Part shown: positions 1 to 64,000 of the stretch, in pieces
Numbering within the stretch: the first letter of the stretch is position 1
Layout: the number at the start of each line of letters is the position of its first letter
From: a candidate division WOR-3 bacterium
GTDB taxonomy: Bacteria > Hydrothermota > Tepidihabitantia > Tepidihabitantales > Tepidihabitantaceae
NCBI GenBank assembly: GCA_965648905.1
Contig: CBFGIT010000011.1
Coordinates: 3,810-67,809 of the forward strand
Direction of reading: 5' to 3'
DNA length: 64,000 nucleotides
The notes under the pieces: model-generated
The model's input: the letters and a program-made list of their open reading frames with translations, nothing else
Databases searched by the model: none
What the model was told of the DNA's origin: nothing
Translations under genes and position numbers: made by a program

Positions 1-765
1 TGCAAGGCATTTGACAAGCCGGTAATCTCGCATTGCGAGGTGAATGAGCTGGTCGAGGGCCTTGCCAACGAAGGCAGGATGAGTACGAAACTCGGGCTGG
101 CTTCGTCACCAGACACGGCCGAGGCGGCGCAGGCAGCACGGGACATTCTGCTTGCCGAGCTGACCGGCAGCCGGTTGCACATTGCCCATGTTTCGGCTGC
201 GGTCACGGTTGATATCATCCGCTGGGCCAAGGCCCGTGGGGTCATGGTCACGGCCGAGACCTGCCCCCACTACTTTGCCCTGACCGACGAAGCCCTGGCG
301 ACCTTTGACACCAACTTTCGGGTCAATCCACCGCTGCGCACCGAGCACGACCGCCAGGCCGTGATTTCCGGTCTTGCTGATGGCACGATTGACGCAATCG
401 CCACCGACCACGCCCCGCACACCCAGGTCGAAAAAGAGACCGAATGGGACAGCGCTCCTCCTGGAATCATCGGACTTGAGACCGCGTTCAGCCTTGGGTA
501 CGAACTACTGGTACTGAGCGGCGCGATGAATCTTGCCGGGCTCCTGCATCGGCTTACGGTTGCACCGGCACAAATCCTGGGGATTCCAGTGGGCCCGATT
601 GAACCGGGCAGACCAGCCGAGCTGGTTGTTCTCGACCTTGATGCCAGGTGGGTGTGTGCGGCTGACCAGGTCCGCTCGCGTTCGTGCAACACGCCGTTCC
701 TCGGCCGGACCATGACCGGCCGGGTGACAGCCGCCATTATCGGTCAGACCCGGTTCAGCTTCTAG
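1..765 (+). CDS. pyrC: dihydroorotase, C-terminal part (5' end outside window)
   Basis: Frame 1 is open from base 1. Contains the ATDHAPH motif and the typical amidohydrolase C-terminus. Stop TAG at 763-765. Confidence 0.8.
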   Translation, partial: CKAFDKPVISHCEVNELVEGLANEGRMSTKLGLASSPDTAEAAQAARDILLAELTGSRLHIAHVSAAVTVDIIRWAKARGVMVTAETCPHYFALTDEALATFDTNFRVNPPLRTEHDRQAVISGLADGTIDAIATDHAPHTQVEKETEWDSAPPGIIGLETAFSLGYELLVLSGAMNLAGLLHRLTVAPAQILGIPVGPIEPGRPAELVVLDLDARWVCAADQVRSRSCNTPFLGRTMTGRVTAAIIGQTRFSF

Positions 766-783
766 TCGCGCCCGCGGATTTAC

Positions 784-812
784 TTGACAGGACAGGTGTT
801 GTGCGTTAGCTT
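784..812 (+). promoter_or_regulatory. sigma70-like promoter TTGACA-N17-TAGCTT upstream of the sensor kinase
   Basis: TTGACA at 784-789 and TAGCTT at 807-812. About 80 nt of leader with GAGAGGA before the ATG at 892. Confidence 0.45.
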
Positions 813-891
813 GAGTGGGGGGATGACAGAAGGATGGGCGGAAAGGGAGACGAAACCGCAGTCTGAGGGCAATGTGTGAAGTGAGAGGAAT

Positions 892-3800
892 ATGGATAGC
901 AGGCCGTGTCGGGTTCTGTTTGTTGACGACGACAAGGTAGACCAGCTCGCGTTCAAGCGCCTGGTCGCGGAACAGAAGCTGGCCTACGAGACAACCATCG
1001 CCGGGTCGGTCGCCGAGGCAAGACAGGCGCTGGGCAGCCGGGATTTTGACATCGTCATCGCCGACTATCGGTTGGGGGATGGAACCGCCTTTGACCTGAT
1101 TGAATACATCCGGTCTACTCCGGTCGTCTTTGTCACCGGCTCGGGCAGCGAGGAGGTCGCAGTCCGGGCAATGCACGCGGGCGCGGCCGACTACCTGATA
1201 AAGGACCCGGAACGGAACTACCTGAAAGTGCTGCCGGCAACGGTTGAGCACGCACTCGCGCGCGTGCGTGCCGAAGAGCAGGTGAGAAAACTGACCAAGG
1301 CACTGGAAGAGAGCCCGGCCGCGGTCGTTGTCACTGACCGCGAGGGACACATCGAATACGTCAATCCCCGCTTCACTCTGCTGACCGGTTACGACAGCGC
1401 TGAGGCACTCGGCAAGACCCCGAGGATTCTTAAGTCCGGGGCGCACCCGCCCGATTTCTACCAGCGGATGTGGGCCATGATTCTCTCGGGTCGGGTCTGG
1501 CGCGGAGAGGTGTACGACCGGAGGCGCGATGGAACCCTGTTCTGGGCTGCGCTTTCCATCTCGCCCCTGCGCAGTCCGACCGGTGACGTTTCCCATTTTG
1601 TTGCAGTTGCTGAGGACGTCAGTGACCGACGGCGGGCCGAGGAGATGCTGCGCGAAAGCGAGGAGAACTTCCGGGCCCTGGCCGAAAACGCCAACGACGG
1701 CATACTCATCACTGTGGACGAAACCAGCCACGTCTATGCCAACCGCCGGGTCGCGGAGATGGTCGGCCAGACACGCGAGCAACTGCTGACCAGGAGCCTC
1801 TGGGAGCTCGCGCCTGGTCCGGAGCAGCAGCGGCTGAGGGACATCCACACCCGACGCATCCGGGGTGAGCCGATGCCCGAGCTGTACGAGACCAGTCTCC
1901 TCCGGTCCGACGGTACGCCGGTCCCGGTTGAGGTAACGGTGGCAGCGACGACCTGGCGTGGTCGTCCGGCCGTCATGCGCGTCATCCGCGACATATCGGA
2001 GAGAGTCAAGGCCCAGCAGGCGCTCCGGGACAGTGAAGAACAGCACCGCACCCTGGTCGAGCGCTCCAACACCGGCATCGCAATCATCCAGGACGGACTG
2101 GTCCGCTACGCCAACCCCAGACTGCTCGAGCTCTCGGGCTGGTCGAGCGAAGAAATCGTGGGCCGTCCGTTTGTTGAGTTTGTCCGGCCGGACGAGCGGC
2201 CCAAAGTCATCGCCATGTACCAGCGCCGCATGCGCGGGGAAAACGTTCCGGCTTCGTACGAAACCGTGTTTCGGCGTCAGGACGGTTCGAGCGCCTATGT
2301 CGAAATCAATGCCGGTGTCATCAGCTTCGAGGGCCGGCCCGCCGACTTCGTCGTGGTTCACGACATAACCCGACGTCGTGAAGCCGAAGCAGCGCTCGGT
2401 GAGAAAGAAGCCCGTCTGCGGAGACTGGTCGACCAGGTTCCGGCGATACTCTGGACGACCGACCGCGACCTGAGATTCACCTCCTCGGTCGGAGCCGGGC
2501 TGGCCCGACTCAACCTGGTGCCCGGTCAGGTCGTGGGGATGAGTCTGGCCGATTTCTTCCAGACCAAAGACCCTGATGCCCTGCCGATCGCCTCGCACCG
2601 ACGGGCCCTTGCCGGGCAGTCGGTGACCTATGTCTTTGAGTGGAAAGGAAACGCCTACGACACCGACGTCGAGCCGCTCTACGACGAACACGGCAATATC
2701 ATCGGCACGGTCGGCATCGCTCTCGATATCACCCAGTTGGTCCGGGCCGAAACTGCGCTGCAGGAAAGCGAGGAGAACTTCCGTCAGCTTGCGGCCAATG
2801 CCAGCGACGGCATCATCATCGCACAGCCAAACGGCGCGGTGCTGTATGCCAATCCCCGAGCCGCCGCACTTTCCGGCTATCCGGCCGAGCAGCTTCTCAC
2901 GACGCCGCTGCACCGGCTGATTGCTGACCCGGCCGGCCGCGCCAGTCTGGCTCGGGCGGCAGATGACGTCATGCACGGCCATCCGTCGCCGACAGTCGAA
3001 ATCGCCCTCACCCGACGGGATAGCCCGGAGGTGCAGCTTGAAGTCACGACCGCGCTCACAACCTGGCAGGGCCGGCCCGCGGTCATGCACATCATGCGCG
3101 ACATCACCGAGCGCAAACAGGCCGAACAGGCCCTGCGTCAGGAACGCGACCGGGCCCAGTCCTACCTTGACGTGGCCGGCGGCATCATCGTTGCCCTGGA
3201 CCGTCAGGGCGTTGTCACCCTGATTAACCACGCCGGCGCAGCGATTCTCGGTCACACGCCGGAGGAAATCGTCGGCCGCAGTTGGTACGACACGTTCGTC
3301 CCCGAGTCGACAAGGGCGGCCCGGCGCGCCGCGTTCGAGCGCCTGATGCTTGAAGCCGCCGGCCCTTCCGAAGCCCAGTTTCACTCGGAGAACGCCGTGC
3401 TGACGCGCGACGGCCGAGAGCGGGTGATTGCCTGGCATGATACGGTTGTGCATGATGAACAGGGGCGGCGCGCGGGTATGCTCAGCTCGGGATACGACAT
3501 CACCGACCGGAAAGAAGCCGAGGCCGAACGCGAGCGGCTGATTGCCGAGCTGGATGCCTATGCCGGAACCGTTGCCCATGACCTGAACAATCCGCTCTCC
3601 TCGGTCCTCGGCTTCACCGAACTCCTGAAGCAGAACAAGCAGCTCTGGGCCGACGAGGACGCACGTGAGAACCTGCTGCACGTCGAGGCAGGCGCCAACC
3701 GGATGAAGAACATCATCGCCGAGCTCCTGCTGCTTGCGACCGTACGCAAGACGAACGTCGTGGCGCAGCCGGTGAACATGAAGCAGGTCGTGACCGCGGC

Positions 3801-4284
3801 GCTCGAACGCCTCGCGTTCATGGTCCGGGAGTTCAAGCCGGAAATCATCCTCCCGGACGTCTGGCCCAAGGCGATGGGCCATGGCCCATGGCTCGAAGAG
3901 GTCTGGACCAACTACTTCAGCAACGCCATGAAGTACGGCGGCCGGCCACCCCGAATTGAAGTCGGTGGGCGTGTCCTTGAAGCGCCTTTTGTGCTCTACT
4001 GGGTCGCGGACAACGGCCCCGGACTCGCACCCGAAGAGCAGCAGAAGCTCTTCACACCCTTCACCCGCATCCATGAGAACACGGCTGCAGGCCACGGTCT
4101 GGGCTTATCGATTGTCCGGCGCATCATGGACAAGCTTGGGGGCGAAACTTGGCTTCAGAGCACCCCCGGCCAGGGGAGCAGGTTCGGGTTCATCCTGCCG
4201 GCAGCAAAAGAGACACCCCGCGGTTCACGAACCGGTGCCCGGCCCGGCCATCGGAAACGAAGTCCAAGGGGACGCGACAAGTAG
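892..4284 (+). CDS. hybrid sensor histidine kinase: N-terminal receiver, multiple PAS domains, HisKA and HATPase_c
   Basis: REC domain (VLFVDDD ... IADYRLGDG). Repeated PAS-like units each closed by a coiled linker (ESEENFR occurs three times). H-box VAHDLNNPLS. G-boxes DNGPGL and GHGLGLSIV. Confidence 0.85.
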   Translation: MDSRPCRVLFVDDDKVDQLAFKRLVAEQKLAYETTIAGSVAEARQALGSRDFDIVIADYRLGDGTAFDLIEYIRSTPVVFVTGSGSEEVAVRAMHAGAADYLIKDPERNYLKVLPATVEHALARVRAEEQVRKLTKALEESPAAVVVTDREGHIEYVNPRFTLLTGYDSAEALGKTPRILKSGAHPPDFYQRMWAMILSGRVWRGEVYDRRRDGTLFWAALSISPLRSPTGDVSHFVAVAEDVSDRRRAEEMLRESEENFRALAENANDGILITVDETSHVYANRRVAEMVGQTREQLLTRSLWELAPGPEQQRLRDIHTRRIRGEPMPELYETSLLRSDGTPVPVEVTVAATTWRGRPAVMRVIRDISERVKAQQALRDSEEQHRTLVERSNTGIAIIQDGLVRYANPRLLELSGWSSEEIVGRPFVEFVRPDERPKVIAMYQRRMRGENVPASYETVFRRQDGSSAYVEINAGVISFEGRPADFVVVHDITRRREAEAALGEKEARLRRLVDQVPAILWTTDRDLRFTSSVGAGLARLNLVPGQVVGMSLADFFQTKDPDALPIASHRRALAGQSVTYVFEWKGNAYDTDVEPLYDEHGNIIGTVGIALDITQLVRAETALQESEENFRQLAANASDGIIIAQPNGAVLYANPRAAALSGYPAEQLLTTPLHRLIADPAGRASLARAADDVMHGHPSPTVEIALTRRDSPEVQLEVTTALTTWQGRPAVMHIMRDITERKQAEQALRQERDRAQSYLDVAGGIIVALDRQGVVTLINHAGAAILGHTPEEIVGRSWYDTFVPESTRAARRAAFERLMLEAAGPSEAQFHSENAVLTRDGRERVIAWHDTVVHDEQGRRAGMLSSGYDITDRKEAEAERERLIAELDAYAGTVAHDLNNPLSSVLGFTELLKQNKQLWADEDARENLLHVEAGANRMKNIIAELLLLATVRKTNVVAQPVNMKQVVTAALERLAFMVREFKPEIILPDVWPKAMGHGPWLEEVWTNYFSNAMKYGGRPPRIEVGGRVLEAPFVLYWVADNGPGLAPEEQQKLFTPFTRIHENTAAGHGLGLSIVRRIMDKLGGETWLQSTPGQGSRFGFILPAAKETPRGSRTGARPGHRKRSPRGRDK

Positions 4285-4289
4285 CGCAC

Positions 4290-5102
4290 TTGGCAATTGT
4301 CGTTGACCTTCTTGTTCTTATTGTTCTGGTGTTGGCAGTCTATGCCGAGGTCGGCCGCGGCCTGTTTCTGGCGCTGACTGATATCTTCCGGGTTGCTGCG
4401 GCGCTGGTCTTGGGCCTTGCTGCCCATGCGCTTGTTCACCTGATAGCTCACAACTATGTGGCCAGTCTTGTTGCCTTTGGCCTGGTCGCGCTGCTTGTCA
4501 TCATGCTCGTCCCTGCGGCCATCCGCTCGGCTGCGCTTGACCCGGCCTGGGGCAGGTCGGTCCTGGGCCGGATTGGCGCCGGGCTGGTCGGCACCGGACT
4601 TGGTCTAGCGATCTGCGCGGTCTTCGTGCCGGTACTGAGCCGGACGCCGGAAATCGGACTGGTTGTCGCGCGGTCTCAACTGGGAAGCCGCTTCCTGGCG
4701 GCTGCGCCATGGTTTCACTATGCGGCTGACCAGCTCAATCTCGACCTGCCGATGCTCAACGTCAGTCCGGTGCGGTTCGAGGACGAAGGTGCACCGGTCC
4801 GACCCCGGCTGGTCGAACGTATCAACTATTCCCGCCTTGATGGCAGCACCTGCATCGCCTGCCGCGGCCGGGTGCGCTTTGTCGGCTACAGGCAGCGATT
4901 CGGTTTTGCCGTCTCGCCGTTGTTCGTCTGCGAAGAGTGCGAACGAACCTCAGACGGGTGCCAGACATACGAGGGCTTCCATCTCATGTACGGCCGGTGC
5001 CCGGTGCGGGTTGCGGGCAAGTCCGGGGGAATTGACTGCGGGGTCTGGCCCAACGGTATTGAGGTCGTACCGCGCGGGCCGTGTCCGGTCTGTGGTGAGT
5101 AG
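4290..5102 (+). CDS. CvpA-like multi-pass membrane protein with a C-terminal Cys-rich (zinc-ribbon-like) domain
   Basis: Four or five hydrophobic helices, then CIACRG ... CEECE ... CPVCGE. The start is uncertain: I chose the TTG at 4290, just after the kinase stop, and the ORF track ATG at 4149 overlaps the kinase. Confidence 0.5.
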   Translation: MAIVVDLLVLIVLVLAVYAEVGRGLFLALTDIFRVAAALVLGLAAHALVHLIAHNYVASLVAFGLVALLVIMLVPAAIRSAALDPAWGRSVLGRIGAGLVGTGLGLAICAVFVPVLSRTPEIGLVVARSQLGSRFLAAAPWFHYAADQLNLDLPMLNVSPVRFEDEGAPVRPRLVERINYSRLDGSTCIACRGRVRFVGYRQRFGFAVSPLFVCEECERTSDGCQTYEGFHLMYGRCPVRVAGKSGGIDCGVWPNGIEVVPRGPCPVCGE

Positions 5103-5183
5103 TCTCGTGAGTCGTCGTCCTCAGTCCCGGTTCGGGGAATCGCAAGTCCTTGACTGGCGCGCTCACTAGACCTAGACTGTCCT

Positions 5184-5561
5184 ATGGAGAAGAAGCATAT
5201 TCTTGTCGTCGACGACCAGCCTTCAATGAGGCTGATGCTGCGTCGCTTCTTCGAACCGGACGGCCACCGCATCTCCGAGGCCAAGGACGCCGAAAGCGCC
5301 CTGGCGCTGATTGCGTCTGAGTCGCCCGATGTCGTCCTGCTCGACCTGAAAATGCCCGGCTGCAGCGGACACGAAGTACTCAAACGGCTGAGAGCCGAAT
5401 CCGGATTCCGCACGCCGGTCATCGTGCTCACCGGCCAGACCGACTGGGCGAGTGTCGATGCGTGCATCGAAGAAGGCGCCAGCGCCTATGTCACCAAACC
5501 GGTGACCAAAGACCAGCTCGTAGCCAAGATCGAGGAGGTTCTCGCCAACCCGAAGAAGTAG
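5184..5561 (+). CDS. single-domain response regulator (CheY-like receiver)
   Basis: ILVVDDQ ... VVLLDLKMPG ... VIVLTG ... YVTKP receiver motifs. Confidence 0.85.
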   Translation: MEKKHILVVDDQPSMRLMLRRFFEPDGHRISEAKDAESALALIASESPDVVLLDLKMPGCSGHEVLKRLRAESGFRTPVIVLTGQTDWASVDACIEEGASAYVTKPVTKDQLVAKIEEVLANPKK

Positions 5562-5647
5562 TCTGCCGTTCGCCCCTCGCCCTGCGCGGTTCGCCCCGGC
5601 CAGTCTACATTCTGACCTTTGACCGGCATCGGCCCTTCGCCGTCTCC

Positions 5648-5676
5648 TTGACTTTACTATCGGCTTTCAATATCCT
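5648..5676 (+). promoter_or_regulatory. sigma70-like promoter TTGACT-N17-TATCCT, 9 nt upstream of the ATG at 5686
   Basis: Read directly from the sequence. No Shine-Dalgarno fits between the -10 box and the ATG. Confidence 0.5.
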
Positions 5677-5685
5677 AGCTTGAGC

Positions 5686-6807
5686 ATGGCACACGCATAT
5701 ACTCCCGGACTGAAGGTAACCCAGCGGACTCTGGTACGGAAGCAGCGACGGCTGCCTCTGCCCGGCGAGACGCTGGTGAACCAGGGCCAGCGCGTCAAGG
5801 GCGACGACATCGTGGCGCGAACCGCGCTGCCCGGCAACGTAACAACGGTCAACGTCGGCGGCCTGCTCGGCGTGCCGCCCGAGGACGTTCCCTCGATGAT
5901 GGTTAAGCAGGCCGGTGACACGGTCAAGAAGGACGAGGTAATCGCTCTGTCCAAGGGCTTCTTCGGGCTGTTCCGGTCTGAGGTGAAGTCGCCGGTTACG
6001 GGCACGGTCGAGAACGTCTCGTCGGTCACCGGGCAGGTGATTCTGCGTGAGCCGCCCGAGCCGGTTCAGGTTGACGCGTACGTCGAAGGCGTGGTGAGCG
6101 AGGTCATTCCGCGCGAGGGCGTGGTTGTCGAAACCGAGGCGAGTCTGGTTCAGGGCATTTTTGGTGTCGGCGGCGAGGTACGCGGCATTCTGAAGACAAT
6201 CGTTGATTCGCCGGACCAGGTCGTGACCGCGCGCGAGATTCCGGTTGAGTGCCGGGGCATGGTGCTGGTCGGCGGTTCGCTCGTGACTTACGAGGCGATC
6301 GAGGCAGCACTGGCCCGGGGTGCGAAGGCGATTGTCGCCGGCGGCATCGAGGATGCGACCCTGCGCCGGTTCCTGGGCTATGACATCGGCGTGGCGATAA
6401 CCGGCTCGGAAAAGAAAGGTCTGACGGTGATTGCGACCGAAGGGTTTGGCGCGATGCGCATGGCCCAGAAGACATTTGACCTTCTCAGGTCGCTTGAGGG
6501 CAGAATGGCGTCGGTCAACGGTGCTACCCAGATTCGCGCCGGCGTCATCAGGCCTGAGATAATTGTGCCCCATGAGCACTCGGCTGCGTCTGCGGTTCAG
6601 AGCACGGTTGAAGGTGGCCTGGCGCTCGGGATTCCGGTGCGGATTATCCGCCAGCCCAATTTCGGCCGCATCGGCAAGGTGACGAGTTTGCCGGTCGAAT
6701 TGGCCGTGATTGAAACCGAGGCCCGAGCCCGGGTGCTTGAGGTGGAACTCGACTCGGGCGAACGTGTCACGATTCCGCGCGCCAACGTCGAAATCATCGA
6801 GGGCTAG
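5686..6807 (+). CDS. conserved hypothetical protein with lipoyl/barrel-sandwich-hybrid-like segments and no signal peptide
   Basis: Long ORF with balanced composition. Segments such as GDxVxxGxxIA and KSPVTGTVENV resemble hybrid-motif folds. The ORF track TTG at 5680 was replaced by the ATG at 5686. I do not recognise the family. Confidence 0.6.
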   Translation: MAHAYTPGLKVTQRTLVRKQRRLPLPGETLVNQGQRVKGDDIVARTALPGNVTTVNVGGLLGVPPEDVPSMMVKQAGDTVKKDEVIALSKGFFGLFRSEVKSPVTGTVENVSSVTGQVILREPPEPVQVDAYVEGVVSEVIPREGVVVETEASLVQGIFGVGGEVRGILKTIVDSPDQVVTAREIPVECRGMVLVGGSLVTYEAIEAALARGAKAIVAGGIEDATLRRFLGYDIGVAITGSEKKGLTVIATEGFGAMRMAQKTFDLLRSLEGRMASVNGATQIRAGVIRPEIIVPHEHSAASAVQSTVEGGLALGIPVRIIRQPNFGRIGKVTSLPVELAVIETEARARVLEVELDSGERVTIPRANVEIIEG

Positions 6808-6813
6808 TTCGGC

Positions 6814-7710
6814 TTGAAATCTGGGCTCGGGCTGGTTCTGCTCTTCGGCCTTGCGGCCGCCGGGCCGACCGGTTTCTCATCGCTCAAGGTGCTGCCTGGT
6901 GCGCGTGAAGCCGGCATGGCCGGTGCCGGCGTTGCTTCCAGTATGGGCCCGGCTGCGGTTGCCTGGAACCCGGCAGCAGATGCAGGGCTGACCGGCTTCG
7001 CGGCGACCGCTTCATACTCCAAGTGGCTTCTCGACTCCCGTCAGCAGGCGCTCTTTGTCTCACGCGGCTTCTCTCCGCTTCGTTTTACTGTCGGCCTGGT
7101 CAGTTTCTCTGCCGGTGAGTTTGAGTACCGGGTCAAGCCGACCGAGCAGCCGATTGGCACATTCACTCCGACCGACCTGACCGCATACCTGAGTCTGGCA
7201 CATTCGTTTGGCTCAAGAATACAGCTTGGGCTTACCGGCCGGTACTACTATACGCGGATCATGGAGCACGATGGCAGCGGCCCGGGCGTGGATGTCGGGC
7301 TCCGGGCAATTCCGTTTAAGAACACGACCATCGGCGTTTCACTTCTGGACTTCGGCAAGACGATTGCCTACCAGCGCGAAGTGTTCTGGCTCCCCGCACG
7401 GATACGCGGCGGCATCAGTCACACCCTGCCTTTGGGTGAGCTGGCGCTGGCCGGCACGATCGACGGGTCATACTTCATCTACAACCGGAAAGGCGATGTG
7501 CGGGCCGGGATTGAGCTGGCATGGAACCAGAGTCTCTTTCTCCGGGCCGGCTACGGTCTGTTCGTCTCCAGTCCGGCAAGCCTCGGGCTGGGCGCGCGGG
7601 CCGGACTGGTACGACTCGACTACGCCTATGCGCCGCTCGGCTTTGACTTGGGCTCGACGCATCGATTTGCCATTACGCTCGGCAGTCTGAGCAGCCGGTC
7701 GTCCTGGTAA
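6814..7710 (+). CDS. PorV/PorQ-family-like outer-membrane beta-barrel (T9SS-associated)
   Basis: Signal peptide, then LPGAREAGMAGAGVA ... AVAWNPA near the N-terminus. Alternating beta-strand pattern and an aromatic C-terminus. TTG start 6 nt after the upstream stop. Confidence 0.5.
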   Translation: MKSGLGLVLLFGLAAAGPTGFSSLKVLPGAREAGMAGAGVASSMGPAAVAWNPAADAGLTGFAATASYSKWLLDSRQQALFVSRGFSPLRFTVGLVSFSAGEFEYRVKPTEQPIGTFTPTDLTAYLSLAHSFGSRIQLGLTGRYYYTRIMEHDGSGPGVDVGLRAIPFKNTTIGVSLLDFGKTIAYQREVFWLPARIRGGISHTLPLGELALAGTIDGSYFIYNRKGDVRAGIELAWNQSLFLRAGYGLFVSSPASLGLGARAGLVRLDYAYAPLGFDLGSTHRFAITLGSLSSRSSW

Positions 7711-7717
7711 CCAAGCC

Positions 7718-8656
7718 ATGGCTGAAGGTTGGCTCGATTTCGAACAACCGCTCGCGCAACTGGTCGAGCGGCTGGACGAGCTGACTGCGATTGGCGCGAA
7801 AGAAGAAGCGGCCAAAGTCGCTGACCAGGTTGAGAAGATGAAGGTGAAGCTCTATGCCGACCTGACACCCTGGCAGCGCGTACTCCTGGCCCGGCATCCC
7901 CGCCGGCCCTACACCCTGGACTACGTTGCCCGAATCACGACCGACTTCGTCGAGCTGCACGGCGACCGGGTGTTCGGTGACGACTCGGCCTTGGTCGCTG
8001 GTCTGGGCCGGATTGACAACCTGAAGTGCGCAATTATCGGCCACCAGAAAGGCCGCGATACCAGGGACAAACTCGCCCGCAACTTCGGGATGCCGCATCC
8101 TGAGGGCTATCGCAAAGCCCTGCGGGTCATGGAGATGGCCGAACGTTTCGGTCTGGCCGTGGTATGTCTGGTTGATACGCCGGGCGCGTACCCGGGCGTC
8201 GGCGCTGAGGAACGGGGTCAGGCCGAGGCGATTGCCCGCAACCTGCGGGCGATGGCCATGCTTCCTGTGCCGGTGGTCGTGGTTGTCACCGGTGAAGGAG
8301 GGTCAGGCGGGGCACTCGCGATCGCGGTCGGCAACCGCGTACTGATGCAGGAGAACGCGGTCTACTCGGTGATTTCGCCCGAGGGGTGTGCATCGATTCT
8401 CTGGCGCGACAATGACCGGGCTGAAGAGGCGGCAAGGGTGATGCGCATGACCGCGCGCGAGCTGGCCGAGTTTGGAGTCATCGACGGAGTCATCCCTGAG
8501 CCGCTGGGCGGCGCCCATCAGGATTGGGATGCGGCCGCGCAACTACTCAAGACCGCGGTGCTCGCGCACTGCCGGGAACTCGCGGCTCTAAGCGGGGATG
8601 AGCTGGTTGCGCAGCGCGTTGCCCGCTTTGCCGCAATCGGCGCTTACGGCGACTGA
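7718..8656 (+). CDS. accA: acetyl-CoA carboxylase carboxyltransferase subunit alpha
   Basis: LDFEQPL ... RHPRRPYTLDY ... DTPGAYPG ... GEGGSGGALA motifs. Confidence 0.9.
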   Translation: MAEGWLDFEQPLAQLVERLDELTAIGAKEEAAKVADQVEKMKVKLYADLTPWQRVLLARHPRRPYTLDYVARITTDFVELHGDRVFGDDSALVAGLGRIDNLKCAIIGHQKGRDTRDKLARNFGMPHPEGYRKALRVMEMAERFGLAVVCLVDTPGAYPGVGAEERGQAEAIARNLRAMAMLPVPVVVVVTGEGGSGGALAIAVGNRVLMQENAVYSVISPEGCASILWRDNDRAEEAARVMRMTARELAEFGVIDGVIPEPLGGAHQDWDAAAQLLKTAVLAHCRELAALSGDELVAQRVARFAAIGAYGD

Positions 8657-8661
8657 TTCCT

Positions 8662-9555
8662 GTGTCCGCGGGTGGTAACTTCCGCTCGGGCTATGTCGCA
8701 ATCATCGGCCTGCCCAATGTCGGCAAGTCAACGCTGCTTAACTGCCTGCTTGGCCATCACCTTGCCGCGGTTGCTCCCCGACCTCAGACCACGCGCCACA
8801 AGCTCCTCGGCATCCTGAACCTGCCCGGTTGTCAGGCTGTCTTCCTCGACACCCCCGGGTTGCTCGACCCTAAGTACGCACTCCAGCGCCTGATGAAACA
8901 GGAGATTGAGAACGCGGTCAAGGACGCCGACCTGCTGCTCGCCGTGATTGACGGAACTGCTGACCCCGGTTCAGTCGAACCGGTGCTTTCCCTGGTATCG
9001 AAACGACCCACGGTTGTGGCGATAAACAAGGTTGACCTTCTGCCTGACAAGACGGTCCTGCTCCAGTTCGCCGCCCGGCTGAGTGCGGCCGGACTCGACA
9101 ACGTCCTGATGGTCTCGGCTCTCAAAGGGCACGGAACTGCACAGCTCAAGACCGCGATTGTCAATGCCCTGCCTGAGGGTGAACCCTATTACCCGACCGA
9201 TGAGCTGGCAGACCGGCCCGAGCGGTTCTTCTGCGCCGAGTTCATCCGCGAGGCGGTCTTCAATCTGTATGGCGAAGAGGTACCTTACTCAACCACGGTG
9301 GTAGTCGAGGAGTTCAAGGAGCGGTTCGGTCGCAAGGACCTTGTCCGGGCAACGGTCTATGTGGAACGGGACTCGCAGAAGGCGATTCTCATTGGCCGCA
9401 ACGGTGCCGCGCTCAAACGTGTAGGCCAACGCGCACGCCGCGCAATCGAGGGCTTTCTGGGCCGCGGTGTCTATCTCGAACTGTGGGTGAAAGTCGCCCG
9501 AGACTGGCGCAACGACGAAGGTTTCATCAGACAGAATGTCTTCGGACGTGGATAG
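8662..9555 (+). CDS. era: GTPase Era
   Basis: G1 GLPNVGKST, G3 DTPG, G4 NKVD, and a C-terminal KH domain (VERDSQKAILIGRNG). Confidence 0.9.
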   Translation: MSAGGNFRSGYVAIIGLPNVGKSTLLNCLLGHHLAAVAPRPQTTRHKLLGILNLPGCQAVFLDTPGLLDPKYALQRLMKQEIENAVKDADLLLAVIDGTADPGSVEPVLSLVSKRPTVVAINKVDLLPDKTVLLQFAARLSAAGLDNVLMVSALKGHGTAQLKTAIVNALPEGEPYYPTDELADRPERFFCAEFIREAVFNLYGEEVPYSTTVVVEEFKERFGRKDLVRATVYVERDSQKAILIGRNGAALKRVGQRARRAIEGFLGRGVYLELWVKVARDWRNDEGFIRQNVFGRG

Positions 9556-9577
9556 AATCAGCGTACAGCATATCGAA

Positions 9578-9624
9578 CAGATGCGAGACTGCGATACCTT
9601 CTCCTTACCGCAGTCTCGCATCTG
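9578..9624. terminator. perfect 16-bp inverted repeat with a 15-nt loop between convergent era and the helicase gene
   Basis: CAGATGCGAGACTGCG (9578-9593) pairs with CGCAGTCTCGCATCTG (9609-9624). There is no U-tract on either side. Confidence 0.45.
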
Positions 9625-9827
9625 ACGTCCCCAGATCGCCTCAATTCCTAACAGTCGACCGTCATATTGCACATCCTGTGCCAATCAGGGCCGATGCAGC
9701 TAGCATCATAAGTAACGTATATACGTATCTTGCCTATGTGAATCGAACGCTGATTGTATCAGATGCTTTGTGCTCTGACGAATGTTGCTGCAATATGTCG
9801 CGAAATACGGCAGCCAGTCTGCCAAGC

Positions 9828-11828
9828 CTAAGGTTGGATTCTGAAGAACTTCCTGACATCTTCGATTCTCTCTGAGACAGGTAGTCCATCAGGCAGTGAG
9901 CAGAGAAAGAGCGGGCCGTATGGGCGGTCGACGATGCGCCGGTCAAGAACGCAGACCACTCCTGAATCCTGGCTGGTCCGAATCAGCCGGCCGAATCCCT
10001 GGCGGAACCGCAGCACCGCAGTGGGTAACTGATAGCCGGCAAACGGGTCCAGTCCCTGCTCGCGCATCTGCTCAGCGATGGCAGTGAGTCGCGGTTCATC
10101 CGGCACCTCAAACGGCAGGCGGCAGATGATGAGACAGGAGAGTGAATCGCCCGGTACGTCCACTCCCTGCCAGAACGACTGGGTGGCAAAGAGAACCGAA
10201 TGGCGGTCTGCGCGGAACTCGTCAAGTAGTCGAGGCAGAGCGCGGTCACCCTGGCGCAGAAGCCGGTATTGCCCCTCGGGCATCAGGTCGTACACCGCAT
10301 TGAGCGCATTGTAGCTCGTGAACAGCACAAGTGCCCGGCCGTGCGACAGTTCAATCAGCCGGCTGATTTCGCGGGCCGCAGCCTGGTGAAAAGACGCCTC
10401 GGCCGTGGGCAGCGGCAGCCGGGCCGGCACATAGAGCAGGCTGCAGCGGCGATAGTCAAACGGCGAATCGAGCCGGAGCTGAACAAAGTCGTCCAGGCCG
10501 AGACGGCCACAGAAGAAGTCGAACCGGCCAGCCACGGTCAGCGTGGCCGAAGTCAGCACGGTACTTGCCAGTCGGGCGTAGACGTGGCGGCGCAGCGTCG
10601 GCGCAACATCAAGCGGGGCCGAAAGCAGGCTCAGACGGCCGGGAGCAGGTCGTTCGAACCAGTAGACATTGGCGTCCGCGTCCGGGTGCTCGAATGCGCT
10701 CAGTGCCGCGGCCGAGCGATGGAGCAGACGCCCGGCCGCAGCCAGTTCGGCCGCAGCCAGCTCGTCGTCAAGCTCGGGTGCGACTTCGTCCGCCGTGCCG
10801 GCCAGACGTTCCAGCGCCTGAGCCGGCAGGCCGGCGGGCAGCGGTTCAACGAGTCTCATGCGTGCTGCGTTGCGCCGCGAGTCGCCCTCGAACCAGGCAA
10901 AGAACTCTTCGACGGTCTGGCGGGCTTCGGCCACCTCAGCGCCGACCGTGCGCCGGACTGCTGAGCGCGGCGGCAGCAGTCGCATCAGTCCGCTGCGTTC
11001 CGCACCGGCAGCGCCGAGCAGCAAGCCGAGCGCATGCTGGCTGACTTCAAGCCCGAAATGGCGGGCGCAGACGTCCTCAAGACGGTGTGCCTCGTCAAAG
11101 ACAACCACCGAGTGCTCAGGCAGCAGGTCAGCCTCTCCGGCCACGCTGGAAAGTAACAGCGCGTGATTGACGACCAGAATGGCGGACTGAGACCAGGACT
11201 GGCGTGCCCGCTGATAGAAGCAGTCACGGTTGTATCGGCAATTGCGACCCAGGCACGCGGCCGAATCCCGGCCGATGCGACGGCTGAGCCCTGCGGGTAG
11301 CAGGTGCGGATAGCCGAGCAACAGTCCGTCCGTCGTCTGCGTCGACCAGTCAAGCAGGTCATCCGCGGCCCGGGCTTCTTCCTTTGTGTCGAAAAGGCCA
11401 CGGCTGACATGCAGCTCCAGGCGGAGACGACAAAGGTAGTTCTCCTGGCCAAACGCAACCGCACTCCGGGTCGGGCCCAATGCCCGACCCACAACCTCCA
11501 GGTCCTGCTCCAGCAGTTGAGACTGGAGCAGGCGCGTGTAGGTTGAGATGACCACGCGCTGCTGCTCGGCCCGTGACCAGAGCACGGCCGGCACCAGATA
11601 GGCCAGGGTCTTGCCGGTACCGGTTCCGGCTTCGACCGCGAGCCGGCTGCCGGTGTTGAGCGTGTGCCATACCGCATCGGCCATGGCCATCTGCTGGGTC
11701 CGGTGTTCATAGCCGGCAAGAACCTCGGCCAGTCGACCAGATGGGCCGAACCACTCGCCCGCGTCAAATCGATTCGTCATGCCGAGGCGCGCTGCCCAGT
11801 GCGTAAGAGCGGACGAAGACTTCGTCAA
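9828..11828 (-). CDS. dinG: DinG/XPD-family ATP-dependent DNA helicase with an Fe-S cluster domain
   Basis: Walker A GTGTGKT, DEAH box VVFDEAHRLED, a four-Cys cluster (YLCRL ... CLGRNCRYNRDCF), and a helicase C-terminal domain. Confidence 0.8.
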   Translation of the reverse strand: MTKSSSALTHWAARLGMTNRFDAGEWFGPSGRLAEVLAGYEHRTQQMAMADAVWHTLNTGSRLAVEAGTGTGKTLAYLVPAVLWSRAEQQRVVISTYTRLLQSQLLEQDLEVVGRALGPTRSAVAFGQENYLCRLRLELHVSRGLFDTKEEARAADDLLDWSTQTTDGLLLGYPHLLPAGLSRRIGRDSAACLGRNCRYNRDCFYQRARQSWSQSAILVVNHALLLSSVAGEADLLPEHSVVVFDEAHRLEDVCARHFGLEVSQHALGLLLGAAGAERSGLMRLLPPRSAVRRTVGAEVAEARQTVEEFFAWFEGDSRRNAARMRLVEPLPAGLPAQALERLAGTADEVAPELDDELAAAELAAAGRLLHRSAAALSAFEHPDADANVYWFERPAPGRLSLLSAPLDVAPTLRRHVYARLASTVLTSATLTVAGRFDFFCGRLGLDDFVQLRLDSPFDYRRCSLLYVPARLPLPTAEASFHQAAAREISRLIELSHGRALVLFTSYNALNAVYDLMPEGQYRLLRQGDRALPRLLDEFRADRHSVLFATQSFWQGVDVPGDSLSCLIICRLPFEVPDEPRLTAIAEQMREQGLDPFAGYQLPTAVLRFRQGFGRLIRTSQDSGVVCVLDRRIVDRPYGPLFLCSLPDGLPVSERIEDVRKFFRIQP

Positions 11829-12168
11829 AGTCGTAGACCGAGTGGAAATCCTCTATCCGGTCGGTCTCGGTCTTCGACATCGCGCCGGCCTCAATCAAGC
11901 GGTAGACGATTCTGCCCAGGTCGTCGGTGGTGAATATGCCCCAGGAATTGAGCACCGCTTTGGCGAGTCGGCCATAACGCTCGAGCGCCAGTTGGCGGGC
12001 GCCGATGCACAGCTCCTGACCGGTGACATGATGCGGCCGCTTGAACATCTGCTGGGCATAGGCCAGTGCTTCGTGGACGAACAGGTATGCCTCAGCCCGG
12101 AAACCGGGCTCCGGAACAGAGGTCGAGTCGGTTTCTTCAGGCACAGGCCGATTGTAGCTCTGAACCAC
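11764..12168 (-). CDS. conserved hypothetical protein (resembles the Minf_1886 family)
   Basis: The HVTGQELC ... GRLAKAVLNSWGI.TTDD.G.IV pattern, recalled from memory. GTG start. Overlaps the helicase start by tens of nt. Confidence 0.45.
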   Translation of the reverse strand: MVQSYNRPVPEETDSTSVPEPGFRAEAYLFVHEALAYAQQMFKRPHHVTGQELCIGARQLALERYGRLAKAVLNSWGIFTTDDLGRIVYRLIEAGAMSKTETDRIEDFHSVYDFDEVFVRSYALGSAPRHDESI

Positions 12169-12204
12169 GAAGATGGCAAGACCAGACCGTCGCGTCTGGT
12201 CGGT

Positions 12205-12489
12205 CTAGGAAACCGCACCGAAGATGCGGGAAAGAATCTCGTCGCGGCTCACACCAACGTGGCGCGCAACTGCCGTGAGCACGCCGGCCAGCGTGCCGGT
12301 CTTGAGAACCTTATGAGCGGGCACGGTAACAGCGTGACCGCCGTTCTGGGCCGTCGCCAACTGGATGTGTCCTCCGCTCCAGCGTCTTACCTCGTAGCCG
12401 TAGGCCGCAAGCGCTTGGGCCAGCGCAGTTCCCGAAAGGCTACGGGGCAGCTTCAAGGTCGATGACCTCTTCGCGGCTGGTTTTGACAA
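12205..12489 (-). CDS. hicA: HicA-like toxin (type II TA)
   Basis: GYEVRRWSGGHIQL ... TVPAHKVLKTGTLAGVL matches the HicA pattern G(S/G)H ... vP.H..l..GTl. The TTG start is uncertain (12489 or 12456). Confidence 0.55.
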   Translation of the reverse strand: MSKPAAKRSSTLKLPRSLSGTALAQALAAYGYEVRRWSGGHIQLATAQNGGHAVTVPAHKVLKTGTLAGVLTAVARHVGVSRDEILSRIFGAVS

Positions 12490-12673
12490 ACCTGAGTCTT
12501 ATCGTCCCGGGCCGCCGACATTCGTCGCAGTGACAACAGACTGCTGCTCGGACGTTGGCGTACAGTTCGTCCAGAGTCTCGGCTTCGGTGAAGATGCAGT
12601 CGCCCTGCGACCAGGCGACGTAGCCGCCTTCGGTCGCTTCCTCGACGATGAACTCGATTTCGTCTATCGGCAC
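12440..12673 (-). CDS. hicB: HicB-like antitoxin (UPF0150-type, no obvious DNA-binding tail)
   Basis: EEATEGGYVAWSQGDCIFTEAETLDELYANVRAAV pattern. Lies upstream of the hicA-like ORF and overlaps it. Confidence 0.55.
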   Translation of the reverse strand: MPIDEIEFIVEEATEGGYVAWSQGDCIFTEAETLDELYANVRAAVCCHCDECRRPGTIRLRFVKTSREEVIDLEAAP

Positions 12674-12676
12674 GAG

Positions 12677-13375
12677 TCAGGGCGCCAGCAGATAGACTCC
12701 GGGCCGCACCGGTGCGGCACGCCGGCCCAGAGCATCATACCAGACCCGACCCGACAGCACCGGCCGGCTGTTCGGCGCTCCGGGCCCGGTCACCGGTACA
12801 ACGACCTTGCGCAACTGCGGCCGGCATGGCACCGGTCGGGCCGAATTCGATTCGCCTACTGCAACCAAGGTAGTGTCGTCTACGGTCACGTCGTCAACGT
12901 AGACCGTGACCCCAGGCAGAGTCGCAAACGCCACGGCAAGAAAGACTGCCGAGTCGGGCGCTGTCACCCAGCGCGAGTACTCACGATAGCTTGTTCCGGA
13001 ATAGTAGACCGGGACCAGCTCAGGCAGACCGATTGTGCCGCCGGTGAGGGTGAGGAACTGAAGCACAAAAGAGCCACCCAGAGCACCCGGGACCCGCGCG
13101 AAACCGGCGAACCGATAGTGATAGCCGGTTCGGATCAGAGTCGCCGACGACATGAATGCCGACGTATCGCCACCAACCAGCTTCACGCACAGCGCGCCGG
13201 TGTGACTGCCCGAGTCAGGCAGAGCCGAGCCGGGATAGAGCGGCTCGGACGTAACCCAGCCGACCGGCATGTTCCCGAGCCACAGCTCAAATGAAGGGTT
13301 GGGCAGGATGTTAGTGGCAGCGACGGGTGCGAACGTGACCGCAGTCAGCAAACAGAACTTCAGTGTCTTCGTCAT
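12677..13375 (-). CDS. small secreted protein with a CBM-like jelly-roll start (NPSFE) and a short sorting-tail-like C-terminus
   Basis: Start moved to MTKTLKFCLLTAV (signal peptide, AAGGAAA RBS). ILPNPSFELW is typical of CBM4/9-like modules. Ends in RPGVYLLAP. Confidence 0.5.
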   Translation of the reverse strand: MTKTLKFCLLTAVTFAPVAATNILPNPSFELWLGNMPVGWVTSEPLYPGSALPDSGSHTGALCVKLVGGDTSAFMSSATLIRTGYHYRFAGFARVPGALGGSFVLQFLTLTGGTIGLPELVPVYYSGTSYREYSRWVTAPDSAVFLAVAFATLPGVTVYVDDVTVDDTTLVAVGESNSARPVPCRPQLRKVVVPVTGPGAPNSRPVLSGRVWYDALGRRAAPVRPGVYLLAP

Positions 13376-13461
13376 TCGTTTCCTTATCTGGCCGGCAAAG
13401 AGCTTCAGGTGAGAGTATAGCATGTCTGGTATCCGGGTCAAATTGCCGTCCTCCTTCGGGC

Positions 13462-13489
13462 TTGACTGCTGTACGGCTCGGGCTAGAGT
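13462..13489 (+). promoter_or_regulatory. sigma70-like promoter TTGACT-N16-TAGAGT, 5 nt upstream of the GTG at 13495
   Basis: Read directly from the sequence. Confidence 0.4.
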
Positions 13490-13494
13490 TCATC

Positions 13495-14916
13495 GTGCTC
13501 TACCGACCGCTCAATGCCCGAACCATCCAACGGCTCGGTGAACTCTGCTCGGCCGAGCGGCTCGTCACCGGTCCCGAAGACCTGGCTGACTACGCGCACG
13601 ACGAAAGCGTCGAGCTGCCTCACCTGCCCGAGGCAGTGGTCAAGCCGGTCTCGACTGAAGAGGTCGCGGCGATACTCAAGCTTGCCTCAGAAGAACGGTT
13701 CCCGGTCACGCCGCGTGGACTGGGGACTGGCCTTTCCGGCGGCGCAGTACCACTTCATGGTGGCATTGTTCTATCCCTCGAACTGATGAAGGAAATCGAG
13801 GTCGACACCGCCAATCTGGTCGTCTTTGCCCGGCCCGGGGCGACGACCGACGCGGTGCAGAAAGCCTGCGCTCAGTACGGTCTCTACTACCCGGTTGACC
13901 CGGCTTCACTCGAGGACTGCTCGATTGGCGGCAACGTGGCCGAGAACGCGGGCGGGGCAAGGGCATTCAAGTACGGCGTGACTGGCGACTATGTGCGCGG
14001 AATTGAGGCGGTGCTGGCCGATGGCACGATTATCAACTGGGGCGGCAGACTGCACAAGAACGTCACGGGCTACGACCTGAACCGACTGCTCATCGGCAGC
14101 GAGGGCACACTCGCGGTCATTACCGGCATCAACCTGAAGCTCATCCCAAAGCCGCGCCAGACCGTTGACATCCTTGTTCCCTTCGACCGCATGGCTCAGG
14201 GCCTCGAACTGGTCGCGCGGATGGTCCATCACCAGCGCCTGCTGCCCGCGGTGGTCGAGTTCATCGAGCACCGGGGCATTCAGGCCTGCAACGCAGTGCT
14301 CGGCAGTGAGCTGCCATTCCCTGACGCCGCGGTCCAGGTGCTCATCGAACTCGACGGCAACGACCGCGAGTCCGTCCTGGCCGACTGCATTGCGGTCGGC
14401 GAGGCGGCCATCGGCCTGGGCGCACGCGAGCCACTCGTGGCCGACAATCCTACCGACCAGACCCGGCTCTGGAAAGCACGACGTGAACTGCACGAAGTCC
14501 TGAAGCAGTACTATGCCGGGCTTGCCACCGAAGACGTGGTCGTGCCCCTCGCGCGAGTCCCGGATCTTGTGCTCTGGCTTGCAGGCCTGGAGCAGAAACA
14601 CGGCGTGCCGATTGTTCCCTGGGGCCACATCGGCGACGGCAACATCCACGTCGGCATGTGCCGCGAGGCGTGTGTTGACCCGGCAACCTGGCCGGACCGG
14701 AAGCGTGCGGTTGTCTCAGACCTGGCCGACTACGTCATTCGCGTCGGCGGTCAGATTTCCGCCGAGCACGGCATCGGCTCGACCAAGAAGTGGCTGATGC
14801 CCAGGGCGGTCGGCCCGGCCGAGCTTGAGGTCATGGCACGACTCAAGCGCACCCTGGACCCGACTTCGATCCTCAACCCCGGGAAGATACTGCCTGCTCC
14901 GGCAACGCAGGCCTGA
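13495..14916 (+). CDS. glcD: FAD-linked oxidase (GlcD / D-lactate dehydrogenase family)
   Basis: FAD-binding PCMH domain (PRGLGTGLSGGAVP, SIGGNVAENAGG) and C-terminal SAEHGIG. The GTG start was chosen because the longer ORF overlaps the divergent gene. Confidence 0.8.
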   Translation: MLYRPLNARTIQRLGELCSAERLVTGPEDLADYAHDESVELPHLPEAVVKPVSTEEVAAILKLASEERFPVTPRGLGTGLSGGAVPLHGGIVLSLELMKEIEVDTANLVVFARPGATTDAVQKACAQYGLYYPVDPASLEDCSIGGNVAENAGGARAFKYGVTGDYVRGIEAVLADGTIINWGGRLHKNVTGYDLNRLLIGSEGTLAVITGINLKLIPKPRQTVDILVPFDRMAQGLELVARMVHHQRLLPAVVEFIEHRGIQACNAVLGSELPFPDAAVQVLIELDGNDRESVLADCIAVGEAAIGLGAREPLVADNPTDQTRLWKARRELHEVLKQYYAGLATEDVVVPLARVPDLVLWLAGLEQKHGVPIVPWGHIGDGNIHVGMCREACVDPATWPDRKRAVVSDLADYVIRVGGQISAEHGIGSTKKWLMPRAVGPAELEVMARLKRTLDPTSILNPGKILPAPATQA

Positions 14917-14977
14917 CCGTGCGTCCGCGGGCGAGCCGCCGGATTTGACCGGCACCGAAGTCAGGTCATACTTCACC

Positions 14978-15871
14978 GTGCATTTCCTGCTGCTCAAGGT
15001 CGTCGCTGCGGTCGGCATGGGTGTCACACTCAAGCAGGCTGACACGAAGGGTATCGACCGTCTGCCGTTGATTCGCATCAACTATGCGGTCGCGGCCGTG
15101 CTCGCATTTCTGGCCGTGGTCGCAACCGGCGCACCGAGCATCTCCCGGCCCACGGCAATACTTGCGGTCGTCACCGGCGGGCTGTTCGTTGCCGGCCTGC
15201 TCTGCTGGACCCGAGCGATGCAGGCCGCCGGACTTGCGCTCTCGGTTGTGGTGATGCGCACCGCGATTGTCATCCCGCTCCTTGCCTCAGCTATTATCTG
15301 GCAGGAGCGACCCGGCCCGGTGCAGCTCACCGGCGCGGGCCTGGCATTGCTGGCGCTGGTGCTGGTGCTGTGGGATACCGCGCGACCGGCTGACGACAGT
15401 GACAGTGCTGCTGTACCTGGTGGCACACCGGCCAACCGACCATTCCATCTCTTGGGCAAGGCGTTCTGGCTTGCGGCGCTCTTTCTCGTTGACGGGCTGG
15501 TGATGATTCCGGCCCAGGTCTTTCGCAAAGAACTGCCCCAGGCCGAGAATCTGCCGTTCCAGACCGTCATCTTCGTCTCGGCCTTCTTCGTTACCACCCT
15601 GCTCTACTACCTAGGCAGACCGCGTGTGACGCCAGGTTCGCTGCGACTTGGTGCACTCCTCGGCGCTGCCAACCTCGGCAACTACCTGTTCCTGGTGATG
15701 GCGCTTGCCTCCCTGCCTGGTGTCGTGGTCTTCCCGGTGATGGCTGCGGGCGAGGTCGGACTGGCCGCGCTGGCCGGCACACTCATCTGGCACGAACGGG
15801 TCAGGCCCAGAGCATGGGCCGGCATCGCCCTGACGGTCATCGCGCTCATCCTGGTCCAGCTCGGCGCGTAG
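14978..15871 (+). CDS. DMT-superfamily (EamA-like) permease
   Basis: About 10 hydrophobic helices in two halves, each ending with a ...W.ER....Q..G..L....V..V-like segment. The start is uncertain. Confidence 0.55.
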   Translation: MHFLLLKVVAAVGMGVTLKQADTKGIDRLPLIRINYAVAAVLAFLAVVATGAPSISRPTAILAVVTGGLFVAGLLCWTRAMQAAGLALSVVVMRTAIVIPLLASAIIWQERPGPVQLTGAGLALLALVLVLWDTARPADDSDSAAVPGGTPANRPFHLLGKAFWLAALFLVDGLVMIPAQVFRKELPQAENLPFQTVIFVSAFFVTTLLYYLGRPRVTPGSLRLGALLGAANLGNYLFLVMALASLPGVVVFPVMAAGEVGLAALAGTLIWHERVRPRAWAGIALTVIALILVQLGA

Positions 15872-15920
15872 CCGACCGCCCTCAGTTCTCCGACATCCTG
15901 CCTCCGGCCTTCTGCCCGGC

Positions 15921-17033
15921 CTACTTCGTCTTCTTCGGCTGGGGTCGGACCGCAGGCTTGGCTGCTGCCCGGGGCAGCGGTTCGGGCGCGGGATGCTTCG
16001 CGGGCTCGCGCAGCATGCGCTTCAGTCGGCGCATCACCTTGGGTGCGTGTTTGGGATTGGCACTCGCCCACGCCTTGACGTCTTCATCGTCGAGCACAAT
16101 CCGGCCGACAAACGCATCCGCCTGGATTGCCCGGTTGAACTCCTCGAGCGCCTGGTCAATGAGTCCCTGGTCAAGACGCACGACCGCGGCGAGCAGTCGG
16201 GCTGCGCCCCGGGCCTTGGGCCCGAGTTCCGGCAGCGCCTCAATCTGGGTTGCGTCATCGAGCGCCTCGTCAAACCGACCGAGCCTCAGGTTGGCGACCG
16301 CCCGATTGTGCCTGACCCGGAACCGAAGCCGCACATCAACATCATCCCGCTTCTGGGTGGCGTCGAGCCAGCGCGAGTAAGCGGCAACTGCTGCGGCGTA
16401 GTCGCGCAGGGCAAAGGCATCATCACCCGCTCTCAGGCTGTCAAGCGCCTGGACATAGTCAAGGGTCTTGCCCGCCCGGGCCAGGCAGGTCTCGGCCTGG
16501 CCGCGCACCGCGGCCACCGCCTTCAGGCCTTCGGCCACTTCGCCGGAGTGGGTATCGAGGTTCGCGAGCTCCCGGTTCAGCTTCGCGGCCTTGCCGTCAA
16601 GCTCGTCGAGGCGCTGCCGCGCGACAACGAGGTCGTTCTCAAGCCGGCTGATGTCGGCCTCGGTCGGGCCGGCATGAGGAGCGTTGCGCAGGGCGGCGAT
16701 TTCAGCCCGGGCCTGGGCCAGTGCCTGCTCGTTCTCGGTCGTCTTGCGCTTGGCCCGCAGCAGTTCGTCGCTCAGGTCATTGAACCGCTTGTCCCAGACC
16801 GCGCGGACGTTCTCAATCTCGGACAGGCGCGAACCATAGACCCAGATCCGCCAGGCGGCGACGAGCACCGCCAGAATCAGCACGACGATGACAACCAGGA
16901 ACCACCGGGACAGGTTCCGGTTGGTGATGTCAAGCGCCTTGAGTGCCGCATCGTAGCCGGGAAACTCGGTCGGCTGAGCGCTGGCTGCGGCGACCAGGGT
17001 CAGAACGAGAATTGCCAGAGTAGTCTTTTGCAC
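15921..17033 (-). CDS. signal-anchored coiled-coil / TPR-like protein with a Lys-rich tail
   Basis: Signal peptide, one TM helix, an Ala/Glu/Arg-rich coiled segment, and TPR-like helices. Preferred over the antisense ORF 15993..17138, which has Arg/Gly/Pro shadow-ORF composition. Confidence 0.5.
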   Translation of the reverse strand: MQKTTLAILVLTLVAAASAQPTEFPGYDAALKALDITNRNLSRWFLVVIVVLILAVLVAAWRIWVYGSRLSEIENVRAVWDKRFNDLSDELLRAKRKTTENEQALAQARAEIAALRNAPHAGPTEADISRLENDLVVARQRLDELDGKAAKLNRELANLDTHSGEVAEGLKAVAAVRGQAETCLARAGKTLDYVQALDSLRAGDDAFALRDYAAAVAAYSRWLDATQKRDDVDVRLRFRVRHNRAVANLRLGRFDEALDDATQIEALPELGPKARGAARLLAAVVRLDQGLIDQALEEFNRAIQADAFVGRIVLDDEDVKAWASANPKHAPKVMRRLKRMLREPAKHPAPEPLPRAAAKPAVRPQPKKTK

Positions 17034-17134
17034 GTTGCCTCTTTTCAGGCTGTGCCATTATTGCCTGATTCCGGCCCGAGTCAAGAAAGAACCCACCCGG
17101 ACATGTCCGGGTGGGGTAAGAAAGGAGACTCCGG

Positions 17135-18298
17135 CTAGCGGCCGATGACGACTTTCTCCGGCCTTGACACGGTCCCCGGACAGACGAAGTAGACGCCCGG
17201 GGCCAGGCGTGATACGTCGTTTGCGCCGGGCGCAAGCGCCATCACCTGCCGACCCTCGGCCGTGATGAGCGAAGCATGCTGAGTCATGAACGAGGCCGGC
17301 AGCCGCAGCGCGCCGCGGACAATCGTCGGCTCGGACCGGCGGCCTAAGGCCTGTGGGCAGGCGCGTTCCTCAACCGCGGTGACCGGCGAGCCGCGGAACA
17401 GCTCGACCAGGCCGTCGAACGCGCTGATGAGGAAATCCGGTGTGCCGTCGTTGTTCCAGTCTCCGAACCCGCAGCGCGAGCCGTAGTAGCTGCCCGATGC
17501 CCGGGTCGGAATGCCGTCGACAGTCTTAAGGGTCTCTTCCGCGGCCAGAACCGGGTCAGCATTTGTCCCGATGTTGCGGTAGAACCGCACATATCCGTCG
17601 TTCGCGCCGCAGATGAGGTCATGCACTCCGTCCTGGTCCAGGTCAAACACATACGGGTTGACCCGGTACAGGTAGATGGGCTGACCATCGGCAACGACGT
17701 TCGTGAAATCCTGAAACATCGGCCAGGTGTCGCTCGTCTGGTTCGGGTAGAACCGGATGTAGCCGGTCTCGGTTCCAAGCAGCAGGTCCTTCATGCCGTC
17801 GCCGTTCCAGTCCGCGACCGTGGGCTGGCTGTTGCTGCCGACGTCGAGCACGGTCGAGTCCATCAACTTGTACTGGTAGTATGCAGTCAGCTCATCACCC
17901 GAGCGGATGAAGACATTGAAGTACCCCTCCCGGTCGCCCGAGACGATGTCCCATTCTCCGTCGGAGTTCCAGTCCACAACCTGTGGACAAGATCCGACGC
18001 ATCAACCTGATGGCAGGGTTATCTGCGAGCCGCTGGCGTAGAGGTATTCGAACCCGTTGAACACCGGTGCTGAGTCCGGCCCGCGATTGGGGTAGAACCT
18101 GATGTAGCCGCCGGTGAACTGGCCGCACACCAGGTCCTTGGCACCGTCTAAGTTCCAGTCGAACATCACCGGTGCACCGTACCAGGTGACGTCGATGGGC
18201 ACACCGGCATCACAGATGGTATCCGGGCCGGTGAACCGCGGCGTCTCCGCGGCAAGTGGCAGGACCGCGGCAAGCACAAGCAGTACTAAGAAGCGCAC
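17135..18298 (-). CDS. five-blade FG-GAP/VCBS repeat protein with signal peptide and T9SS-type C-terminal domain, interrupted by one in-frame TGA (18002-18004)
   Basis: ORFs 18002..18421 and 17135..17977 share a frame (18421-17977=444). xDWNxDGxxD blades occur on both sides of the TGA. GTG start at 18298 with AAAGGAG RBS. C-terminus is IVRGAL ... LAPGANDVSRLAPGVYFV. Confidence 0.6.
17960..17998 (-). promoter_or_regulatory. SECIS-like nested hairpin starting 4 nt after the in-frame UGA
   Basis: The mRNA reads UGA UGC [GUCGGA] UCUU [GUCCACA] GGU [UGUGGAC] UGGAAC [UCCGAC]. Outer stem is 6 bp and inner stem 7 bp, all Watson-Crick. The apical loop contains GGU. Confidence 0.4.
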
Positions 18299-18330
18299 AG
18301 TATCTCCTTTCGTTCGCTCCGCTGCCAGAG

Positions 18331-18360
18331 ATGTTACTGCCGAACCAGCCCCGTTGTCAA
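18331..18360 (-). promoter_or_regulatory. sigma70-like promoter TTGACA-N18-TAACAT for the FG-GAP gene
   Basis: Plus strand shows atgtta at 18331-18336 and tgtcaa at 18355-18360. The same TAACAT -10 box recurs at 36592. Confidence 0.45.
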
Positions 18361-18421
18361 GGTTGGAGAGAGGACGAAGGAAAGGAGCGGAGGCGTGGAG
18401 CGCGCGGGGCGCGCCAGTCAA

Positions 18422-19093
18422 AGGTCAAGTTGCAAAGAGCGAGGGTCAAAGGCCAAATCGCCGGGCAGTCCGGCATCTTGACTTCTGCAATCTGCCTTCT
18501 GACCTGGCGCCGCAGGCGCTCCACAGCCTCGGCCACGACAGCGTGATACGCCCAGGTCTGCGCGTGTCAGGAAGTTCCTGAAAGTCCAAGGGTAGAGTCT
18601 TGGCGCCGACAGGACCGGCTTGTGCCCGCACAGTGCCAGGCCCAAAGGCTCCTGTCAGCGCCGCAGAAATCCGCAGCAGTTCACGCGGTCTGCGTAGTCA
18701 GAATCGCCGCCGCTGCGCAGCGCGTGGTTGCTGCCCAACATGCGGTCAGAACACCGTCTGCCCAATTGCCTTTCCACCAGCAGGCTCTCCGCCCAGGGAA
18801 GTACGGCTATACGGTTGGATACTATCGGTCGTACTATCTCCGAATCTACTGCCGGACGTAATGGCAGTAGTAGCTGCCGTACTCCCCTGGGGCATGCCCC
18901 CGGGTCTACCCGCCCATGGCCCGGGGCTAGCCCCATGGTTACTACCTTGGCAATAGTCAGGTGGTCTGTAAGCGGTACGCCCTGGTGGTGATAGTGCCCG
19001 TTTACTTCGTGTATGCCCGCTTGGTCTAGCGCCGCACAGCCTGAGGAGTTACGGCGCGCGTCTAGGATTGGTGGCTTTGCCGGACGCTTGGCC
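18422..19093. other. unassigned hairpin-dense non-coding stretch (candidate structured RNA or decayed sequence)
   Basis: No credible ORF. Contains stem GGCGCCGACAGG (18602-18613) with CCTGTCAGCGCC (18651-18662), and nested stems GTACGGC (18801-07) with GCCGTAC (18876-82) around CTACTGCC (18846-53) with GGCAGTAG (18863-70). Also the palindrome GGGGCATGCCCC (18889-18900) and GGGGCTAGCCCC (18923-34) flanked by two CCATGG sites. Confidence 0.25.
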
Positions 19094-19122
19094 TTGCACT
19101 GGGTGAATCGCGCTGCTATACT
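19094..19122 (+). promoter_or_regulatory. sigma70-like promoter TTGCAC-N17-TATACT
   Basis: Followed by ~110 nt of GC-rich leader and an AAAGGA RBS before the ATG at 19239. Confidence 0.45.
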
Positions 19123-19238
19123 CTTTGTGGCTGCTTCGGTTGTGTGTGCGTGGCGTGCGCGCCGCGCAAGCGGTGCGCGTCCGCTTTCAACCGAACCCGA
19201 AGCCGCTGGACCGCGGGAGCAGCAGAAAGGACAGAACA

Positions 19239-19499
19239 ATGCCCGGAAGAGTCAGAGACAACATCGACCGTCAGTTCAAGTACACGGCCAAGACCAAGCC
19301 GGAACGGATAAAGCAGACCAGCGATGACGTCCGCGAGTATGCTCTGGCCCGGCATCAGGCGCGTCAGACCGAGCTTGCGGGCTTTGAAGTCCAGGCCAAG
19401 GAGGCAATCGACAACTCCGGTATCCCCTCGGCCCTGTACGTCAGCTACCTCAACTACTGCTCGCCAAGTGGAAGGTACGCGGCCTCGACGAGGACGTAA
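19239..19499 (+). CDS. small hypothetical protein (86 aa)
   Basis: ATG with an AAAGGA RBS and its own promoter. Charged, helical-looking sequence (MPGRVRDNIDRQFKYTAKTKPERIKQ...). The 3' end is uncertain because another frame reads LAKWKVRGLDEDVMRFLRFGLINVK up to 19536. Confidence 0.3.
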   Translation: MPGRVRDNIDRQFKYTAKTKPERIKQTSDDVREYALARHQARQTELAGFEVQAKEAIDNSGIPSALYVSYLNYCSPSGRYAASTRT

Positions 19500-19627
19500 T
19501 GAGGTTCCTCCGCTTCGGGCTGATAAACGTGAAGTAGCCCCACGCACGGCAAACATTCAGGTCGAGATCCGGGATCGGGGATTGCGGTGTCAGGGAACCG
19601 GAGACAGAGAGTTCCCGGGCGCGCCGG

Positions 19628-21490
19628 TCAGTCCAGCGCGACCTTGACCACTCTTGGTTCCAGGCCTGCCGGCAGCAGCACGAAGTAGACCCCGGGCGGA
19701 AGGTGGCGGACGTCGTTCGGGCCGGGCGCGAGCACCATCACTTTGCGGCCCGCAGCGTCGAGCAGAGCTGGTCTGGGGACACAATCCCAAACGTCGGACG
19801 TTTGGGTGATGTCCCTTGTCAGCCAGAGCACGCCGCGGACAATGGACGCATTCGTCATTCGGACTTCGGCCTTGGTCCTTTCCGCGATGCCCGTGCTCGG
19901 GCTGAAGCTCAAGTCGTCCCAGAAGTCATGGCCGCCGCGGCCTTCGAGCCAGAGACAAAGCCGGGCAAACTTTGTGTTGGCCGGCGCTTGTGCGATGCCG
20001 GTGGTCAGGTAGCGCCAGCCTGCACTGTCTGTGGCCAGCACGCCTGACGCGGCACTGCCCAGCACGTTGTACGCTGAGTCGTGCCACTGTATCAGGAGCT
20101 TTGCCCGGTTGTTCCTGCCGTCGTTCTTGTACGACCAGCCCGAGAACTCATAGCTTTCGCCGGGCAGTACCAGCACGTCCTGAAACAGCTTTGACTCGAC
20201 CGGCCAGGCTGCGCCCAGCGAGTCCGGGATGTGGCAGATGCTGGACCCGCCCGAGCGGACCAGTGCGGTCTCGCGCCGGTATTTGGCCTTGCGGCCCTCA
20301 TACCAGCCGACCGGGTTGGCTGATGTGTCAGACGGCACTGCCAGCGTATCAAGCTGCCAGGTCTCGGCGTCGCCATTGGTGAAGCTCGGATTGGGCCGGT
20401 TGAAGCTCTCGCGCAGTGCAGCCCAGAGCTCGGTGCGCGCAGCGTCGTAGCCCAAAGCCCACATCCCGGTCCCAAGCATGTTCTGCTCGTGCACTTTGCG
20501 ATACCGGAGCACAAGGCTTGTGTCGTCGTCGAACCAGCACTGGTACCAGCCGCCACTGTTGAACGCATACCAGGGCGACTGGCCCTCACTGTTCCAGCGG
20601 TAGCCGTGGGTCTGGGCCAGCCCGGCCGCGTCGCGGAAGTGCATTGCTGAACCCGGCCCGGTGGTGCGCGAGCGGACCGTGTCGGCATAGGTCGGCCACT
20701 GATACCCGTAGTAAGGCAGGCCGAACCAGACATCGCGCATGTGGCCAATCTGTCCCAGGTAGTGGTCTATTGCCATCTGCAGGTTGCCGTAGAAGGTCCA
20801 GCCGGAAAGCGGCGCAACCGGCCCGGCCTCAGGACCACCCATCCAGTGGAAATCATAGCCCATCAAGAACAAGCCGTCGGTCGTGTCCGCCAGGGCGCGA
20901 AGGTCGTAGGCGTTGTCCTGATTCAGAGGCGGCGTGGCCAGGGTCAGGTCCAGGCCGGCGGCCCGACAGGCCGCGGACATCCGCTGGACAAACAGGGTGA
21001 ACGTGTCGCGGTCCCCATACCACAGCCCTTCGAAATCGAGGTTGATGCCGTCAACCCCGGATGAGCAGGCCAGGGCGATAAGGTTGGGAATCGATGACGG
21101 TGCGCGGATAGCGCCGTGGATATTGGCCCAGTCAAAGCAGGTCGCGACCATCTCGACCTTGACGCCGTTGCGGTGGGCACGGTCGATGACGGCGGCCCAG
21201 TGGCGCGGGAAGTTGTTCGGGTTGGAGATGGAGCCGTCCGGGTTGAGCGTCACGTCGAACAGGCCGATGCGGTCGAGCAGGTCGTAGTGGAGCCAGCGCA
21301 TGTCAACCCAGTACGGCGAATAGCCGTAGATTGAGCGGGTAAGACTGGTCTCAGGCCGGGGAACAAGTGGAGCAGGCCGGCCTGAGAATGGTTCGGGCCG
21401 CACGGGCCGGCCCCGGTGCATTTCGGCATGGTCCTGGTGTCCGGCCAGCGCAACCGTGCAGATGAGCAGCAGACTGATGGAGCGGAGCAT
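19628..21490 (-). CDS. secreted GH18 (chitinase-like) glycoside hydrolase with a CBM-like domain and T9SS-type C-terminal domain
   Basis: GH18 catalytic motif VDGINLDFEG. The middle domain has the FTNGDAE..W pattern. C-terminus is IVRGVL ... LAPGPNDVRHLPPGVYFV. Confidence 0.8.
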   Translation of the reverse strand: MLRSISLLLICTVALAGHQDHAEMHRGRPVRPEPFSGRPAPLVPRPETSLTRSIYGYSPYWVDMRWLHYDLLDRIGLFDVTLNPDGSISNPNNFPRHWAAVIDRAHRNGVKVEMVATCFDWANIHGAIRAPSSIPNLIALACSSGVDGINLDFEGLWYGDRDTFTLFVQRMSAACRAAGLDLTLATPPLNQDNAYDLRALADTTDGLFLMGYDFHWMGGPEAGPVAPLSGWTFYGNLQMAIDHYLGQIGHMRDVWFGLPYYGYQWPTYADTVRSRTTGPGSAMHFRDAAGLAQTHGYRWNSEGQSPWYAFNSGGWYQCWFDDDTSLVLRYRKVHEQNMLGTGMWALGYDAARTELWAALRESFNRPNPSFTNGDAETWQLDTLAVPSDTSANPVGWYEGRKAKYRRETALVRSGGSSICHIPDSLGAAWPVESKLFQDVLVLPGESYEFSGWSYKNDGRNNRAKLLIQWHDSAYNVLGSAASGVLATDSAGWRYLTTGIAQAPANTKFARLCLWLEGRGGHDFWDDLSFSPSTGIAERTKAEVRMTNASIVRGVLWLTRDITQTSDVWDCVPRPALLDAAGRKVMVLAPGPNDVRHLPPGVYFVLLPAGLEPRVVKVALD

Positions 21491-21496
21491 CAGGAC

Positions 21497-21525
21497 ATTC
21501 TACCGGCAACACGCCCACCGCGCAA
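21497..21525 (-). promoter_or_regulatory. sigma70-like promoter TTGCGC-N17-TAGAAT, 6 nt upstream of the GH18 ATG
   Basis: Plus strand shows attcta at 21497-21502 and gcgcaa at 21520-21525. Confidence 0.4.
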
Positions 21526-21680
21526 AGCTGCGTCCTTGCCCTTGACTGCGAGATGGAACCGCAGAGAGTGCCGCGCAACGGGCAAGGTCAGAAGTCGGGC
21601 TGCTGAAGGCTGAAGCAGACAGGCCGCGCAGCAGATGTGCTCGATTGTCGAGTATTCTGTCAGGTGGAGCTGCTCTGGAG

Positions 21681-22550
21681 TCAGGCGGTGCCGGCCAGGG
21701 CGTATTCGGTCAGGCTGAAGTCGCAGCCTTCGTCAACCAGCACTGCGGCCGCAACCCAGCGCCCGCCTGGCGCATCGGGCAGGACGAGTTCGAGCTGGTT
21801 GTTGCCGCCTTCGCCGGCAACACCAAGGTGCTCCTTGACCGAGAAAGGCCAGGCATACTGCGGCGTGCCGAGCAGTCTGAATTCCGGCTCCTCGCCCCTG
21901 GGCCAGGCGAGTATGTAGACGCGGCAGAGCCCGCTTCGGGCCATCTGCCAGTCGTAGTCGAGCAGAAGACGATTGAGTGGCCCGCGCAGGAACGGAGCCC
22001 GGCAGAACAGCCAGGGTGCGACCGCGTCCGTCTTTGGCGCGGTTCGCTCGGGTCGGCCCGAGGCAATCGGGATGTAGAGTCCGGTTGCAGCCTGGTAGCC
22101 GCACGAAGGAGCCGGTTCTTCCGGGCGGCGCGAGGTGATGGTTATCTCGATTTGGGGCTGGTTGGTTCCCGCTTCGGCTTCCTGCTGACGAACCTCACAC
22201 AGCCACTCGTCATAGTCGCGTTCGCCCTTGGATTCGGCGTGGCGAGCGCACATCGGTACCAGGTTGTCGACTGAGGTCCGACCGCCGAGTGTCAGCGGTC
22301 GGCGGTGGACTAAGGTCGCTCGTTCGTGGTAGCAGCTTGGCACGGCGCATACGGTCCCGCGCAGCGCGGTGACTGCCTCTTCAATCTCCGGCGGCCAGGA
22401 CGGCGTATCAACATAGGCATAGTGGTCTTCGTGAGGTGTCGGCGGGTAGTGGTTGGCGCCGCAGCTCGGGCAGACCAGTTCCTTCTCCAGCCATTCCCAG
22501 GTAACGCTGGTTTCCCGGCCGCACTCGGGGCAGTTGTAATGCCACATCAT
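21681..22550 (-). CDS. zinc-ribbon + HNH nuclease domain protein with an uncharacterised ~150-aa C-terminal domain
   Basis: CPECG ... CPSCG ribbon, then HNH core HRRPLTLGGRTSVDNLVPMCARH. I do not recognise the C-terminal half. Confidence 0.6.
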   Translation of the reverse strand: MMWHYNCPECGRETSVTWEWLEKELVCPSCGANHYPPTPHEDHYAYVDTPSWPPEIEEAVTALRGTVCAVPSCYHERATLVHRRPLTLGGRTSVDNLVPMCARHAESKGERDYDEWLCEVRQQEAEAGTNQPQIEITITSRRPEEPAPSCGYQAATGLYIPIASGRPERTAPKTDAVAPWLFCRAPFLRGPLNRLLLDYDWQMARSGLCRVYILAWPRGEEPEFRLLGTPQYAWPFSVKEHLGVAGEGGNNQLELVLPDAPGGRWVAAAVLVDEGCDFSLTEYALAGTA

Positions 22551-22658
22551 GCGCCCCTCCTCTCTTGGGCGCCCCGGACTAAGAACCGGAATCGCTTTCG
22601 CACAGTTACCTCGAATGACATAATGGCAGCAATTGGGCTGAAGTCAAGCCCGGCGAGT

Positions 22659-23714
22659 TCAGGCAGGAGGTGCTGGTTGTAGTTCCTCGAAAGGGAGGCC
22701 GCGGCGCTGGTGCCAGGCCGGCACGTCGCCGAAGTAGTCGGCTATTTCGGCGTGTTCCTGGTCGGTGAGGAGGCTAATTTGGCGGGGAATTCGGTCAGAG
22801 AGGGCGGCGTCGCGGTTGGTGAGAGAGAAAAGCCTGACCCCGGCCTGTTCGAGTTCGAAGCTGCCGTGTTGCTGGCGGTCAAAGAGGACGAGGCAGGAGT
22901 CGATCTCCCCACCCCAGGCGCGGATCTGGTGTATGACCCGGGTCTTGGTCCAGCCGTGAACCATCGTATCATCGACCAGCAGGACCCGCTTGCGGAAGAG
23001 CTCGTGGTTCCTGATGCCTTCGAACGGGCTGGCTTCGGGATAGCGCTGTTCGCGTCGGGCGAAGAACATCGGCCGGGCGAGCTTCTGAGCGAGCAGGGCG
23101 GCAATCGCGATTGAGCCGGCTTCGATACCACAGATGAGATGGAAGTCGAGGTTGCGAATAAGCAGGGCGGCTGAGGCGATGATGAAGTCGTTCGCTTCCG
23201 GGTAGTTGGAGAGGCCTTTGACATCGATGTAGATTGGGCTGTAGTTGCGTCCGGCGTCGACACGATACAGGGGCCGAAGGTCACCCATGCTCACTTTGAT
23301 GGCGCCGATCTGCCAGAGCACGGCGGCGACGGTCTCGGCAAGGTTCCCGGACATGAGGCTGCGAATCTGCTCCAAGTCGGGCCGGATAATCCGTTGTTCG
23401 CGCAGGAGCCGATAGAACTTGGTCGCCTCGGCCGGTTCCAGCTCGAGCGCAAGCCGGGTCTGGTCGAGGTCATAGATGACGTGGAATCTTCCCAGCTCTC
23501 GGGTCGGGCCGAGCAGGGGATAGGTCTCGGCGTTGGATTCGCGCTGCCGCGGGCCGAGGGCCTTGGCCGACGGGTTGATGAGTCGGGCGTAGGTCCGGAA
23601 AAGGTCGTCGGCGAGTGCCGCGACTTCTTCGTATTCGAGGATGTATGGTGTGGTAGCGCGGACAACCGGGCCGGCACACTCAATTTCCCGCAATGGAACC
23701 TGTTTGAGTTTCAT
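22659..23714 (-). CDS. pyrE: orotate phosphoribosyltransferase with a 120-aa N-terminal extension (core could start at the ATG at 23354)
   Basis: OPRT core: YSPIYIDVKG, GIEAGSIAIAALLA, PRPP loop VLLVDDTMVHGWT. The extension is in frame with no stop and is not recognisable to me. Confidence 0.65.
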   Translation of the reverse strand: MKLKQVPLREIECAGPVVRATTPYILEYEEVAALADDLFRTYARLINPSAKALGPRQRESNAETYPLLGPTRELGRFHVIYDLDQTRLALELEPAEATKFYRLLREQRIIRPDLEQIRSLMSGNLAETVAAVLWQIGAIKVSMGDLRPLYRVDAGRNYSPIYIDVKGLSNYPEANDFIIASAALLIRNLDFHLICGIEAGSIAIAALLAQKLARPMFFARREQRYPEASPFEGIRNHELFRKRVLLVDDTMVHGWTKTRVIHQIRAWGGEIDSCLVLFDRQQHGSFELEQAGVRLFSLTNRDAALSDRIPRQISLLTDQEHAEIADYFGDVPAWHQRRGLPFEELQPAPPA

Positions 23715-23759
23715 CGCCGGCGGGCCGAGGACACTCCCGAATCCGAGAGTGAAGTCGGG

Positions 23760-24404
23760 CTATGTCCCCCTTGAGGCCTTGAAGCTCTGGAAGCGGGCGC
23801 TGTAGAAAAAGTTCCAGAGGGCCCGGGTCTTGCGCCGCAGCTCGGCCATCGAGCCTTTGTTCTCGAACACAAAGTCAGCACGACGCCAGACGCTCAGGTC
23901 CGGCTGCTGAAGTTTGAGTCGGGCTTTGACCTGTTCGACGCTCATTCCGACCTGGGTCATGCGCTCGACCTTGAGCCGCTCGGGTGCGGTGACCAGAATC
24001 GAGACATCCATCTCTTTGTCCAGTCCCCAGAAGAACAGAAGAGCAGCATCAACAACAACCAGCCCCTTCCGGTGCCGGTCGATCTCCTGACGCACGCGGG
24101 CGATCAGGGTCGGGTGGACGATGCGGTTCAGCTTGTTCAGGCTGGCGCGACTGGCAAACGCGGCATCGGCCAGGGCCCGGCGATCAACCCGGCCGCTCTT
24201 GGTCAGGATCGAGCGCCCGAAAGTGCGCACGACCGCTCGGTATTCAGGCGTGCCCTTGTTCAGGATGCCCCAGCCCATCTCGTCGGCGTCGATGACCTTG
24301 GCGCCGTAGCGGACCAGTTCGGCGGCAACCGTAGTCTTGCCCGCTCCCATGTTGCCGCCGATGCCAATGAGCAGCCGGTCCTGGGACAGCTTGCGGTCGA
24401 ACAT
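23760..24404 (-). CDS. coaE: dephospho-CoA kinase
   Basis: IGIGGNMGAGKTT P-loop, IDADE motif, and expected length. Confidence 0.85.
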   Translation of the reverse strand: MFDRKLSQDRLLIGIGGNMGAGKTTVAAELVRYGAKVIDADEMGWGILNKGTPEYRAVVRTFGRSILTKSGRVDRRALADAAFASRASLNKLNRIVHPTLIARVRQEIDRHRKGLVVVDAALLFFWGLDKEMDVSILVTAPERLKVERMTQVGMSVEQVKARLKLQQPDLSVWRRADFVFENKGSMAELRRKTRALWNFFYSARFQSFKASRGT

Positions 24405-24410
24405 CTTCGG

Positions 24411-25196
24411 CTACAGAACCTTGGCTTCTTCGTGCAGAAGCCGCACCAGCTCGGGCACGGCACTGCCCGGTTCACCTTCGATTACCCGGCCCGGCTTGCG
24501 GCCGGGCGGCAGACGGTCTTCGATGTACTCAAGCCGGCGGCTGAGCTGGTCTGTTCCGACCCCAAGCGCCGCCGCATCAAACACCGGAATCTCCTTGCGC
24601 TTGGCGGCCATCATCAGCTTCAGGGTTGGGTAGCGCGGCTCATAGGCGGCCTTGCCGATGGTGACGAGGCAGGGGAGTTTCGCGACCACAACCTCGGTCG
24701 CGCCTTCGACCTCGCGCCGGGCGGTAAGCTCACCGGTCTCCGGCGCCGCGGTCAACTCGGTGACGGCAGCAACATGCGGCAGGTCAAGAAAATGGGCGAT
24801 GGCGGCCGGTACCGCGGCCTGGTCGTCATCGACCGCCTGTCGGCCGCACAGTACCAGGTCATGGGACATCTTCTTCAGGGCCGCGGCCAGAACCCGGCCG
24901 ACCGAAAGCGCGTCGAGGTTGTCGAATCCCGGGTCGCTCAGATGAACCGCGCTGTCCAGACCCATTGCCAGACACGTCCGCAGCGCGGCTTTGACCCGAT
25001 CCGGCCCCAGGCCGACTGCCGTCACCGTTCCGGCCTGCAGCTTCTCCCTGATTCTCAGCGCGGTCTCAAGCGCGTACTCATCGAACGGATTGATGACCCA
25101 GTCGGCATCAGAGAGGTCGACGAACCCGGTCTGTGTGTTGACGCGGATTCTGGTTTCGGTCGAGGGAACCTGCTTGACGCAGACGACGATGTTCAC
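24411..25196 (-). CDS. etfB: electron transfer flavoprotein beta subunit
   Basis: MNIVVCVKQVP ... INPFDEYALE ... LVLCGRQAVDDD signature. Confidence 0.85.
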   Translation of the reverse strand: MNIVVCVKQVPSTETRIRVNTQTGFVDLSDADWVINPFDEYALETALRIREKLQAGTVTAVGLGPDRVKAALRTCLAMGLDSAVHLSDPGFDNLDALSVGRVLAAALKKMSHDLVLCGRQAVDDDQAAVPAAIAHFLDLPHVAAVTELTAAPETGELTARREVEGATEVVVAKLPCLVTIGKAAYEPRYPTLKLMMAAKRKEIPVFDAAALGVGTDQLSRRLEYIEDRLPPGRKPGRVIEGEPGSAVPELVRLLHEEAKVL

Positions 25197-25199
25197 CGA

Positions 25200-26459
25200 T
25201 TAGCCCTCGAACGCCCTGAGGCAGAGCGAAACGTTGTGCCCGCCGAAGCCGAACGAGTTGGACAGAGCGGCCCGAATCGAGCACTCCCGGGCCGAACCTC
25301 TCACAAAGTCCAGGTCCACGCCCTCGTCAGGTTGCTCGTGGTTGACCGTCGCATGGACCCGGTTGTGCTTAATCGACAAGGCGGTTGCAACCAGCTCCAT
25401 CGCCCCGGCGGCGCCGAGGCCGTGACCGATCATCGACTTGGTCGAGTTGACGGCCATCCGGCGGGCGTGGTCGCCGAACAGCTCGACGATGGCCTTGACC
25501 TCGGTCGCGTCGTTGAGCGGTGTCGACGTCCCGTGGGCGTTGACATAGTCGATGTCATCGGGTGTAAGCCCGGCTTCGGTCAAGGCGCGACGCATTGCCA
25601 TGATCGCTCCGAGCGCCGCCGGGTCGGGTGCGGTGATGTGATGGGCGTCGGCGGTTGCGCCGAACCCGGCAAGCTCGCAGTAAATCGGCGCGTTGCGGCG
25701 CACGGCATGGCCGAGCTCTTCAAGGACATAGACGGCGCAGCCTTCGCCGATGACGAATCCGTCCCGGTTGCGGTCGAAAGGCCGGGACGCTTTGCCCGGC
25801 TCGGCGTTACGCTTCGACAGAGCGCCCATGTTTGAGAACGCCGCGACCGTAAACTTGGTGATTGCGGCCTCTGAGCCGCCGGTAATCATCACGTCGGCAT
25901 CGCCGGCGATGATGTGGCGCATCGCGACACCGGTGGCGTGCGCTCCCGAGGCACAGGCCGACGTCGTGTCGTAATTCGGGCCGCGCAGTCCGTAGCTGAT
26001 GGCAATCTGGCCGCAGGCCATGTCGGGAATCATCATCGGGATTAGGAACGGCGACACCCGTCGCGGCCCCTTCTCCAGGAACATGGCGTGCTGCGCTTCC
26101 CAGGTCTGAACCCCGCCCATACCCGAGCCGATGATTGCGCCGACTCGGTTACGGTCCAGGGCGTCGAAGTCCAGCCGAGCATCCTTGACCGCTTCGTCCG
26201 CGGCGTAGAGCGCAAACTGCGTGAACCGGTCGCTGCGCTTCACCAGCTTCGGGTCAAGACGCTTCGTCGGGTCGAAGTCCTTGACCTCGGCGCCAATCTG
26301 GACCTCGAGGTCGGCCGGGTCGAACGCGGCAATGCGCGCGATACCGGTCTGACCCTGCAACAGGCTCTGCCAGAAGCCGGGGACATCGTTACCGACCGGT
26401 GTGACCGCGCCCAGCCCGGTCACGACCACGCGCCGGCGACCGCTAACCTCGGTTGCCAT
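25200..26459 (-). CDS. fabF: 3-oxoacyl-ACP synthase II
   Basis: RVVVTGLG, active-site TACASG, HGTSTPLND, and GHNVSL C-terminus. Confidence 0.9.
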   Translation of the reverse strand: MATEVSGRRRVVVTGLGAVTPVGNDVPGFWQSLLQGQTGIARIAAFDPADLEVQIGAEVKDFDPTKRLDPKLVKRSDRFTQFALYAADEAVKDARLDFDALDRNRVGAIIGSGMGGVQTWEAQHAMFLEKGPRRVSPFLIPMMIPDMACGQIAISYGLRGPNYDTTSACASGAHATGVAMRHIIAGDADVMITGGSEAAITKFTVAAFSNMGALSKRNAEPGKASRPFDRNRDGFVIGEGCAVYVLEELGHAVRRNAPIYCELAGFGATADAHHITAPDPAALGAIMAMRRALTEAGLTPDDIDYVNAHGTSTPLNDATEVKAIVELFGDHARRMAVNSTKSMIGHGLGAAGAMELVATALSIKHNRVHATVNHEQPDEGVDLDFVRGSARECSIRAALSNSFGFGGHNVSLCLRAFEG

Positions 26460-26488
26460 CGAAACTCATGCGGAATCGGCCGAGAAGA

Positions 26489-26731
26489 CTACTTCTTCTC
26501 GGCCATCCGCCGCTGCAGGTAGTCCACCGCCTTGCCGACAGTGGTCAACTGCTGCGAATCTTCGTCCGGTATCTCGATACCGAACTTCTCTTCGAACGCC
26601 ATCACTAGTTCGACGATGTCGAGCGAATCCGCACCCAGGTCATCAACGAAATGGGCGCTGTCAGTGACCTTTTCCGGGGTCACGTGCAACTGCTCAACAA
26701 TGATGTTCTTGACATCGTCAGTCAGGGCCAT
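26489..26731 (-). CDS. acpP: acyl carrier protein
   Basis: DLGADSLD phosphopantetheine site. Start set at the ATG preceded by AAGGAGG. Confidence 0.9.
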
Positions 26732-26809
26732 CGATTCCTCCTTAGGGAACTTATCGCGGCCGGTGCTTTCGGCCACGCTACCGTTGCCGCAGGCTAATGC
26801 GAACGTAGC

Positions 26810-26837
26810 AGTTTATCAACCGAGCGGACAAAGTCAA
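26810..26837 (-). promoter_or_regulatory. sigma70-like promoter TTGACT-N16-TAAACT for acpP-fabF
   Basis: Plus strand shows agttta at 26810-15 and agtcaa at 26832-37. About 80 nt of leader with a strong SD. Confidence 0.45.
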
Positions 26838-26850
26838 TCTCGGCGGGCAG

Positions 26851-27273
26851 TTAGCGACCGAGCAGGAGCTTCAGGCCGGTCGCGGCGTCGCGGCCGCGGC
26901 GGACGCGAACGTGGCCAGGGACCAGCGTGACCTCACATGTGACCGTGACCCGGGCCGAGATGAGGTGGCCGGCGAAGGCTTGTAGGCGGCGGTTGCTGAT
27001 GACCGCATGGGTATGGCAGACCGGTTGTTTGCCGTCCCAGGCGATGTTGCCGAGCAGCGCGGTAATCTCGTAGTCGCCCCGGAAGGTGCGCTGACAGTAG
27101 GCGCGTCGTGCCGGGTCGAAGAATCCGAGCGTTATGTCCCGGGCCGCGCCGAGTCCGGTGAGGTAGCCTGACCGGATGCGGCGGCTGCGGATGAAGGCGC
27201 GGAGGGTCTCAAGTACTTCTTCGCCGCGCTCGAGGCGCAGGACGTAGGCGGAGCGGGTGTCGATGGGTATCAA
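26851..27273 (-). CDS. PPC (DUF296) domain protein
   Basis: LRLERGEEVLETL ... GLGA ... ITALLGNI ... HTHAVIS pattern. The TTG start overlaps the topA TGA (TTGA). Confidence 0.55.
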   Translation of the reverse strand: MIPIDTRSAYVLRLERGEEVLETLRAFIRSRRIRSGYLTGLGAARDITLGFFDPARRAYCQRTFRGDYEITALLGNIAWDGKQPVCHTHAVISNRRLQAFAGHLISARVTVTCEVTLVPGHVRVRRGRDAATGLKLLLGR

Positions 27274-29552
27274 GGTTTGGGCGCGGTCGGTTTGCGCGGC
27301 TCTTTCTTGATGTAACGGCAGTCCGGGTAACCAGAGCAGGCGGTAAACAGGCCGAATCGGCCCTGCCGCTGGACCATCGGTTTGCCGCATTTGGGGCACG
27401 CCTCGGCAAGCTGTCTGGGTTCTGGTTGCCGGGTGCGAACCATGAACCGACACTCCGGGTACCCCGAGCAGCCAATAATCACCCCCATCCGACCCTGCTT
27501 CTCAGCCAGCGGTTTGCCGCACTTTGGACACGGCTCGCCCGGCTTGAGGGCAGCATGAACTTCGCGCTTGACGTATCGGCACTCCGGGTAGCCCGAGCAG
27601 GCCGCAAACGGACCGAACCGGCCCCGGCGTTCCACCAGTTGACGGCCGCATTCCGGGCACTTGTCTTCGAGAAGCCGGGGCTGGGTTTTCTTGACGTATC
27701 GGCATTCCGGGTAACGGCCGCAGGCGACGAATTTGCCGAATCGCCCCCAGCGTTCTACAAGGCCGGCACCGCACTCCGGGCACTTCTCATCGAGCTCCTG
27801 ACGCAGGTCCTGGCGGATACCATCGACGCGGTCCGCGACCCGGTCCAGGTCTTCCTTGAAAGGGCGGTAGAAGCGGCCGACAACTTCCTGCCAGGGTTCG
27901 TTGCCTTCTTCCACGAGGTCGAGTTCTTTCTCCATCTCACGCGTGAACCCGACCTCAAACACGTTGGCGAAGCGGGGGATGAGCACGTCGTTGACGACCA
28001 TCCCGAGCTCAGTCGGATGAAGCCGGCCTTCCTTGCGCTCGGCGTACTTGCGGTCGAAGAGCGTGCCGACGATTGTGGCATAGGTTGAGGGTCGTCCGAT
28101 GCCGTTCGTTTCCAGCCGCTTGATGAGCGTTGCTTCGCTGAACCGAGGCGGTGGCTGGGTGAACTTCTGTTCGGCGTCCAGCTCTTTCATCGTCAACGGC
28201 TCGCCGGCCACAAGCTGAGGCAGGGTTCGTTCTTTGTCCGGGTCGCCGTACACGCGCTCGAAGCCGCTCGCAATGCAGCGGACCGCATCGGCTCTGAAGG
28301 TATAGTCGCCGCCCATGACATCAATTTCGGTAAGGCCGTACACGGCATCGGCCATCTGACTGGCGACGAACCGCCGGTAAATCAGGTCGTAGAGTCGGAA
28401 CTGGTCCGGAGTGAGAAAGTTCTTGACCGAGTCCGGGGTACGGTCGATGCGCGTCGGGCGGATTGCTTCGTGCGCGCCCTGCGTGCCTTTGCGGTCCGGG
28501 TAGTGCCTCGGCTTCTCCGGCACGAACTCGGCGCCAAAGTGACGGGCGATGAAATCGCGGGTATCGGCGACGAAATCGGCCGCAACCCGGAACGAATCGG
28601 TCCGGGGATAGGTAATCAAGCCAGCGGTCTCCTTGCCCAGCTCGATGCCTTCGAACAGCTCCTGAGCGGCACGCATCGCCCGCTGGGCAGAAAACCCGAG
28701 TCGCTGAACCGCGTCCTGCTGCATCGTCGCGGTGACAAAAGGTGGCAGGGGCCGGCGCCGGCGCTCGCGCTGTCGCACGTCGGCAACCCGGAAAATAGCC
28801 CTCGTGCAGCCAGCGCGCACCGCCGCGACGTCGTCCTGACTGCGCAGCTTGAACTCCTCACCGCGAATCCGGGCAAGCGCCGCCTCGAATGTCTGCCCGT
28901 CGGCCCGGGCAAAGATGGCCCTGACCAGCCAGTACTCCTCGGGCTTGAATGCCTGAATCTCGCGCTCGCGCTCAACCAGGAGACGAAGGGCAACCGTCTG
29001 GACTCGGCCGGCCGAGAGCCCGCCCCGCACGATCTTCCACAACAGGGGCGAGACCAGATAACCGACCAGTCGGTCGAGCACCCGGCGCGCGCGGTGGGAG
29101 TTGACTTTGTTCATGTCCACTTCGGCCGGCTGGGCAAATGCCTCGTCGATGCCGCGAGGCGTGATTTCGTACAGCAGGACGCGCTTGATTCGCGCGCCGT
29201 CGCCGACTTCAGCCGCGACCGAATAGGCGATCGCTTCGCCCTCGCGGTCCGGGTCACAGCCGAGAAAGACAGTGCGGGCGGCCCGGGCTTCGGCTTTGAG
29301 CTCGTTGATGAGCTGAGCCTTGCCGCGGATCCGGATGTACTCCGGCTCAAATCCATGTTCGATGTCAACGCCTAGTCTTGACTTGGGCAGGTCGGCGATG
29401 TGGCCGCGCGACGAAAGCACCTTCATCCGGCCATCGAGCAGCAAGCTGATGGTGCGTGCCTTGGTCGGCGACTCGACAATCAGCAGGTCACGAGCCCGAC
29501 TCGACCGGACCTGAGCCTCAGTTGTTCGGGCAGGCTTCTTCTTTGTCCGCAT
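27270..29552 (-). CDS. topA: DNA topoisomerase I with four C-terminal zinc ribbons
   Basis: TOPRIM LLIVESPTKA, active-site region ITYPRTDS, and four repeats of CP.CG......GRFG.F.ACSGYP.C. Confidence 0.9.
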   Translation of the reverse strand: MRTKKKPARTTEAQVRSSRARDLLIVESPTKARTISLLLDGRMKVLSSRGHIADLPKSRLGVDIEHGFEPEYIRIRGKAQLINELKAEARAARTVFLGCDPDREGEAIAYSVAAEVGDGARIKRVLLYEITPRGIDEAFAQPAEVDMNKVNSHRARRVLDRLVGYLVSPLLWKIVRGGLSAGRVQTVALRLLVEREREIQAFKPEEYWLVRAIFARADGQTFEAALARIRGEEFKLRSQDDVAAVRAGCTRAIFRVADVRQRERRRRPLPPFVTATMQQDAVQRLGFSAQRAMRAAQELFEGIELGKETAGLITYPRTDSFRVAADFVADTRDFIARHFGAEFVPEKPRHYPDRKGTQGAHEAIRPTRIDRTPDSVKNFLTPDQFRLYDLIYRRFVASQMADAVYGLTEIDVMGGDYTFRADAVRCIASGFERVYGDPDKERTLPQLVAGEPLTMKELDAEQKFTQPPPRFSEATLIKRLETNGIGRPSTYATIVGTLFDRKYAERKEGRLHPTELGMVVNDVLIPRFANVFEVGFTREMEKELDLVEEGNEPWQEVVGRFYRPFKEDLDRVADRVDGIRQDLRQELDEKCPECGAGLVERWGRFGKFVACGRYPECRYVKKTQPRLLEDKCPECGRQLVERRGRFGPFAACSGYPECRYVKREVHAALKPGEPCPKCGKPLAEKQGRMGVIIGCSGYPECRFMVRTRQPEPRQLAEACPKCGKPMVQRQGRFGLFTACSGYPDCRYIKKEPRKPTAPKP

Positions 29553-29561
29553 GGCGTGAGT

Positions 29562-29589
29562 AGAATAGTGACGTTCCCTCTGGTGTCAA
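29562..29589 (-). promoter_or_regulatory. sigma70-like promoter TTGACA-N16-TATTCT, 9 nt upstream of the topA ATG
   Basis: Plus strand shows agaata at 29562-67 and tgtcaa at 29584-89. Confidence 0.5.
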
Positions 29590-29606
29590 CTGCCGGGCGC
29601 AGTTGG

Positions 29607-29978
29607 TCACTCCTCGATAACCACGACCGCGGCCGCGTAGTCGTCGAGATGAGTGATACTCAGATGGGTCTTTCTGGTGCCGAGCAGCCGCGCCGCCCGG
29701 CCCGAGACCGCGACCGTCGGTCGCGTGCGCTCGTTGTCCCGAATCTCGATTTCGTTCCAGTTGATGGCACCGCGCAGACCGGTACCCAGTGCCTTGGCAA
29801 AAGCCTCTTTGGCGGCGAAGCGACCGGCATAGGAAAGATGACGGTGAGCCACACGCTCGCAGAACTCGACCTCCCGGGCAGTGAAGACCCGGGCCCGGAA
29901 CCGCTTGGGAAACCGCTCCAGCGCCTGCCGGATGCGCTCGACCTTCACCAGGTCGATGCCGACACCAAAGACCGGCAC
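29607..29978 (-). CDS. acpS: holo-ACP synthase
   Basis: GVGIDLVKVERI ... FAAKEAFAKA motifs. Confidence 0.8.
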   Translation of the reverse strand: MPVFGVGIDLVKVERIRQALERFPKRFRARVFTAREVEFCERVAHRHLSYAGRFAAKEAFAKALGTGLRGAINWNEIEIRDNERTRPTVAVSGRAARLLGTRKTHLSITHLDDYAAAVVVIEE

Positions 29979-29990
29979 AGCGAGACTCGG

Positions 29991-30683
29991 CTAGCTGCCC
30001 GCGGACCGGTTCAGCCGTTCAATGACCGGAATCAGTTCCAGAATGTCCCCAATCTCGAAATCAGCGCCGGAGTGTTCGGTACCGAACGTGTCGCCGTAAC
30101 GGGCGAAAACCGTATGCATCCCGATTGTCTTCGCGCCGACGATGTCACGCTCGGCCCAGTCACCAACCATCACCGCCTCGTGCGGTGCGACCCCAAGCAG
30201 CTCGAGCGCCTTCTGGAACGGTTCCGGCGCAGGCTTGCGTTGACCGGTGTCGTCAAAGGTGACGACGACGTCGAAGAACCCGTCGACCCCAAGCGAGCAG
30301 AGCCGCATCCACGCCTGGAGCTTGGGCGCATCCGAGACCACACCCAGCACCAGCCCGTTGCGCACAAGCCGCAGCAGGGCCATCCGGACATGCGGGTACG
30401 CGACGAGCACGCCTTCTCGGCCCCGGCGATAGGCGAGGATGCCGTTGGCCAGTATCCGGTAGTCGACGTACCCGAGCACGCTCTTCAGGAACTCGTCGAA
30501 CACCTGCTGAAACTCGATTCCCTTTTCGCCGTAGATTTCGTAGATTCTCTTGTGCGCCTGTTCGTGGGTCAGGTCCAGGCCGGCGTCAATCATCGCGTCG
30601 ATTGCCGCGTCCACGGCCGCATCTTTCATCTTCATGAAGTCAACGAGCGTGTTGTCGACGTCGAAGACAACGGCCTTAATCAT
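29991..30683 (-). CDS. HAD-superfamily hydrolase
   Basis: Motif I VVFDVDNTLV and a late motif MVGD. Start moved to MIKAVVFD. Confidence 0.7.
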   Translation of the reverse strand: MIKAVVFDVDNTLVDFMKMKDAAVDAAIDAMIDAGLDLTHEQAHKRIYEIYGEKGIEFQQVFDEFLKSVLGYVDYRILANGILAYRRGREGVLVAYPHVRMALLRLVRNGLVLGVVSDAPKLQAWMRLCSLGVDGFFDVVVTFDDTGQRKPAPEPFQKALELLGVAPHEAVMVGDWAERDIVGAKTIGMHTVFARYGDTFGTEHSGADFEIGDILELIPVIERLNRSAGS

Positions 30684-30684
30684 A

Positions 30685-31233
30685 CTACTTCTTCCGGCCC
30701 CGACGCACCTGACCGCGGTCGGGCGCACGAAACGACTGCTGCAGCCGATGATAGGTCGCCTGCAGATGCTCGCTGATTACCTTGGTCTCGCCGATGAGCG
30801 GCATGAAGTTCACATCACCGGACCAGCGCGGCACGATGTGGACGTGCAGGTGTCCGGCCACGCCCGCGCCCGCAGGTCGGCCCAGATTCAGGCCGATGTT
30901 GAACCCCTGGGGTTTGAGCACCCGGCGCAGGACGGTAACACAGCGCTGAGTCAGTCGGAAGAGCTCTCTTCCTTCGGCTTCGGTCAACCGGTCAATCAGC
31001 GCCACATGCCGGGCCGGCGCGACCATCAGATGGCCGTTGTTGTACGGGAACCGGTTCATCATTACCAAACCGAGCCGCGAACGGAGCAGCACCAGCCGAG
31101 CTTCGTCGTCGCGGGCCGCCAGGGTCCGGCAGAACAGGCAATGCCGGGGGCCGGTTGAATCCTTGCATGGGGCAGAGTTGATGTACTCGGCGCGCCATGG
31201 CGCCCAGAGCAGCGCGGGTCGGGTCGGTCGCAT
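30685..31233 (-). CDS. HIT-family nucleotide hydrolase/transferase
   Basis: Histidine triad GHLHVHIVPRW. Confidence 0.75.
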   Translation of the reverse strand: MRPTRPALLWAPWRAEYINSAPCKDSTGPRHCLFCRTLAARDDEARLVLLRSRLGLVMMNRFPYNNGHLMVAPARHVALIDRLTEAEGRELFRLTQRCVTVLRRVLKPQGFNIGLNLGRPAGAGVAGHLHVHIVPRWSGDVNFMPLIGETKVISEHLQATYHRLQQSFRAPDRGQVRRGRKK

Positions 31234-31238
31234 CGTGC

Positions 31239-32522
31239 TCAGAAAAGCCCCATCTGCTGTCCGGGTTCGACGTCCTTGAGCGCGGCCCGTGACGCGGAGT
31301 CGGGCAACACGCGCACCACGCCGAACACGCCGTCGTACCCGGCAGTTGCCCGAACCTCACCGGCCCGCATCCGTTCGACCCCGAGCGCAACCCGCTCGCC
31401 GGCGTGCCGTTCGATTTCGCTCGTCGGCGCATTGAGGAGAACCTCGAACTCGTTGCCCAGCTCCTTGACAAGGCCCTCGTAGACCTTGTGGACCCCGGCG
31501 GTATCGCGGCCTGCGCCCAGGGCCTCGCCGATAATCTCCTCGAGCGGAACCAGGTGCTTGAACGGGATGCGGTCCGACGGTACCTCTTCCGGTCGGCGGT
31601 CGGCCAGCTCCTCGACCCGGTGCAGCACGCCGACGGTCAGTTGCCGGCCGCAGACCGGACAGAGGTTGTTGTTCAGCAGCGACTCGGCCGGCGACAGACT
31701 GATGCCGCAGGCCCGATGGCCGTCGAAGTGGTACTTGCCTTCCTCGGGAAAAAACTCGATGGTGTAGAGGAATCGGCGCTGATCCCGATCCTTGAGCGCC
31801 TGGCGCACGCCATCGTAGGTCAGCTCGCAGTCAAAGACGTTGGCCTCTCGACCCAGCCGGTTGGGCGAGTGGGCGTCCGAGTTGGAGATGAGCGCGCGGG
31901 CATCGAGTGCCGACAGCCGCCAGTTCATCGGTGGGTCGCTCGACAGCCCGGTCTCGACCGCGAAGACCTCGCCCGAGAGGTCGCCGAAGCACTCTTCAAT
32001 TGTATCAAACCCGGAGTTCGAACCGTAGAGCGAGAACCACGGCGTCCAGATGTGCGCCGGAACGACGAATGCCCGCGGGTCAAGTTCGAGTACCTTGGCC
32101 AGAATATCGCGGCTTGAGACGCTGAGCGTGGGCCGGCCGTCTGAAGCCAGCTTGCCGTAGCCGTCAAGCCAGGAGGTCAGCCGGGCCGCGGTCTCGAAAC
32201 TCGGAACAAAGACCATGTTGTGAATCCGGCGCAGCCGGCCGCCCGAGCTGTAGATGCTGTTCAGTTCGACGTTGAGCATGAAGTAGGTGTCGTCGTGCAC
32301 GAACAGACCGTTGCCGGTCGGTTTCAGGTTCGTCTTGAGCGACTTGGCGTACTCCGGATGGGTGAAATCGCCGGTGCCGAGCAGCCTGATGCCCTTGGTT
32401 CGGGCGGCAACCGAAAGCGCCGGGATGTCCATATCCCGGCTCGTGGCGCGGGAGAACCGGGAATGAATGTGCAGGTCGGCGATGAACTGCATCTTCGCCA
32501 TTCTAGCCGCCCTGCGCCTCAA
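31239..32522 (-). CDS. PHP-domain endonuclease Q-like protein
   Basis: N-terminus ADLHIHSRFSRATS ... LGTGDFTHP and a zinc motif CPVCGRQLTVGVLHRV, as I recall them from EndoQ. The start could be one of three nearby Met codons. Confidence 0.6.
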   Translation of the reverse strand: MRRRAARMAKMQFIADLHIHSRFSRATSRDMDIPALSVAARTKGIRLLGTGDFTHPEYAKSLKTNLKPTGNGLFVHDDTYFMLNVELNSIYSSGGRLRRIHNMVFVPSFETAARLTSWLDGYGKLASDGRPTLSVSSRDILAKVLELDPRAFVVPAHIWTPWFSLYGSNSGFDTIEECFGDLSGEVFAVETGLSSDPPMNWRLSALDARALISNSDAHSPNRLGREANVFDCELTYDGVRQALKDRDQRRFLYTIEFFPEEGKYHFDGHRACGISLSPAESLLNNNLCPVCGRQLTVGVLHRVEELADRRPEEVPSDRIPFKHLVPLEEIIGEALGAGRDTAGVHKVYEGLVKELGNEFEVLLNAPTSEIERHAGERVALGVERMRAGEVRATAGYDGVFGVVRVLPDSASRAALKDVEPGQQMGLF

Positions 32523-32540
32523 GTCAAAGAACGAACCCGA

Positions 32541-33284
32541 CTAGCGGGCGACAACCATCATTCTCGTGGTGTACGGGCCGGGCGCAATGAAACTGCCGTG
32601 TTGGTAGAAGTACGTCTCCCGGAACCCGGCGGCACGCAGACTGCGCTCGACCTCTTCCTGATGATAGGCCCGCTCCTGATGCAGCTCCTCGAACCTCTCC
32701 GCGCACTGCTTCCTGGACGAATCCCAGAACGTCAGGTGCAGCGAAGAGACGCGCGTTTCCGGGTCGTAGGTGTTGTGCCAGACCGACTGAATCCCGCCGG
32801 TCTCGCGCATTGTCGTCCGATTACCCCAGAACTCAGCCAAGCCGTAGACCGTGTTCATATCAAAGGCGAAAAGACCGGCTTCGGACAGGGCCCGGCGCAC
32901 GCAGGTAAAACACCGCACCATGTCCTCTTCAACCAGAAGATAGTTGATGCTGTCGTAGAGACTGACCGCGGCGTCGAACCGGTCGCCAACGCTGAAATCC
33001 CGGATGTCAGCCTGCACCGTCCGAATCGGCAGTTCGCCCCGCTTCTTGGCAAGGACTTCAAGCATCTCGGGCGAACGGTCCACGCCCGTGACCCGGTACC
33101 CGCGCCGGGCCAGAAGCACGGCCGGAATTCCTGTGCCGCAGGCAACATCGAGCACGGTCTTCGGTTGCACGCCGAACCGGCGGAACAACTTTTCCAAGTA
33201 GTCAATCCACCCCTTGTAGTCAACGTACTTGAGCATGAAACGGTCGTAGTAGAACGCGAACCGGCTGAACGGGTCTCGGACCAT
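32541..33284 (-). CDS. class I SAM-dependent methyltransferase
   Basis: Motif I VLDVACGTG. Start moved to the ATG at 33284. Confidence 0.75.
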   Translation of the reverse strand: MVRDPFSRFAFYYDRFMLKYVDYKGWIDYLEKLFRRFGVQPKTVLDVACGTGIPAVLLARRGYRVTGVDRSPEMLEVLAKKRGELPIRTVQADIRDFSVGDRFDAAVSLYDSINYLLVEEDMVRCFTCVRRALSEAGLFAFDMNTVYGLAEFWGNRTTMRETGGIQSVWHNTYDPETRVSSLHLTFWDSSRKQCAERFEELHQERAYHQEEVERSLRAAGFRETYFYQHGSFIAPGPYTTRMMVVAR

Positions 33285-33294
33285 GGGTATGGTC

Positions 33295-33322
33295 AATATA
33301 GACCGTGCCGGCCAGAAGTCAA
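33295..33322 (-). promoter_or_regulatory. sigma70-like promoter TTGACT-N16-TATATT, 10 nt upstream of the methyltransferase ATG
   Basis: Plus strand shows aatata at 33295-300 and agtcaa at 33317-22. Confidence 0.5.
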
Positions 33323-33385
33323 CTGCCCGGTCGCGTTTCCGACCCGCGTGCGCGCTGCCCTGCTCTGTTCTGCAGCATCCGCATT

Positions 33386-33413
33386 TGACACGCCACAGCC
33401 CCGGAGTATCATC
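33386..33413 (+). promoter_or_regulatory. sigma70-like promoter TTGACA-N16-TATCAT heading the six-gene cargo cluster
   Basis: Followed by a ~35-nt leader with AAAGGAAG before the GTG at 33448. Confidence 0.5.
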
Positions 33414-33447
33414 ACGGCTGACCGCGAAGACAAGAAAGGAAGTCGAT

Positions 33448-34758
33448 GTGAAGTACTGCGTGCTGATGCTGTTTGTTCTGAGCTTGGCTGCGTCCCCGGC
33501 CCCAGGCCAGTGGTTCGAAACGACCGTTCCGGCCGACAGTTGGCCGTTCGCCCTCTGCCACAACCCGCAAGACGACAGAGTCTACTGCGCCAACTGGGGT
33601 GGCGGCAATGTCACGGTGATTGATGGAGCGACCAATGCCGTGGTAACGACCGTTGCCACCGGCGCTCAGGCGCGTGCCGTCATCTACAGCCCGACAAACA
33701 ACAAAGTCCTCTGCCTCAATGAGGAGGCAAGGAACCTGAGCGTGATTGACGGCGAGACCAACGTCGTCGTTGCCAGCGAGAGCCTGGGCATGAGGCCGTG
33801 GGACGGTGTTCGCTGCCCGGCAAACGACCGGCTCTATGTCATTGGCCGCAACCCGAACCGAATCGCTGTAGTGAATTGCCAGACTTACACGGTTGAGACG
33901 AGCATCACGCTCGCGCAGGGACCCTATGGCATCTGCTACGACTCAACCGACAACCGGGTCTATGTCGCCACGCGGGACGACAGCACGGTTACTGCTATCG
34001 ACTGCGCAACCAACACGGTCATCGCCACAGTGAGGGTCGGACCAGCGCCGAACAGACTCTGCTGGAACTCGCGCGAGAACCGGGTCTACACCGCAACGGC
34101 CGAAGCGCTCGACTCGACGGTCTCGGTGATCGACTGTGCCTCCAACTCCGTGGTCGCCACGCTCAAGCCATGTCGGTACCCGCACCGCGTGACCTACGAC
34201 CCGGTGCAGAGCCGGGTCTATGTCAGCAGCTTCTCCGACAGCCGGGTGGTGGTGATTGACGGCGCAACGAACCAGGTCATCGCGGCGGTACCGGTTCCCG
34301 GTCTGCCTGAAGGCGGCTGTGCCGTACCCGAACTCGGCTACGTGTTCATCGCCGTGCGCAGCGACTCCGTGCTTGCATTTGATGTCGCCACGGCCAGCAT
34401 CGCTGCCCGGGTCGGGGTCGGACGCGGCCCCTCGTCGCTCGTCTACAATCCGATTGACAACCGCGTCTACACGACCGACTTCTACGGCGCGACTGTGTCT
34501 ATCCTCCGGGCCTCAGGCGGTGTTGAGGAAACGCCGAAGGCCGAGAGCCGAATGTCGAGCCGCAGTCCTGCCATCGTCCGCAGTGTTCTCCATCTGCAAT
34601 CTGAGGTCGCATTGCTGGATGTCAACGGCCGCAAGGTCCTCGACCTGCGCCCCGGCCCGAACGACGTTTCGTGTCTCGCGCCCGGGGTCTACTTCATACG
34701 GCATACCACGACAAGAGCTCGAGCCCAAGCTGTGAGCAAAACAGTCATAGCGAGGTAA
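33448..34758 (+). CDS. YVTN-family beta-propeller repeat protein with T9SS-type C-terminal domain
   Basis: Repeated ...N.VYVA.....VSVID..TN.VVATI.VG..P units, a signal peptide, and C-terminus IVRSVL ... LRPGPNDVSCLAPGVYFI. Confidence 0.75.
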   Translation: MKYCVLMLFVLSLAASPAPGQWFETTVPADSWPFALCHNPQDDRVYCANWGGGNVTVIDGATNAVVTTVATGAQARAVIYSPTNNKVLCLNEEARNLSVIDGETNVVVASESLGMRPWDGVRCPANDRLYVIGRNPNRIAVVNCQTYTVETSITLAQGPYGICYDSTDNRVYVATRDDSTVTAIDCATNTVIATVRVGPAPNRLCWNSRENRVYTATAEALDSTVSVIDCASNSVVATLKPCRYPHRVTYDPVQSRVYVSSFSDSRVVVIDGATNQVIAAVPVPGLPEGGCAVPELGYVFIAVRSDSVLAFDVATASIAARVGVGRGPSSLVYNPIDNRVYTTDFYGATVSILRASGGVEETPKAESRMSSRSPAIVRSVLHLQSEVALLDVNGRKVLDLRPGPNDVSCLAPGVYFIRHTTTRARAQAVSKTVIAR

Positions 34759-34764
34759 GAGAGC

Positions 34765-35988
34765 GTGAAGCGGCCCGCGACCGCCATGTTCTGCCTGTTC
34801 GTCGCCTCGGCTGCGGCCGCGCCTGGCTGGCACCAGGTCAGCTTCCCTTTCCAGGTCAATACGGTCGCGGTGGCGAGTGACAGCGAGGCGTGGGCCGCAG
34901 GCACAGCCGCAAGCTACCTTTCCGGCTTCTTCCATTGGGACGGAGGCAACTGGACGCTCGCTGACACGTTCCGCAACCAACTGGTCTACGACATCTGCTA
35001 TGCTGGCTCCGATGTATGGGCCGTGGGTGAGCAGTTCAACTTCCCGGACGGGTGCGTGTATCGATGGAACGGCGAGCACTGGCAGCAGCAGGCCGACCCG
35101 TACGACCGCGCCCTGCAGGCGGTTGCGTTTTCCGACTCCGCGCACGGATACGCGGCGGGTGCCGCGCCGGTCACGCAACACCCGGTGGTGAAGTACGCCG
35201 ACGGTGAATGGCGTCTGGACTCCGCGCTGACCACGCGGAGAATCATCTGCGGCCTTGCCTCGCCGTGGTACGGCAAGTGCTACGCGGTCGGTGACTCAGG
35301 CGCGATATTCCTCTATGACTACGGCACGTGGAAGCAGAAGACAAGCCCCACGACCCGTGTCCTGCGCCGAGTGGCGATGTGCTCGAACACCGAAGGCTGG
35401 GCCGTCGGCGACGGCGGCACCATCCTGCGCTGCTTCAAGGATTCCTGGACCCTCACGCCGTCGCCTACCACGCGCAACCTCCGCGGCCTTGCCATCGCCG
35501 GCACCGGCGACGAAGCGTGGGCGGTCGGCGACTCGGGCACGATTCTCCACTGCGTTCAGGACTCGTGGCGGCTCGACCCGTTCGTACCGGACCCGACCGA
35601 CGCGACGCTCTACACGGCTTCGTTCAACTCCGGTACCCACGGCTGGGCCTTCGGGTACAAGACCTTTGGCGCGCGCGTCGCGCTCCACTACTACGACCCG
35701 CTCGGAACCGAAGAAGCGCCAGACGCCGAGCACCGTACTGTCCGACTGGGGACATTGGGGCCGACGCCGAACCGCGGCGCCACCATCGTCCACGGCATGC
35801 TCAATCTGCAATCTGCAACCTGCAGTCTGCACTCTGAAGTGGTTCTGCTCGACATCTCTGGTCGTAAAGTGCTGGACCTTGAGCCCGGCCCGAACGACGT
35901 CTCCCACCTTACGCCCGGGGTGTACTTCCTGCGGTCAACTAGTGCCGGACAGCGGTCAGCGGTCGCCAAGGTCGTGCTCCAGCGTTAG
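34765..35988 (+). CDS. secreted Ycf48/BNR-like beta-propeller protein with T9SS-type C-terminal domain
   Basis: Repeated WAVGD(S/G)G(T/A)I(L/F) blades, a signal peptide, and C-terminus IVHGML ... LEPGPNDVSHLTPGVYFL. Confidence 0.6.
   Translation: MKRPATAMFCLFVASAAAAPGWHQVSFPFQVNTVAVASDSEAWAAGTAASYLSGFFHWDGGNWTLADTFRNQLVYDICYAGSDVWAVGEQFNFPDGCVYRWNGEHWQQQADPYDRALQAVAFSDSAHGYAAGAAPVTQHPVVKYADGEWRLDSALTTRRIICGLASPWYGKCYAVGDSGAIFLYDYGTWKQKTSPTTRVLRRVAMCSNTEGWAVGDGGTILRCFKDSWTLTPSPTTRNLRGLAIAGTGDEAWAVGDSGTILHCVQDSWRLDPFVPDPTDATLYTASFNSGTHGWAFGYKTFGARVALHYYDPLGTEEAPDAEHRTVRLGTLGPTPNRGATIVHGMLNLQSATCSLHSEVVLLDISGRKVLDLEPGPNDVSHLTPGVYFLRSTSAGQRSAVAKVVLQR
35803..35837 (+). repeat. imperfect heptanucleotide tandem AATCTGC AATCTGC AACCTGC AGTCTGC ACTCTGA inside the sorting-domain coding region
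   Basis: Read directly from the sequence. It encodes NLQSATCSLHSE. Confidence 0.7.
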
Positions 35989-36480
35989 CGCCGAGGACCG
36001 ACCGGCTGAACGATTGTTGTCTGGTTTTCACTGCTCATACCATCGGCTGGGACGTAAGCAGCATTCAGCTCCAAAGCTAAAGCCGGACAGCACGCCGAGG
36101 CAGTCGCCGGCCTGACCGCACAGCCCCCGGGCAGACCAACTGCCTGATTGTCGGCCCGTGTCTCCGCTTGAGCGTGCGTCCGCGGCAGCGCACAAGACCT
36201 GACCTGAAGCAGCACTCCCGGTAACGCCCGAAGAGACGTCTGCGGCATTGCGCGCGGCACGACGTCAGGCAGAAACACAACAGACGTGCCTTTGGTTGCA
36301 ACACTCAAGGCATGTGCACAGAGCATATGGGAGACCGGGGAGGACTTGACATTGCCGGCACTGTAACATCATCACCGGCAAGAACTTAGACCAATTCCGA
36401 CCCCATCGGCCAAGTATAAGGAGTGCCATAATCATGAATCGTGCAGGCCGTCGCCTTCGCGAAACCCTTGCTGCTCGCAA

Positions 36481-36505
36481 CTGGCCATTGGCACCTGGCC
36501 ATTGG
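36481..36505. repeat. direct repeat CTGGCCATTGG-CAC-CTGGCCATTGG upstream of the promoter at 36568
   Basis: Two identical 11-mers 14 nt apart, start to start. They contain TTGGC-N5-GCCAA dyad symmetry. Confidence 0.6.
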
Positions 36506-36567
36506 GCATTCCCGACACAAGCGGGCCGCAGATTGCCTCGGACATCAAGTACCGGCCTGCCCCAAAA

Positions 36568-36597
36568 TTGACAGACGCCTGTGTCCGGGTGTAACAT
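36568..36597 (+). promoter_or_regulatory. sigma70-like promoter TTGACA-N18-TAACAT
   Basis: About 35 nt of leader with GAGGAGG before the ATG at 36633. Confidence 0.45.
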
Positions 36598-36632
36598 GGT
36601 GTCGGTCCATGACGGCACAAGAGGAGGCCAAA

Positions 36633-39329
36633 ATGTATCGAGCCGCTGTGTTCGCAACAATCGTAGTGCTGTCCGCTTTCCTGCCGCTTGAGGCAGCAGA
36701 GCCGGCTTACGGGCCGAGCCGAAGGGGAAGCGTCTGTCAGTTGTTGAAGCAACGCCTGCCCCCCTGGTATCCTGCCTGGCCAAGCGAGGCAACCGGTCGA
36801 GCACGTCCGCGGTCAGGCCCGAAGGCAGAGCCGGCAGGCCGGTTCGGCGATGCGTTCATGATTGACACCGGACTGGTGCTCGGCCCGGCGATGGGCAGCC
36901 AGCATTCGTACGGCGTAGCATCGAACGGTGAGGGTTGGTTGGTAATGTGGAATGATACCAGGGACTATTCCATGCGGACCGCACGCGTCGGGCCAGACTG
37001 CTCGCTGCGTGACACGAACGGAGTCATCATCGGCCATTCCCAGTCGTACACAACCGGCATTACCCGGGCTTTGGCCGGGACCGGGCCCGGTTTCATTGCG
37101 GTCTGGGTTGGCGGCGACCCATGGATGGGTGATGTCTGGGCCGCGCGGCTCGACTCAACCGGCAGACCGATTGATTCCTTCCTTGTCTATGAGGCAGACT
37201 TCAGGCAGCAGCAGGCAGCACTTGCTTTTGACGGCGACTCGGTCTGTCTGGTGGTCTGGTCCGCAGACGCGGGCGAGTATCTGTCCAATATCTATGCCGC
37301 GCGGGTGACAACGAGCGGCCGCGTGCTCGACCCGGAGCCGTTCCCGGTGGCGCAGCAGCCCGACCTGGACGAATCCGGCCCTGCAGTCGCGTACGGCAAC
37401 GGGGTATTTCTTGTGGCGTGGCAGCAGTTCGACACGGTCAACTACGAGGCTCATGTCAAGGCAATCCGGGTCTCGCGCTCCGGCACTCTGCTCGACACTG
37501 CCTTCTTCCTGCATCGCGACCCTGGGATGATGCAGGCCTACCCGGCCCTCGCCTTCGGCGACACCTGTTTCCTTGCGACCTGGGCCGAGGGTTGGGATGA
37601 GCCGGACGTGTACGCGGCCCGGGTCACTGGGTCCGGCCGCATACTTGACCCGGAAGGCGTGCGGCTGAGCAACACCACCAACTACGACCTGTTCCCGTCC
37701 GCAGCCTTCGACGGCAACCGTTACCTTGTCGCCTGGACCGAGCTGGACTGGACCAGCGACCAGGTCGAGCTGCGCGCTCGGCGTGTGACCACAGCCGGTG
37801 TACCCCTTGACTCCGGACTCATCCGGGTGTCAGTCGGCGGCCGCATGTGTTTCTTCCCCAGCGTGGCTGCGGACCGTGCGAACTACCTTATCGGTTTCGA
37901 CACTGAGGACACGCTGACCGGTGACGGTGACGTCTGCTGTGCGCGCATCAACTTCTCCGGCGTGGTCCTTGACACCGGCCTGCTCCTGCCCCTGGGCGGA
38001 CAGGAGCAGTTCGGCCCGCGTGGAGCTTTTGACGGCGAGAACTTCCTCGCGGCGTGGCTGGAGTCGAGCAAAGACGGCTATCGGATTGAAGGCGCCCGGG
38101 TGCGTCCGGACCGCACGGTGCTTGACCCAACCGGGTTTGCGGTCTGCGATGCGGCCGGATACAAGTACAGTCTCGCGGCCGGGACTGCGGACTCACTCAT
38201 GCTCGTCGCGTGGGCCGACCAGCGGAATGGCGAAGACGACATCTACTGCGCCCGGGTGACGCGCGACGGCAGGTCGCTTGACCTGGACGGCATCGTGGTC
38301 TGTGACGAAATGGGCTACGAGGGAACACCCGGCGTCGGGTCTGACGGCTCGAACTTTCTTGTCGTCTGGCAGGACTATCGGAATGGGTGGGACTACGACA
38401 TCTACGCGGCCCGGATCAGACCTGATGGAACCGTACTCGACCCGGACGGGTTCGCGGTCACGGCCGACACCAACAACGCAACCAATCCGGCTGTCAGCTT
38501 CACGGGCAGCAACTATTTAGTGGTCTGGGAAGAATCGAATCAGACAACCTGGGAAACGGATATCTACGGTGCGCTTGTCAGCCCGGCCGGGACGATTACC
38601 AGACCGCGATTCCCTGTTAGCGTCGGAAACGGTGACCGGCGGATGCCGACCGTCGCCCGCGGGCCGGACAACCTGCTTGTTGCGTGGCAGGACAGTCGCA
38701 TCTCCGGCGGAAGCGACATCTACGCGACCCGGATGCGGCCCGACGGCACCGTGCTCGACCCGAACGGCCGCCGGATCGCCTGGACCAGCTACTACGAAGA
38801 GATGCCGCGCGCGGTGTTCAGCAACGGCAACTTCCTTCTGCTCTGGCGATGCTCGGGCACGGACACCGCGTTCGTTGCCGGTGCTGAAGTGGACACGGCC
38901 GGCAACGTCGTGCGTCGGTTTGAACTTACGGACCTGCCGCCGATGTACGGGTTCGATGTGGTGGCAGGGACCGGTTCGGAACCGCTGCTCCTGTTCGACT
39001 GCTGGACCGACACCGCGTACGGCCGGACGTACGACAACCAGCGGGTCTGGGGCAGATTCGGCCCGTTCATCGGCCTGGCCGAAGCCCCTGCGCCGCACGC
39101 CATGCGTCGCCCGCCCGGCCCGACCATCCTCCGCGGTATCCTCAATCTGCAATCTGCAACTTGCAATCTGCACTCTGAAACGGTCCTGCTCGACATCTCT
39201 GGTCGGAAGGTGCTCGACCTCGCGCCCGGTCCGAACGACGTGTCGCGCCTTGCAGCCGGTGTCTATTTCCTCGACACACCGGGATCCGAAAGGCCATCAC
39301 CAACTGGCAAAGTGGTAATACTAGAATGA
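36633..39329 (+). CDS. large secreted repeat protein (about 13 copies of an ~55-aa unit) with T9SS-type C-terminal domain
   Basis: Start moved to MYRAAVFATIVVLSAF (signal peptide, strong SD). Repeat consensus is P.vAfdG.n.LVvW.D.R.g..DIYaARv...G.vLDP.G. C-terminus is ILRGIL ... LAPGPNDVSRLAAGVYFL. Confidence 0.7.
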   Translation: MYRAAVFATIVVLSAFLPLEAAEPAYGPSRRGSVCQLLKQRLPPWYPAWPSEATGRARPRSGPKAEPAGRFGDAFMIDTGLVLGPAMGSQHSYGVASNGEGWLVMWNDTRDYSMRTARVGPDCSLRDTNGVIIGHSQSYTTGITRALAGTGPGFIAVWVGGDPWMGDVWAARLDSTGRPIDSFLVYEADFRQQQAALAFDGDSVCLVVWSADAGEYLSNIYAARVTTSGRVLDPEPFPVAQQPDLDESGPAVAYGNGVFLVAWQQFDTVNYEAHVKAIRVSRSGTLLDTAFFLHRDPGMMQAYPALAFGDTCFLATWAEGWDEPDVYAARVTGSGRILDPEGVRLSNTTNYDLFPSAAFDGNRYLVAWTELDWTSDQVELRARRVTTAGVPLDSGLIRVSVGGRMCFFPSVAADRANYLIGFDTEDTLTGDGDVCCARINFSGVVLDTGLLLPLGGQEQFGPRGAFDGENFLAAWLESSKDGYRIEGARVRPDRTVLDPTGFAVCDAAGYKYSLAAGTADSLMLVAWADQRNGEDDIYCARVTRDGRSLDLDGIVVCDEMGYEGTPGVGSDGSNFLVVWQDYRNGWDYDIYAARIRPDGTVLDPDGFAVTADTNNATNPAVSFTGSNYLVVWEESNQTTWETDIYGALVSPAGTITRPRFPVSVGNGDRRMPTVARGPDNLLVAWQDSRISGGSDIYATRMRPDGTVLDPNGRRIAWTSYYEEMPRAVFSNGNFLLLWRCSGTDTAFVAGAEVDTAGNVVRRFELTDLPPMYGFDVVAGTGSEPLLLFDCWTDTAYGRTYDNQRVWGRFGPFIGLAEAPAPHAMRRPPGPTILRGILNLQSATCNLHSETVLLDISGRKVLDLAPGPNDVSRLAAGVYFLDTPGSERPSPTGKVVILE
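39145..39179 (+). repeat. second copy of the heptanucleotide tandem (AATCTGC AATCTGC AACTTGC AATCTGC ACTCTGA)
   Basis: Read directly from the sequence. It is in the same position of the sorting domain as 35803-35837. Confidence 0.7.
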
Positions 39330-39344
39330 ATTAGGGAGGAAATC

Positions 39345-40733
39345 ATGTCACGCAGGGCAGTCCCAATACTTGCTGTCCTGATCTGTAGCGGTCTTCTTGC
39401 TGAACCGCCTGATACGCTCTGGCTGCGTCTGTTCGGCGGTGAGGAAGATGAATGGGGTTGGTGGGTTGAAGAATGCCATGACGGCGGGTTTGTTCTCACC
39501 GGCTGGTCAAACTCCTATCCGCCGCGAAGCATGTGTGGTTATCTAGTCCGTACCGACAGTCTCGGTCGTGAGCTCTGGCATCGCGTCCTGAACTTCCGCA
39601 CCGGCGACATCTGTCAGACCTATTGCGTTCGCCAAACTCACGACAACGGCTACGTCGTTCTTGGGTACACCAACTATTACTCCTACGATGCCGTTCTCTG
39701 GCGCTTCGACAGTTCGGGTAACGAGCTGTGGCGGAACCACTACGGCGGTAGCAGTACCGAAGCCGACTACCTGTTGGAGGTGGCCGAGACTCCCGATAAC
39801 GGCTTCATCGCCACTGGTTACCGCTATGACGGTTCAGACTACAACCTCTACCTGCTCAAGACCGACCCGGCCGGTAACGTTGACTGGGATAAGTTGTACG
39901 GCCGGCCGGCGTACTACGAGAAGGGCGAGGCGGTCATCAACACCGCTGACGGTGGCTACGCGGTTGCCGGTACTCAGAGCAGCGGCATCTGGCTCCTACG
40001 GCTGAACCAGAACGGCGACACGCTTTGGACCAGAGGTTTCGGCTCTGGCGTCTCCTTCGTCTTTTCGCTGATTGGTACTCCGGACAGCGGTTTCGTGCTT
40101 GCTGGAAGTGTCGCCCGCGGTTCCTACAGTGACGGCTACATCGTCCGCATTCGGGCCAACGGTGACACTGTCTGGACACGAAGAGTCGGCACCTATGAAT
40201 TGGACGAGAAGTTCTGTTCGGTTGCACCGACTACTGACGGAGGGTTCGTCTGCGGCGGCTGGCACTATCCCCATCCCAACGACATCAACATCTGGCTGGT
40301 CAGATTCAACTCTGCCGGCGACACACTCTGGACCGCCAGCTACGGCACCGACTCAGGCTACGATTACTGTTACTCGGCGCAGGAAGTATCAACGGGCGGT
40401 TACATCCTCTGCGGCCGAACCGACTGGCAGACAGCGGGCAGGTATGACATCTGTCTTCTCCGCACTGACGCCGGCGCGGGAATCGAGGAAACGCCGAGCG
40501 CCGAAGTCCGAACGCCGAACCGCGGAGCAACCATCGTCCGCGGCGTGCTTCAGACGGCGACTTGCGAAGGGCGAACGGCGAATGGCGTTCTCGTTGATGC
40601 GATGGGCCGCAAGGTCCTCGACCTTGTGCCCGGCCCGAACGACGTCTCGCGTCTCGCGCCGGGGGTCTACTTCGTCCGTTCGTTAGTCGCCAATCGTCGA
40701 TTGCCAGCATCCAAAATCATGATCGCCAAGTAG
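39345..40733 (+). CDS. secreted seven-repeat (propeller-like) protein with T9SS-type C-terminal domain
   Basis: Seven units centred on (H/P/T)DGG(F/Y)v..G, each followed by G..lW...yG. Signal peptide and C-terminus IVRGVL ... LVPGPNDVSRLAPGVYFV. Confidence 0.65.
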   Translation: MSRRAVPILAVLICSGLLAEPPDTLWLRLFGGEEDEWGWWVEECHDGGFVLTGWSNSYPPRSMCGYLVRTDSLGRELWHRVLNFRTGDICQTYCVRQTHDNGYVVLGYTNYYSYDAVLWRFDSSGNELWRNHYGGSSTEADYLLEVAETPDNGFIATGYRYDGSDYNLYLLKTDPAGNVDWDKLYGRPAYYEKGEAVINTADGGYAVAGTQSSGIWLLRLNQNGDTLWTRGFGSGVSFVFSLIGTPDSGFVLAGSVARGSYSDGYIVRIRANGDTVWTRRVGTYELDEKFCSVAPTTDGGFVCGGWHYPHPNDINIWLVRFNSAGDTLWTASYGTDSGYDYCYSAQEVSTGGYILCGRTDWQTAGRYDICLLRTDAGAGIEETPSAEVRTPNRGATIVRGVLQTATCEGRTANGVLVDAMGRKVLDLVPGPNDVSRLAPGVYFVRSLVANRRLPASKIMIAK

Positions 40734-40742
40734 GAGGCATAA

Positions 40743-43322
40743 ATGCGTTCGTCGACAATGCTCCGGGTGGTGATACTCGGTACGGCCGTTTCGGTCGCGC
40801 GCGCAGGCCCGCTTCCGCCGCCCGCTGTCCTCATCGACTCCGCGGTGGCTTTCGTCCGTTCTGACCGCGACCAGAGAAACCCGGCCGCGGCATTCGATGG
40901 GTCGAACTGGCTGGTGGTCTGGGAAGACAAACGCGGTGACGACGAGGCGATCTGGGGTGCCAGATTCTCAGCGGCCGGAGTACTGCTTGACTCCGCCAAC
41001 ATATGCATTGCCGACGACACCGAGGAACGAACTCAACCCAAGGTGGCATTCAACGGCACCTGCTTTCTCGTGGTCTGGCAGGATGGCCGCAACCGTTCCT
41101 ACGACATCTACGGTGCGAGGGTGACTCCGGCCGGGGCCTTGCTCGACCCGGATGGGTTCATGATCTCGCGGTCCGACCAATCCGATATATACCCAACGGT
41201 CGCGAGTTCGGGGTCGGATTTCTTGGTCGCCTGGGAAGACCATCGCAACTCCGGCAATGACGAAGACATCTACGCCGCCAGAGTCATCGGGTCCGGCGTG
41301 GTACTCGACACCGTCAACATCGCGGTTTCGACCGCCCGGGCCAGACAGGAGAACGTCGTCGTGACCGGCTACAGCGGTGGCTACCTCCTGGCCTGGACGG
41401 ACTTCCGGAACGAGGCGACGACGGGCGAGGACGTATATGTCGCCCGAGTCAGCTCTGCCGGCAGCGTGCTCGACCCTGACGGCATCGCGGTGTCGTGTCT
41501 GTCCCAGACTCAGCACTGCCCGCAGTCGGCCTCGGACGGCACAAACTGCCTCGTTGTCTGGGAAGACTATCGTAATGCGAGCGGCGACATCTACGGCGCG
41601 CGCGTTTCCAATGCCGGTGTGGTGCTCGACCCGTCCGGCCTGCCCATTCACGCGTCGAGTACCTTCTGGCAGGGCGACCCGTCCGTGGCTTACACCGGAA
41701 GTCAGTTTCTTGTCGTCTGGGAAGACGATAGCGTGACCGGCGGCGGTAATTGCGACATCCTAGCCTCGCGCGTGACGACCACGGGACAGGTCCTTGACCC
41801 ATCGGGCTTGGTCGTGACATCGGCGCCCGCGAACGAATACTACCCGGCCATCGTCCGGGGCGGCTCGAATCTCCTCGTCGCCTGGCAGGACTACCGTAAC
41901 GGCGAGGACCCCGATATCTACGCGACTCGCGTCAGTCTCGACGGCGCGCGGCTCGATACTGCCGACGTGATGCTCTCGCGCATCATGTATGCTTATGAGC
42001 AATTCACCCCGGCCGCTGCTTTTGATGGAGCGAACTTCCTGACGGTCTGGTCCGACCTGCGCACCTGCCAACAGCAGGTCTTCGGCGCGCGGATTACCCC
42101 CGGCGGGACACTGCTCGACCCCGGCGGTTTCTACATCGGTACCAACCCGTTCACGACGATTCCTGTGCCGGCGCTTGCTTTCGGGACGAGCAACTACTTG
42201 GTGGCGATTAACGGCGGTCTGAACAACTTCGTGGTTGAGGCCGCGCGGGTGACGCCCGCCGGCGGTGTTCTCGATACCAACTGGCTCTACACCGCCATCT
42301 CCGGCCGGGACGGCACTCCGCCCGCGGTCGCCTCCGACGGCAGCAACTGGCTGATTGTCGCCGCCTTCAAGGACTTTGGCAACCAGTACAACGTCCAGGG
42401 TGTGCGCATCGCGCCCTGCGGCACACGGCTGGACTCTACTCCGTTCCGCATCGCGTACGGCCCGCGCGACATGTGCTACCCAGCAGCCACGTTCGGGCTG
42501 CAGAACTATCTCGCGGTCTGGCAGGACTTCCGGAGCAGTCTGACGTACGACATCTACGGCGCGCGTATCAGCACCGATGGGGCTGTGCTCGATTCGGGAA
42601 TTGCCATCTCAACCGCAGCCACCAGCCAATACGCGCCTTCGGTTGCATTTGACGGGACCAACTGGCTGGTCACATGGCAGGACAACCGCAATGGCGGAGA
42701 GCGCGAGCTCTTCGGCACGCGGGTCAGTCAGTCGGGCACGGTCCTTGACCCAAGCGGGATAAGGATAGGCTCATGCCCGGACAACTACGAAGACGCGGCG
42801 GCCCTTGCCTTCGACGGCACGAACTACTTCGCAGTCTGGCAGTGGCGGAACTGTGGTAACGGCGACCTGTGGGGGGCGCGCATCAGCCCGGCCGGAGTTG
42901 TGATTGACACCTTCCCGGTCTGCACCGCGCCGGAGTATCAGGCAACACCCGCGGTCGCTGTCGGCGCCGGCGGGACCAAATTCGTCTCCTATTCCGGCTA
43001 TGTTTCGACCCTGCACGGTTACCCGGCAGAGAAAATGCGCATCTGGGCCGGCATCTACCCGTTCTACGGAATCAGCGAAACGATGAACGATGAAAGCGGA
43101 ACGACGAAAGTCGGGCCAACCATCGTGCGCGGTGTGCTTCAGATGGCGACTGGCGAAGAGCGAAAAGCGAATGGCGTCCTGCTTGACGTCGCGGGCCGCA
43201 CGGCGCTGGACCTGAAGCCCGGCCCGAACGACGTCTCCCATCTCACGTCGGGGGTGTACTTCGTCCGGATGGTGGACGGCGATGAACGATCGGTCAACCC
43301 CAAGGTTGTGGTCACGCAGTAG
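40743..43322 (+). CDS. large secreted repeat protein, paralogue of 36633..39329, with T9SS-type C-terminal domain
   Basis: About 13 copies of the same unit (e.g. FLVVWQDGRNRSYDIYGARVTPAGALLDPDG). Signal peptide and C-terminus IVRGVL ... LKPGPNDVSHLTSGVYFV. Confidence 0.7.
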   Translation: MRSSTMLRVVILGTAVSVARAGPLPPPAVLIDSAVAFVRSDRDQRNPAAAFDGSNWLVVWEDKRGDDEAIWGARFSAAGVLLDSANICIADDTEERTQPKVAFNGTCFLVVWQDGRNRSYDIYGARVTPAGALLDPDGFMISRSDQSDIYPTVASSGSDFLVAWEDHRNSGNDEDIYAARVIGSGVVLDTVNIAVSTARARQENVVVTGYSGGYLLAWTDFRNEATTGEDVYVARVSSAGSVLDPDGIAVSCLSQTQHCPQSASDGTNCLVVWEDYRNASGDIYGARVSNAGVVLDPSGLPIHASSTFWQGDPSVAYTGSQFLVVWEDDSVTGGGNCDILASRVTTTGQVLDPSGLVVTSAPANEYYPAIVRGGSNLLVAWQDYRNGEDPDIYATRVSLDGARLDTADVMLSRIMYAYEQFTPAAAFDGANFLTVWSDLRTCQQQVFGARITPGGTLLDPGGFYIGTNPFTTIPVPALAFGTSNYLVAINGGLNNFVVEAARVTPAGGVLDTNWLYTAISGRDGTPPAVASDGSNWLIVAAFKDFGNQYNVQGVRIAPCGTRLDSTPFRIAYGPRDMCYPAATFGLQNYLAVWQDFRSSLTYDIYGARISTDGAVLDSGIAISTAATSQYAPSVAFDGTNWLVTWQDNRNGGERELFGTRVSQSGTVLDPSGIRIGSCPDNYEDAAALAFDGTNYFAVWQWRNCGNGDLWGARISPAGVVIDTFPVCTAPEYQATPAVAVGAGGTKFVSYSGYVSTLHGYPAEKMRIWAGIYPFYGISETMNDESGTTKVGPTIVRGVLQMATGEERKANGVLLDVAGRTALDLKPGPNDVSHLTSGVYFVRMVDGDERSVNPKVVVTQ

Positions 43323-43328
43323 CACAGC

Positions 43329-45653
43329 GTGAATCGCTGCATCGCATCGGCTCTGCTGCTTGTGGCTGCGACCGCAGCTCAGCAGGTCGAGCGCGAGGTG
43401 TTTCTGCCCGACAGCTTTGTCGGCCCGGAGTACCCGAACACAGTCTGCGTCGTGAGCTGGCAATCAACAGACAAGGTCTATGTCGGCGGCCATGGTGCGA
43501 TTCCTGCCATCATGTCGTTCGACCCGCTGACTCGGGCCCGCAACTCGCGCCGGGCGATGGCTGAAAACACCGAGTTGCTGCTTGCTCAGCCCGACGGGCC
43601 GCTGGTCTTCGCCCTCGGCCGGCACCGGCTCACGGTCGTTGATGGGGTGCGGGATTCGGTTGTGGCCGAGGTCGAATACGGTGATGGGCCCGGACTTGCC
43701 GTGCTCGACCCAGCCCGGCAAAGGGTCTATGTGGCGGACCAACTGTACGGCTCGATTGCGCATTACGACTACTCAGCCAGCCGGCTCAACTCCATCGCTG
43801 TGCCGTTGACTCCGACCGCGCTCTGCATCGCCGGTCTGGCAGACCGGCTCTTTGTTGCCGGACGCCAGGACACGGTCGCGGCCATCAGCCTGTCCGGCGA
43901 TTCGCTCGTCCGCCTGATTGGCGTCGGGGATGAACCTTCGGCGCTTGTCTACGACCCGACCGACAACCACCTCTACTGTGCCAATCGGCTCGGCAACTCA
44001 GTTTCGGTGATAGACTGCGGGCAGGATTCGGTCGTCGGCAGCGTCTGGGTTGGAGCCGGGCCAGTCGCCCTGGCGCTGCACCGGGCAAGGAACCGGTTGT
44101 ACTGCGCAGACCGGACCGCCTCCTGCATCGCGGTCGTTGACATCGCCAGCCTGTCGCTCGTGGACCTGATTCCGGTCAACCAGCCGGTGACGCTGCTCTG
44201 CGACACAGTGCGTGACCGGCTCTACTGCGGCACGATGGGAAGCGAACTCGTGGTCGTTGACTGCCGGGCAGACACGGTCTGTGCTCGTCTGACAGTCGGC
44301 GAGGAGTGCAGCGCTCTGGCCCGGCTCGGGCAGGCTGTGTTCTCTGCCGGGTATGCCGGCGGCACGGTCAGTGTGATTGTGGGAGATTCGGTTGTTGCGG
44401 TTGTGCCGGCAGCAACCGCGGGCCCGCGCACCGCCCTTGTCTGCCGGAGCAAGCTCTACATTGCTGAAGAACGACTGGGCCACGTGACCGTACTTGCCCT
44501 GCCCGGATTCGAGCCGCTCGCCCGCGTCCAGACCGGCAGAAAACCCCGCGCCCTGTGCCGGGGGCCGAACTCGGAACGCGTGTACGTCGCCTGCTTTGGC
44601 GACAGCACAGTCTGGGCAATTGATGCGGCCTCAGATACTGTCGTCGGTCGCGTCGTGGTCGGCAATGCGCCCTGTCACATCGCTCTTGACTCAGTCGGCG
44701 CGAAACTGTACTGCGCGAACTTCGGCTCGGCCGACGTCGCGGTGCTTGACTGCCGGGGTGACTCGCTGCTCTACCGCCGGGCTTTCGGCCGGGCCTGCCG
44801 TCGCCTGGCCTACAACCACGTCAACCGCAAGGTCTATGGTGCATGTCACGATTCGCGGACGATTGAGGTCATCAACTGTGTCAGTGATTCGGTCGTGGCC
44901 CGGATTCCGACTTCGGCTCCACCCTGGACCGTGGTCTGTGACGCCACCGACAACCTGGTCTATTCGGGCACAAGCTGGGGCGGCCCGGTGATTGCCGGTG
45001 CGACCGACTCGGTGGTGGGTGACATCGGCGAGGCATTCTACGTCAAAGGACTATGCTGGGATTCAGCCGCGAATCGCATCTACATGGCGAACAACTACTC
45101 AAGCGCCGTGCTCGGCATCGACGGCCCGACCCACACTGTGGTCCGGCAGCTCGCGGTCAATGCTCTGCCCGCGGACCTGACCTGGTCAGCACACTCGGGT
45201 TTGAGCTATCTGTGTCATAACCGTGCGGGACGAATCACTGACCAGGTCACGGTCATCGGGCGCGACAGCGTGGTCACCGAGCTTGGGGTCCGGCCCAGCC
45301 CGGTCGAAGCGATTGCCGACCCGGAGCGGCAGCGGGTCTATGTACTCAACTGGGAGTCGAGCTGCATCGCAGTTATCGCCGACGGCCCGACCGACATCAG
45401 AGAGACAGAGCAGCAAGCGGTCCGAACACCGACTACCCCAACCATCACCCACGGCAGGCTGTTCCTCGGCGCGGGACATAACCCGATTCCGGCCGGGGAA
45501 TCGGGATTGTGTCCCAAGCCCGTGCTGCTCGACGCCTGCGGGCGCAAGGTCGCAGACCTTGTGCCGGGCAACAACGACATTCGTCACCTCGCGCCCGGTG
45601 CCTACGTCGTCTACTCTGCACCTGGCACCCTCAAGGTCGTGCTGCAACGCTGA
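43329..45653 (+). CDS. large YVTN-family beta-propeller repeat protein with T9SS-type C-terminal domain
   Basis: Many ...RLYCA.....VAVID......V..I.VG..P units. GTG start with a signal peptide. C-terminus is LVPGNNDIRHLAPGAYVV. Confidence 0.7.
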   Translation: MNRCIASALLLVAATAAQQVEREVFLPDSFVGPEYPNTVCVVSWQSTDKVYVGGHGAIPAIMSFDPLTRARNSRRAMAENTELLLAQPDGPLVFALGRHRLTVVDGVRDSVVAEVEYGDGPGLAVLDPARQRVYVADQLYGSIAHYDYSASRLNSIAVPLTPTALCIAGLADRLFVAGRQDTVAAISLSGDSLVRLIGVGDEPSALVYDPTDNHLYCANRLGNSVSVIDCGQDSVVGSVWVGAGPVALALHRARNRLYCADRTASCIAVVDIASLSLVDLIPVNQPVTLLCDTVRDRLYCGTMGSELVVVDCRADTVCARLTVGEECSALARLGQAVFSAGYAGGTVSVIVGDSVVAVVPAATAGPRTALVCRSKLYIAEERLGHVTVLALPGFEPLARVQTGRKPRALCRGPNSERVYVACFGDSTVWAIDAASDTVVGRVVVGNAPCHIALDSVGAKLYCANFGSADVAVLDCRGDSLLYRRAFGRACRRLAYNHVNRKVYGACHDSRTIEVINCVSDSVVARIPTSAPPWTVVCDATDNLVYSGTSWGGPVIAGATDSVVGDIGEAFYVKGLCWDSAANRIYMANNYSSAVLGIDGPTHTVVRQLAVNALPADLTWSAHSGLSYLCHNRAGRITDQVTVIGRDSVVTELGVRPSPVEAIADPERQRVYVLNWESSCIAVIADGPTDIRETEQQAVRTPTTPTITHGRLFLGAGHNPIPAGESGLCPKPVLLDACGRKVADLVPGNNDIRHLAPGAYVVYSAPGTLKVVLQR

Positions 45654-45672
45654 TTGTCTGCCAAACTGCCGG

Positions 45673-46335
45673 TCAGCGGCCGGCGACTTCACGGGCCACG
45701 CGGTCCGCGGTCTTCGTGACGCCCGCGATGATGGCGCTCGAGCTCTTTGTCGCCAGCGTGACGGCATCAATGCTGTCAGGCCGGGCCGGGTCATAGTCCA
45801 GCAGGCGTTCGAGCAGGCCTTGTCTGACAACGAGTTCAAGATAGGCTGGCGTCTCCTGGTTGTCGAGAAGATAGATGCGCCTGGGGCGAGCCTGGGCATC
45901 GAGGAGCACCTGCATCGGAACCGGGCCAGCGTAACCTGCAGCAGTGGTCCCGGCTGAGTCGGAGTAGACCGAGTATCCGAGTACTTTCTGACTTCGGTCC
46001 AAGACAAACTCTATCGGGAAAGGGTTAGCTCGGTGTTCCACCGACCAGGCATCGGGGAAGGTTTTGACTATTGCCTGAGGTAGCTCAGCCTGGGCCGGCT
46101 CGCGCCGGGCTGTGGTCTGGGGTACGGCGGGCGGTGGTTCTGGCCTCTTTGCTGCCGTCGTGTCCAGCGCCGGTGCGGTTTCCGGAACCGTCGGTCTCGG
46201 CCGGTCTTCAGCCAGCCGCGACCGGTCTGGCACCGCGGGCCGGGAGCCACAGCCGGCACCAATCAGCAACAGGGTTAGCCCGAGCCGGAAAGTGAACGAA
46301 GGACGCATCATGGTTGTTTCAGAGTATCTCCACAT
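45673..46335 (-). CDS. lipoprotein with an FMN-binding (FMN_bind) domain
   Basis: Lipobox LLIGAGC. DAVTLATKSSSAI resembles the D.vSGAT.SS flavinylation motif. Confidence 0.55.
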   Translation of the reverse strand: MWRYSETTMMRPSFTFRLGLTLLLIGAGCGSRPAVPDRSRLAEDRPRPTVPETAPALDTTAAKRPEPPPAVPQTTARREPAQAELPQAIVKTFPDAWSVEHRANPFPIEFVLDRSQKVLGYSVYSDSAGTTAAGYAGPVPMQVLLDAQARPRRIYLLDNQETPAYLELVVRQGLLERLLDYDPARPDSIDAVTLATKSSSAIIAGVTKTADRVAREVAGR

Positions 46336-46468
46336 AGGCCGGCCAGGTCAATTCCGGCGTGCGCTTGACAACCGGCCTGACCCGGCTACAATAGAGCAAC
46401 GGTGAGGGCATCTATCTCCCATTCGTCAATGTCTGAAAACGAACTGCCTCGGCAGAAGGAAGCGACCG

Positions 46469-47527
46469 GTGATCCCCAGTCGTAAGTCCAAGGCGGTCGG
46501 GCTCTTCTCCGGAGGCCTCGACAGCATCCTTGCCACTCGACTGATTGCCGAACAGGGCGTAACCGTAGTTGCGCTCAATTTCCGGGGGCCGTTCGATATC
46601 GCCGGTCAAACCCCGTCTGAAGAGCGACTGAGCAGGATGGCGCAACTGCTTGGCGCAAGCCTTGTCTCCCTTGAGCTGGGCGACGACTATCTGCAACTGG
46701 TCCGCAAGCCGGCACTGGGCTATGTCCGGCAGATGGCGCCGTGTCTTGACTGTATCATCCACATGCTGGTCAAAGCCAAACAACTGGCCCGGGAAATCCA
46801 TGCCGACTTCGTCTTCACCGGCGAAGTGGTTGGGCAGCGGACGATGTGCCAGAACAAGCGGGCTCTGAAGACAGTTGAGCGGGCCGCCGGGCTTGAGGGC
46901 AGGCTGCTCCGGCCGCTTTCGGCCAAGCTGCTTGAACCCACCATCCCGGAACTGACCGGATTGGTCCGGCGTGAACGGCTGCTCGACCTGAAGGGCAAGG
47001 GCCGGCGCCGACAAATCCGTCTCGCCCATGAGTTCGGCATCTTCGATTATCCGATTCCCGGCATCGGCTGCATGCTCCTCGACAAGAACTTCGCAGCCCG
47101 GGCGCGAGAACTGGTCAGCCACGACCAGTTGACGCTGAATGACATCGGTCTGCTGAAAGTCGGACGCCACTTCCGGCTTGACTCCGGTGCCAAGGTGATC
47201 GTCGGCCGCAATGAGCAGGAGAATCACGCGCTCGAGTCCTCGGCCCAGCCTGACGACGTCATCTGCAAGCCGGTCGAGGTAATGGGACCGACCGTGCTCA
47301 TTCGTGCCCGAAAACAGACCAAGAAGGATGCCGACATCGCCGTGCGCATCGCCGCCCGGTTCAGCGACGCGCCCGAGGGCAAGGCGGTCAAGTTCGCCTG
47401 CGGCGAAAAGACGATGTCGGTCAAGCCCTATGCTGATGAGGACATGGCTGCCTGGCGCATCCGCTACGTCGAGCCGCCCAGACCCGAGCCCAAGAAGCCG
47501 GCCGACAAGCCGAAGAAAGGCAAGTGA
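46469..47527 (+). CDS. PP-loop ATP pyrophosphatase family protein (tRNA sulfurtransferase-like)
   Basis: SGGLDS PP-loop at the N-terminus and a CLDC pair. Preferred over the antisense ORF 46412..47563. Confidence 0.55.
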   Translation: MIPSRKSKAVGLFSGGLDSILATRLIAEQGVTVVALNFRGPFDIAGQTPSEERLSRMAQLLGASLVSLELGDDYLQLVRKPALGYVRQMAPCLDCIIHMLVKAKQLAREIHADFVFTGEVVGQRTMCQNKRALKTVERAAGLEGRLLRPLSAKLLEPTIPELTGLVRRERLLDLKGKGRRRQIRLAHEFGIFDYPIPGIGCMLLDKNFAARARELVSHDQLTLNDIGLLKVGRHFRLDSGAKVIVGRNEQENHALESSAQPDDVICKPVEVMGPTVLIRARKQTKKDADIAVRIAARFSDAPEGKAVKFACGEKTMSVKPYADEDMAAWRIRYVEPPRPEPKKPADKPKKGK

Positions 47528-47531
47528 GTAT

Positions 47532-47771
47532 ATGGATGATTCGACCCGGGACCTTGTGCGCAAGGTGCTTGACGAGCAGGTTCGCCCGAACCTGCAGATG
47601 GACGGCGGCGACGTCGAACTCGTCAGCGTGGGCGACGACGGGGTAGTTCAGTTGCGATTGACCGGTGCGTGCTCGGGCTGCCCGTTTTCCGCGCTGACCA
47701 TGGCGGTCAGCGTCGAGCGCGTCCTCAAGGAGAAAGTTCCGGGCGTCGTGCGGGTTCAGCCCGTGCCCTAG
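47532..47771 (+). CDS. NifU C-terminal (Nfu-like) Fe-S cluster carrier domain protein
   Basis: IRP.LQMDGGDVELV ... L.GACSGCP motif. Confidence 0.75.
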   Translation: MDDSTRDLVRKVLDEQVRPNLQMDGGDVELVSVGDDGVVQLRLTGACSGCPFSALTMAVSVERVLKEKVPGVVRVQPVP

Positions 47772-47797
47772 GGGCGTCGAGCCGCGCACGAAACCGT

Positions 47798-48526
47798 CTA
47801 GCGGCCTTGGGCCAGTCGGTCGGCCAGGTTCTGAGGCAGGCCGGCGGCTCGCATCTTCTTCTGAACCGACACAATGTCATACTCAACTCGATGGAACGAG
47901 AGCGTGCTGGTTCGTGAGTTGTAGATGACGGCGCTGGCGCGCGGGTCTCCGTCCCGGGGCTGGCCCACGCTGCCGACATTGACTAGGTATCGGGCTTCAG
48001 GCTTGAGTTCAAAGCTGTCTGCGATGACAAGCTGTGCCCGCTGACCAGGCAGCCGCTCGACCGCAAATGGGTGGTGCGAGTGGCCGACCAGGCAGACCCG
48101 GTCCGGGTAGTAGTCCATTTCCTCTTCGGCCTCAGCCAGACTCAGAAGATAGACCCACTCTTCGGGCTCGGACGGCGAGGCGTGGACGATGAGCATCGGG
48201 TCGAGCCGTTCGGCAAGCGGCAGATTCTCCAGGTAGACCCGGTTGACCGCGCTCAGTTTCTCCCGAGTCCAGAGCACCGCCGCGGCCGCGCTGTCGTTGA
48301 ATGCCCGAATTGAGGTCTTCCCGACCACGCCGTAGTCATGATTGCCCGCAACGCAGACCGTGTGCAGACTCCGAATCGTCTCGATGCAGCGATTCGGGTC
48401 CGGGCCATAGCCGACGATGTCGCCGCAGCAGACATACCTCGTCACGCCCCGGTCCTTCATCAACGCCAGCACCGCTTCCAGGGCAGCAAGATTCCCGTGG
48501 ATGTCGGAGAGGATGCCGGTCTTCAT
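47798..48526 (-). CDS. metallophosphoesterase (YfcE/MJ0936-like)
   Basis: SDIHGN ... CCGDIVGYG ... GNHD ... GHSH ... GS.GQPRDGD motifs. Confidence 0.75.
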   Translation of the reverse strand: MKTGILSDIHGNLAALEAVLALMKDRGVTRYVCCGDIVGYGPDPNRCIETIRSLHTVCVAGNHDYGVVGKTSIRAFNDSAAAAVLWTREKLSAVNRVYLENLPLAERLDPMLIVHASPSEPEEWVYLLSLAEAEEEMDYYPDRVCLVGHSHHPFAVERLPGQRAQLVIADSFELKPEARYLVNVGSVGQPRDGDPRASAVIYNSRTSTLSFHRVEYDIVSVQKKMRAAGLPQNLADRLAQGR

Positions 48527-48945
48527 TCGGCCCCCTGCTCTTTGCCCAGTTCGTGCAGCACGCCGTCGAGCACACCGTTGACGAACCGGCCGGCCTCGTC
48601 GTCACCGAACTTCTTGGCGATGTCTACCGCCTCGTTGATCGTCACCTTGGGCGGCACGTCGGCGAAGTAGAGCAGCTCGGCTGCAGCAACTCGGAGAATC
48701 GCCCGGTCGACGACGGTCAGCCGCTCCAGACGCCAGCGCCGCAGGTGCCGCCGCAGGATCGTGTCAATCTCCTGCTGGGAAGTCTGCACCGCGGCCACCA
48801 GCCGACGCAGGTAGCTCTCGGCATCGTCCGATGGATTCTTGCGCGCGACGATTTCCTCAATAGTTGAATCCGGGTCGTCGGCAACCAGGTCGAGGCGGTA
48901 CATCACCTCGAGTGCGCACTCACGGGCCAGACGACGATTGGTCAT
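48523..48945 (-). CDS. nusB: transcription antitermination factor NusB
   Basis: RE.A.Q.LY ... ILR.A..EL ... INEAV..AK.FG pattern. Follows ribH, as is common. Confidence 0.85.
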   Translation of the reverse strand: MTNRRLARECALEVMYRLDLVADDPDSTIEEIVARKNPSDDAESYLRRLVAAVQTSQQEIDTILRRHLRRWRLERLTVVDRAILRVAAAELLYFADVPPKVTINEAVDIAKKFGDDEAGRFVNGVLDGVLHELGKEQGAE

Positions 48946-48974
48946 GCCACCCCTTTCAGTCCTGGAAGTTGCTG

Positions 48975-49442
48975 CTAGTCGACGTCCTGCGCGGCCAGGT
49001 CGGCCATCTCGATTGCCGACAGGGTCGCGGTCCAGCCCTTATTGCCGGCTTTGGCCCCGGCCCGCTCCAACGCCTGTTCGAGCGTCTCCGCAGTGATGAT
49101 GCCGAAACTCGTCGGTACGCCGGTGTCGAGCGAAACCCGGGCCAGTCCTTTGGCGACCTCGGCCGAGATGTATTCGGCATGGGGCGTGTCGCCGCGAATC
49201 ACCGCGCCCAGACCGATGATTGCCTGGTACTTCCTGGTGCGGGCGGCACGAAGTGCGACCAGCGGTATCTCGTAAGCGCCCGGGACCCAGATGACGTCGG
49301 CCGCGGCCGCGTGGTGCCGCTCGAGACAGTCCCGAGCACCGTCGAGCAACTGCCGGCTGATAAGCTCGTTGAAACGTGACACCACGAGGCAGAACTTCCT
49401 GCCCTGGGCACTAAGCATGCCTTTGAACTCACGGGTTTCCAT
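48975..49442 (-). CDS. ribH: 6,7-dimethyl-8-ribityllumazine synthase
   Basis: VVSRFN ... VPGA.E.P ... LG.VIRG.T.H motifs. Confidence 0.9.
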   Translation of the reverse strand: METREFKGMLSAQGRKFCLVVSRFNELISRQLLDGARDCLERHHAAAADVIWVPGAYEIPLVALRAARTRKYQAIIGLGAVIRGDTPHAEYISAEVAKGLARVSLDTGVPTSFGIITAETLEQALERAGAKAGNKGWTATLSAIEMADLAAQDVD

Positions 49443-50718
49443 TTGCTACTCCTTTTGCCCGGCCGCGGCCGGCTGCCGGTCGCCCGAGCTCGGCCTCAAG
49501 GTCGCCGAGCAGGTGCCCGAGCCGGTCGCGCTTGGTAACCAGGTACTTGATGTTCTTCCTGTTCGGGCGCACAATTATCGGCACCCGTTCGACAATGTCC
49601 AGTCCGAACCCGCGCAACCCGACAAGCTTGCGCGGGTTGTTGGTGAGCAGTCTGATGCTTGAGAGCCCGAGGTCAGATAGAATCTGCGCCCCGATGCCGT
49701 AATCGCGCAGGTCCGGCTCAAACCCAAGCGCAACATTGGCCTGCACCGTGTCCAGGCCTCTGTCCTGCAGGGCATAGGCCTTGAGCTTGTTGGCCAGGCC
49801 GATGCCCCGGCCTTCCTGGCGCATGTAGAGGATGACCCCAAGGCCGGCGCGCGCAATCATCGCCATCGAACGGGCCAGTTGTGCGCCGCAATCGCAGCGC
49901 AGGGAATGAAACACGTCCCCGGTCAGGCACTGCGAATGGACCCGCACCAGCACGCGCTCCTGTCCACGCACCTCGCCCCGGATGAGCGCGAGGTGAGCGT
50001 AAGGCTCGACTACGTCTTCGTAGACAACGACCCGGAACTCCCCGAATTCGGTCGGCAATGTGGTCTCGACCACCGGCCGGACCAGCTTCTCCTGGCGGCG
50101 TCGAAACTCAATCAGGTCCCGGACCGCAACCATCTTCAGCCCGAACCGGCGGCTCAACCGCTCCAGCGCCCCGAGTCGAGCCATGCTGCCGTTATCGGCC
50201 ATCACCTCACACAACACCCCGGCTGGTTTGAGTCCGGCAAGCCGCGCCAGGTCGACCGCGGCCTCGGTGTGTCCGGCCCGAACCAGCACCCCGCCGTCCT
50301 TGGCGACAAGCGGGAAAACATGGCCGGGCCGCGCCAGGTCCGAGGGCTCTGTCTTCGGGTCAACCAACGCTCGAATCGTTGCGGCCCGGTCATGAGCCGA
50401 GATTCCGGTTGTTGTGCCCTGGACCGCATCAACCGACACCGTAAACGCCGTGCCGTGCAACGCCGTGTTCTCGCCCGCCTGGGCTTTGAGCCCAAGCGCA
50501 GCACAACGGTCAGCAGTCAGGGCCACGCAGATAAGACCCCGACCATACCGGGCCATGAAGTTGACCTTGGCCGGTGTCACCTTCTCGGCCGCACCGACCA
50601 GGTCGCCCTCATTCTCCCGGGCCTCGTCATCGACCACAACAATCAACCGTCCCCGACGCAGGTCCTGGAGTGCATCCTCAATCCGGGCGAACCGGACCGC
50701 TCTCTTCTTACCGGCCAC
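49429..50718 (-). CDS. ribBA: bifunctional 3,4-dihydroxy-2-butanone-4-phosphate synthase / GTP cyclohydrolase II
   Basis: DDEARENEGDLV (DHBP synthase) and HSQCLTGDVF.SLRCDCG (GCH II). The GTG at 50718 was chosen, and it overlaps the rfbB stop by 11 nt. The longer ORF upstream is Arg/Pro-rich shadow sequence. Confidence 0.85.
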   Translation of the reverse strand: MAGKKRAVRFARIEDALQDLRRGRLIVVVDDEARENEGDLVGAAEKVTPAKVNFMARYGRGLICVALTADRCAALGLKAQAGENTALHGTAFTVSVDAVQGTTTGISAHDRAATIRALVDPKTEPSDLARPGHVFPLVAKDGGVLVRAGHTEAAVDLARLAGLKPAGVLCEVMADNGSMARLGALERLSRRFGLKMVAVRDLIEFRRRQEKLVRPVVETTLPTEFGEFRVVVYEDVVEPYAHLALIRGEVRGQERVLVRVHSQCLTGDVFHSLRCDCGAQLARSMAMIARAGLGVILYMRQEGRGIGLANKLKAYALQDRGLDTVQANVALGFEPDLRDYGIGAQILSDLGLSSIRLLTNNPRKLVGLRGFGLDIVERVPIIVRPNRKNIKYLVTKRDRLGHLLGDLEAELGRPAAGRGRAKGVANGNP

Positions 50719-51766
50719 GACTGGAGCCCTTCCCTCTGGCCCGAGCGCCGAGGGTCTGTTCGTACCATCGATGGTAGAAATCCTGATAGGCCTTGCGCCG
50801 CCTGATTCTCTGCCACCAGGGTCTGTTGGCCTCATACCACTCGAGCGTGGCAACCAGGCCCTTGTCGAACCGGGTCCTCGCCTGCCAGCCCAGTACCCGG
50901 GCAGCCTTGCGCATATCGCAGACCAGCCGGGCAACATGGCCGGGCCGGTCCTTGACATGCTGGACAAGTCCAGCCGGCCGGCCCAGGTAACGGACGATTT
51001 CGCGGGCAATCTGCAGTGAACTCCGCTCCTCGCCTGAGCCGATATTGAAAACCTCACCCACGACCTTCCGGGCCGGTGCTTCAGCCGCAAGCCGCACTGC
51101 CCGGCACAGGTCGGCCACGTATGTCCAGTCGCGCGTGTTCCGGCCCGAGCCGTAGACGTAGAGCGGCCGGTTCTCCAGTGCGCTGGTGAAGAAGAACGGA
51201 ATAACCTTTTCCGGGTACTGATTCGGGCCATAGGCGTTGAACGGTCGCAGGATTGTGATGGGCAGGTTGTAGGTGTGATAGTAGGCCTGGCAGAGCCGGT
51301 CAGCCCCGGCCTTGGTTGCGGCGTACGGGCTCTGTGGCTCAATCGGGTGAGCTTCGCTCATCGGCACGGTGCGGGCCGAGCCGTAAACCTCGCAGGTCGA
51401 AATCTGCACGAACCGGTCGCCGGGATTGCGCCGGAACTCGTCGAGCAGCACCCAGGTTCCGACAAAATCGGTCCGGACAAACGGTGCGACGTCGTCAATC
51501 GATCGGTCGATGTGGGTCTCGGCAACAAAGTTGACGACCAGGTCCACGCCCCGCAGCGCGGCCCGCACCGCGGCCCGGTTGCAGACGTCGGCCCGCACAA
51601 ACTCAAACCGCGGGTTCTGCCAGCAGTCGGCAGGGAAGTTGTCGAGATTACCGCAATACGTCAGCTTGTCCAGGACCCGCACCTGCCAGCCCGGCTCGCC
51701 GAGCAACAGTCGGACGAAGTTCGAGCCGATGAACCCGGCTCCACCGGTAACCAGCGCTTTCGGCAT
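50708..51766 (-). CDS. rfbB: dTDP-glucose 4,6-dehydratase
   Basis: VTGGAGFIGSNF Rossmann motif, catalytic YxxxK (YAATKAGAD), and expected length. Confidence 0.9.
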   Translation of the reverse strand: MPKALVTGGAGFIGSNFVRLLLGEPGWQVRVLDKLTYCGNLDNFPADCWQNPRFEFVRADVCNRAAVRAALRGVDLVVNFVAETHIDRSIDDVAPFVRTDFVGTWVLLDEFRRNPGDRFVQISTCEVYGSARTVPMSEAHPIEPQSPYAATKAGADRLCQAYYHTYNLPITILRPFNAYGPNQYPEKVIPFFFTSALENRPLYVYGSGRNTRDWTYVADLCRAVRLAAEAPARKVVGEVFNIGSGEERSSLQIAREIVRYLGRPAGLVQHVKDRPGHVARLVCDMRKAARVLGWQARTRFDKGLVATLEWYEANRPWWQRIRRRKAYQDFYHRWYEQTLGARARGKGSSRGR

Positions 51767-52221
51767 CAGCCCTCTCTGATTCGCCAGTCGTAAGGGATTG
51801 CCGGGTCGTCCGGCGCACGGCGGAACTCGTCCGGCTGGTCGTGGTTGTAGACCTCGGTCGGGCAGTTGACCATGTACGCCGGCTCGGTGCCGACTCCTTT
51901 CATGCCGTGCAGCACGCCCGGCGGGATGCGGATGAGCATCGGGTTCTGCTCGCCGATGAAAAACTCCTGGACCTCGCCGTGGGTCGGCGAGTCGGCCCGG
52001 TCGTCGTAGAGCACAACCTTGGCCATCCCCTTGACGATGGCAAAGCAGTCGGTCTGCACCTTGTGGTAATGCCAGCCTTTGACCACACCCGGATAGACGA
52101 CTGACAAGTACACCTGGCCGAACTTCTCGAACAGCTCGTCGTCTGAACGCAGGATTTCCATTACCGCGCCGCGCTCGTCCGGGATGATGCGAAGCGGCTT
52201 GGTCTGAACGCCCTTAATCAT
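51766..52221 (-). CDS. rfbC: RmlC-like cupin (dTDP-4-dehydrorhamnose 3,5-epimerase family, short form)
   Basis: DERG ... KGWHYH ... D.F..V.G ... GV.HG motifs. Start moved to MIKGVQTKPL. Confidence 0.7.
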   Translation of the reverse strand: MIKGVQTKPLRIIPDERGAVMEILRSDDELFEKFGQVYLSVVYPGVVKGWHYHKVQTDCFAIVKGMAKVVLYDDRADSPTHGEVQEFFIGEQNPMLIRIPPGVLHGMKGVGTEPAYMVNCPTEVYNHDQPDEFRRAPDDPAIPYDWRIREG

Positions 52222-52229
52222 GGCGGCCA

Positions 52230-52257
52230 AGTATACCCGGACTGAGCGCAGATTCAA
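52230..52257 (-). promoter_or_regulatory. sigma70-like promoter TTGAAT-N16-TATACT, 8 nt upstream of the rfbC-like ATG
   Basis: Plus strand shows agtata at 52230-35 and attcaa at 52252-57. Confidence 0.5.
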
Positions 52258-52842
52258 GATTCGCCTGCCCAGGTTAGCGCAGTACAGTGACCGCAATCGC
52301 GGCTGCAGGCCGGCCCCACCGCGGTCTCGCCGGTGTGCGACATCATTCTGCCTTCCGGGTCGTGGGTTCTGATTTCCGGCTTCGCTTGGCTGCTCAACCG
52401 GCCCGAGCATGCCCAGACAGTTCGGCATCAAGGCACTGGTTTACACATATTGTAACCCCTCAACAACCGGCGGTTCAGCCTAACAATTTGGCGCACTGTG
52501 ACTTAGTTCACTACCGCATTTTACTGGGGTACGGTCTCCCTTGCCACTTGGAGCGCCGTTCTGCTCGTCGCAAGGAGAGCGGTTCGGCCGGCCCCGGTCG
52601 GCGTCGCTCGGGCCGACGCTTGCCCTGGCGTTCTCCCTGCCGCGGTGACTATCCCCGTGCCGGTCGCTCTGGTCCTGGCTCGGGTCTTGGCCGGCTGCGT
52701 CGCTCCGACCTGCGCTCGGGTTTCGGCTCTGACTGCGGCTCTGGTCGTGGTTCCGGTCGCGGTTGGCACCGCCGTCTGTCTCGCTGCTTCAGGTACTACG
52801 CCGCACTGTGAATCGCCGGTCAGGGTAGTGGCCGAGTCTCAC

Positions 52843-53202
52843 TTACTCCAGCCAAACCTCCACATGCTCGTCCTTGTCCTCGTCATGCACGTCAACAATC
52901 TTGCCGGTGATGCCCTTTTCCAGCGCCTCGGTCACCACCCGCATGTCGATTTCCTGCTCCTCGATTTTGGCCTTGGCCGAGGCCGGCATCATATGCATGC
53001 CCCATTTCACCAGGCCGATAGGCAGAGTGATGTTCACGTTGGGCCGGTCTGAGCCGGCCCGGCACACGCGGACCTTGAGGAACCGGTTGGCCCGGCCGCC
53101 TGAGTCGCTCTTGTTCAGAGCGTCGAGCAGCCGTGCCGCGTCGTCCGCGGTTATCTTCTTTTCTTCCAGCAGCTTCAATATCCGGGCTCGCTCGTCATTC
53201 AT
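52843..53202 (-). CDS. small protein with a SHOCT/LiaX-like N-terminal helix (MNDERARILKLLEEKKITADDAARLLDAL)
   Basis: Its N-terminal 30 aa are nearly identical to the start of the 53641..54534 product. ATGA overlap with the upstream gene. Confidence 0.5.
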   Translation of the reverse strand: MNDERARILKLLEEKKITADDAARLLDALNKSDSGGRANRFLKVRVCRAGSDRPNVNITLPIGLVKWGMHMMPASAKAKIEEQEIDMRVVTEALEKGITGKIVDVHDEDKDEHVEVWLE

Positions 53203-53456
53203 CTCGACCTCCGAATCTCGTTCAACGCTCGCTCCACGTCAATCCTGCCCGCCTCTAGGTCGGTAATGACCTGAGCCGCGCTCTTACGCCGGCACTGCCA
53301 GCGCCGCACCCGGCGGAAGATGATGTATGCGCCCAGTACGACAATGAGTAGCGGCCAGTCGCGGCGGAACACCATGTAGGGCACGCCCAGGGCCGAAAGC
53401 CATATCCACAGCCCCACGGCCACCATCACCGCGCCCGTCCATAACGCGCGCCTCAT
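53199..53456 (-). CDS. two-helix membrane protein (LiaF/LiaI-like TM region) with a charged tail
   Basis: GLWIWLSALGV ... RRDWPLLIVVLG pattern. The ATG at 53456 overlaps the upstream TGA (ATGA). Confidence 0.45.
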   Translation of the reverse strand: MRRALWTGAVMVAVGLWIWLSALGVPYMVFRRDWPLLIVVLGAYIIFRRVRRWQCRRKSAAQVITDLEAGRIDVERALNEIRRSR

Positions 53457-53641
53457 CCTCTCCTCCCGCGTCGAATCGCCCACGAGATCCCCTCGCCGAC
53501 TGTGAGCAGGCCGACGATGACGATAATCACCGGCCAATCGCGGCGGAAGACGATGCCCGACGTCACGACTCCAAGGTTGGCAAGCCATATCCACGTGCCG
53601 ATGGCCATAACGATCAGGCCCCAGATGATTGTCCGTACCAT
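53453..53641 (-). CDS. two-helix membrane protein (LiaF/LiaI-like TM region)
   Basis: GTWIWLANLGV ... RRDWPVIIVIVG. Paralogous to the next gene. Confidence 0.5.
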   Translation of the reverse strand: MVRTIIWGLIVMAIGTWIWLANLGVVTSGIVFRRDWPVIIVIVGLLTVGEGISWAIRRGRRG

Positions 53642-54534
53642 TAGTCCTCCTTTGAGCTACGAACCGTTATCTCGCCGGTGCGCGTGCGCAGCGCAATGCT
53701 CGCGCTGCCCGCACCGAACTTCACCTTCGCGTAGTTGTCGCGCTGCTCAAGCACTTCGTGCGGAGCAGCGAGGTCGAGCACGACTGCGCCGTCCTCGTCT
53801 GCCTTGGCCTCGAGCACCGCATCCTCGTCTGACCGCAATGCCAGGCTTATGTCGCCCGACTTGGTGGCGACCAGTCCCCGCACCGGTCCTGCAGCCTCGA
53901 CCTCGACATCGCCTGACCGGGTTTCAATCATGAGCTCGCCCTGTACGCCGGCCAGTTCCACGTCGCCCGATACCGTCGCGACCTCGGTCTGTCCGGCATG
54001 CTCGGCAATCTCCACGTCACCCGATACCGACTTCACCCAGACCTTGCCGTCGGTTCGGACGATTTCGACGTCACCGGATACGGTCGTGACCTCGCAGTCA
54101 GACCTAACCGGTACGCGGGCATCGACGTCGCTTGAGACTGAGCGGAAGTCAACCGAATCGTCGCCCTCCCTCACTTTGGCCATGCCGCCAGTGTAGCTTA
54201 GGCTCGTGGCGTTGCCTGTCTGCCCTTCGACCTCGACGTCGCCCGAGACGTTGCGCACGACCAGCACTCGCTTACCCGAGAACTGAACCCGACGCTCGTC
54301 CCCGGTTTCGAGACTGGACTGAACCGCCTTGCTGACCGCGTGGGCCACCATGTCCGGTATCCGGTCCAGCTCCTTCATCGCCAGGCGTCGATGCACGCGC
54401 GGCGGAACAACCGGCAGTTCGAACTCAGGTTCGTGTCGCCGGGAAGACAGGGCTTCAATCAGCCGCGCGGCCTGGTCTGCAGTTATCTTACCGTCCTCAA
54501 GCAACTTGAGGATTCTCGCTCTTTCGTCACTCAT
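53641..54534 (-). CDS. SHOCT-like N-terminus fused to a DUF4097 (Toastrack / putative adhesin) beta-helix
   Basis: Repeated (V/T)VSGDVE(I/V/L) rungs. Confidence 0.6.
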   Translation of the reverse strand: MSDERARILKLLEDGKITADQAARLIEALSSRRHEPEFELPVVPPRVHRRLAMKELDRIPDMVAHAVSKAVQSSLETGDERRVQFSGKRVLVVRNVSGDVEVEGQTGNATSLSYTGGMAKVREGDDSVDFRSVSSDVDARVPVRSDCEVTTVSGDVEIVRTDGKVWVKSVSGDVEIAEHAGQTEVATVSGDVELAGVQGELMIETRSGDVEVEAAGPVRGLVATKSGDISLALRSDEDAVLEAKADEDGAVVLDLAAPHEVLEQRDNYAKVKFGAGSASIALRTRTGEITVRSSKED

Positions 54535-54668
54535 CGTAACCTCCTGCTACCACGGTTCGTTCTTTTGGCCACCCGACACCCGACCTGAGTCGCCAGGCGC
54601 CATCTCGCACCGGCGGCCAATGCAATCCTGTCGCGTCACATCCAGGAGCCCTAACACCACGCTGGCCC

Positions 54669-55055
54669 CTAGTTCTCAGGGCTCCCGCCACGCAGCATCC
54701 TCTCGGCCTCCTCAGCCGTGACCTCACCGCGCTCGAGCATTTCGATGACCTCGTTACGGTCCACGCGCGATGCCTGCTCAGAGAACCCGAGCGCGGCCAG
54801 CACGCTATCAAGCCGGGACCGCACAGTCGGATACGAGATTCCCAGCTCCTTCTCCACGTCGCGAATCACGCCCCGGTTCTTGATGAATACGACCAGGAAC
54901 TGGTACAAGTCATCCGGCAGCCGACACAGGTCCGGCACCGGAAACCGACCCCGCACCGCGGTGCCGCACGACTCGCAGGTCAACTCGGAGACAGTCATGC
55001 CGGACTCACAGACCGGACACCGAGACACAAGCAGTTTCCTTGGCATTCCTAACAT
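54669..55055 (-). CDS. DUF2089-type zinc-ribbon + HTH protein
   Basis: CPVCESGM ... CESCG ribbon, then FIKNRGVIRDVEKELGISYPTVRSRLD (HTH). Start is either Met at 55055 or 55046. Confidence 0.6.
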   Translation of the reverse strand: MLGMPRKLLVSRCPVCESGMTVSELTCESCGTAVRGRFPVPDLCRLPDDLYQFLVVFIKNRGVIRDVEKELGISYPTVRSRLDSVLAALGFSEQASRVDRNEVIEMLERGEVTAEEAERMLRGGSPEN

Positions 55056-55060
55056 CCTTC

Positions 55061-55291
55061 TCAGTTCACGGCCGACGGTGAAGCAAGCGCGGCCACGCTG
55101 CGGCACGCACTCACATACACGGTATCAGTGACCAGACGCGGCATTTCCGCCCTCACGACCACCTCGGCCACGCGGCCCTGACCGTCTGCTTGGGCTTGGT
55201 GGCCGAAAGTCAGGCCCCACATCAACGCACCTGTAATCATGACAGCGGCTGTCATAGCTACTGCGAGGGCCGATTTCACTACATTCTTCAT
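55061..55291 (-). CDS. small hydrophobic N-terminus protein (76 aa), first gene of the operon
   Basis: ATG with a GGAG RBS. MKNVVKSALAVAMTAAVMITGALMW is a TM or signal segment. Confidence 0.35.
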   Translation of the reverse strand: MKNVVKSALAVAMTAAVMITGALMWGLTFGHQAQADGQGRVAEVVVRAEMPRLVTDTVYVSACRSVAALASPSAVN

Positions 55292-55411
55292 TGTAGTCTC
55301 CGTTCTTGGTTTGTTGAACTAAGTGAATGTATTTCCGCGCTGCGACTCATACCAAACGATATGCGCCCGAAGCAGCACTTGAAATTGTTGATGTTCACGT
55401 TCATCTTATTC

Positions 55412-55439
55412 ATTATACTAGTTAGATGCACGAAGTCAA
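55412..55439 (-). promoter_or_regulatory. consensus sigma70 promoter TTGACT-N16-TATAAT inside the AT-rich island
   Basis: Plus strand shows attata at 55412-17 and agtcaa at 55434-39. About 115 nt of AT-rich leader to the ATG at 55291. Confidence 0.55.
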
Positions 55440-55678
55440 GGAGAAGTTTCACCGATATTGATATTATTAATACTAGGATTAATAATCTTGACCAGAATGC
55501 CGCTCGTATATGTAACAGTTTGCAGATATGCGAGTTACGTTGATGAACACTGTTGATGGCGCATCATTGGTGCGTACCAGCCGCAGGTGAGCAGGGCTCT
55601 ATTGCGCTTGCCGCACAGGCAGGGGGCTGCCGCTTCCCAGGCACCACGCAGCACGGATGACGCCTTGGTCTGGACTGG

Positions 55679-55707
55679 TTGACAGACGGTCAGGTCAGAG
55701 CTATCTT
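55679..55707 (+). promoter_or_regulatory. sigma70-like promoter TTGACA-N17-TATCTT, 5 nt upstream of the GTG at 55713
   Basis: Read directly from the sequence. Confidence 0.45.
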
Positions 55708-55712
55708 AGTCT

Positions 55713-56807
55713 GTGGCCCGACCCAGCACCTTCGCCGCAGCCCTGTCTGCGCTGCTTGGCTTGTGCGGCTCTGTTCGAGCCGCGCCCTTGGTTCTTGGCC
55801 GGTGTCCGCTCGACCGGGTTGTTAGAGTAGTGAGCGGCTGCTTCACGGCTGCCAACACCCAATCCCTGCTCCTCGTTCAGGACCTGGGGCGGGTTGAGCT
55901 CTCGCGTCCGTCTCGCTCCGAACGCTCCGACCTCAGCCTGCTGCGACTCGCTGTGGTTCAACCAGGCGCTGCCGGTTTCTCGTCTGTCTGGATAAGTGAG
56001 CCGCTTGCCAGCCCTGGCCCGGCCCGCCTCGACCTTTCCGGCACAGCCTGGACCGCGGGCGACCTGGACGGCAACGGTCGGGACGAACTGCTCCTGTTCG
56101 GCGGTAACTCGTGCCGAGTGCTCAGATTCGACCACGGCAATGTGATGGAGGAAACCCTGACCTTCCCCGGTTCAGCCGTGACCGCGGCCGCGGTCTGCGA
56201 CGTGAACAACGACGGCGTCTCCGACATCGCCACCATCGAGATGCCGGAGCAGCAGTATGGCGACGCATCGCGCCTCGTGCGCGTGTACCAGCAGGCGGGC
56301 AGCCAACTGGTCCCGCATCAACCATACTCCATCGGTCTCAACTGGGGCGCTGAAACACGCATTGCCCTGCTCGGCGCAGCCCGGCTCGATGACTATCCGG
56401 GCACCCTACCGATGTTCGCCGGTATCCGCGCAGACCTACGACCTAGCGTCTATGCCGTGCTCTACGAACCACGACCTGACTCGCTGGCTTTCACGGCGAA
56501 CCCGTTTCCGTGGCAGGAGTGGTTCTCGAAGACTCAAGTTCTGCCCGCGGGCGAGCTGAGCCTGTTCAACGTCGGTGATACGCTGGTCGGATACGGCTAC
56601 TTTGTTCCGGGCTCAAGACCTTCCGGGCCGTCACAAAGCTTCGCCGCGCTCCGAGACGGCGAATGGCGCCTGCTCAATCTTACTGATGAGGCTGCGCGCC
56701 TGTCCGGTCCGGTCTGCCGGTTCCGCCACGACGGCACTGACGGCTGGCTCGAACTCCGCGACAACCTCCTCTACTTCTATCCCGGCGAAATCTTCTACTG
56801 GCGCTAG
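55713..56807 (+). CDS. secreted FG-GAP/VCBS-like repeat protein without a T9SS tail
   Basis: Signal peptide, plus GDLDGNGRDELL and CDVNNDGVSDI calcium-loop-like motifs. Confidence 0.55.
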   Translation: MARPSTFAAALSALLGLCGSVRAAPLVLGRCPLDRVVRVVSGCFTAANTQSLLLVQDLGRVELSRPSRSERSDLSLLRLAVVQPGAAGFSSVWISEPLASPGPARLDLSGTAWTAGDLDGNGRDELLLFGGNSCRVLRFDHGNVMEETLTFPGSAVTAAAVCDVNNDGVSDIATIEMPEQQYGDASRLVRVYQQAGSQLVPHQPYSIGLNWGAETRIALLGAARLDDYPGTLPMFAGIRADLRPSVYAVLYEPRPDSLAFTANPFPWQEWFSKTQVLPAGELSLFNVGDTLVGYGYFVPGSRPSGPSQSFAALRDGEWRLLNLTDEAARLSGPVCRFRHDGTDGWLELRDNLLYFYPGEIFYWR

Positions 56808-57407
56808 GCCGCATCTCAGCAGACCCGGCGTCGACGCGACGCTGCCTGCGGCCTGCCCAGTTGCCACCGCCAGCCATGCCGAGGCGCGTGGCTGCAGGAA
56901 CGCCTTGGCCCGGACTTGCCTTCCGTGTCTGATGTGGTTCAATCGAGGGGCAAAGGTCTTGTCATGAACCACCACCAATCGGCTTCGCCGCCGGCCTGCC
57001 CGCGCCGCGGCAGGCGGGCGCGCGATGCTGTGCGCCAAGGCGGGCTGTTGTCCATTTCCGCGGGCTCTCCCCGAGCCCAATCCAGACCAGCGTCCCTACA
57101 AGAGGAGGACTAGATGCGAAGAGGTGCAATGTGGCTGGCAGCAGTCCTGCTGCTGGCCGGGCAAAGCGCATACGCCGTCGAGCCGCCTGCAGTGCAATGG
57201 TCACGGGCCTTTCAGTCGTATGACAGCAAGGTGCGAGTTCCCTCCCCATAGCTGGTTCGAACGACTTATGAGACAGTAGGACTGCCACCCCGGCGACGAC
57301 TCCACGCAGCCGGCGCAATGACCAGCGCGAGAACGTGCGGTCGATGCTCCCTCCATGGTCATCACTTCCTGCATTGTGCCGGGCCGGAATGGAACTGACG
57401 ACGCGCC

Positions 57408-57435
57408 TTGACACCCGGTCTTGAGGGTCTATAAT
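57408..57435 (+). promoter_or_regulatory. consensus sigma70 promoter TTGACA-N16-TATAAT, 8 nt upstream of the pilT ATG
   Basis: Read directly from the sequence. There is no room for an SD. Confidence 0.6.
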
Positions 57436-57443
57436 ATCCGCGC

Positions 57444-58553
57444 ATGACCGACGAAGAGTTCTTCGAGACACTCATGGCGGAGTGCATCAAGAGGAACGCA
57501 TCCGACCTGCACCTCACTGTTGGCCGACCGCCAACGCTCCGCATTGACGGGTTCCTCCATCCGGTCGAAGGATGCCCGGTCCTCACCCCGGAAATGACCG
57601 AGAGCTTCAAGAACATATCGACCAAGGACCTGCGCCACCTGCGGGCGCAGATTGACAACGGCGGGGGCGGTGACTTTGCCTTGAGTTTCAAGGGTATGGC
57701 CCGGTTCCGGGTTGCCGTGTACAAGCAGAAGGGCTACTTCGGCATGGCGCTTCGGCTCATTCCGCGGCGCATCCTCAACTTCGACGAGCTGTTCGTATCT
57801 CAGCACTTCGCCCCGCGCATGAAGGCCCTGCTCGACCGTCCTCATGGACTTATCCTGGTCACCGGCCCGACCGGCCAGGGCAAGACCACGACTCAGGCGA
57901 CCTTTGTTGACTACATCCTTGAGAGCCCCCGACATGTGCTCACCATCGAGGACCCGATTGAGTTTGTCCACGACCACAAGAATGGCCTTGTCACGCAGCG
58001 CGAGGTGGGAATTGACGTGTCGTCTTTCCGCGAGGCCATCATGAAGGGTCTCCGTTCAAACCCGAACGTCATCCTCGTGGCCGAAATCCGCGACCTGGCA
58101 ACGGCCGAGGCGACAATCTGGGCCGCAGAGTCGGGCCACCTTGTTATCGGTACGCTCCACACGACCAATGCTCCGGAAACGATCACCCGGTTCATCGACA
58201 TCTTCCCACCGGAAATCCGCGACCAGATCCGGATTCAGTTCTCTATTTCTCTGCTGTGCGTCATCGCCCAGCGACTGCTTATCCGTGCTGGCGGCAAGGG
58301 CCGGGTTGGGTGCTATGAGATAATGGTGGCAACGCCCGCGGTACGCAACCTCATCCGGGAGCGAAAGATAGAACACCTGCCGTCGGCAATCCAGACCGGC
58401 ACAGCCGAAGGCAGCATCTCGTTTGACGCCTACCTCGCCGAGCTCTATCGAGCCGGCAAAGTCACCTACGAAACGGCCATCGCTTCGGCCTTTGACCCGA
58501 AGGGATTCCGCGAACTCGTCGAGTTCGGCACACGGACCACCCTCAAGCGATAG
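57444..58553 (+). CDS. pilT: type IV pilus retraction ATPase PilT
   Basis: ASDLHL ... Walker A GPTGQGKTTT ... Asp box ... EIRD ... GHLV.GTLHT ... AIQTG motifs. Confidence 0.9.
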   Translation: MTDEEFFETLMAECIKRNASDLHLTVGRPPTLRIDGFLHPVEGCPVLTPEMTESFKNISTKDLRHLRAQIDNGGGGDFALSFKGMARFRVAVYKQKGYFGMALRLIPRRILNFDELFVSQHFAPRMKALLDRPHGLILVTGPTGQGKTTTQATFVDYILESPRHVLTIEDPIEFVHDHKNGLVTQREVGIDVSSFREAIMKGLRSNPNVILVAEIRDLATAEATIWAAESGHLVIGTLHTTNAPETITRFIDIFPPEIRDQIRIQFSISLLCVIAQRLLIRAGGKGRVGCYEIMVATPAVRNLIRERKIEHLPSAIQTGTAEGSISFDAYLAELYRAGKVTYETAIASAFDPKGFRELVEFGTRTTLKR

Positions 58554-58882
58554 TCGGTCACACCCTCAGAGTCCTGTTTCTCATTCTGACACAATAGGTT
58601 AGCCGTTCGGACACCCAGCCGCGGACGGCAGTCGCACAAGTCCGCATCGGCCTCTGGTCTTAGGCCAGAGCCGTAACGCAGGCTCAATCAATCAGTTATC
58701 GGCGGCTGAAGCGCAAATCGGCTTCGGCACGAGCGGTGCACTTCACCCACTCACCAATTGATGTGCATCCCTTGCCGTGTGCAAGCTAGGTCCCTCTGGA
58801 ATCGCGGCTCGCGACCAGAGCTTTTCTGGCATTGAGGGGCGCGTACCCTTTCGAGTACGCTGCATGAAGGCAGGGGGTGGAC

Positions 58883-58930
58883 GGAACCCTCAGGTTTGAC
58901 TCCCCCGGCGACCTGAGGGTTCCTTGTTTG
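58883..58930 (+). terminator. intrinsic terminator: 12-bp perfect stem followed by TTGTTTG
   Basis: GGAACCCTCAGG (58883-94) pairs with CCTGAGGGTTCC (58912-23), followed by a T-rich run. Lies ~330 nt after the pilT stop. Confidence 0.55.
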
Positions 58931-58958
58931 CCCGCCGGTTCGCGCGTCGGCAGAAACG

Positions 58959-59627
58959 CTACGTGATTTCGCGGCGTGTCCGCCGGACCGCAAGCACGGC
59001 GTGAGCTCCAGCCGGCTCCCACTCGATATCGGGCAATGACCGGAGCGGTTGGTTGGAGACGTAGAGGACCAGTTCGCCGCGGCCGCACCACAGCCCCTGG
59101 TACTCGGACCCTGAAGCAGACCACGACGCGACGACCATGATTTCGCTGCCAATCAGGCAGCAGGACAATCCCTTTTCTACGTGCAGCTCACGTAGTGCCG
59201 CGGTCGTGGTCTCAACCGGCTCGTCTCTTTCGAATCGTGCAAGAACATGCAGAAAGAGTCTCTCGCTTGGGCTGTCTGAATCGGGCAGGCGATTTCGGAC
59301 GTCCAGCTCTTCAGGCCGGACCGCTCCACCGTGATGACAGAATGCCCAGGTCTGTCTCGCCTCACGGCGGGCAAAAGGCTGCATCTCCCGAATCGGGATT
59401 CCATGGCGGTTCTCCGGCACAAGGACCATCATGTCTGTACGCCGCTCGACCAGTTGGCGGAACTCGGGGTCCTCGCGGCAGGGCAGGGCCGAGCGGGTGA
59501 GCTCCAGCCGGTTACCGTAGCAGTAGGCGATGCCCCAGCCGCCCGGTTCTGGTTCGGGCCGGACCTCGGCGAGGACCGCGTCAATCACCTGGTTCATCCG
59601 GAATCGGCCGGCCGCGGCAATGAACAT
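58959..59627 (-). CDS. class II glutamine amidotransferase-like (YafJ-type) protein lacking the usual N-terminal Cys
   Basis: GWGIAY ... PF ... WAFCHHG pattern. Start moved to the ATG at 59627 because the longer ORF overlaps the upstream gene. Confidence 0.4.
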   Translation of the reverse strand: MFIAAAGRFRMNQVIDAVLAEVRPEPEPGGWGIAYCYGNRLELTRSALPCREDPEFRQLVERRTDMMVLVPENRHGIPIREMQPFARREARQTWAFCHHGGAVRPEELDVRNRLPDSDSPSERLFLHVLARFERDEPVETTTAALRELHVEKGLSCCLIGSEIMVVASWSASGSEYQGLWCGRGELVLYVSNQPLRSLPDIEWEPAGAHAVLAVRRTRREIT

Positions 59628-59635
59628 GGCTTCCG

Positions 59636-60115
59636 CTATATCCCCAGTCTCACGCCCGCACTCGTCGGCCCCAGACTGAATGTCATCTGGCGGTCGAACT
59701 CGTACATCTGAGCCGACACATACGCATGTGCCATTGAGAAGACCACCGTCGCGCCGGTCCACCAGAGCAGCACGGTGCGCCGGTCCCTGAGTCGAATGTA
59801 CTCTGCCTCGTTGCCCGCGGCCAGGGCCTCTCGGGCGCGAATGTGCTCCCGAACAGTGAGACCGGCCAGCGTCACCTCGGCCGGCGCGATGAGGGCCGCC
59901 TGCCACCAACGGTGGGTATAAAGCTGCCCCCCGCCCGGAATCAGTAACGAGAGCACGACGGCCGTGCCCGGAGACTTGGCTGGCGGGCGCCGGGTTGAGA
60001 CAGCCGGTGCCTGTACTGCTTGGGGTCGGGCAGTAGTGCTCTCCTGCTCCAGGGTCTGAGCCGAACCGGCCGCGAACGCAATCGCAATCAGAGCGGCAAT
60101 GCGGCCATGGTTCAT
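59636..60115 (-). CDS. DUF5683-like membrane protein
   Basis: Signal peptide, then LSLLIPGGGQLYTHRWW motif. Confidence 0.45.
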   Translation of the reverse strand: MNHGRIAALIAIAFAAGSAQTLEQESTTARPQAVQAPAVSTRRPPAKSPGTAVVLSLLIPGGGQLYTHRWWQAALIAPAEVTLAGLTVREHIRAREALAAGNEAEYIRLRDRRTVLLWWTGATVVFSMAHAYVSAQMYEFDRQMTFSLGPTSAGVRLGI

Positions 60116-60675
60116 TGGTTCAGGAGGACAATTTCCACTCGGCGATTCAAGGAACGGCCAGCCGCGGTCGTGTTCGGACCGACCGGTCTTCGGTCCCCCA
60201 CGCTCTGCAGGGTCACCCGACTCGGCGTCACTCCCCAGGCGATGAGCGCCCGAGCCACGGCACCGGCGCGAGCCGCCGCATACTCCCAGTTGCTCGGATA
60301 GTACTCGCGGAGCTTGGCTGGCAGCGGGCCCGAATCGGTGTAACCGGTAACGAGAATCGGGCCGGGTGAAGCCTGAAGCGACGGAACCAGCGCCTTGAGC
60401 GTGGACTCAGCACTCGGCACGAGCTGGAAGTTATCGGCGCCGCCAAACAACTGGTCAAAGGTCAGCGAGACCGAGAGCGAGGTGTCGGCTCTGGTCAGCA
60501 TTGTTTTCAGGCTGTCGGACAGCTCCTGTACCTGACCTGTCCACATCGCTATCTCCTGTTGCTGCCGGTTCACCCGGTCTGCCCTTGGTACGTAGCCGAA
60601 GTTGTAGAACAGCAGGAACATGACCGCGAGCAAGAGCAGGAGTATCCAGCTCAGACTGGCGAACAGACCTTTCAC
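60112..60675 (-). CDS. OmpA/MotB-like peptidoglycan-binding protein with an N-terminal TM anchor
   Basis: C-terminal GYTDS ... N..LS..RA..V ... NRRVEIVL motifs. The GTG at 60675 was chosen because the longer ORF overlaps valS. Confidence 0.6.
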   Translation of the reverse strand: MKGLFASLSWILLLLLAVMFLLFYNFGYVPRADRVNRQQQEIAMWTGQVQELSDSLKTMLTRADTSLSVSLTFDQLFGGADNFQLVPSAESTLKALVPSLQASPGPILVTGYTDSGPLPAKLREYYPSNWEYAAARAGAVARALIAWGVTPSRVTLQSVGDRRPVGPNTTAAGRSLNRRVEIVLLNQ

Positions 60676-60691
60676 GGTGCAGTATGTCCGG

Positions 60692-63352
60692 TCACTTCCA
60701 GCCCTCGAGCTGCCGGTGCAGACGCTCGCGCCTGTCGGCCAACTCAGCCCGACGCCGGCGCTCGTTCTCGACCACCTCGGGTCTGGCCCGGGCCTCAAAA
60801 TCCGGGTTGGCGAACTTGGCGTCGATGCCGGCCACGAGTCCGTCGAGCCGGGCGAGTTCAGCCCGAATCCGGCCCAGCTCCCGGTCCACGTCGACAATGC
60901 CCGCCAGCGGCACGTACGCTTCGAGCCCGGGCAGGACCGCGACCGACGACTGGCTCGGCCGGTGCGACTCGAACCGGAATCCGGCAATCAGGGCCAGGTC
61001 CCTGGCCAGGCCTTCATTGCTCCTGAGGAACCGGGCGAGCTCTTCGTCGTTGGTATTCACGACGCACTCCACCACCGCTCTTGCCGGCACTTCCATCTCG
61101 GCCCGGATGTTCCTGATGGCGACGATGAGTTCGCGCAGGGTCTCGACGTGTTCGACCTCGGCACGGTCGACCGCCAGTTTCTCCGGCCAGGTCGAAAGCA
61201 TTATCGAGCCGCCCTTGGACCCGGCGCTGAATCCCAGTCGCTCCCACAGCTCCTCGGTGATGAACGGCATGAACGGATGCAGCAGTTGCAGAGTGCCGCG
61301 CAAGACGAGGTACAGGGTCCGGCGGCAGGCCGGATCATCCGCCTTCAGCCGTTGTTTGGCAAACTCAAGATACCAGTCACACAGCTCATGCCAGAAGAAT
61401 TCGTACAGCCGGGCTGCGACCGCGGAGTAGGCACAGGCTTCCAGACCGCGGGTGACCGCGTCGACCGTCTCGTTGTAGCGGCTGACAATCCACGCATCGA
61501 CCGGCTGGTTGTCGGAGGGTTCAGCCACCGGTTTCTCCGGCGGAAACTGGGTGACAGTCCCCAGGTGCGGCGCAACCAGGCGGCAGGCATTCCAGACCTT
61601 GTTCGTGAAATTGCGGCCGAACTCGAACCGCTTCTCGCTCAGACGGTAGCTCTGCGACTGGCTCTCAAGGTAGGCAAGCGTAAACCGCACCGCGTCGGTG
61701 CCGTACTTCTGGAACATGTCTACCGGGTCGATACCCACGCCCTTGGACCGGCTCATCCGCTCGCCGCTCTCGACCAGGATGAAAGAGTGGAAGTAGACCC
61801 GCGAGAACGGAATGTCGCCCATGAACTTGAGGCCCGAAAATACCATCCGTGCGACCCAGAGGAAGATGATGTCGGGCGCGGTCGAGAGGAAGTCGGTCGG
61901 ATAGAACTTTTCGAGGTCGGCGGTCTTCTCGGGCCAACCCATGGTCGAGAACGGCCAGAGCGCAGAGCTGAACCACGTATCGAGGACATCCTCGTCCTGG
62001 CGGACTCTCTGGCTGTGGCACTTCCGGCACTCGGTCGGGTCGGTCCGCTCGACCATCACCGCGCCGCACTCGTCGCAGTAGAAAACCGGAATTCGGTGTC
62101 CCCACCAGAGCTGGCGCGAGATGCACCAGTCCCGGATGTTGTACATCCAGTCGAGATAGACCTTGGTCCAGCGCTCGGGGATGAACTGAACCCGACCGGA
62201 CTCGACAACCTCAATCGCCGGCTTTGCCAGCTCCTGCATCCGGACAAACCACTGCTCGGAAACGAGCGGCTCGACGGTTGTTCCGCAGCGCTCGCAGATG
62301 CTCGCACTCAGCTTGTACGGTTCAATCTTCTCAAGCAGCCCCAGAGCTTCAAGGTCGGCGACCACGCGCCTGCGGCATTCCTCGCGTGAGAGTCCCTGGT
62401 ATTGCTTCGGCACCTTGTCGGTCATCCGCGCATCTTCATCGATGACCGTGACGAACTCCAGACCGTGCCTGCGCCCCATCTCGAAATCGGCGGCATCGTG
62501 CGCTGGCGTGACTTTCACCGCGCCGGTCCCGAAGTTGGAGAGCACGAGTTCATCCGCGATGACCGGAATCTCCCGGCCGACCAGGGGCAGGACCAGCTTC
62601 TGGCCGACCAGCTCGCGATAGCGCTCATCGTTCGGATTCACCGCCACCGCGGTGTCTCCGAGCATCGTCTCCGGCCGGGTGGTCGCGACGACGACATGGC
62701 GCTCGGGTCCTTCGGCGGCAAGTGGGTATCTGATGTACCACCAGTGGCTGTGCTGGTCCTGGTGCTTCACCTCAAGGTCTGACACCGCAGTGTGGCAGCG
62801 CGGGCACCAGTTGACGATGCGCGTGCCGCGGTAGATGAGCCCGTCCTCGTAATAGCGAACGAACGCCTCGCGCACCGCGCGCGAGCAGACTTCGTCCATC
62901 GTGAATCGGGTCCGGGTCCAATCGCAGGCGCAACCGAGGAGCTTGAGCTGCTCGACAATCCGCGTGCCGTACTTCTCTTTCCAGGCCCAAGCCCGCTTCA
63001 GGAACTCGTCGCGGCCGAGCTTGAAACGGTCCGTGCCTTCAGCGGCGAGCGCCCGGTCGATGTGGGTGTGAGTGCCGATGCTGGCGTGGTCGGTCCCGGG
63101 CAGCCACAGGGTCTCGTAGCCCTGCAGCTTCTTGAACCGTATCTGCGCGTCCTGCAGACTGTTGTTCAGGGCGTGGCCGACGTGCAGCGAGCCGGTGATG
63201 TTCGGCGGCGGAATGACGATCGAGAACTTCGGCTTGTTCGACTTCGGGTCAGCGGTGAAGAAGCCGTTCTTCTCCCAGAACTCGTACCACTTCGCCTCGA
63301 CCGGCTTAGGGTCGTAGCGGGAGGGAAATTCGTCCTGCTGGTGAGCGGCCAT
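60692..63352 (-). CDS. valS: valine--tRNA ligase
   Basis: HIGH motif (PNITGSLHVGH), KMSKS-like (RMSRSKG), and a C-terminal coiled coil. The ATG at 63352 is preferred over the ORF track TTG at 63361, which lies inside the -10 box. Confidence 0.9.
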   Translation of the reverse strand: MAAHQQDEFPSRYDPKPVEAKWYEFWEKNGFFTADPKSNKPKFSIVIPPPNITGSLHVGHALNNSLQDAQIRFKKLQGYETLWLPGTDHASIGTHTHIDRALAAEGTDRFKLGRDEFLKRAWAWKEKYGTRIVEQLKLLGCACDWTRTRFTMDEVCSRAVREAFVRYYEDGLIYRGTRIVNWCPRCHTAVSDLEVKHQDQHSHWWYIRYPLAAEGPERHVVVATTRPETMLGDTAVAVNPNDERYRELVGQKLVLPLVGREIPVIADELVLSNFGTGAVKVTPAHDAADFEMGRRHGLEFVTVIDEDARMTDKVPKQYQGLSREECRRRVVADLEALGLLEKIEPYKLSASICERCGTTVEPLVSEQWFVRMQELAKPAIEVVESGRVQFIPERWTKVYLDWMYNIRDWCISRQLWWGHRIPVFYCDECGAVMVERTDPTECRKCHSQRVRQDEDVLDTWFSSALWPFSTMGWPEKTADLEKFYPTDFLSTAPDIIFLWVARMVFSGLKFMGDIPFSRVYFHSFILVESGERMSRSKGVGIDPVDMFQKYGTDAVRFTLAYLESQSQSYRLSEKRFEFGRNFTNKVWNACRLVAPHLGTVTQFPPEKPVAEPSDNQPVDAWIVSRYNETVDAVTRGLEACAYSAVAARLYEFFWHELCDWYLEFAKQRLKADDPACRRTLYLVLRGTLQLLHPFMPFITEELWERLGFSAGSKGGSIMLSTWPEKLAVDRAEVEHVETLRELIVAIRNIRAEMEVPARAVVECVVNTNDEELARFLRSNEGLARDLALIAGFRFESHRPSQSSVAVLPGLEAYVPLAGIVDVDRELGRIRAELARLDGLVAGIDAKFANPDFEARARPEVVENERRRRAELADRRERLHRQLEGWK

Positions 63353-63360
63353 TACGGGCA

Positions 63361-63388
63361 ATTATAGGAGCAACGCTCCAACTGTCAA
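63361..63388 (-). promoter_or_regulatory. consensus sigma70 promoter TTGACA-N16-TATAAT, 8 nt upstream of the valS ATG
   Basis: Plus strand shows attata at 63361-66 and tgtcaa at 63383-88. Confidence 0.6.
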
Positions 63389-64000
63389 AGAATCGCGGCA
63401 CAACTGGGCTGACCGGGGACGCTACCCATTTTGTAACTCATGTTGTCAATGTGGTGCGGCTGCGCGACCCGGGTCAGAGCAAGTCGAAGCCAATGGCAGC
63501 CGTCTCCATCGACTCGACCTGCCCCAGCTCCGGAGCGCGAAGAAGGCGGTGGAGTGAGATAGCCGGCAGCAGACAGGTAGCAGGGCGGAGATGGGTGAAC
63601 TAGGGCAGAAGCAGGAGGCTGGAGCCTGGAACGCAGAGCGGGGCTAACATTCAGACAATACGTGCTTGAGCGGGATGCCCGGTACGTAAGCTGGCGCATC
63701 CGCGCCCGTACAGGTGGATTGGGGGGAGGCCGTTCCCCATGCCATGACTTCCGGTGCAAGGAGAAGCGTGGTTGAGCCGAAGTTCGTCCTGGTCTTGCTG
63801 CCCATGATGCCACGTGTGCTGACTCAGGCGTTGCCCAGGGCGTTATCTTGAGCAGTGTCGCGCGCATTGCCGCGAGCAGAAGCTCAGGCAGTGGCCTAAG
63901 CAGATTGCCGACCAGTTGCCGCGGCTACTGGTTTCCTGTCTGAGCCGGTGGCGGTCTCGTCGTTCATCGCGGTCTCAGCCGCGCCAGCGGCCGCAGCTTC

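Follow-up and report, generated by a model that had tools for sequence, protein, structure and literature searches.

An apparently broken gene of a WOR-3 bacterium is most likely intact and encodes a secreted beta-propeller protein with an internal UGA read as selenocysteine

E. coli fdhF contains an in-frame UGA and, directly 3' of it within the coding region, a hairpin which is read by SelB; the stem of this hairpin is reportedly interrupted by a bulged U. Mammalian thioredoxin reductase carries the motif GCUG, which is used in redox selenenylsulfide chemistry, and to our knowledge Cys homologues are known for almost all selenoprotein families. A 2026 catalogue comprises 119 prokaryotic selenoprotein families, where adjacent Sec/Cys dyads act as a redox centre (selenenylsulfide) or as a soft-metal ligand; such dyads occur in the CopZ-like 2Fe-2S-binding protein with the motif 'GxUC' and in the 'CU' families HgcA, MerB-like SaoL and MbdU (PMC13188914, Table 1). 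The selenoproteins predicted to be located in the envelope or outside the cell include the FCYXU-type TonB-dependent receptor, the outer-membrane protein of the MtrB/PioB family, the ExtKL cytochrome and a selenobacteriocin (PMC13188914). The bacterial SECIS model comprises a loop of 3–9 nt, a stem of 4–16 bp, a G in the first two loop positions, a spacing of 16–37 nt and a minimum free energy (MFE) of at most −7.5 kcal/mol (PMC13188914).

The window examined here, i.e. the whole 64-kb stretch of DNA analysed from a candidate division WOR-3 bacterium, contains an apparently broken gene which is most likely one intact gene encoding a secreted propeller-shaped protein, with an internal UGA read as Sec. 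An earlier note on this DNA had described two ORFs of the same frame split by a TGA, and translation of the window agrees with it: 18298..17135 on the minus strand is a single frame interrupted by one stop only, the TGA at 18004..18002 (surrounding sequence ...ITLPSG-*-CVGSCPQVVDWNSDG). The whole gene (17135..18298, minus strand, as are all features below) consists of 387 codons plus TAG, with the UGA as codon 99 and conservation on both sides of it, and supersedes the mechanical gene calls, which gave two ORF fragments, 18002..18298 (98 aa) and 17135..17977 (280 aa). Read through, it would encode a protein of 387 residues with the sequence ...ITLPSG-U-CVGSCPQVVDWNSDGEWDIVSGDR around codon 99. 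The predicted Sec codon occupies 18002..18004, and the following UGC (17999..18001) encodes Cys100, the invariant partner of Sec in the motif G-U-C-x-G. An RBS (AAAGGAG, 18304..18310) is found 5 nt before the GTG start, and the relatives checked likewise carry AAAGGAG or AAAGGAA, 5–6 nt ahead of their start codons. A putative promoter-like site (TTGACA-18 nt-TAACAT, 18331..18360) is suggested by a consensus scan, which returned 2 sites against 0.3 expected, and an intrinsic terminator, composed of a 10-bp GC-rich stem followed by TTCTTTCTT, is predicted 20 nt past the TAG (17083..17115). The promoter-like site, the RBS and the terminator flank the full frame, and none was found between its two halves. 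With these elements and the GTG start, 18298..17135 very probably constitutes one intact monocistronic gene.

The product is predicted to be exported: a signal peptide precedes five FG-GAP-like repeats, which would form a beta-propeller, and the chain ends in a putative T9SS-type sorting domain. The signal peptide (residues 1–17, 18248..18298) is VRFLVLLVLAAVLPLAA, followed after the predicted cleavage site by ETPRF; a hydrophobic leader followed by xPRFxGP has its equivalent in all complete relatives. The five repeats (17369..18202) each contain a DxNxDG loop, the blade motifs being FDWNLDG, VDWNSDG, ADWNGDG, FDLDQDG and GDWNNDG, and are matched by Pfam families FG-GAP_3 (PF13517, E = 1.8e-18) and FG-GAP (PF01839). 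The AlphaFold model of the part following the UGA (pLDDT 90) comprises four blades (2–5) and a beta-sandwich. Foldseek finds FG-GAP-type propellers (BBS7, ITFG2, CRTAC1, TcB and the lectin PVL), and against the PDB these are generic propeller matches which give no lead on function. The C-terminal beta-sandwich (17138..17347; strands at model residues 226–286) is provisionally assigned by homology to the T9SS CTD type, because PF18962 matches in homologues and the same tail is shared with the neighbouring GH18 protein; PF18962 or PF13860 is present in many homologues. The coherent protein proposed in the earlier note is thus recovered as regards its five blades and hydrophobic N-terminus, while its putative T9SS tail has no Pfam or NCBIfam match of its own at E ≤ 0.01. 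Among the neighbouring genes, a TPR gene recurs in six loci and the GH18 gene, at full length, in two loci; as both recur only among the closer relatives, they provide no operon clue to function. Like the predicted envelope and extracellular selenoproteins, the protein would act outside the cytoplasm; none of those is a beta-propeller or a T9SS cargo, and they belong to other phyla.

The orthologue alignment called for in the earlier note shows a TGA, with a Cys codon directly after it, at exactly the same position in 76/76 related loci carrying the motif (62/62 distinct sequences). Among the sources are 20 MAGs that each represent a species and are either named candidate division WOR-3 or unclassified. 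The family spans 48–80% amino-acid identity and a gene GC content of 33–68%, the UGA and the RNA hairpin are present in every WOR-3 relative examined, and the complete WOR-3 chromosome CP070680.1 carries a family gene near 2.455 Mb (locus L019). At codon 99 the stop is exclusively TGA and never TAA or TAG, whereas the stops that truly end the gene vary among 52 distinct members of the family (TAG 30, TGA 12, TAA 10). Coding is conserved in one frame on both sides of the TGA, and this extends to the 8 codons that separate it from the earliest potential restart codon, which include invariant C, G and P. Both gene halves are under purifying selection. The U-C...C arrangement previously proposed holds in part: Cys100 is present in 76/76 loci, but the second Cys (GSCPQ) is peculiar to this sequence, the majority of relatives having Ser or Thr in its place. 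The conserved dyad is therefore U-C rather than U-C...C.

A SECIS-like hairpin conserved in the family is located directly 3' of the UGA, at positions 10–40 counted from its U (17965..17995; 85% of cells paired). It consists of an upper stem of 7–8 bp with its loop (17971..17989), the apical loop GGU (17979..17981) starting 20 nt after the UGA and containing the invariant G24. The 13 bp described in the earlier note (GUCGGA/UCCGAC and GUCCACA/UGUGGAC, loop GGU) do form in the window, with an MFE of −25.6 kcal/mol. Conservation of the outer stem GUCGGA/UCCGAC was not borne out: the extended hairpin (17959..17999) is confined to this sequence and a part of its relatives, its outer pairs form in only about 34–74% of sequences, and the family has a different lower register. 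The z-score of the window hairpin is only −2.4 (5/200 shuffles fold equally well). Taken by itself, the window sequence is therefore modest evidence, and the strength comes from comparison with the relatives. The likeness to the general layout of bacterial SECIS elements is confirmed, as the hairpin agrees with the published model in all four respects, having a 7–8 bp stem, a GGU loop and a 20-nt spacing, and the family mean MFE is −21 kcal/mol over 54 nt. Rfam SECIS families gave no match at the gathering threshold, and at E ≤ 10 chance-level lncRNA matches alone appeared. As in E. coli fdhF, an in-frame UGA is combined with a coding-region hairpin directly downstream; GGUC begins 18 nt after the UGA in fdhF and GGU 20 nt after it here. 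The apex sequences in this comparison are CAGGUCUG versus CAGGUUGUG or CAGGUCGUG, the CA-GGU-Y apex of the family being alike. Apart from the unrelated protein encoded, the difference is that SelB would bind the hairpin by analogy here; the bulged U said to be present in the fdhF stem apparently has no counterpart in the family hairpin.

The hairpin is under selection at the RNA level. Pairs 18-32, 19-31, 20-30, 21-29 and 22-28 vary little or not at all, and most of the stem pairs, being invariant, are uninformative on compensation. At pair 23-27, 39 sequences have A-U and 10 have G-C, and the alignment reveals here a compensatory change, as A-U is switched to G-C in 10/10 Arg variants, with at least three switches on a neighbour-joining tree. 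Synonymous-codon identity has its whole-gene peak on the upper-stem codons (0.77, against a gene mean of 0.51). Within the stem, Pro is encoded by CCA in 61/62 sequences, CCA making up 7% of the Pro codons in the window, while Val is GTG in 62/62, Gln is CAG and never CAA, and Arg is CGG only. The hairpin core has a family mean MFE of −9.3 kcal/mol, compared with −2.0 for the other blades of the same genes, and was never seen without an upstream TGA-TGY in about 0.8 Mb of DNA examined.

Sense-coded FG-GAP/VCBS relatives (e.g. P0318, P0334, P0126 and L103) share the repeat architecture, the loop between blades 1 and 2 and the conserved Cys, at 33–48% identity; an exhaustive phmmer search found none above 48%. 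All of them are single chains. Their loop has the motif G-C-[LMQ]-G-x-[FY]-P-R-V-V-[DY]-W, where the residue aligned with U is Gly in 32/37 motif matches (36 relatives) and the neighbouring Cys is kept in 35/37; the family motif G-U-C-x-G thus compares with G-C-x-G, often C-x-x-C, in these proteins. They differ from the family in having Gly for Sec, often a second Cys (CxxC), and different C-terminal modules (dockerin-like, PEP-CTERM-like). They also lack the hairpin in 7/8 cases, with core MFE values of −0.1 to −3.8 kcal/mol; in the remaining one, L119, a comparable hairpin of 8 bp is retained, its loop being AGU, and Leu-Ser stands in place of U-C. No homologue with Cys at the Sec position was found among about 5.8 billion protein clusters, so the family, if confirmed as a selenoprotein, looks obligately Sec-dependent.

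These data support the selenoprotein reading of the earlier note, given the exclusive use of TGA, the coding on both sides, the fit to the SECIS model, the selection on the RNA and a hairpin mostly absent when the site is sense-coded. Speaking against it are the missing Cys homologues, with Gly as the usual residue aligned with U, the lack of an Rfam SECIS match, the hairpin retained by L119 and the variable outer stem. The gene is very probably intact and encodes an exported FG-GAP propeller, with the UGA of codon 99 decoded as Sec via a bacterial SECIS hairpin. In the proposed mechanism, the mRNA just 3' of the UGA would fold into the upper stem of 7–8 bp with its GGU apical loop from 20 nt downstream, and this hairpin would be bound by an elongation factor of the SelB type, which would bring Sec-tRNA(Sec) to the UGA so that Sec is inserted where release factor 2 would otherwise act. 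Sec would then adjoin the invariant Cys (G-U-C-x-G) in the loop between blade 1 and blade 2, where the codon is located. The most likely chemistry is redox activity or soft-metal binding at a Sec-Cys pair (selenenylsulfide/selenolate) carried by the extracytoplasmic propeller, as suggested by the G-C-x-G, often C-x-x-C, which relatives carry at the same place. The catalogued dyad families and thioredoxin reductase likewise have Sec adjoining Cys in a Gly-rich loop, whereas the present family differs in its FG-GAP propeller fold, the order U-C, the internal position of the loop and the predicted extracytoplasmic location.

It is unlikely that the UGA is recoded to an amino acid other than Sec, i.e. 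that a near-cognate or dedicated tRNA (e.g. a tRNA(Sec)-like tRNA charged with Cys), aided by the hairpin, reads it as Gly, Cys or Trp. Such decoding would accord with the Gly aligned with the UGA in most sense-coded relatives and with the lack of a Cys orthologue, and UGA=Gly and UGA=Trp codes, which occur in other bacterial lineages, offer a precedent. It would also accord with the search for Sec-decoding genes, in which neither tblastn (queries SelA, SelB and SelD of E. coli) nor ARAGORN gave a match to selA, selB, selD or tRNA-Sec in the 64-kb window and 0.73 Mb of related loci, a sample too small to expect any. However, a UGA-reading tRNA would also pass the genuine UGA stops of accA, topA, valS and the 12/52 family genes terminated in this way, and there would be no reason to keep TGA over GGN or TGY unless its meaning were unavailable to sense codons. 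The hairpin geometry and GGU loop, moreover, are those of SelB-binding SECIS elements. Quite improbable is the site-specific variant, in which the hairpin directs decoding of this UGA as Gly, or as Cys by an unusual tRNA, in a phylum devoid of selA, selB and selC; if true, it would represent a new programmed, structure-dependent recoding of a bacterial stop codon.

Decoding as Sec is also to be weighed against ordinary termination at the UGA, which would yield two adjacent genes, one for a secreted one-blade protein of 98 aa and the other for a protein of ~280 aa restarting at the GTG of VVDW, with the hairpin serving in coupling or mRNA stability. This arrangement corresponds to all public gene calls, by which every relative is split into a piece of ~100 aa and a piece of ~290 aa: more than 110 N-terminal clusters are 97–101 aa in length and end in ...LP[SY]G, and at least about 120 C-terminal clusters begin just past the TGA, without a signal peptide. 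A GTG is also present 9 codons downstream in every member, but no RBS precedes it, and the downstream piece would have a secretion tail without a signal peptide. Two genes would explain neither a stop that is never TAA or TAG, when terminal stops vary freely, nor 8 'intergenic' codons conserved as protein, and the sense-coded relatives, all single chains, offer no precedent for dividing a propeller behind its first blade. Termination at codon 99 is accordingly very unlikely.

The recent pseudogene offered by the earlier note as an alternative, and with it a strain-specific nonsense mutation or an assembly or sequencing error at 18002..18004, has nothing more than the bare stop codon in its favour and is refuted by the identical TGA codon in 76 contigs, which are independent and stem from numerous studies and assemblers, down to about 48% identity, by hundreds of protein clusters and by the purifying selection on both halves, leaving it a negligible probability.

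Genome-wide reassignment of UGA to Trp or Gly in the lineage is equally negligible, and nothing in the window speaks for it. The genes accA, topA and valS terminate at TGA exactly where their Pfam profiles, completely covered, come to an end; TGA thus acts as a normal stop codon in this genome, as the earlier note had argued. In a GC3-based scan the TGA of codon 99 is the sole coding-flanked in-frame TGA in the 64-kb window, and the 12/52 family genes ending in TGA point the same way; a scan of all loci for TGA-interrupted conserved ORFs was swamped by out-of-frame matches in GC-rich DNA. Pseudogene, sequencing error and global recoding are thus ruled out by the 76/76 TGA, the stop counts and the TGA-terminated accA, topA and valS.

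The family appears to be new, being in no selenoprotein catalogue checked: Table 1 of the 2026 catalogue has no FG-GAP, VCBS or propeller entry (PMC13188914), and no relevant NCBIfam model is matched by the family. In the literature searched, selenoproteins or selenocysteine co-occur with FG-GAP, VCBS, WOR-3 or the type IX system in a few unrelated papers only, and nothing is said on Sec use in WOR-3. If confirmed, it would be a selenoprotein family with a beta-propeller instead of a thioredoxin-like fold, exported and probably displayed or released via type IX secretion, in which a vicinal Sec-Cys dyad has arisen by replacement of a conserved Gly, and the uncultured phylum WOR-3 would be a selenium user, a link absent from the literature searched. 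Hundreds of database entries, annotated as "hypothetical protein" (~100 aa) and "VCBS/FG-GAP repeat protein" (~290 aa), would be the halves of one gene, and the 62 distinct natural SECIS variants may serve as training material for bacterial selenoprotein predictors. In addition, some paralogues would contain two Sec modules of this kind.

Translation of the window gives a reading frame of 387 codons (18298..17135, minus strand) with one in-frame interruption, the TGA at 18004..18002, set in ITLPSG-TGA-CVGSCPQVVDWNSDG, which agrees with the single frame described in the earlier note. Mechanical ORF calling divides it into two pieces of one frame (18002..18421 and 17135..17977), and no ribosome-binding site, promoter or terminator is found between the two halves. 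The start codon GTG (18298, minus strand) is located 5 nt after AAAGGAG, with a promoter-like site TTGACA-18-TAACAT upstream (18360..18331, minus strand) and a terminator downstream comprising a 10-bp GC-rich stem and a T-run (17115..17083, minus strand).

The read-through product begins with a hydrophobic leader, carries five FG-GAP-like repeats (Pfam FG-GAP_3, E=1.8e-18) and ends in a beta-sandwich. The portion encoded downstream of the UGA is predicted to fold into four four-stranded blades and the beta-sandwich (pLDDT 90), giving five repeats with the N-terminal blade, and its Foldseek matches are FG-GAP-type propellers only (BBS7/BBS2, ITFG2, CRTAC1, TcB and the fungal lectin PVL). The predicted selenocysteine (Sec, U; codon 99) and the following Cys100 lie in the connection between the last strand of blade 1 and the first strand of blade 2. 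In integrin-type propellers the corresponding loop lies on the ligand-binding face, and by analogy the Sec/Cys loop may do so too. The T9SS-type sorting tail proposed earlier has no direct match in the window copy, but PF18962, of this type, is present in many homologues, and the tail is shared with the upstream neighbour. This neighbour (19628..21490, minus strand) is a 620-aa GH18 (chitinase-like) protein, of which the last ~85 residues form a C-terminal sorting tail of the candidate's kind, matching family tails at other loci.

When the read-through protein was searched against 5.8 billion protein clusters, the best 120 matches listed, besides the window's own fragment, shared 47–75% identity and came, where a source was named, from candidate division WOR-3 or 'bacterium'. 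All matches listed are 238–309 aa long, start with MDWNSDG or MGSSPQVVDWNSDG, lie wholly downstream of the TGA and lack a signal peptide; an N-terminal profile retrieved more than 110 clusters of 97–101 aa, all ending ...LP[SY]G. At the DNA level (20 species-representative MAGs and 66 metagenome contigs), 76/76 motif-containing loci carry [ILV]x[LV]P[SYA][GA]-TGA-TGY(Cys)-x-G-x-x-P-[QR]-x-V-D-W-N-[SA]-D at one position, with a conserved signal peptide and first blade in frame upstream. The internal codon is TGA in 62/62 distinct sequences, from genes of 33% to 68% GC, while the genuine terminators vary (TAG 30, TGA 12, TAA 10), which excludes both a sequencing error and the very recent pseudogene that had been offered as the alternative; judged from these sequences, the internal TGA is a character of the whole family. 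Genome-wide reassignment of UGA is also excluded, as the TGA terminators of accA, topA and valS in the window coincide exactly with the ends of Pfam profiles, in keeping with TGA as an ordinary stop elsewhere, and a scan of the window for TGA with coding signal on both sides identified the 18298..17135 gene only, one further match being a terminator-like hairpin behind a stop.

Two diverged family paralogues, each with the TGA-Cys site, are present in MAG CBDUZK01 (SRR22302361_concoct_155; loci L013 and L015), the latter reading C-A-G-P-C-P-R-Y-V-D-W with loop GUA. Two short ENA contigs from different samples (k141_2132076, L114 1–509, P0129; k141_3027380, L115 1–511, P0132) each encode two in-frame TGA-TGY modules spaced 116 codons apart (...ITLPSG-U-CVGSSPQVVDW ... 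ITLPYG-U-CVGASPQVVDW...), 3/4 of which have their own hairpin, the second of L115 being truncated at the contig end; at least two selenocysteines are thus probable in some paralogues.

A 66-nt segment around the TGA has a folding energy of −25.6 kcal/mol, just 2.4 sd below that of shuffled sequences, so that the window sequence by itself is suggestive but falls short of proof. Across 62 distinct 54-nt segments beginning at the TGA (U of UGA = 1), the upper stem-loop is near-invariant, (A)GUCCAC(A/G)-GGU-(U/C)GUGGAC(U), with pairs 18-32 through 22-28 formed in 60–62/62, 17-33 in 54/62 and 16-34 in 51/62, and with G24, the first base of the loop, invariant. Pair 23-27 is A-U in 39, G-C in 10 and mismatched in 13, where the loop is AGGUC. 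G23 (Arg codon CGG) occurs with C27 in 10/10 (Fisher p = 2e-6, phylogeny ignored), and a neighbour-joining tree requires 3 or more switches in the state of this pair, as in L007 (CAG-GUU) beside L009 (CGG-GUC). The outer stem GUCGGA/UCCGAC of the earlier note does not hold as a family feature, pairing in just ~34–74% of sequences; an alternative lower register (14-36, 11-39 and 10-40, each 98–100%) describes the family more closely (85% of cells paired). No Rfam model matches the hairpin. Its apex resembles the one in E. coli fdhF (..GCAGGUCUGC.., loop beginning 18 nt after the UGA), and the suggested bacterial SECIS layout is borne out, as the hairpin agrees with the published consensus on each of its criteria (loop 3–9 nt, stem 4–16 bp, G in the first two loop positions, 16–37 nt from the UGA, MFE ≤ −7.5 kcal/mol; PMC13188914).

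Codon usage indicates that the hairpin RNA is under selection. Among 48 distinct full-length genes, 48–80% identical to the window protein, codon identity between pairs with the same amino acid averages 51%, and the best 9-codon windows in the whole gene are those over the upper stem (77%). Stem codons are fixed against genomic preference: Pro is CCA in 61/62 (CCA being 7% of Pro codons in the window and 14% in family genes), Val is GTG in 62/62, Ser is encoded mainly by the rare AGU, Gln by CAG in every case and never by CAA, and Arg by CGG alone. The equivalent 19 nt are unfolded in 7/8 sense-coded relatives sharing the peptide P-[RQE]-x-V-D-W (−0.1 to −3.8 kcal/mol, versus a family mean of −9.3), other blades of Sec-family genes average −2.0 kcal/mol (n=65), and the hairpin core does not occur without an upstream TGA-TGY in the ~0.8 Mb of DNA examined. 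The hairpin thus accompanies the TGA, with one exception, L119 201–1247 (P0258; GCA_016931035.1, JAFGFN010000087.1). This protein reads D-L-S-M-G-S-G-P-R-V-V-D-W (codons ~123–135), with CTG TCG (Leu-Ser) where the family has TGA TGC (U-C), and retains an 8-bp hairpin in the same place (GGUCCGCG-AGU-CGUGGACU, −10.4 kcal/mol; loop AGU, not GGU); it could represent a lineage from which Sec has disappeared, or it may point to a hairpin that arose before the Sec codon.

An exhaustive phmmer search with the 98-aa N-terminal piece against 1.84 billion representatives returned 148, of which three at ≥57% identity are all ~100-aa fragments and all longer relatives are ≤48% identical. The loop x-G-C-[LMQ]-G-x-[FY]-P-R-x-x-[DY]-W is present in 36/148 (37 motif matches). 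As Gly occupies the Sec-aligned position in 32/37 and the neighbouring Cys is kept in 35/37, the predicted Sec is set beside an already conserved Cys and is not a Cys-to-Sec swap; GGA to UGA is a single substitution. Several sense-coded relatives have a second Cys, forming CxxC, and the window's own second Cys (GSCPQ) is not conserved in the family, so the U-C...C arrangement first envisaged is not a family feature. The comparison gives a constant TGA within the family but mostly Gly outside it, and among the relatives found the classical homologue with Cys in place of Sec is absent, which is the chief internal weakness of the selenoprotein reading and also what makes the family unusual.

The in-frame UGA and hairpin of the FG-GAP protein are thus confirmed, and the genes very probably make up a genuine selenoprotein family that had not been catalogued before. 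Its members would be secreted FG-GAP propellers of five repeats carrying a G-U-C-x-G site, apparently restricted to WOR-3-like bacteria, with Sec inserted by the ordinary bacterial mechanism. Most of the remaining probability falls to recoding of the same UGA to something other than Sec, which would be more novel still. None of selA, selB, selD and tRNA-Sec is found in the 64-kb window or 0.73 Mb of related loci, a result that is uninformative. Among the nearest analogies for the putative selenocysteine site is GCUG of mammalian thioredoxin reductase, a redox centre. Others are the adjacent Sec/Cys dyad GxUC of a CopZ-like family and the adjacent CU dyad of HgcA, SaoL and MbdU, adjacent dyads of the compared families being redox or soft-metal centres (PMC13188914). 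The family is absent from NCBIfam and from the 2026 catalogue of 119 prokaryotic selenoprotein families (PMC13188914), and a literature search found no relevant paper linking selenoproteins with FG-GAP, VCBS, WOR-3 or type IX secretion, the few co-occurrences being unrelated.

Synteny is shallow, with a full-length GH18 gene upstream in 2 loci and a TPR protein downstream in 6. The latter neighbour (15921–17033, minus strand) is a membrane-anchored TPR/coiled-coil protein, found at high identity (56–87%) only in the four closest loci (L001, L046, L047 and L050). Six loci have a tRNA-Leu(GAG) gene ~200 nt downstream of the candidate (L008 7214–7297, L014 2829–2912, L055 3792–3873, L062 4221–4303, L070 2829–2912 and L086 4226–4309); the 64-kb window contains no tRNA gene. 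Four large ORFs of 433–963 aa with strong coding signal (36438–39329, 40743–43322, 31239–32540 and 5623–6807) have no Pfam match at E≤1e-5. At 22659–26465 (minus strand), four successive genes in one frame, encoding a beta-ketoacyl synthase, an ETF-domain protein, CoaE and a phosphoribosyltransferase-domain protein, each begin straight after the preceding stop, probably reflecting tight operon packing.
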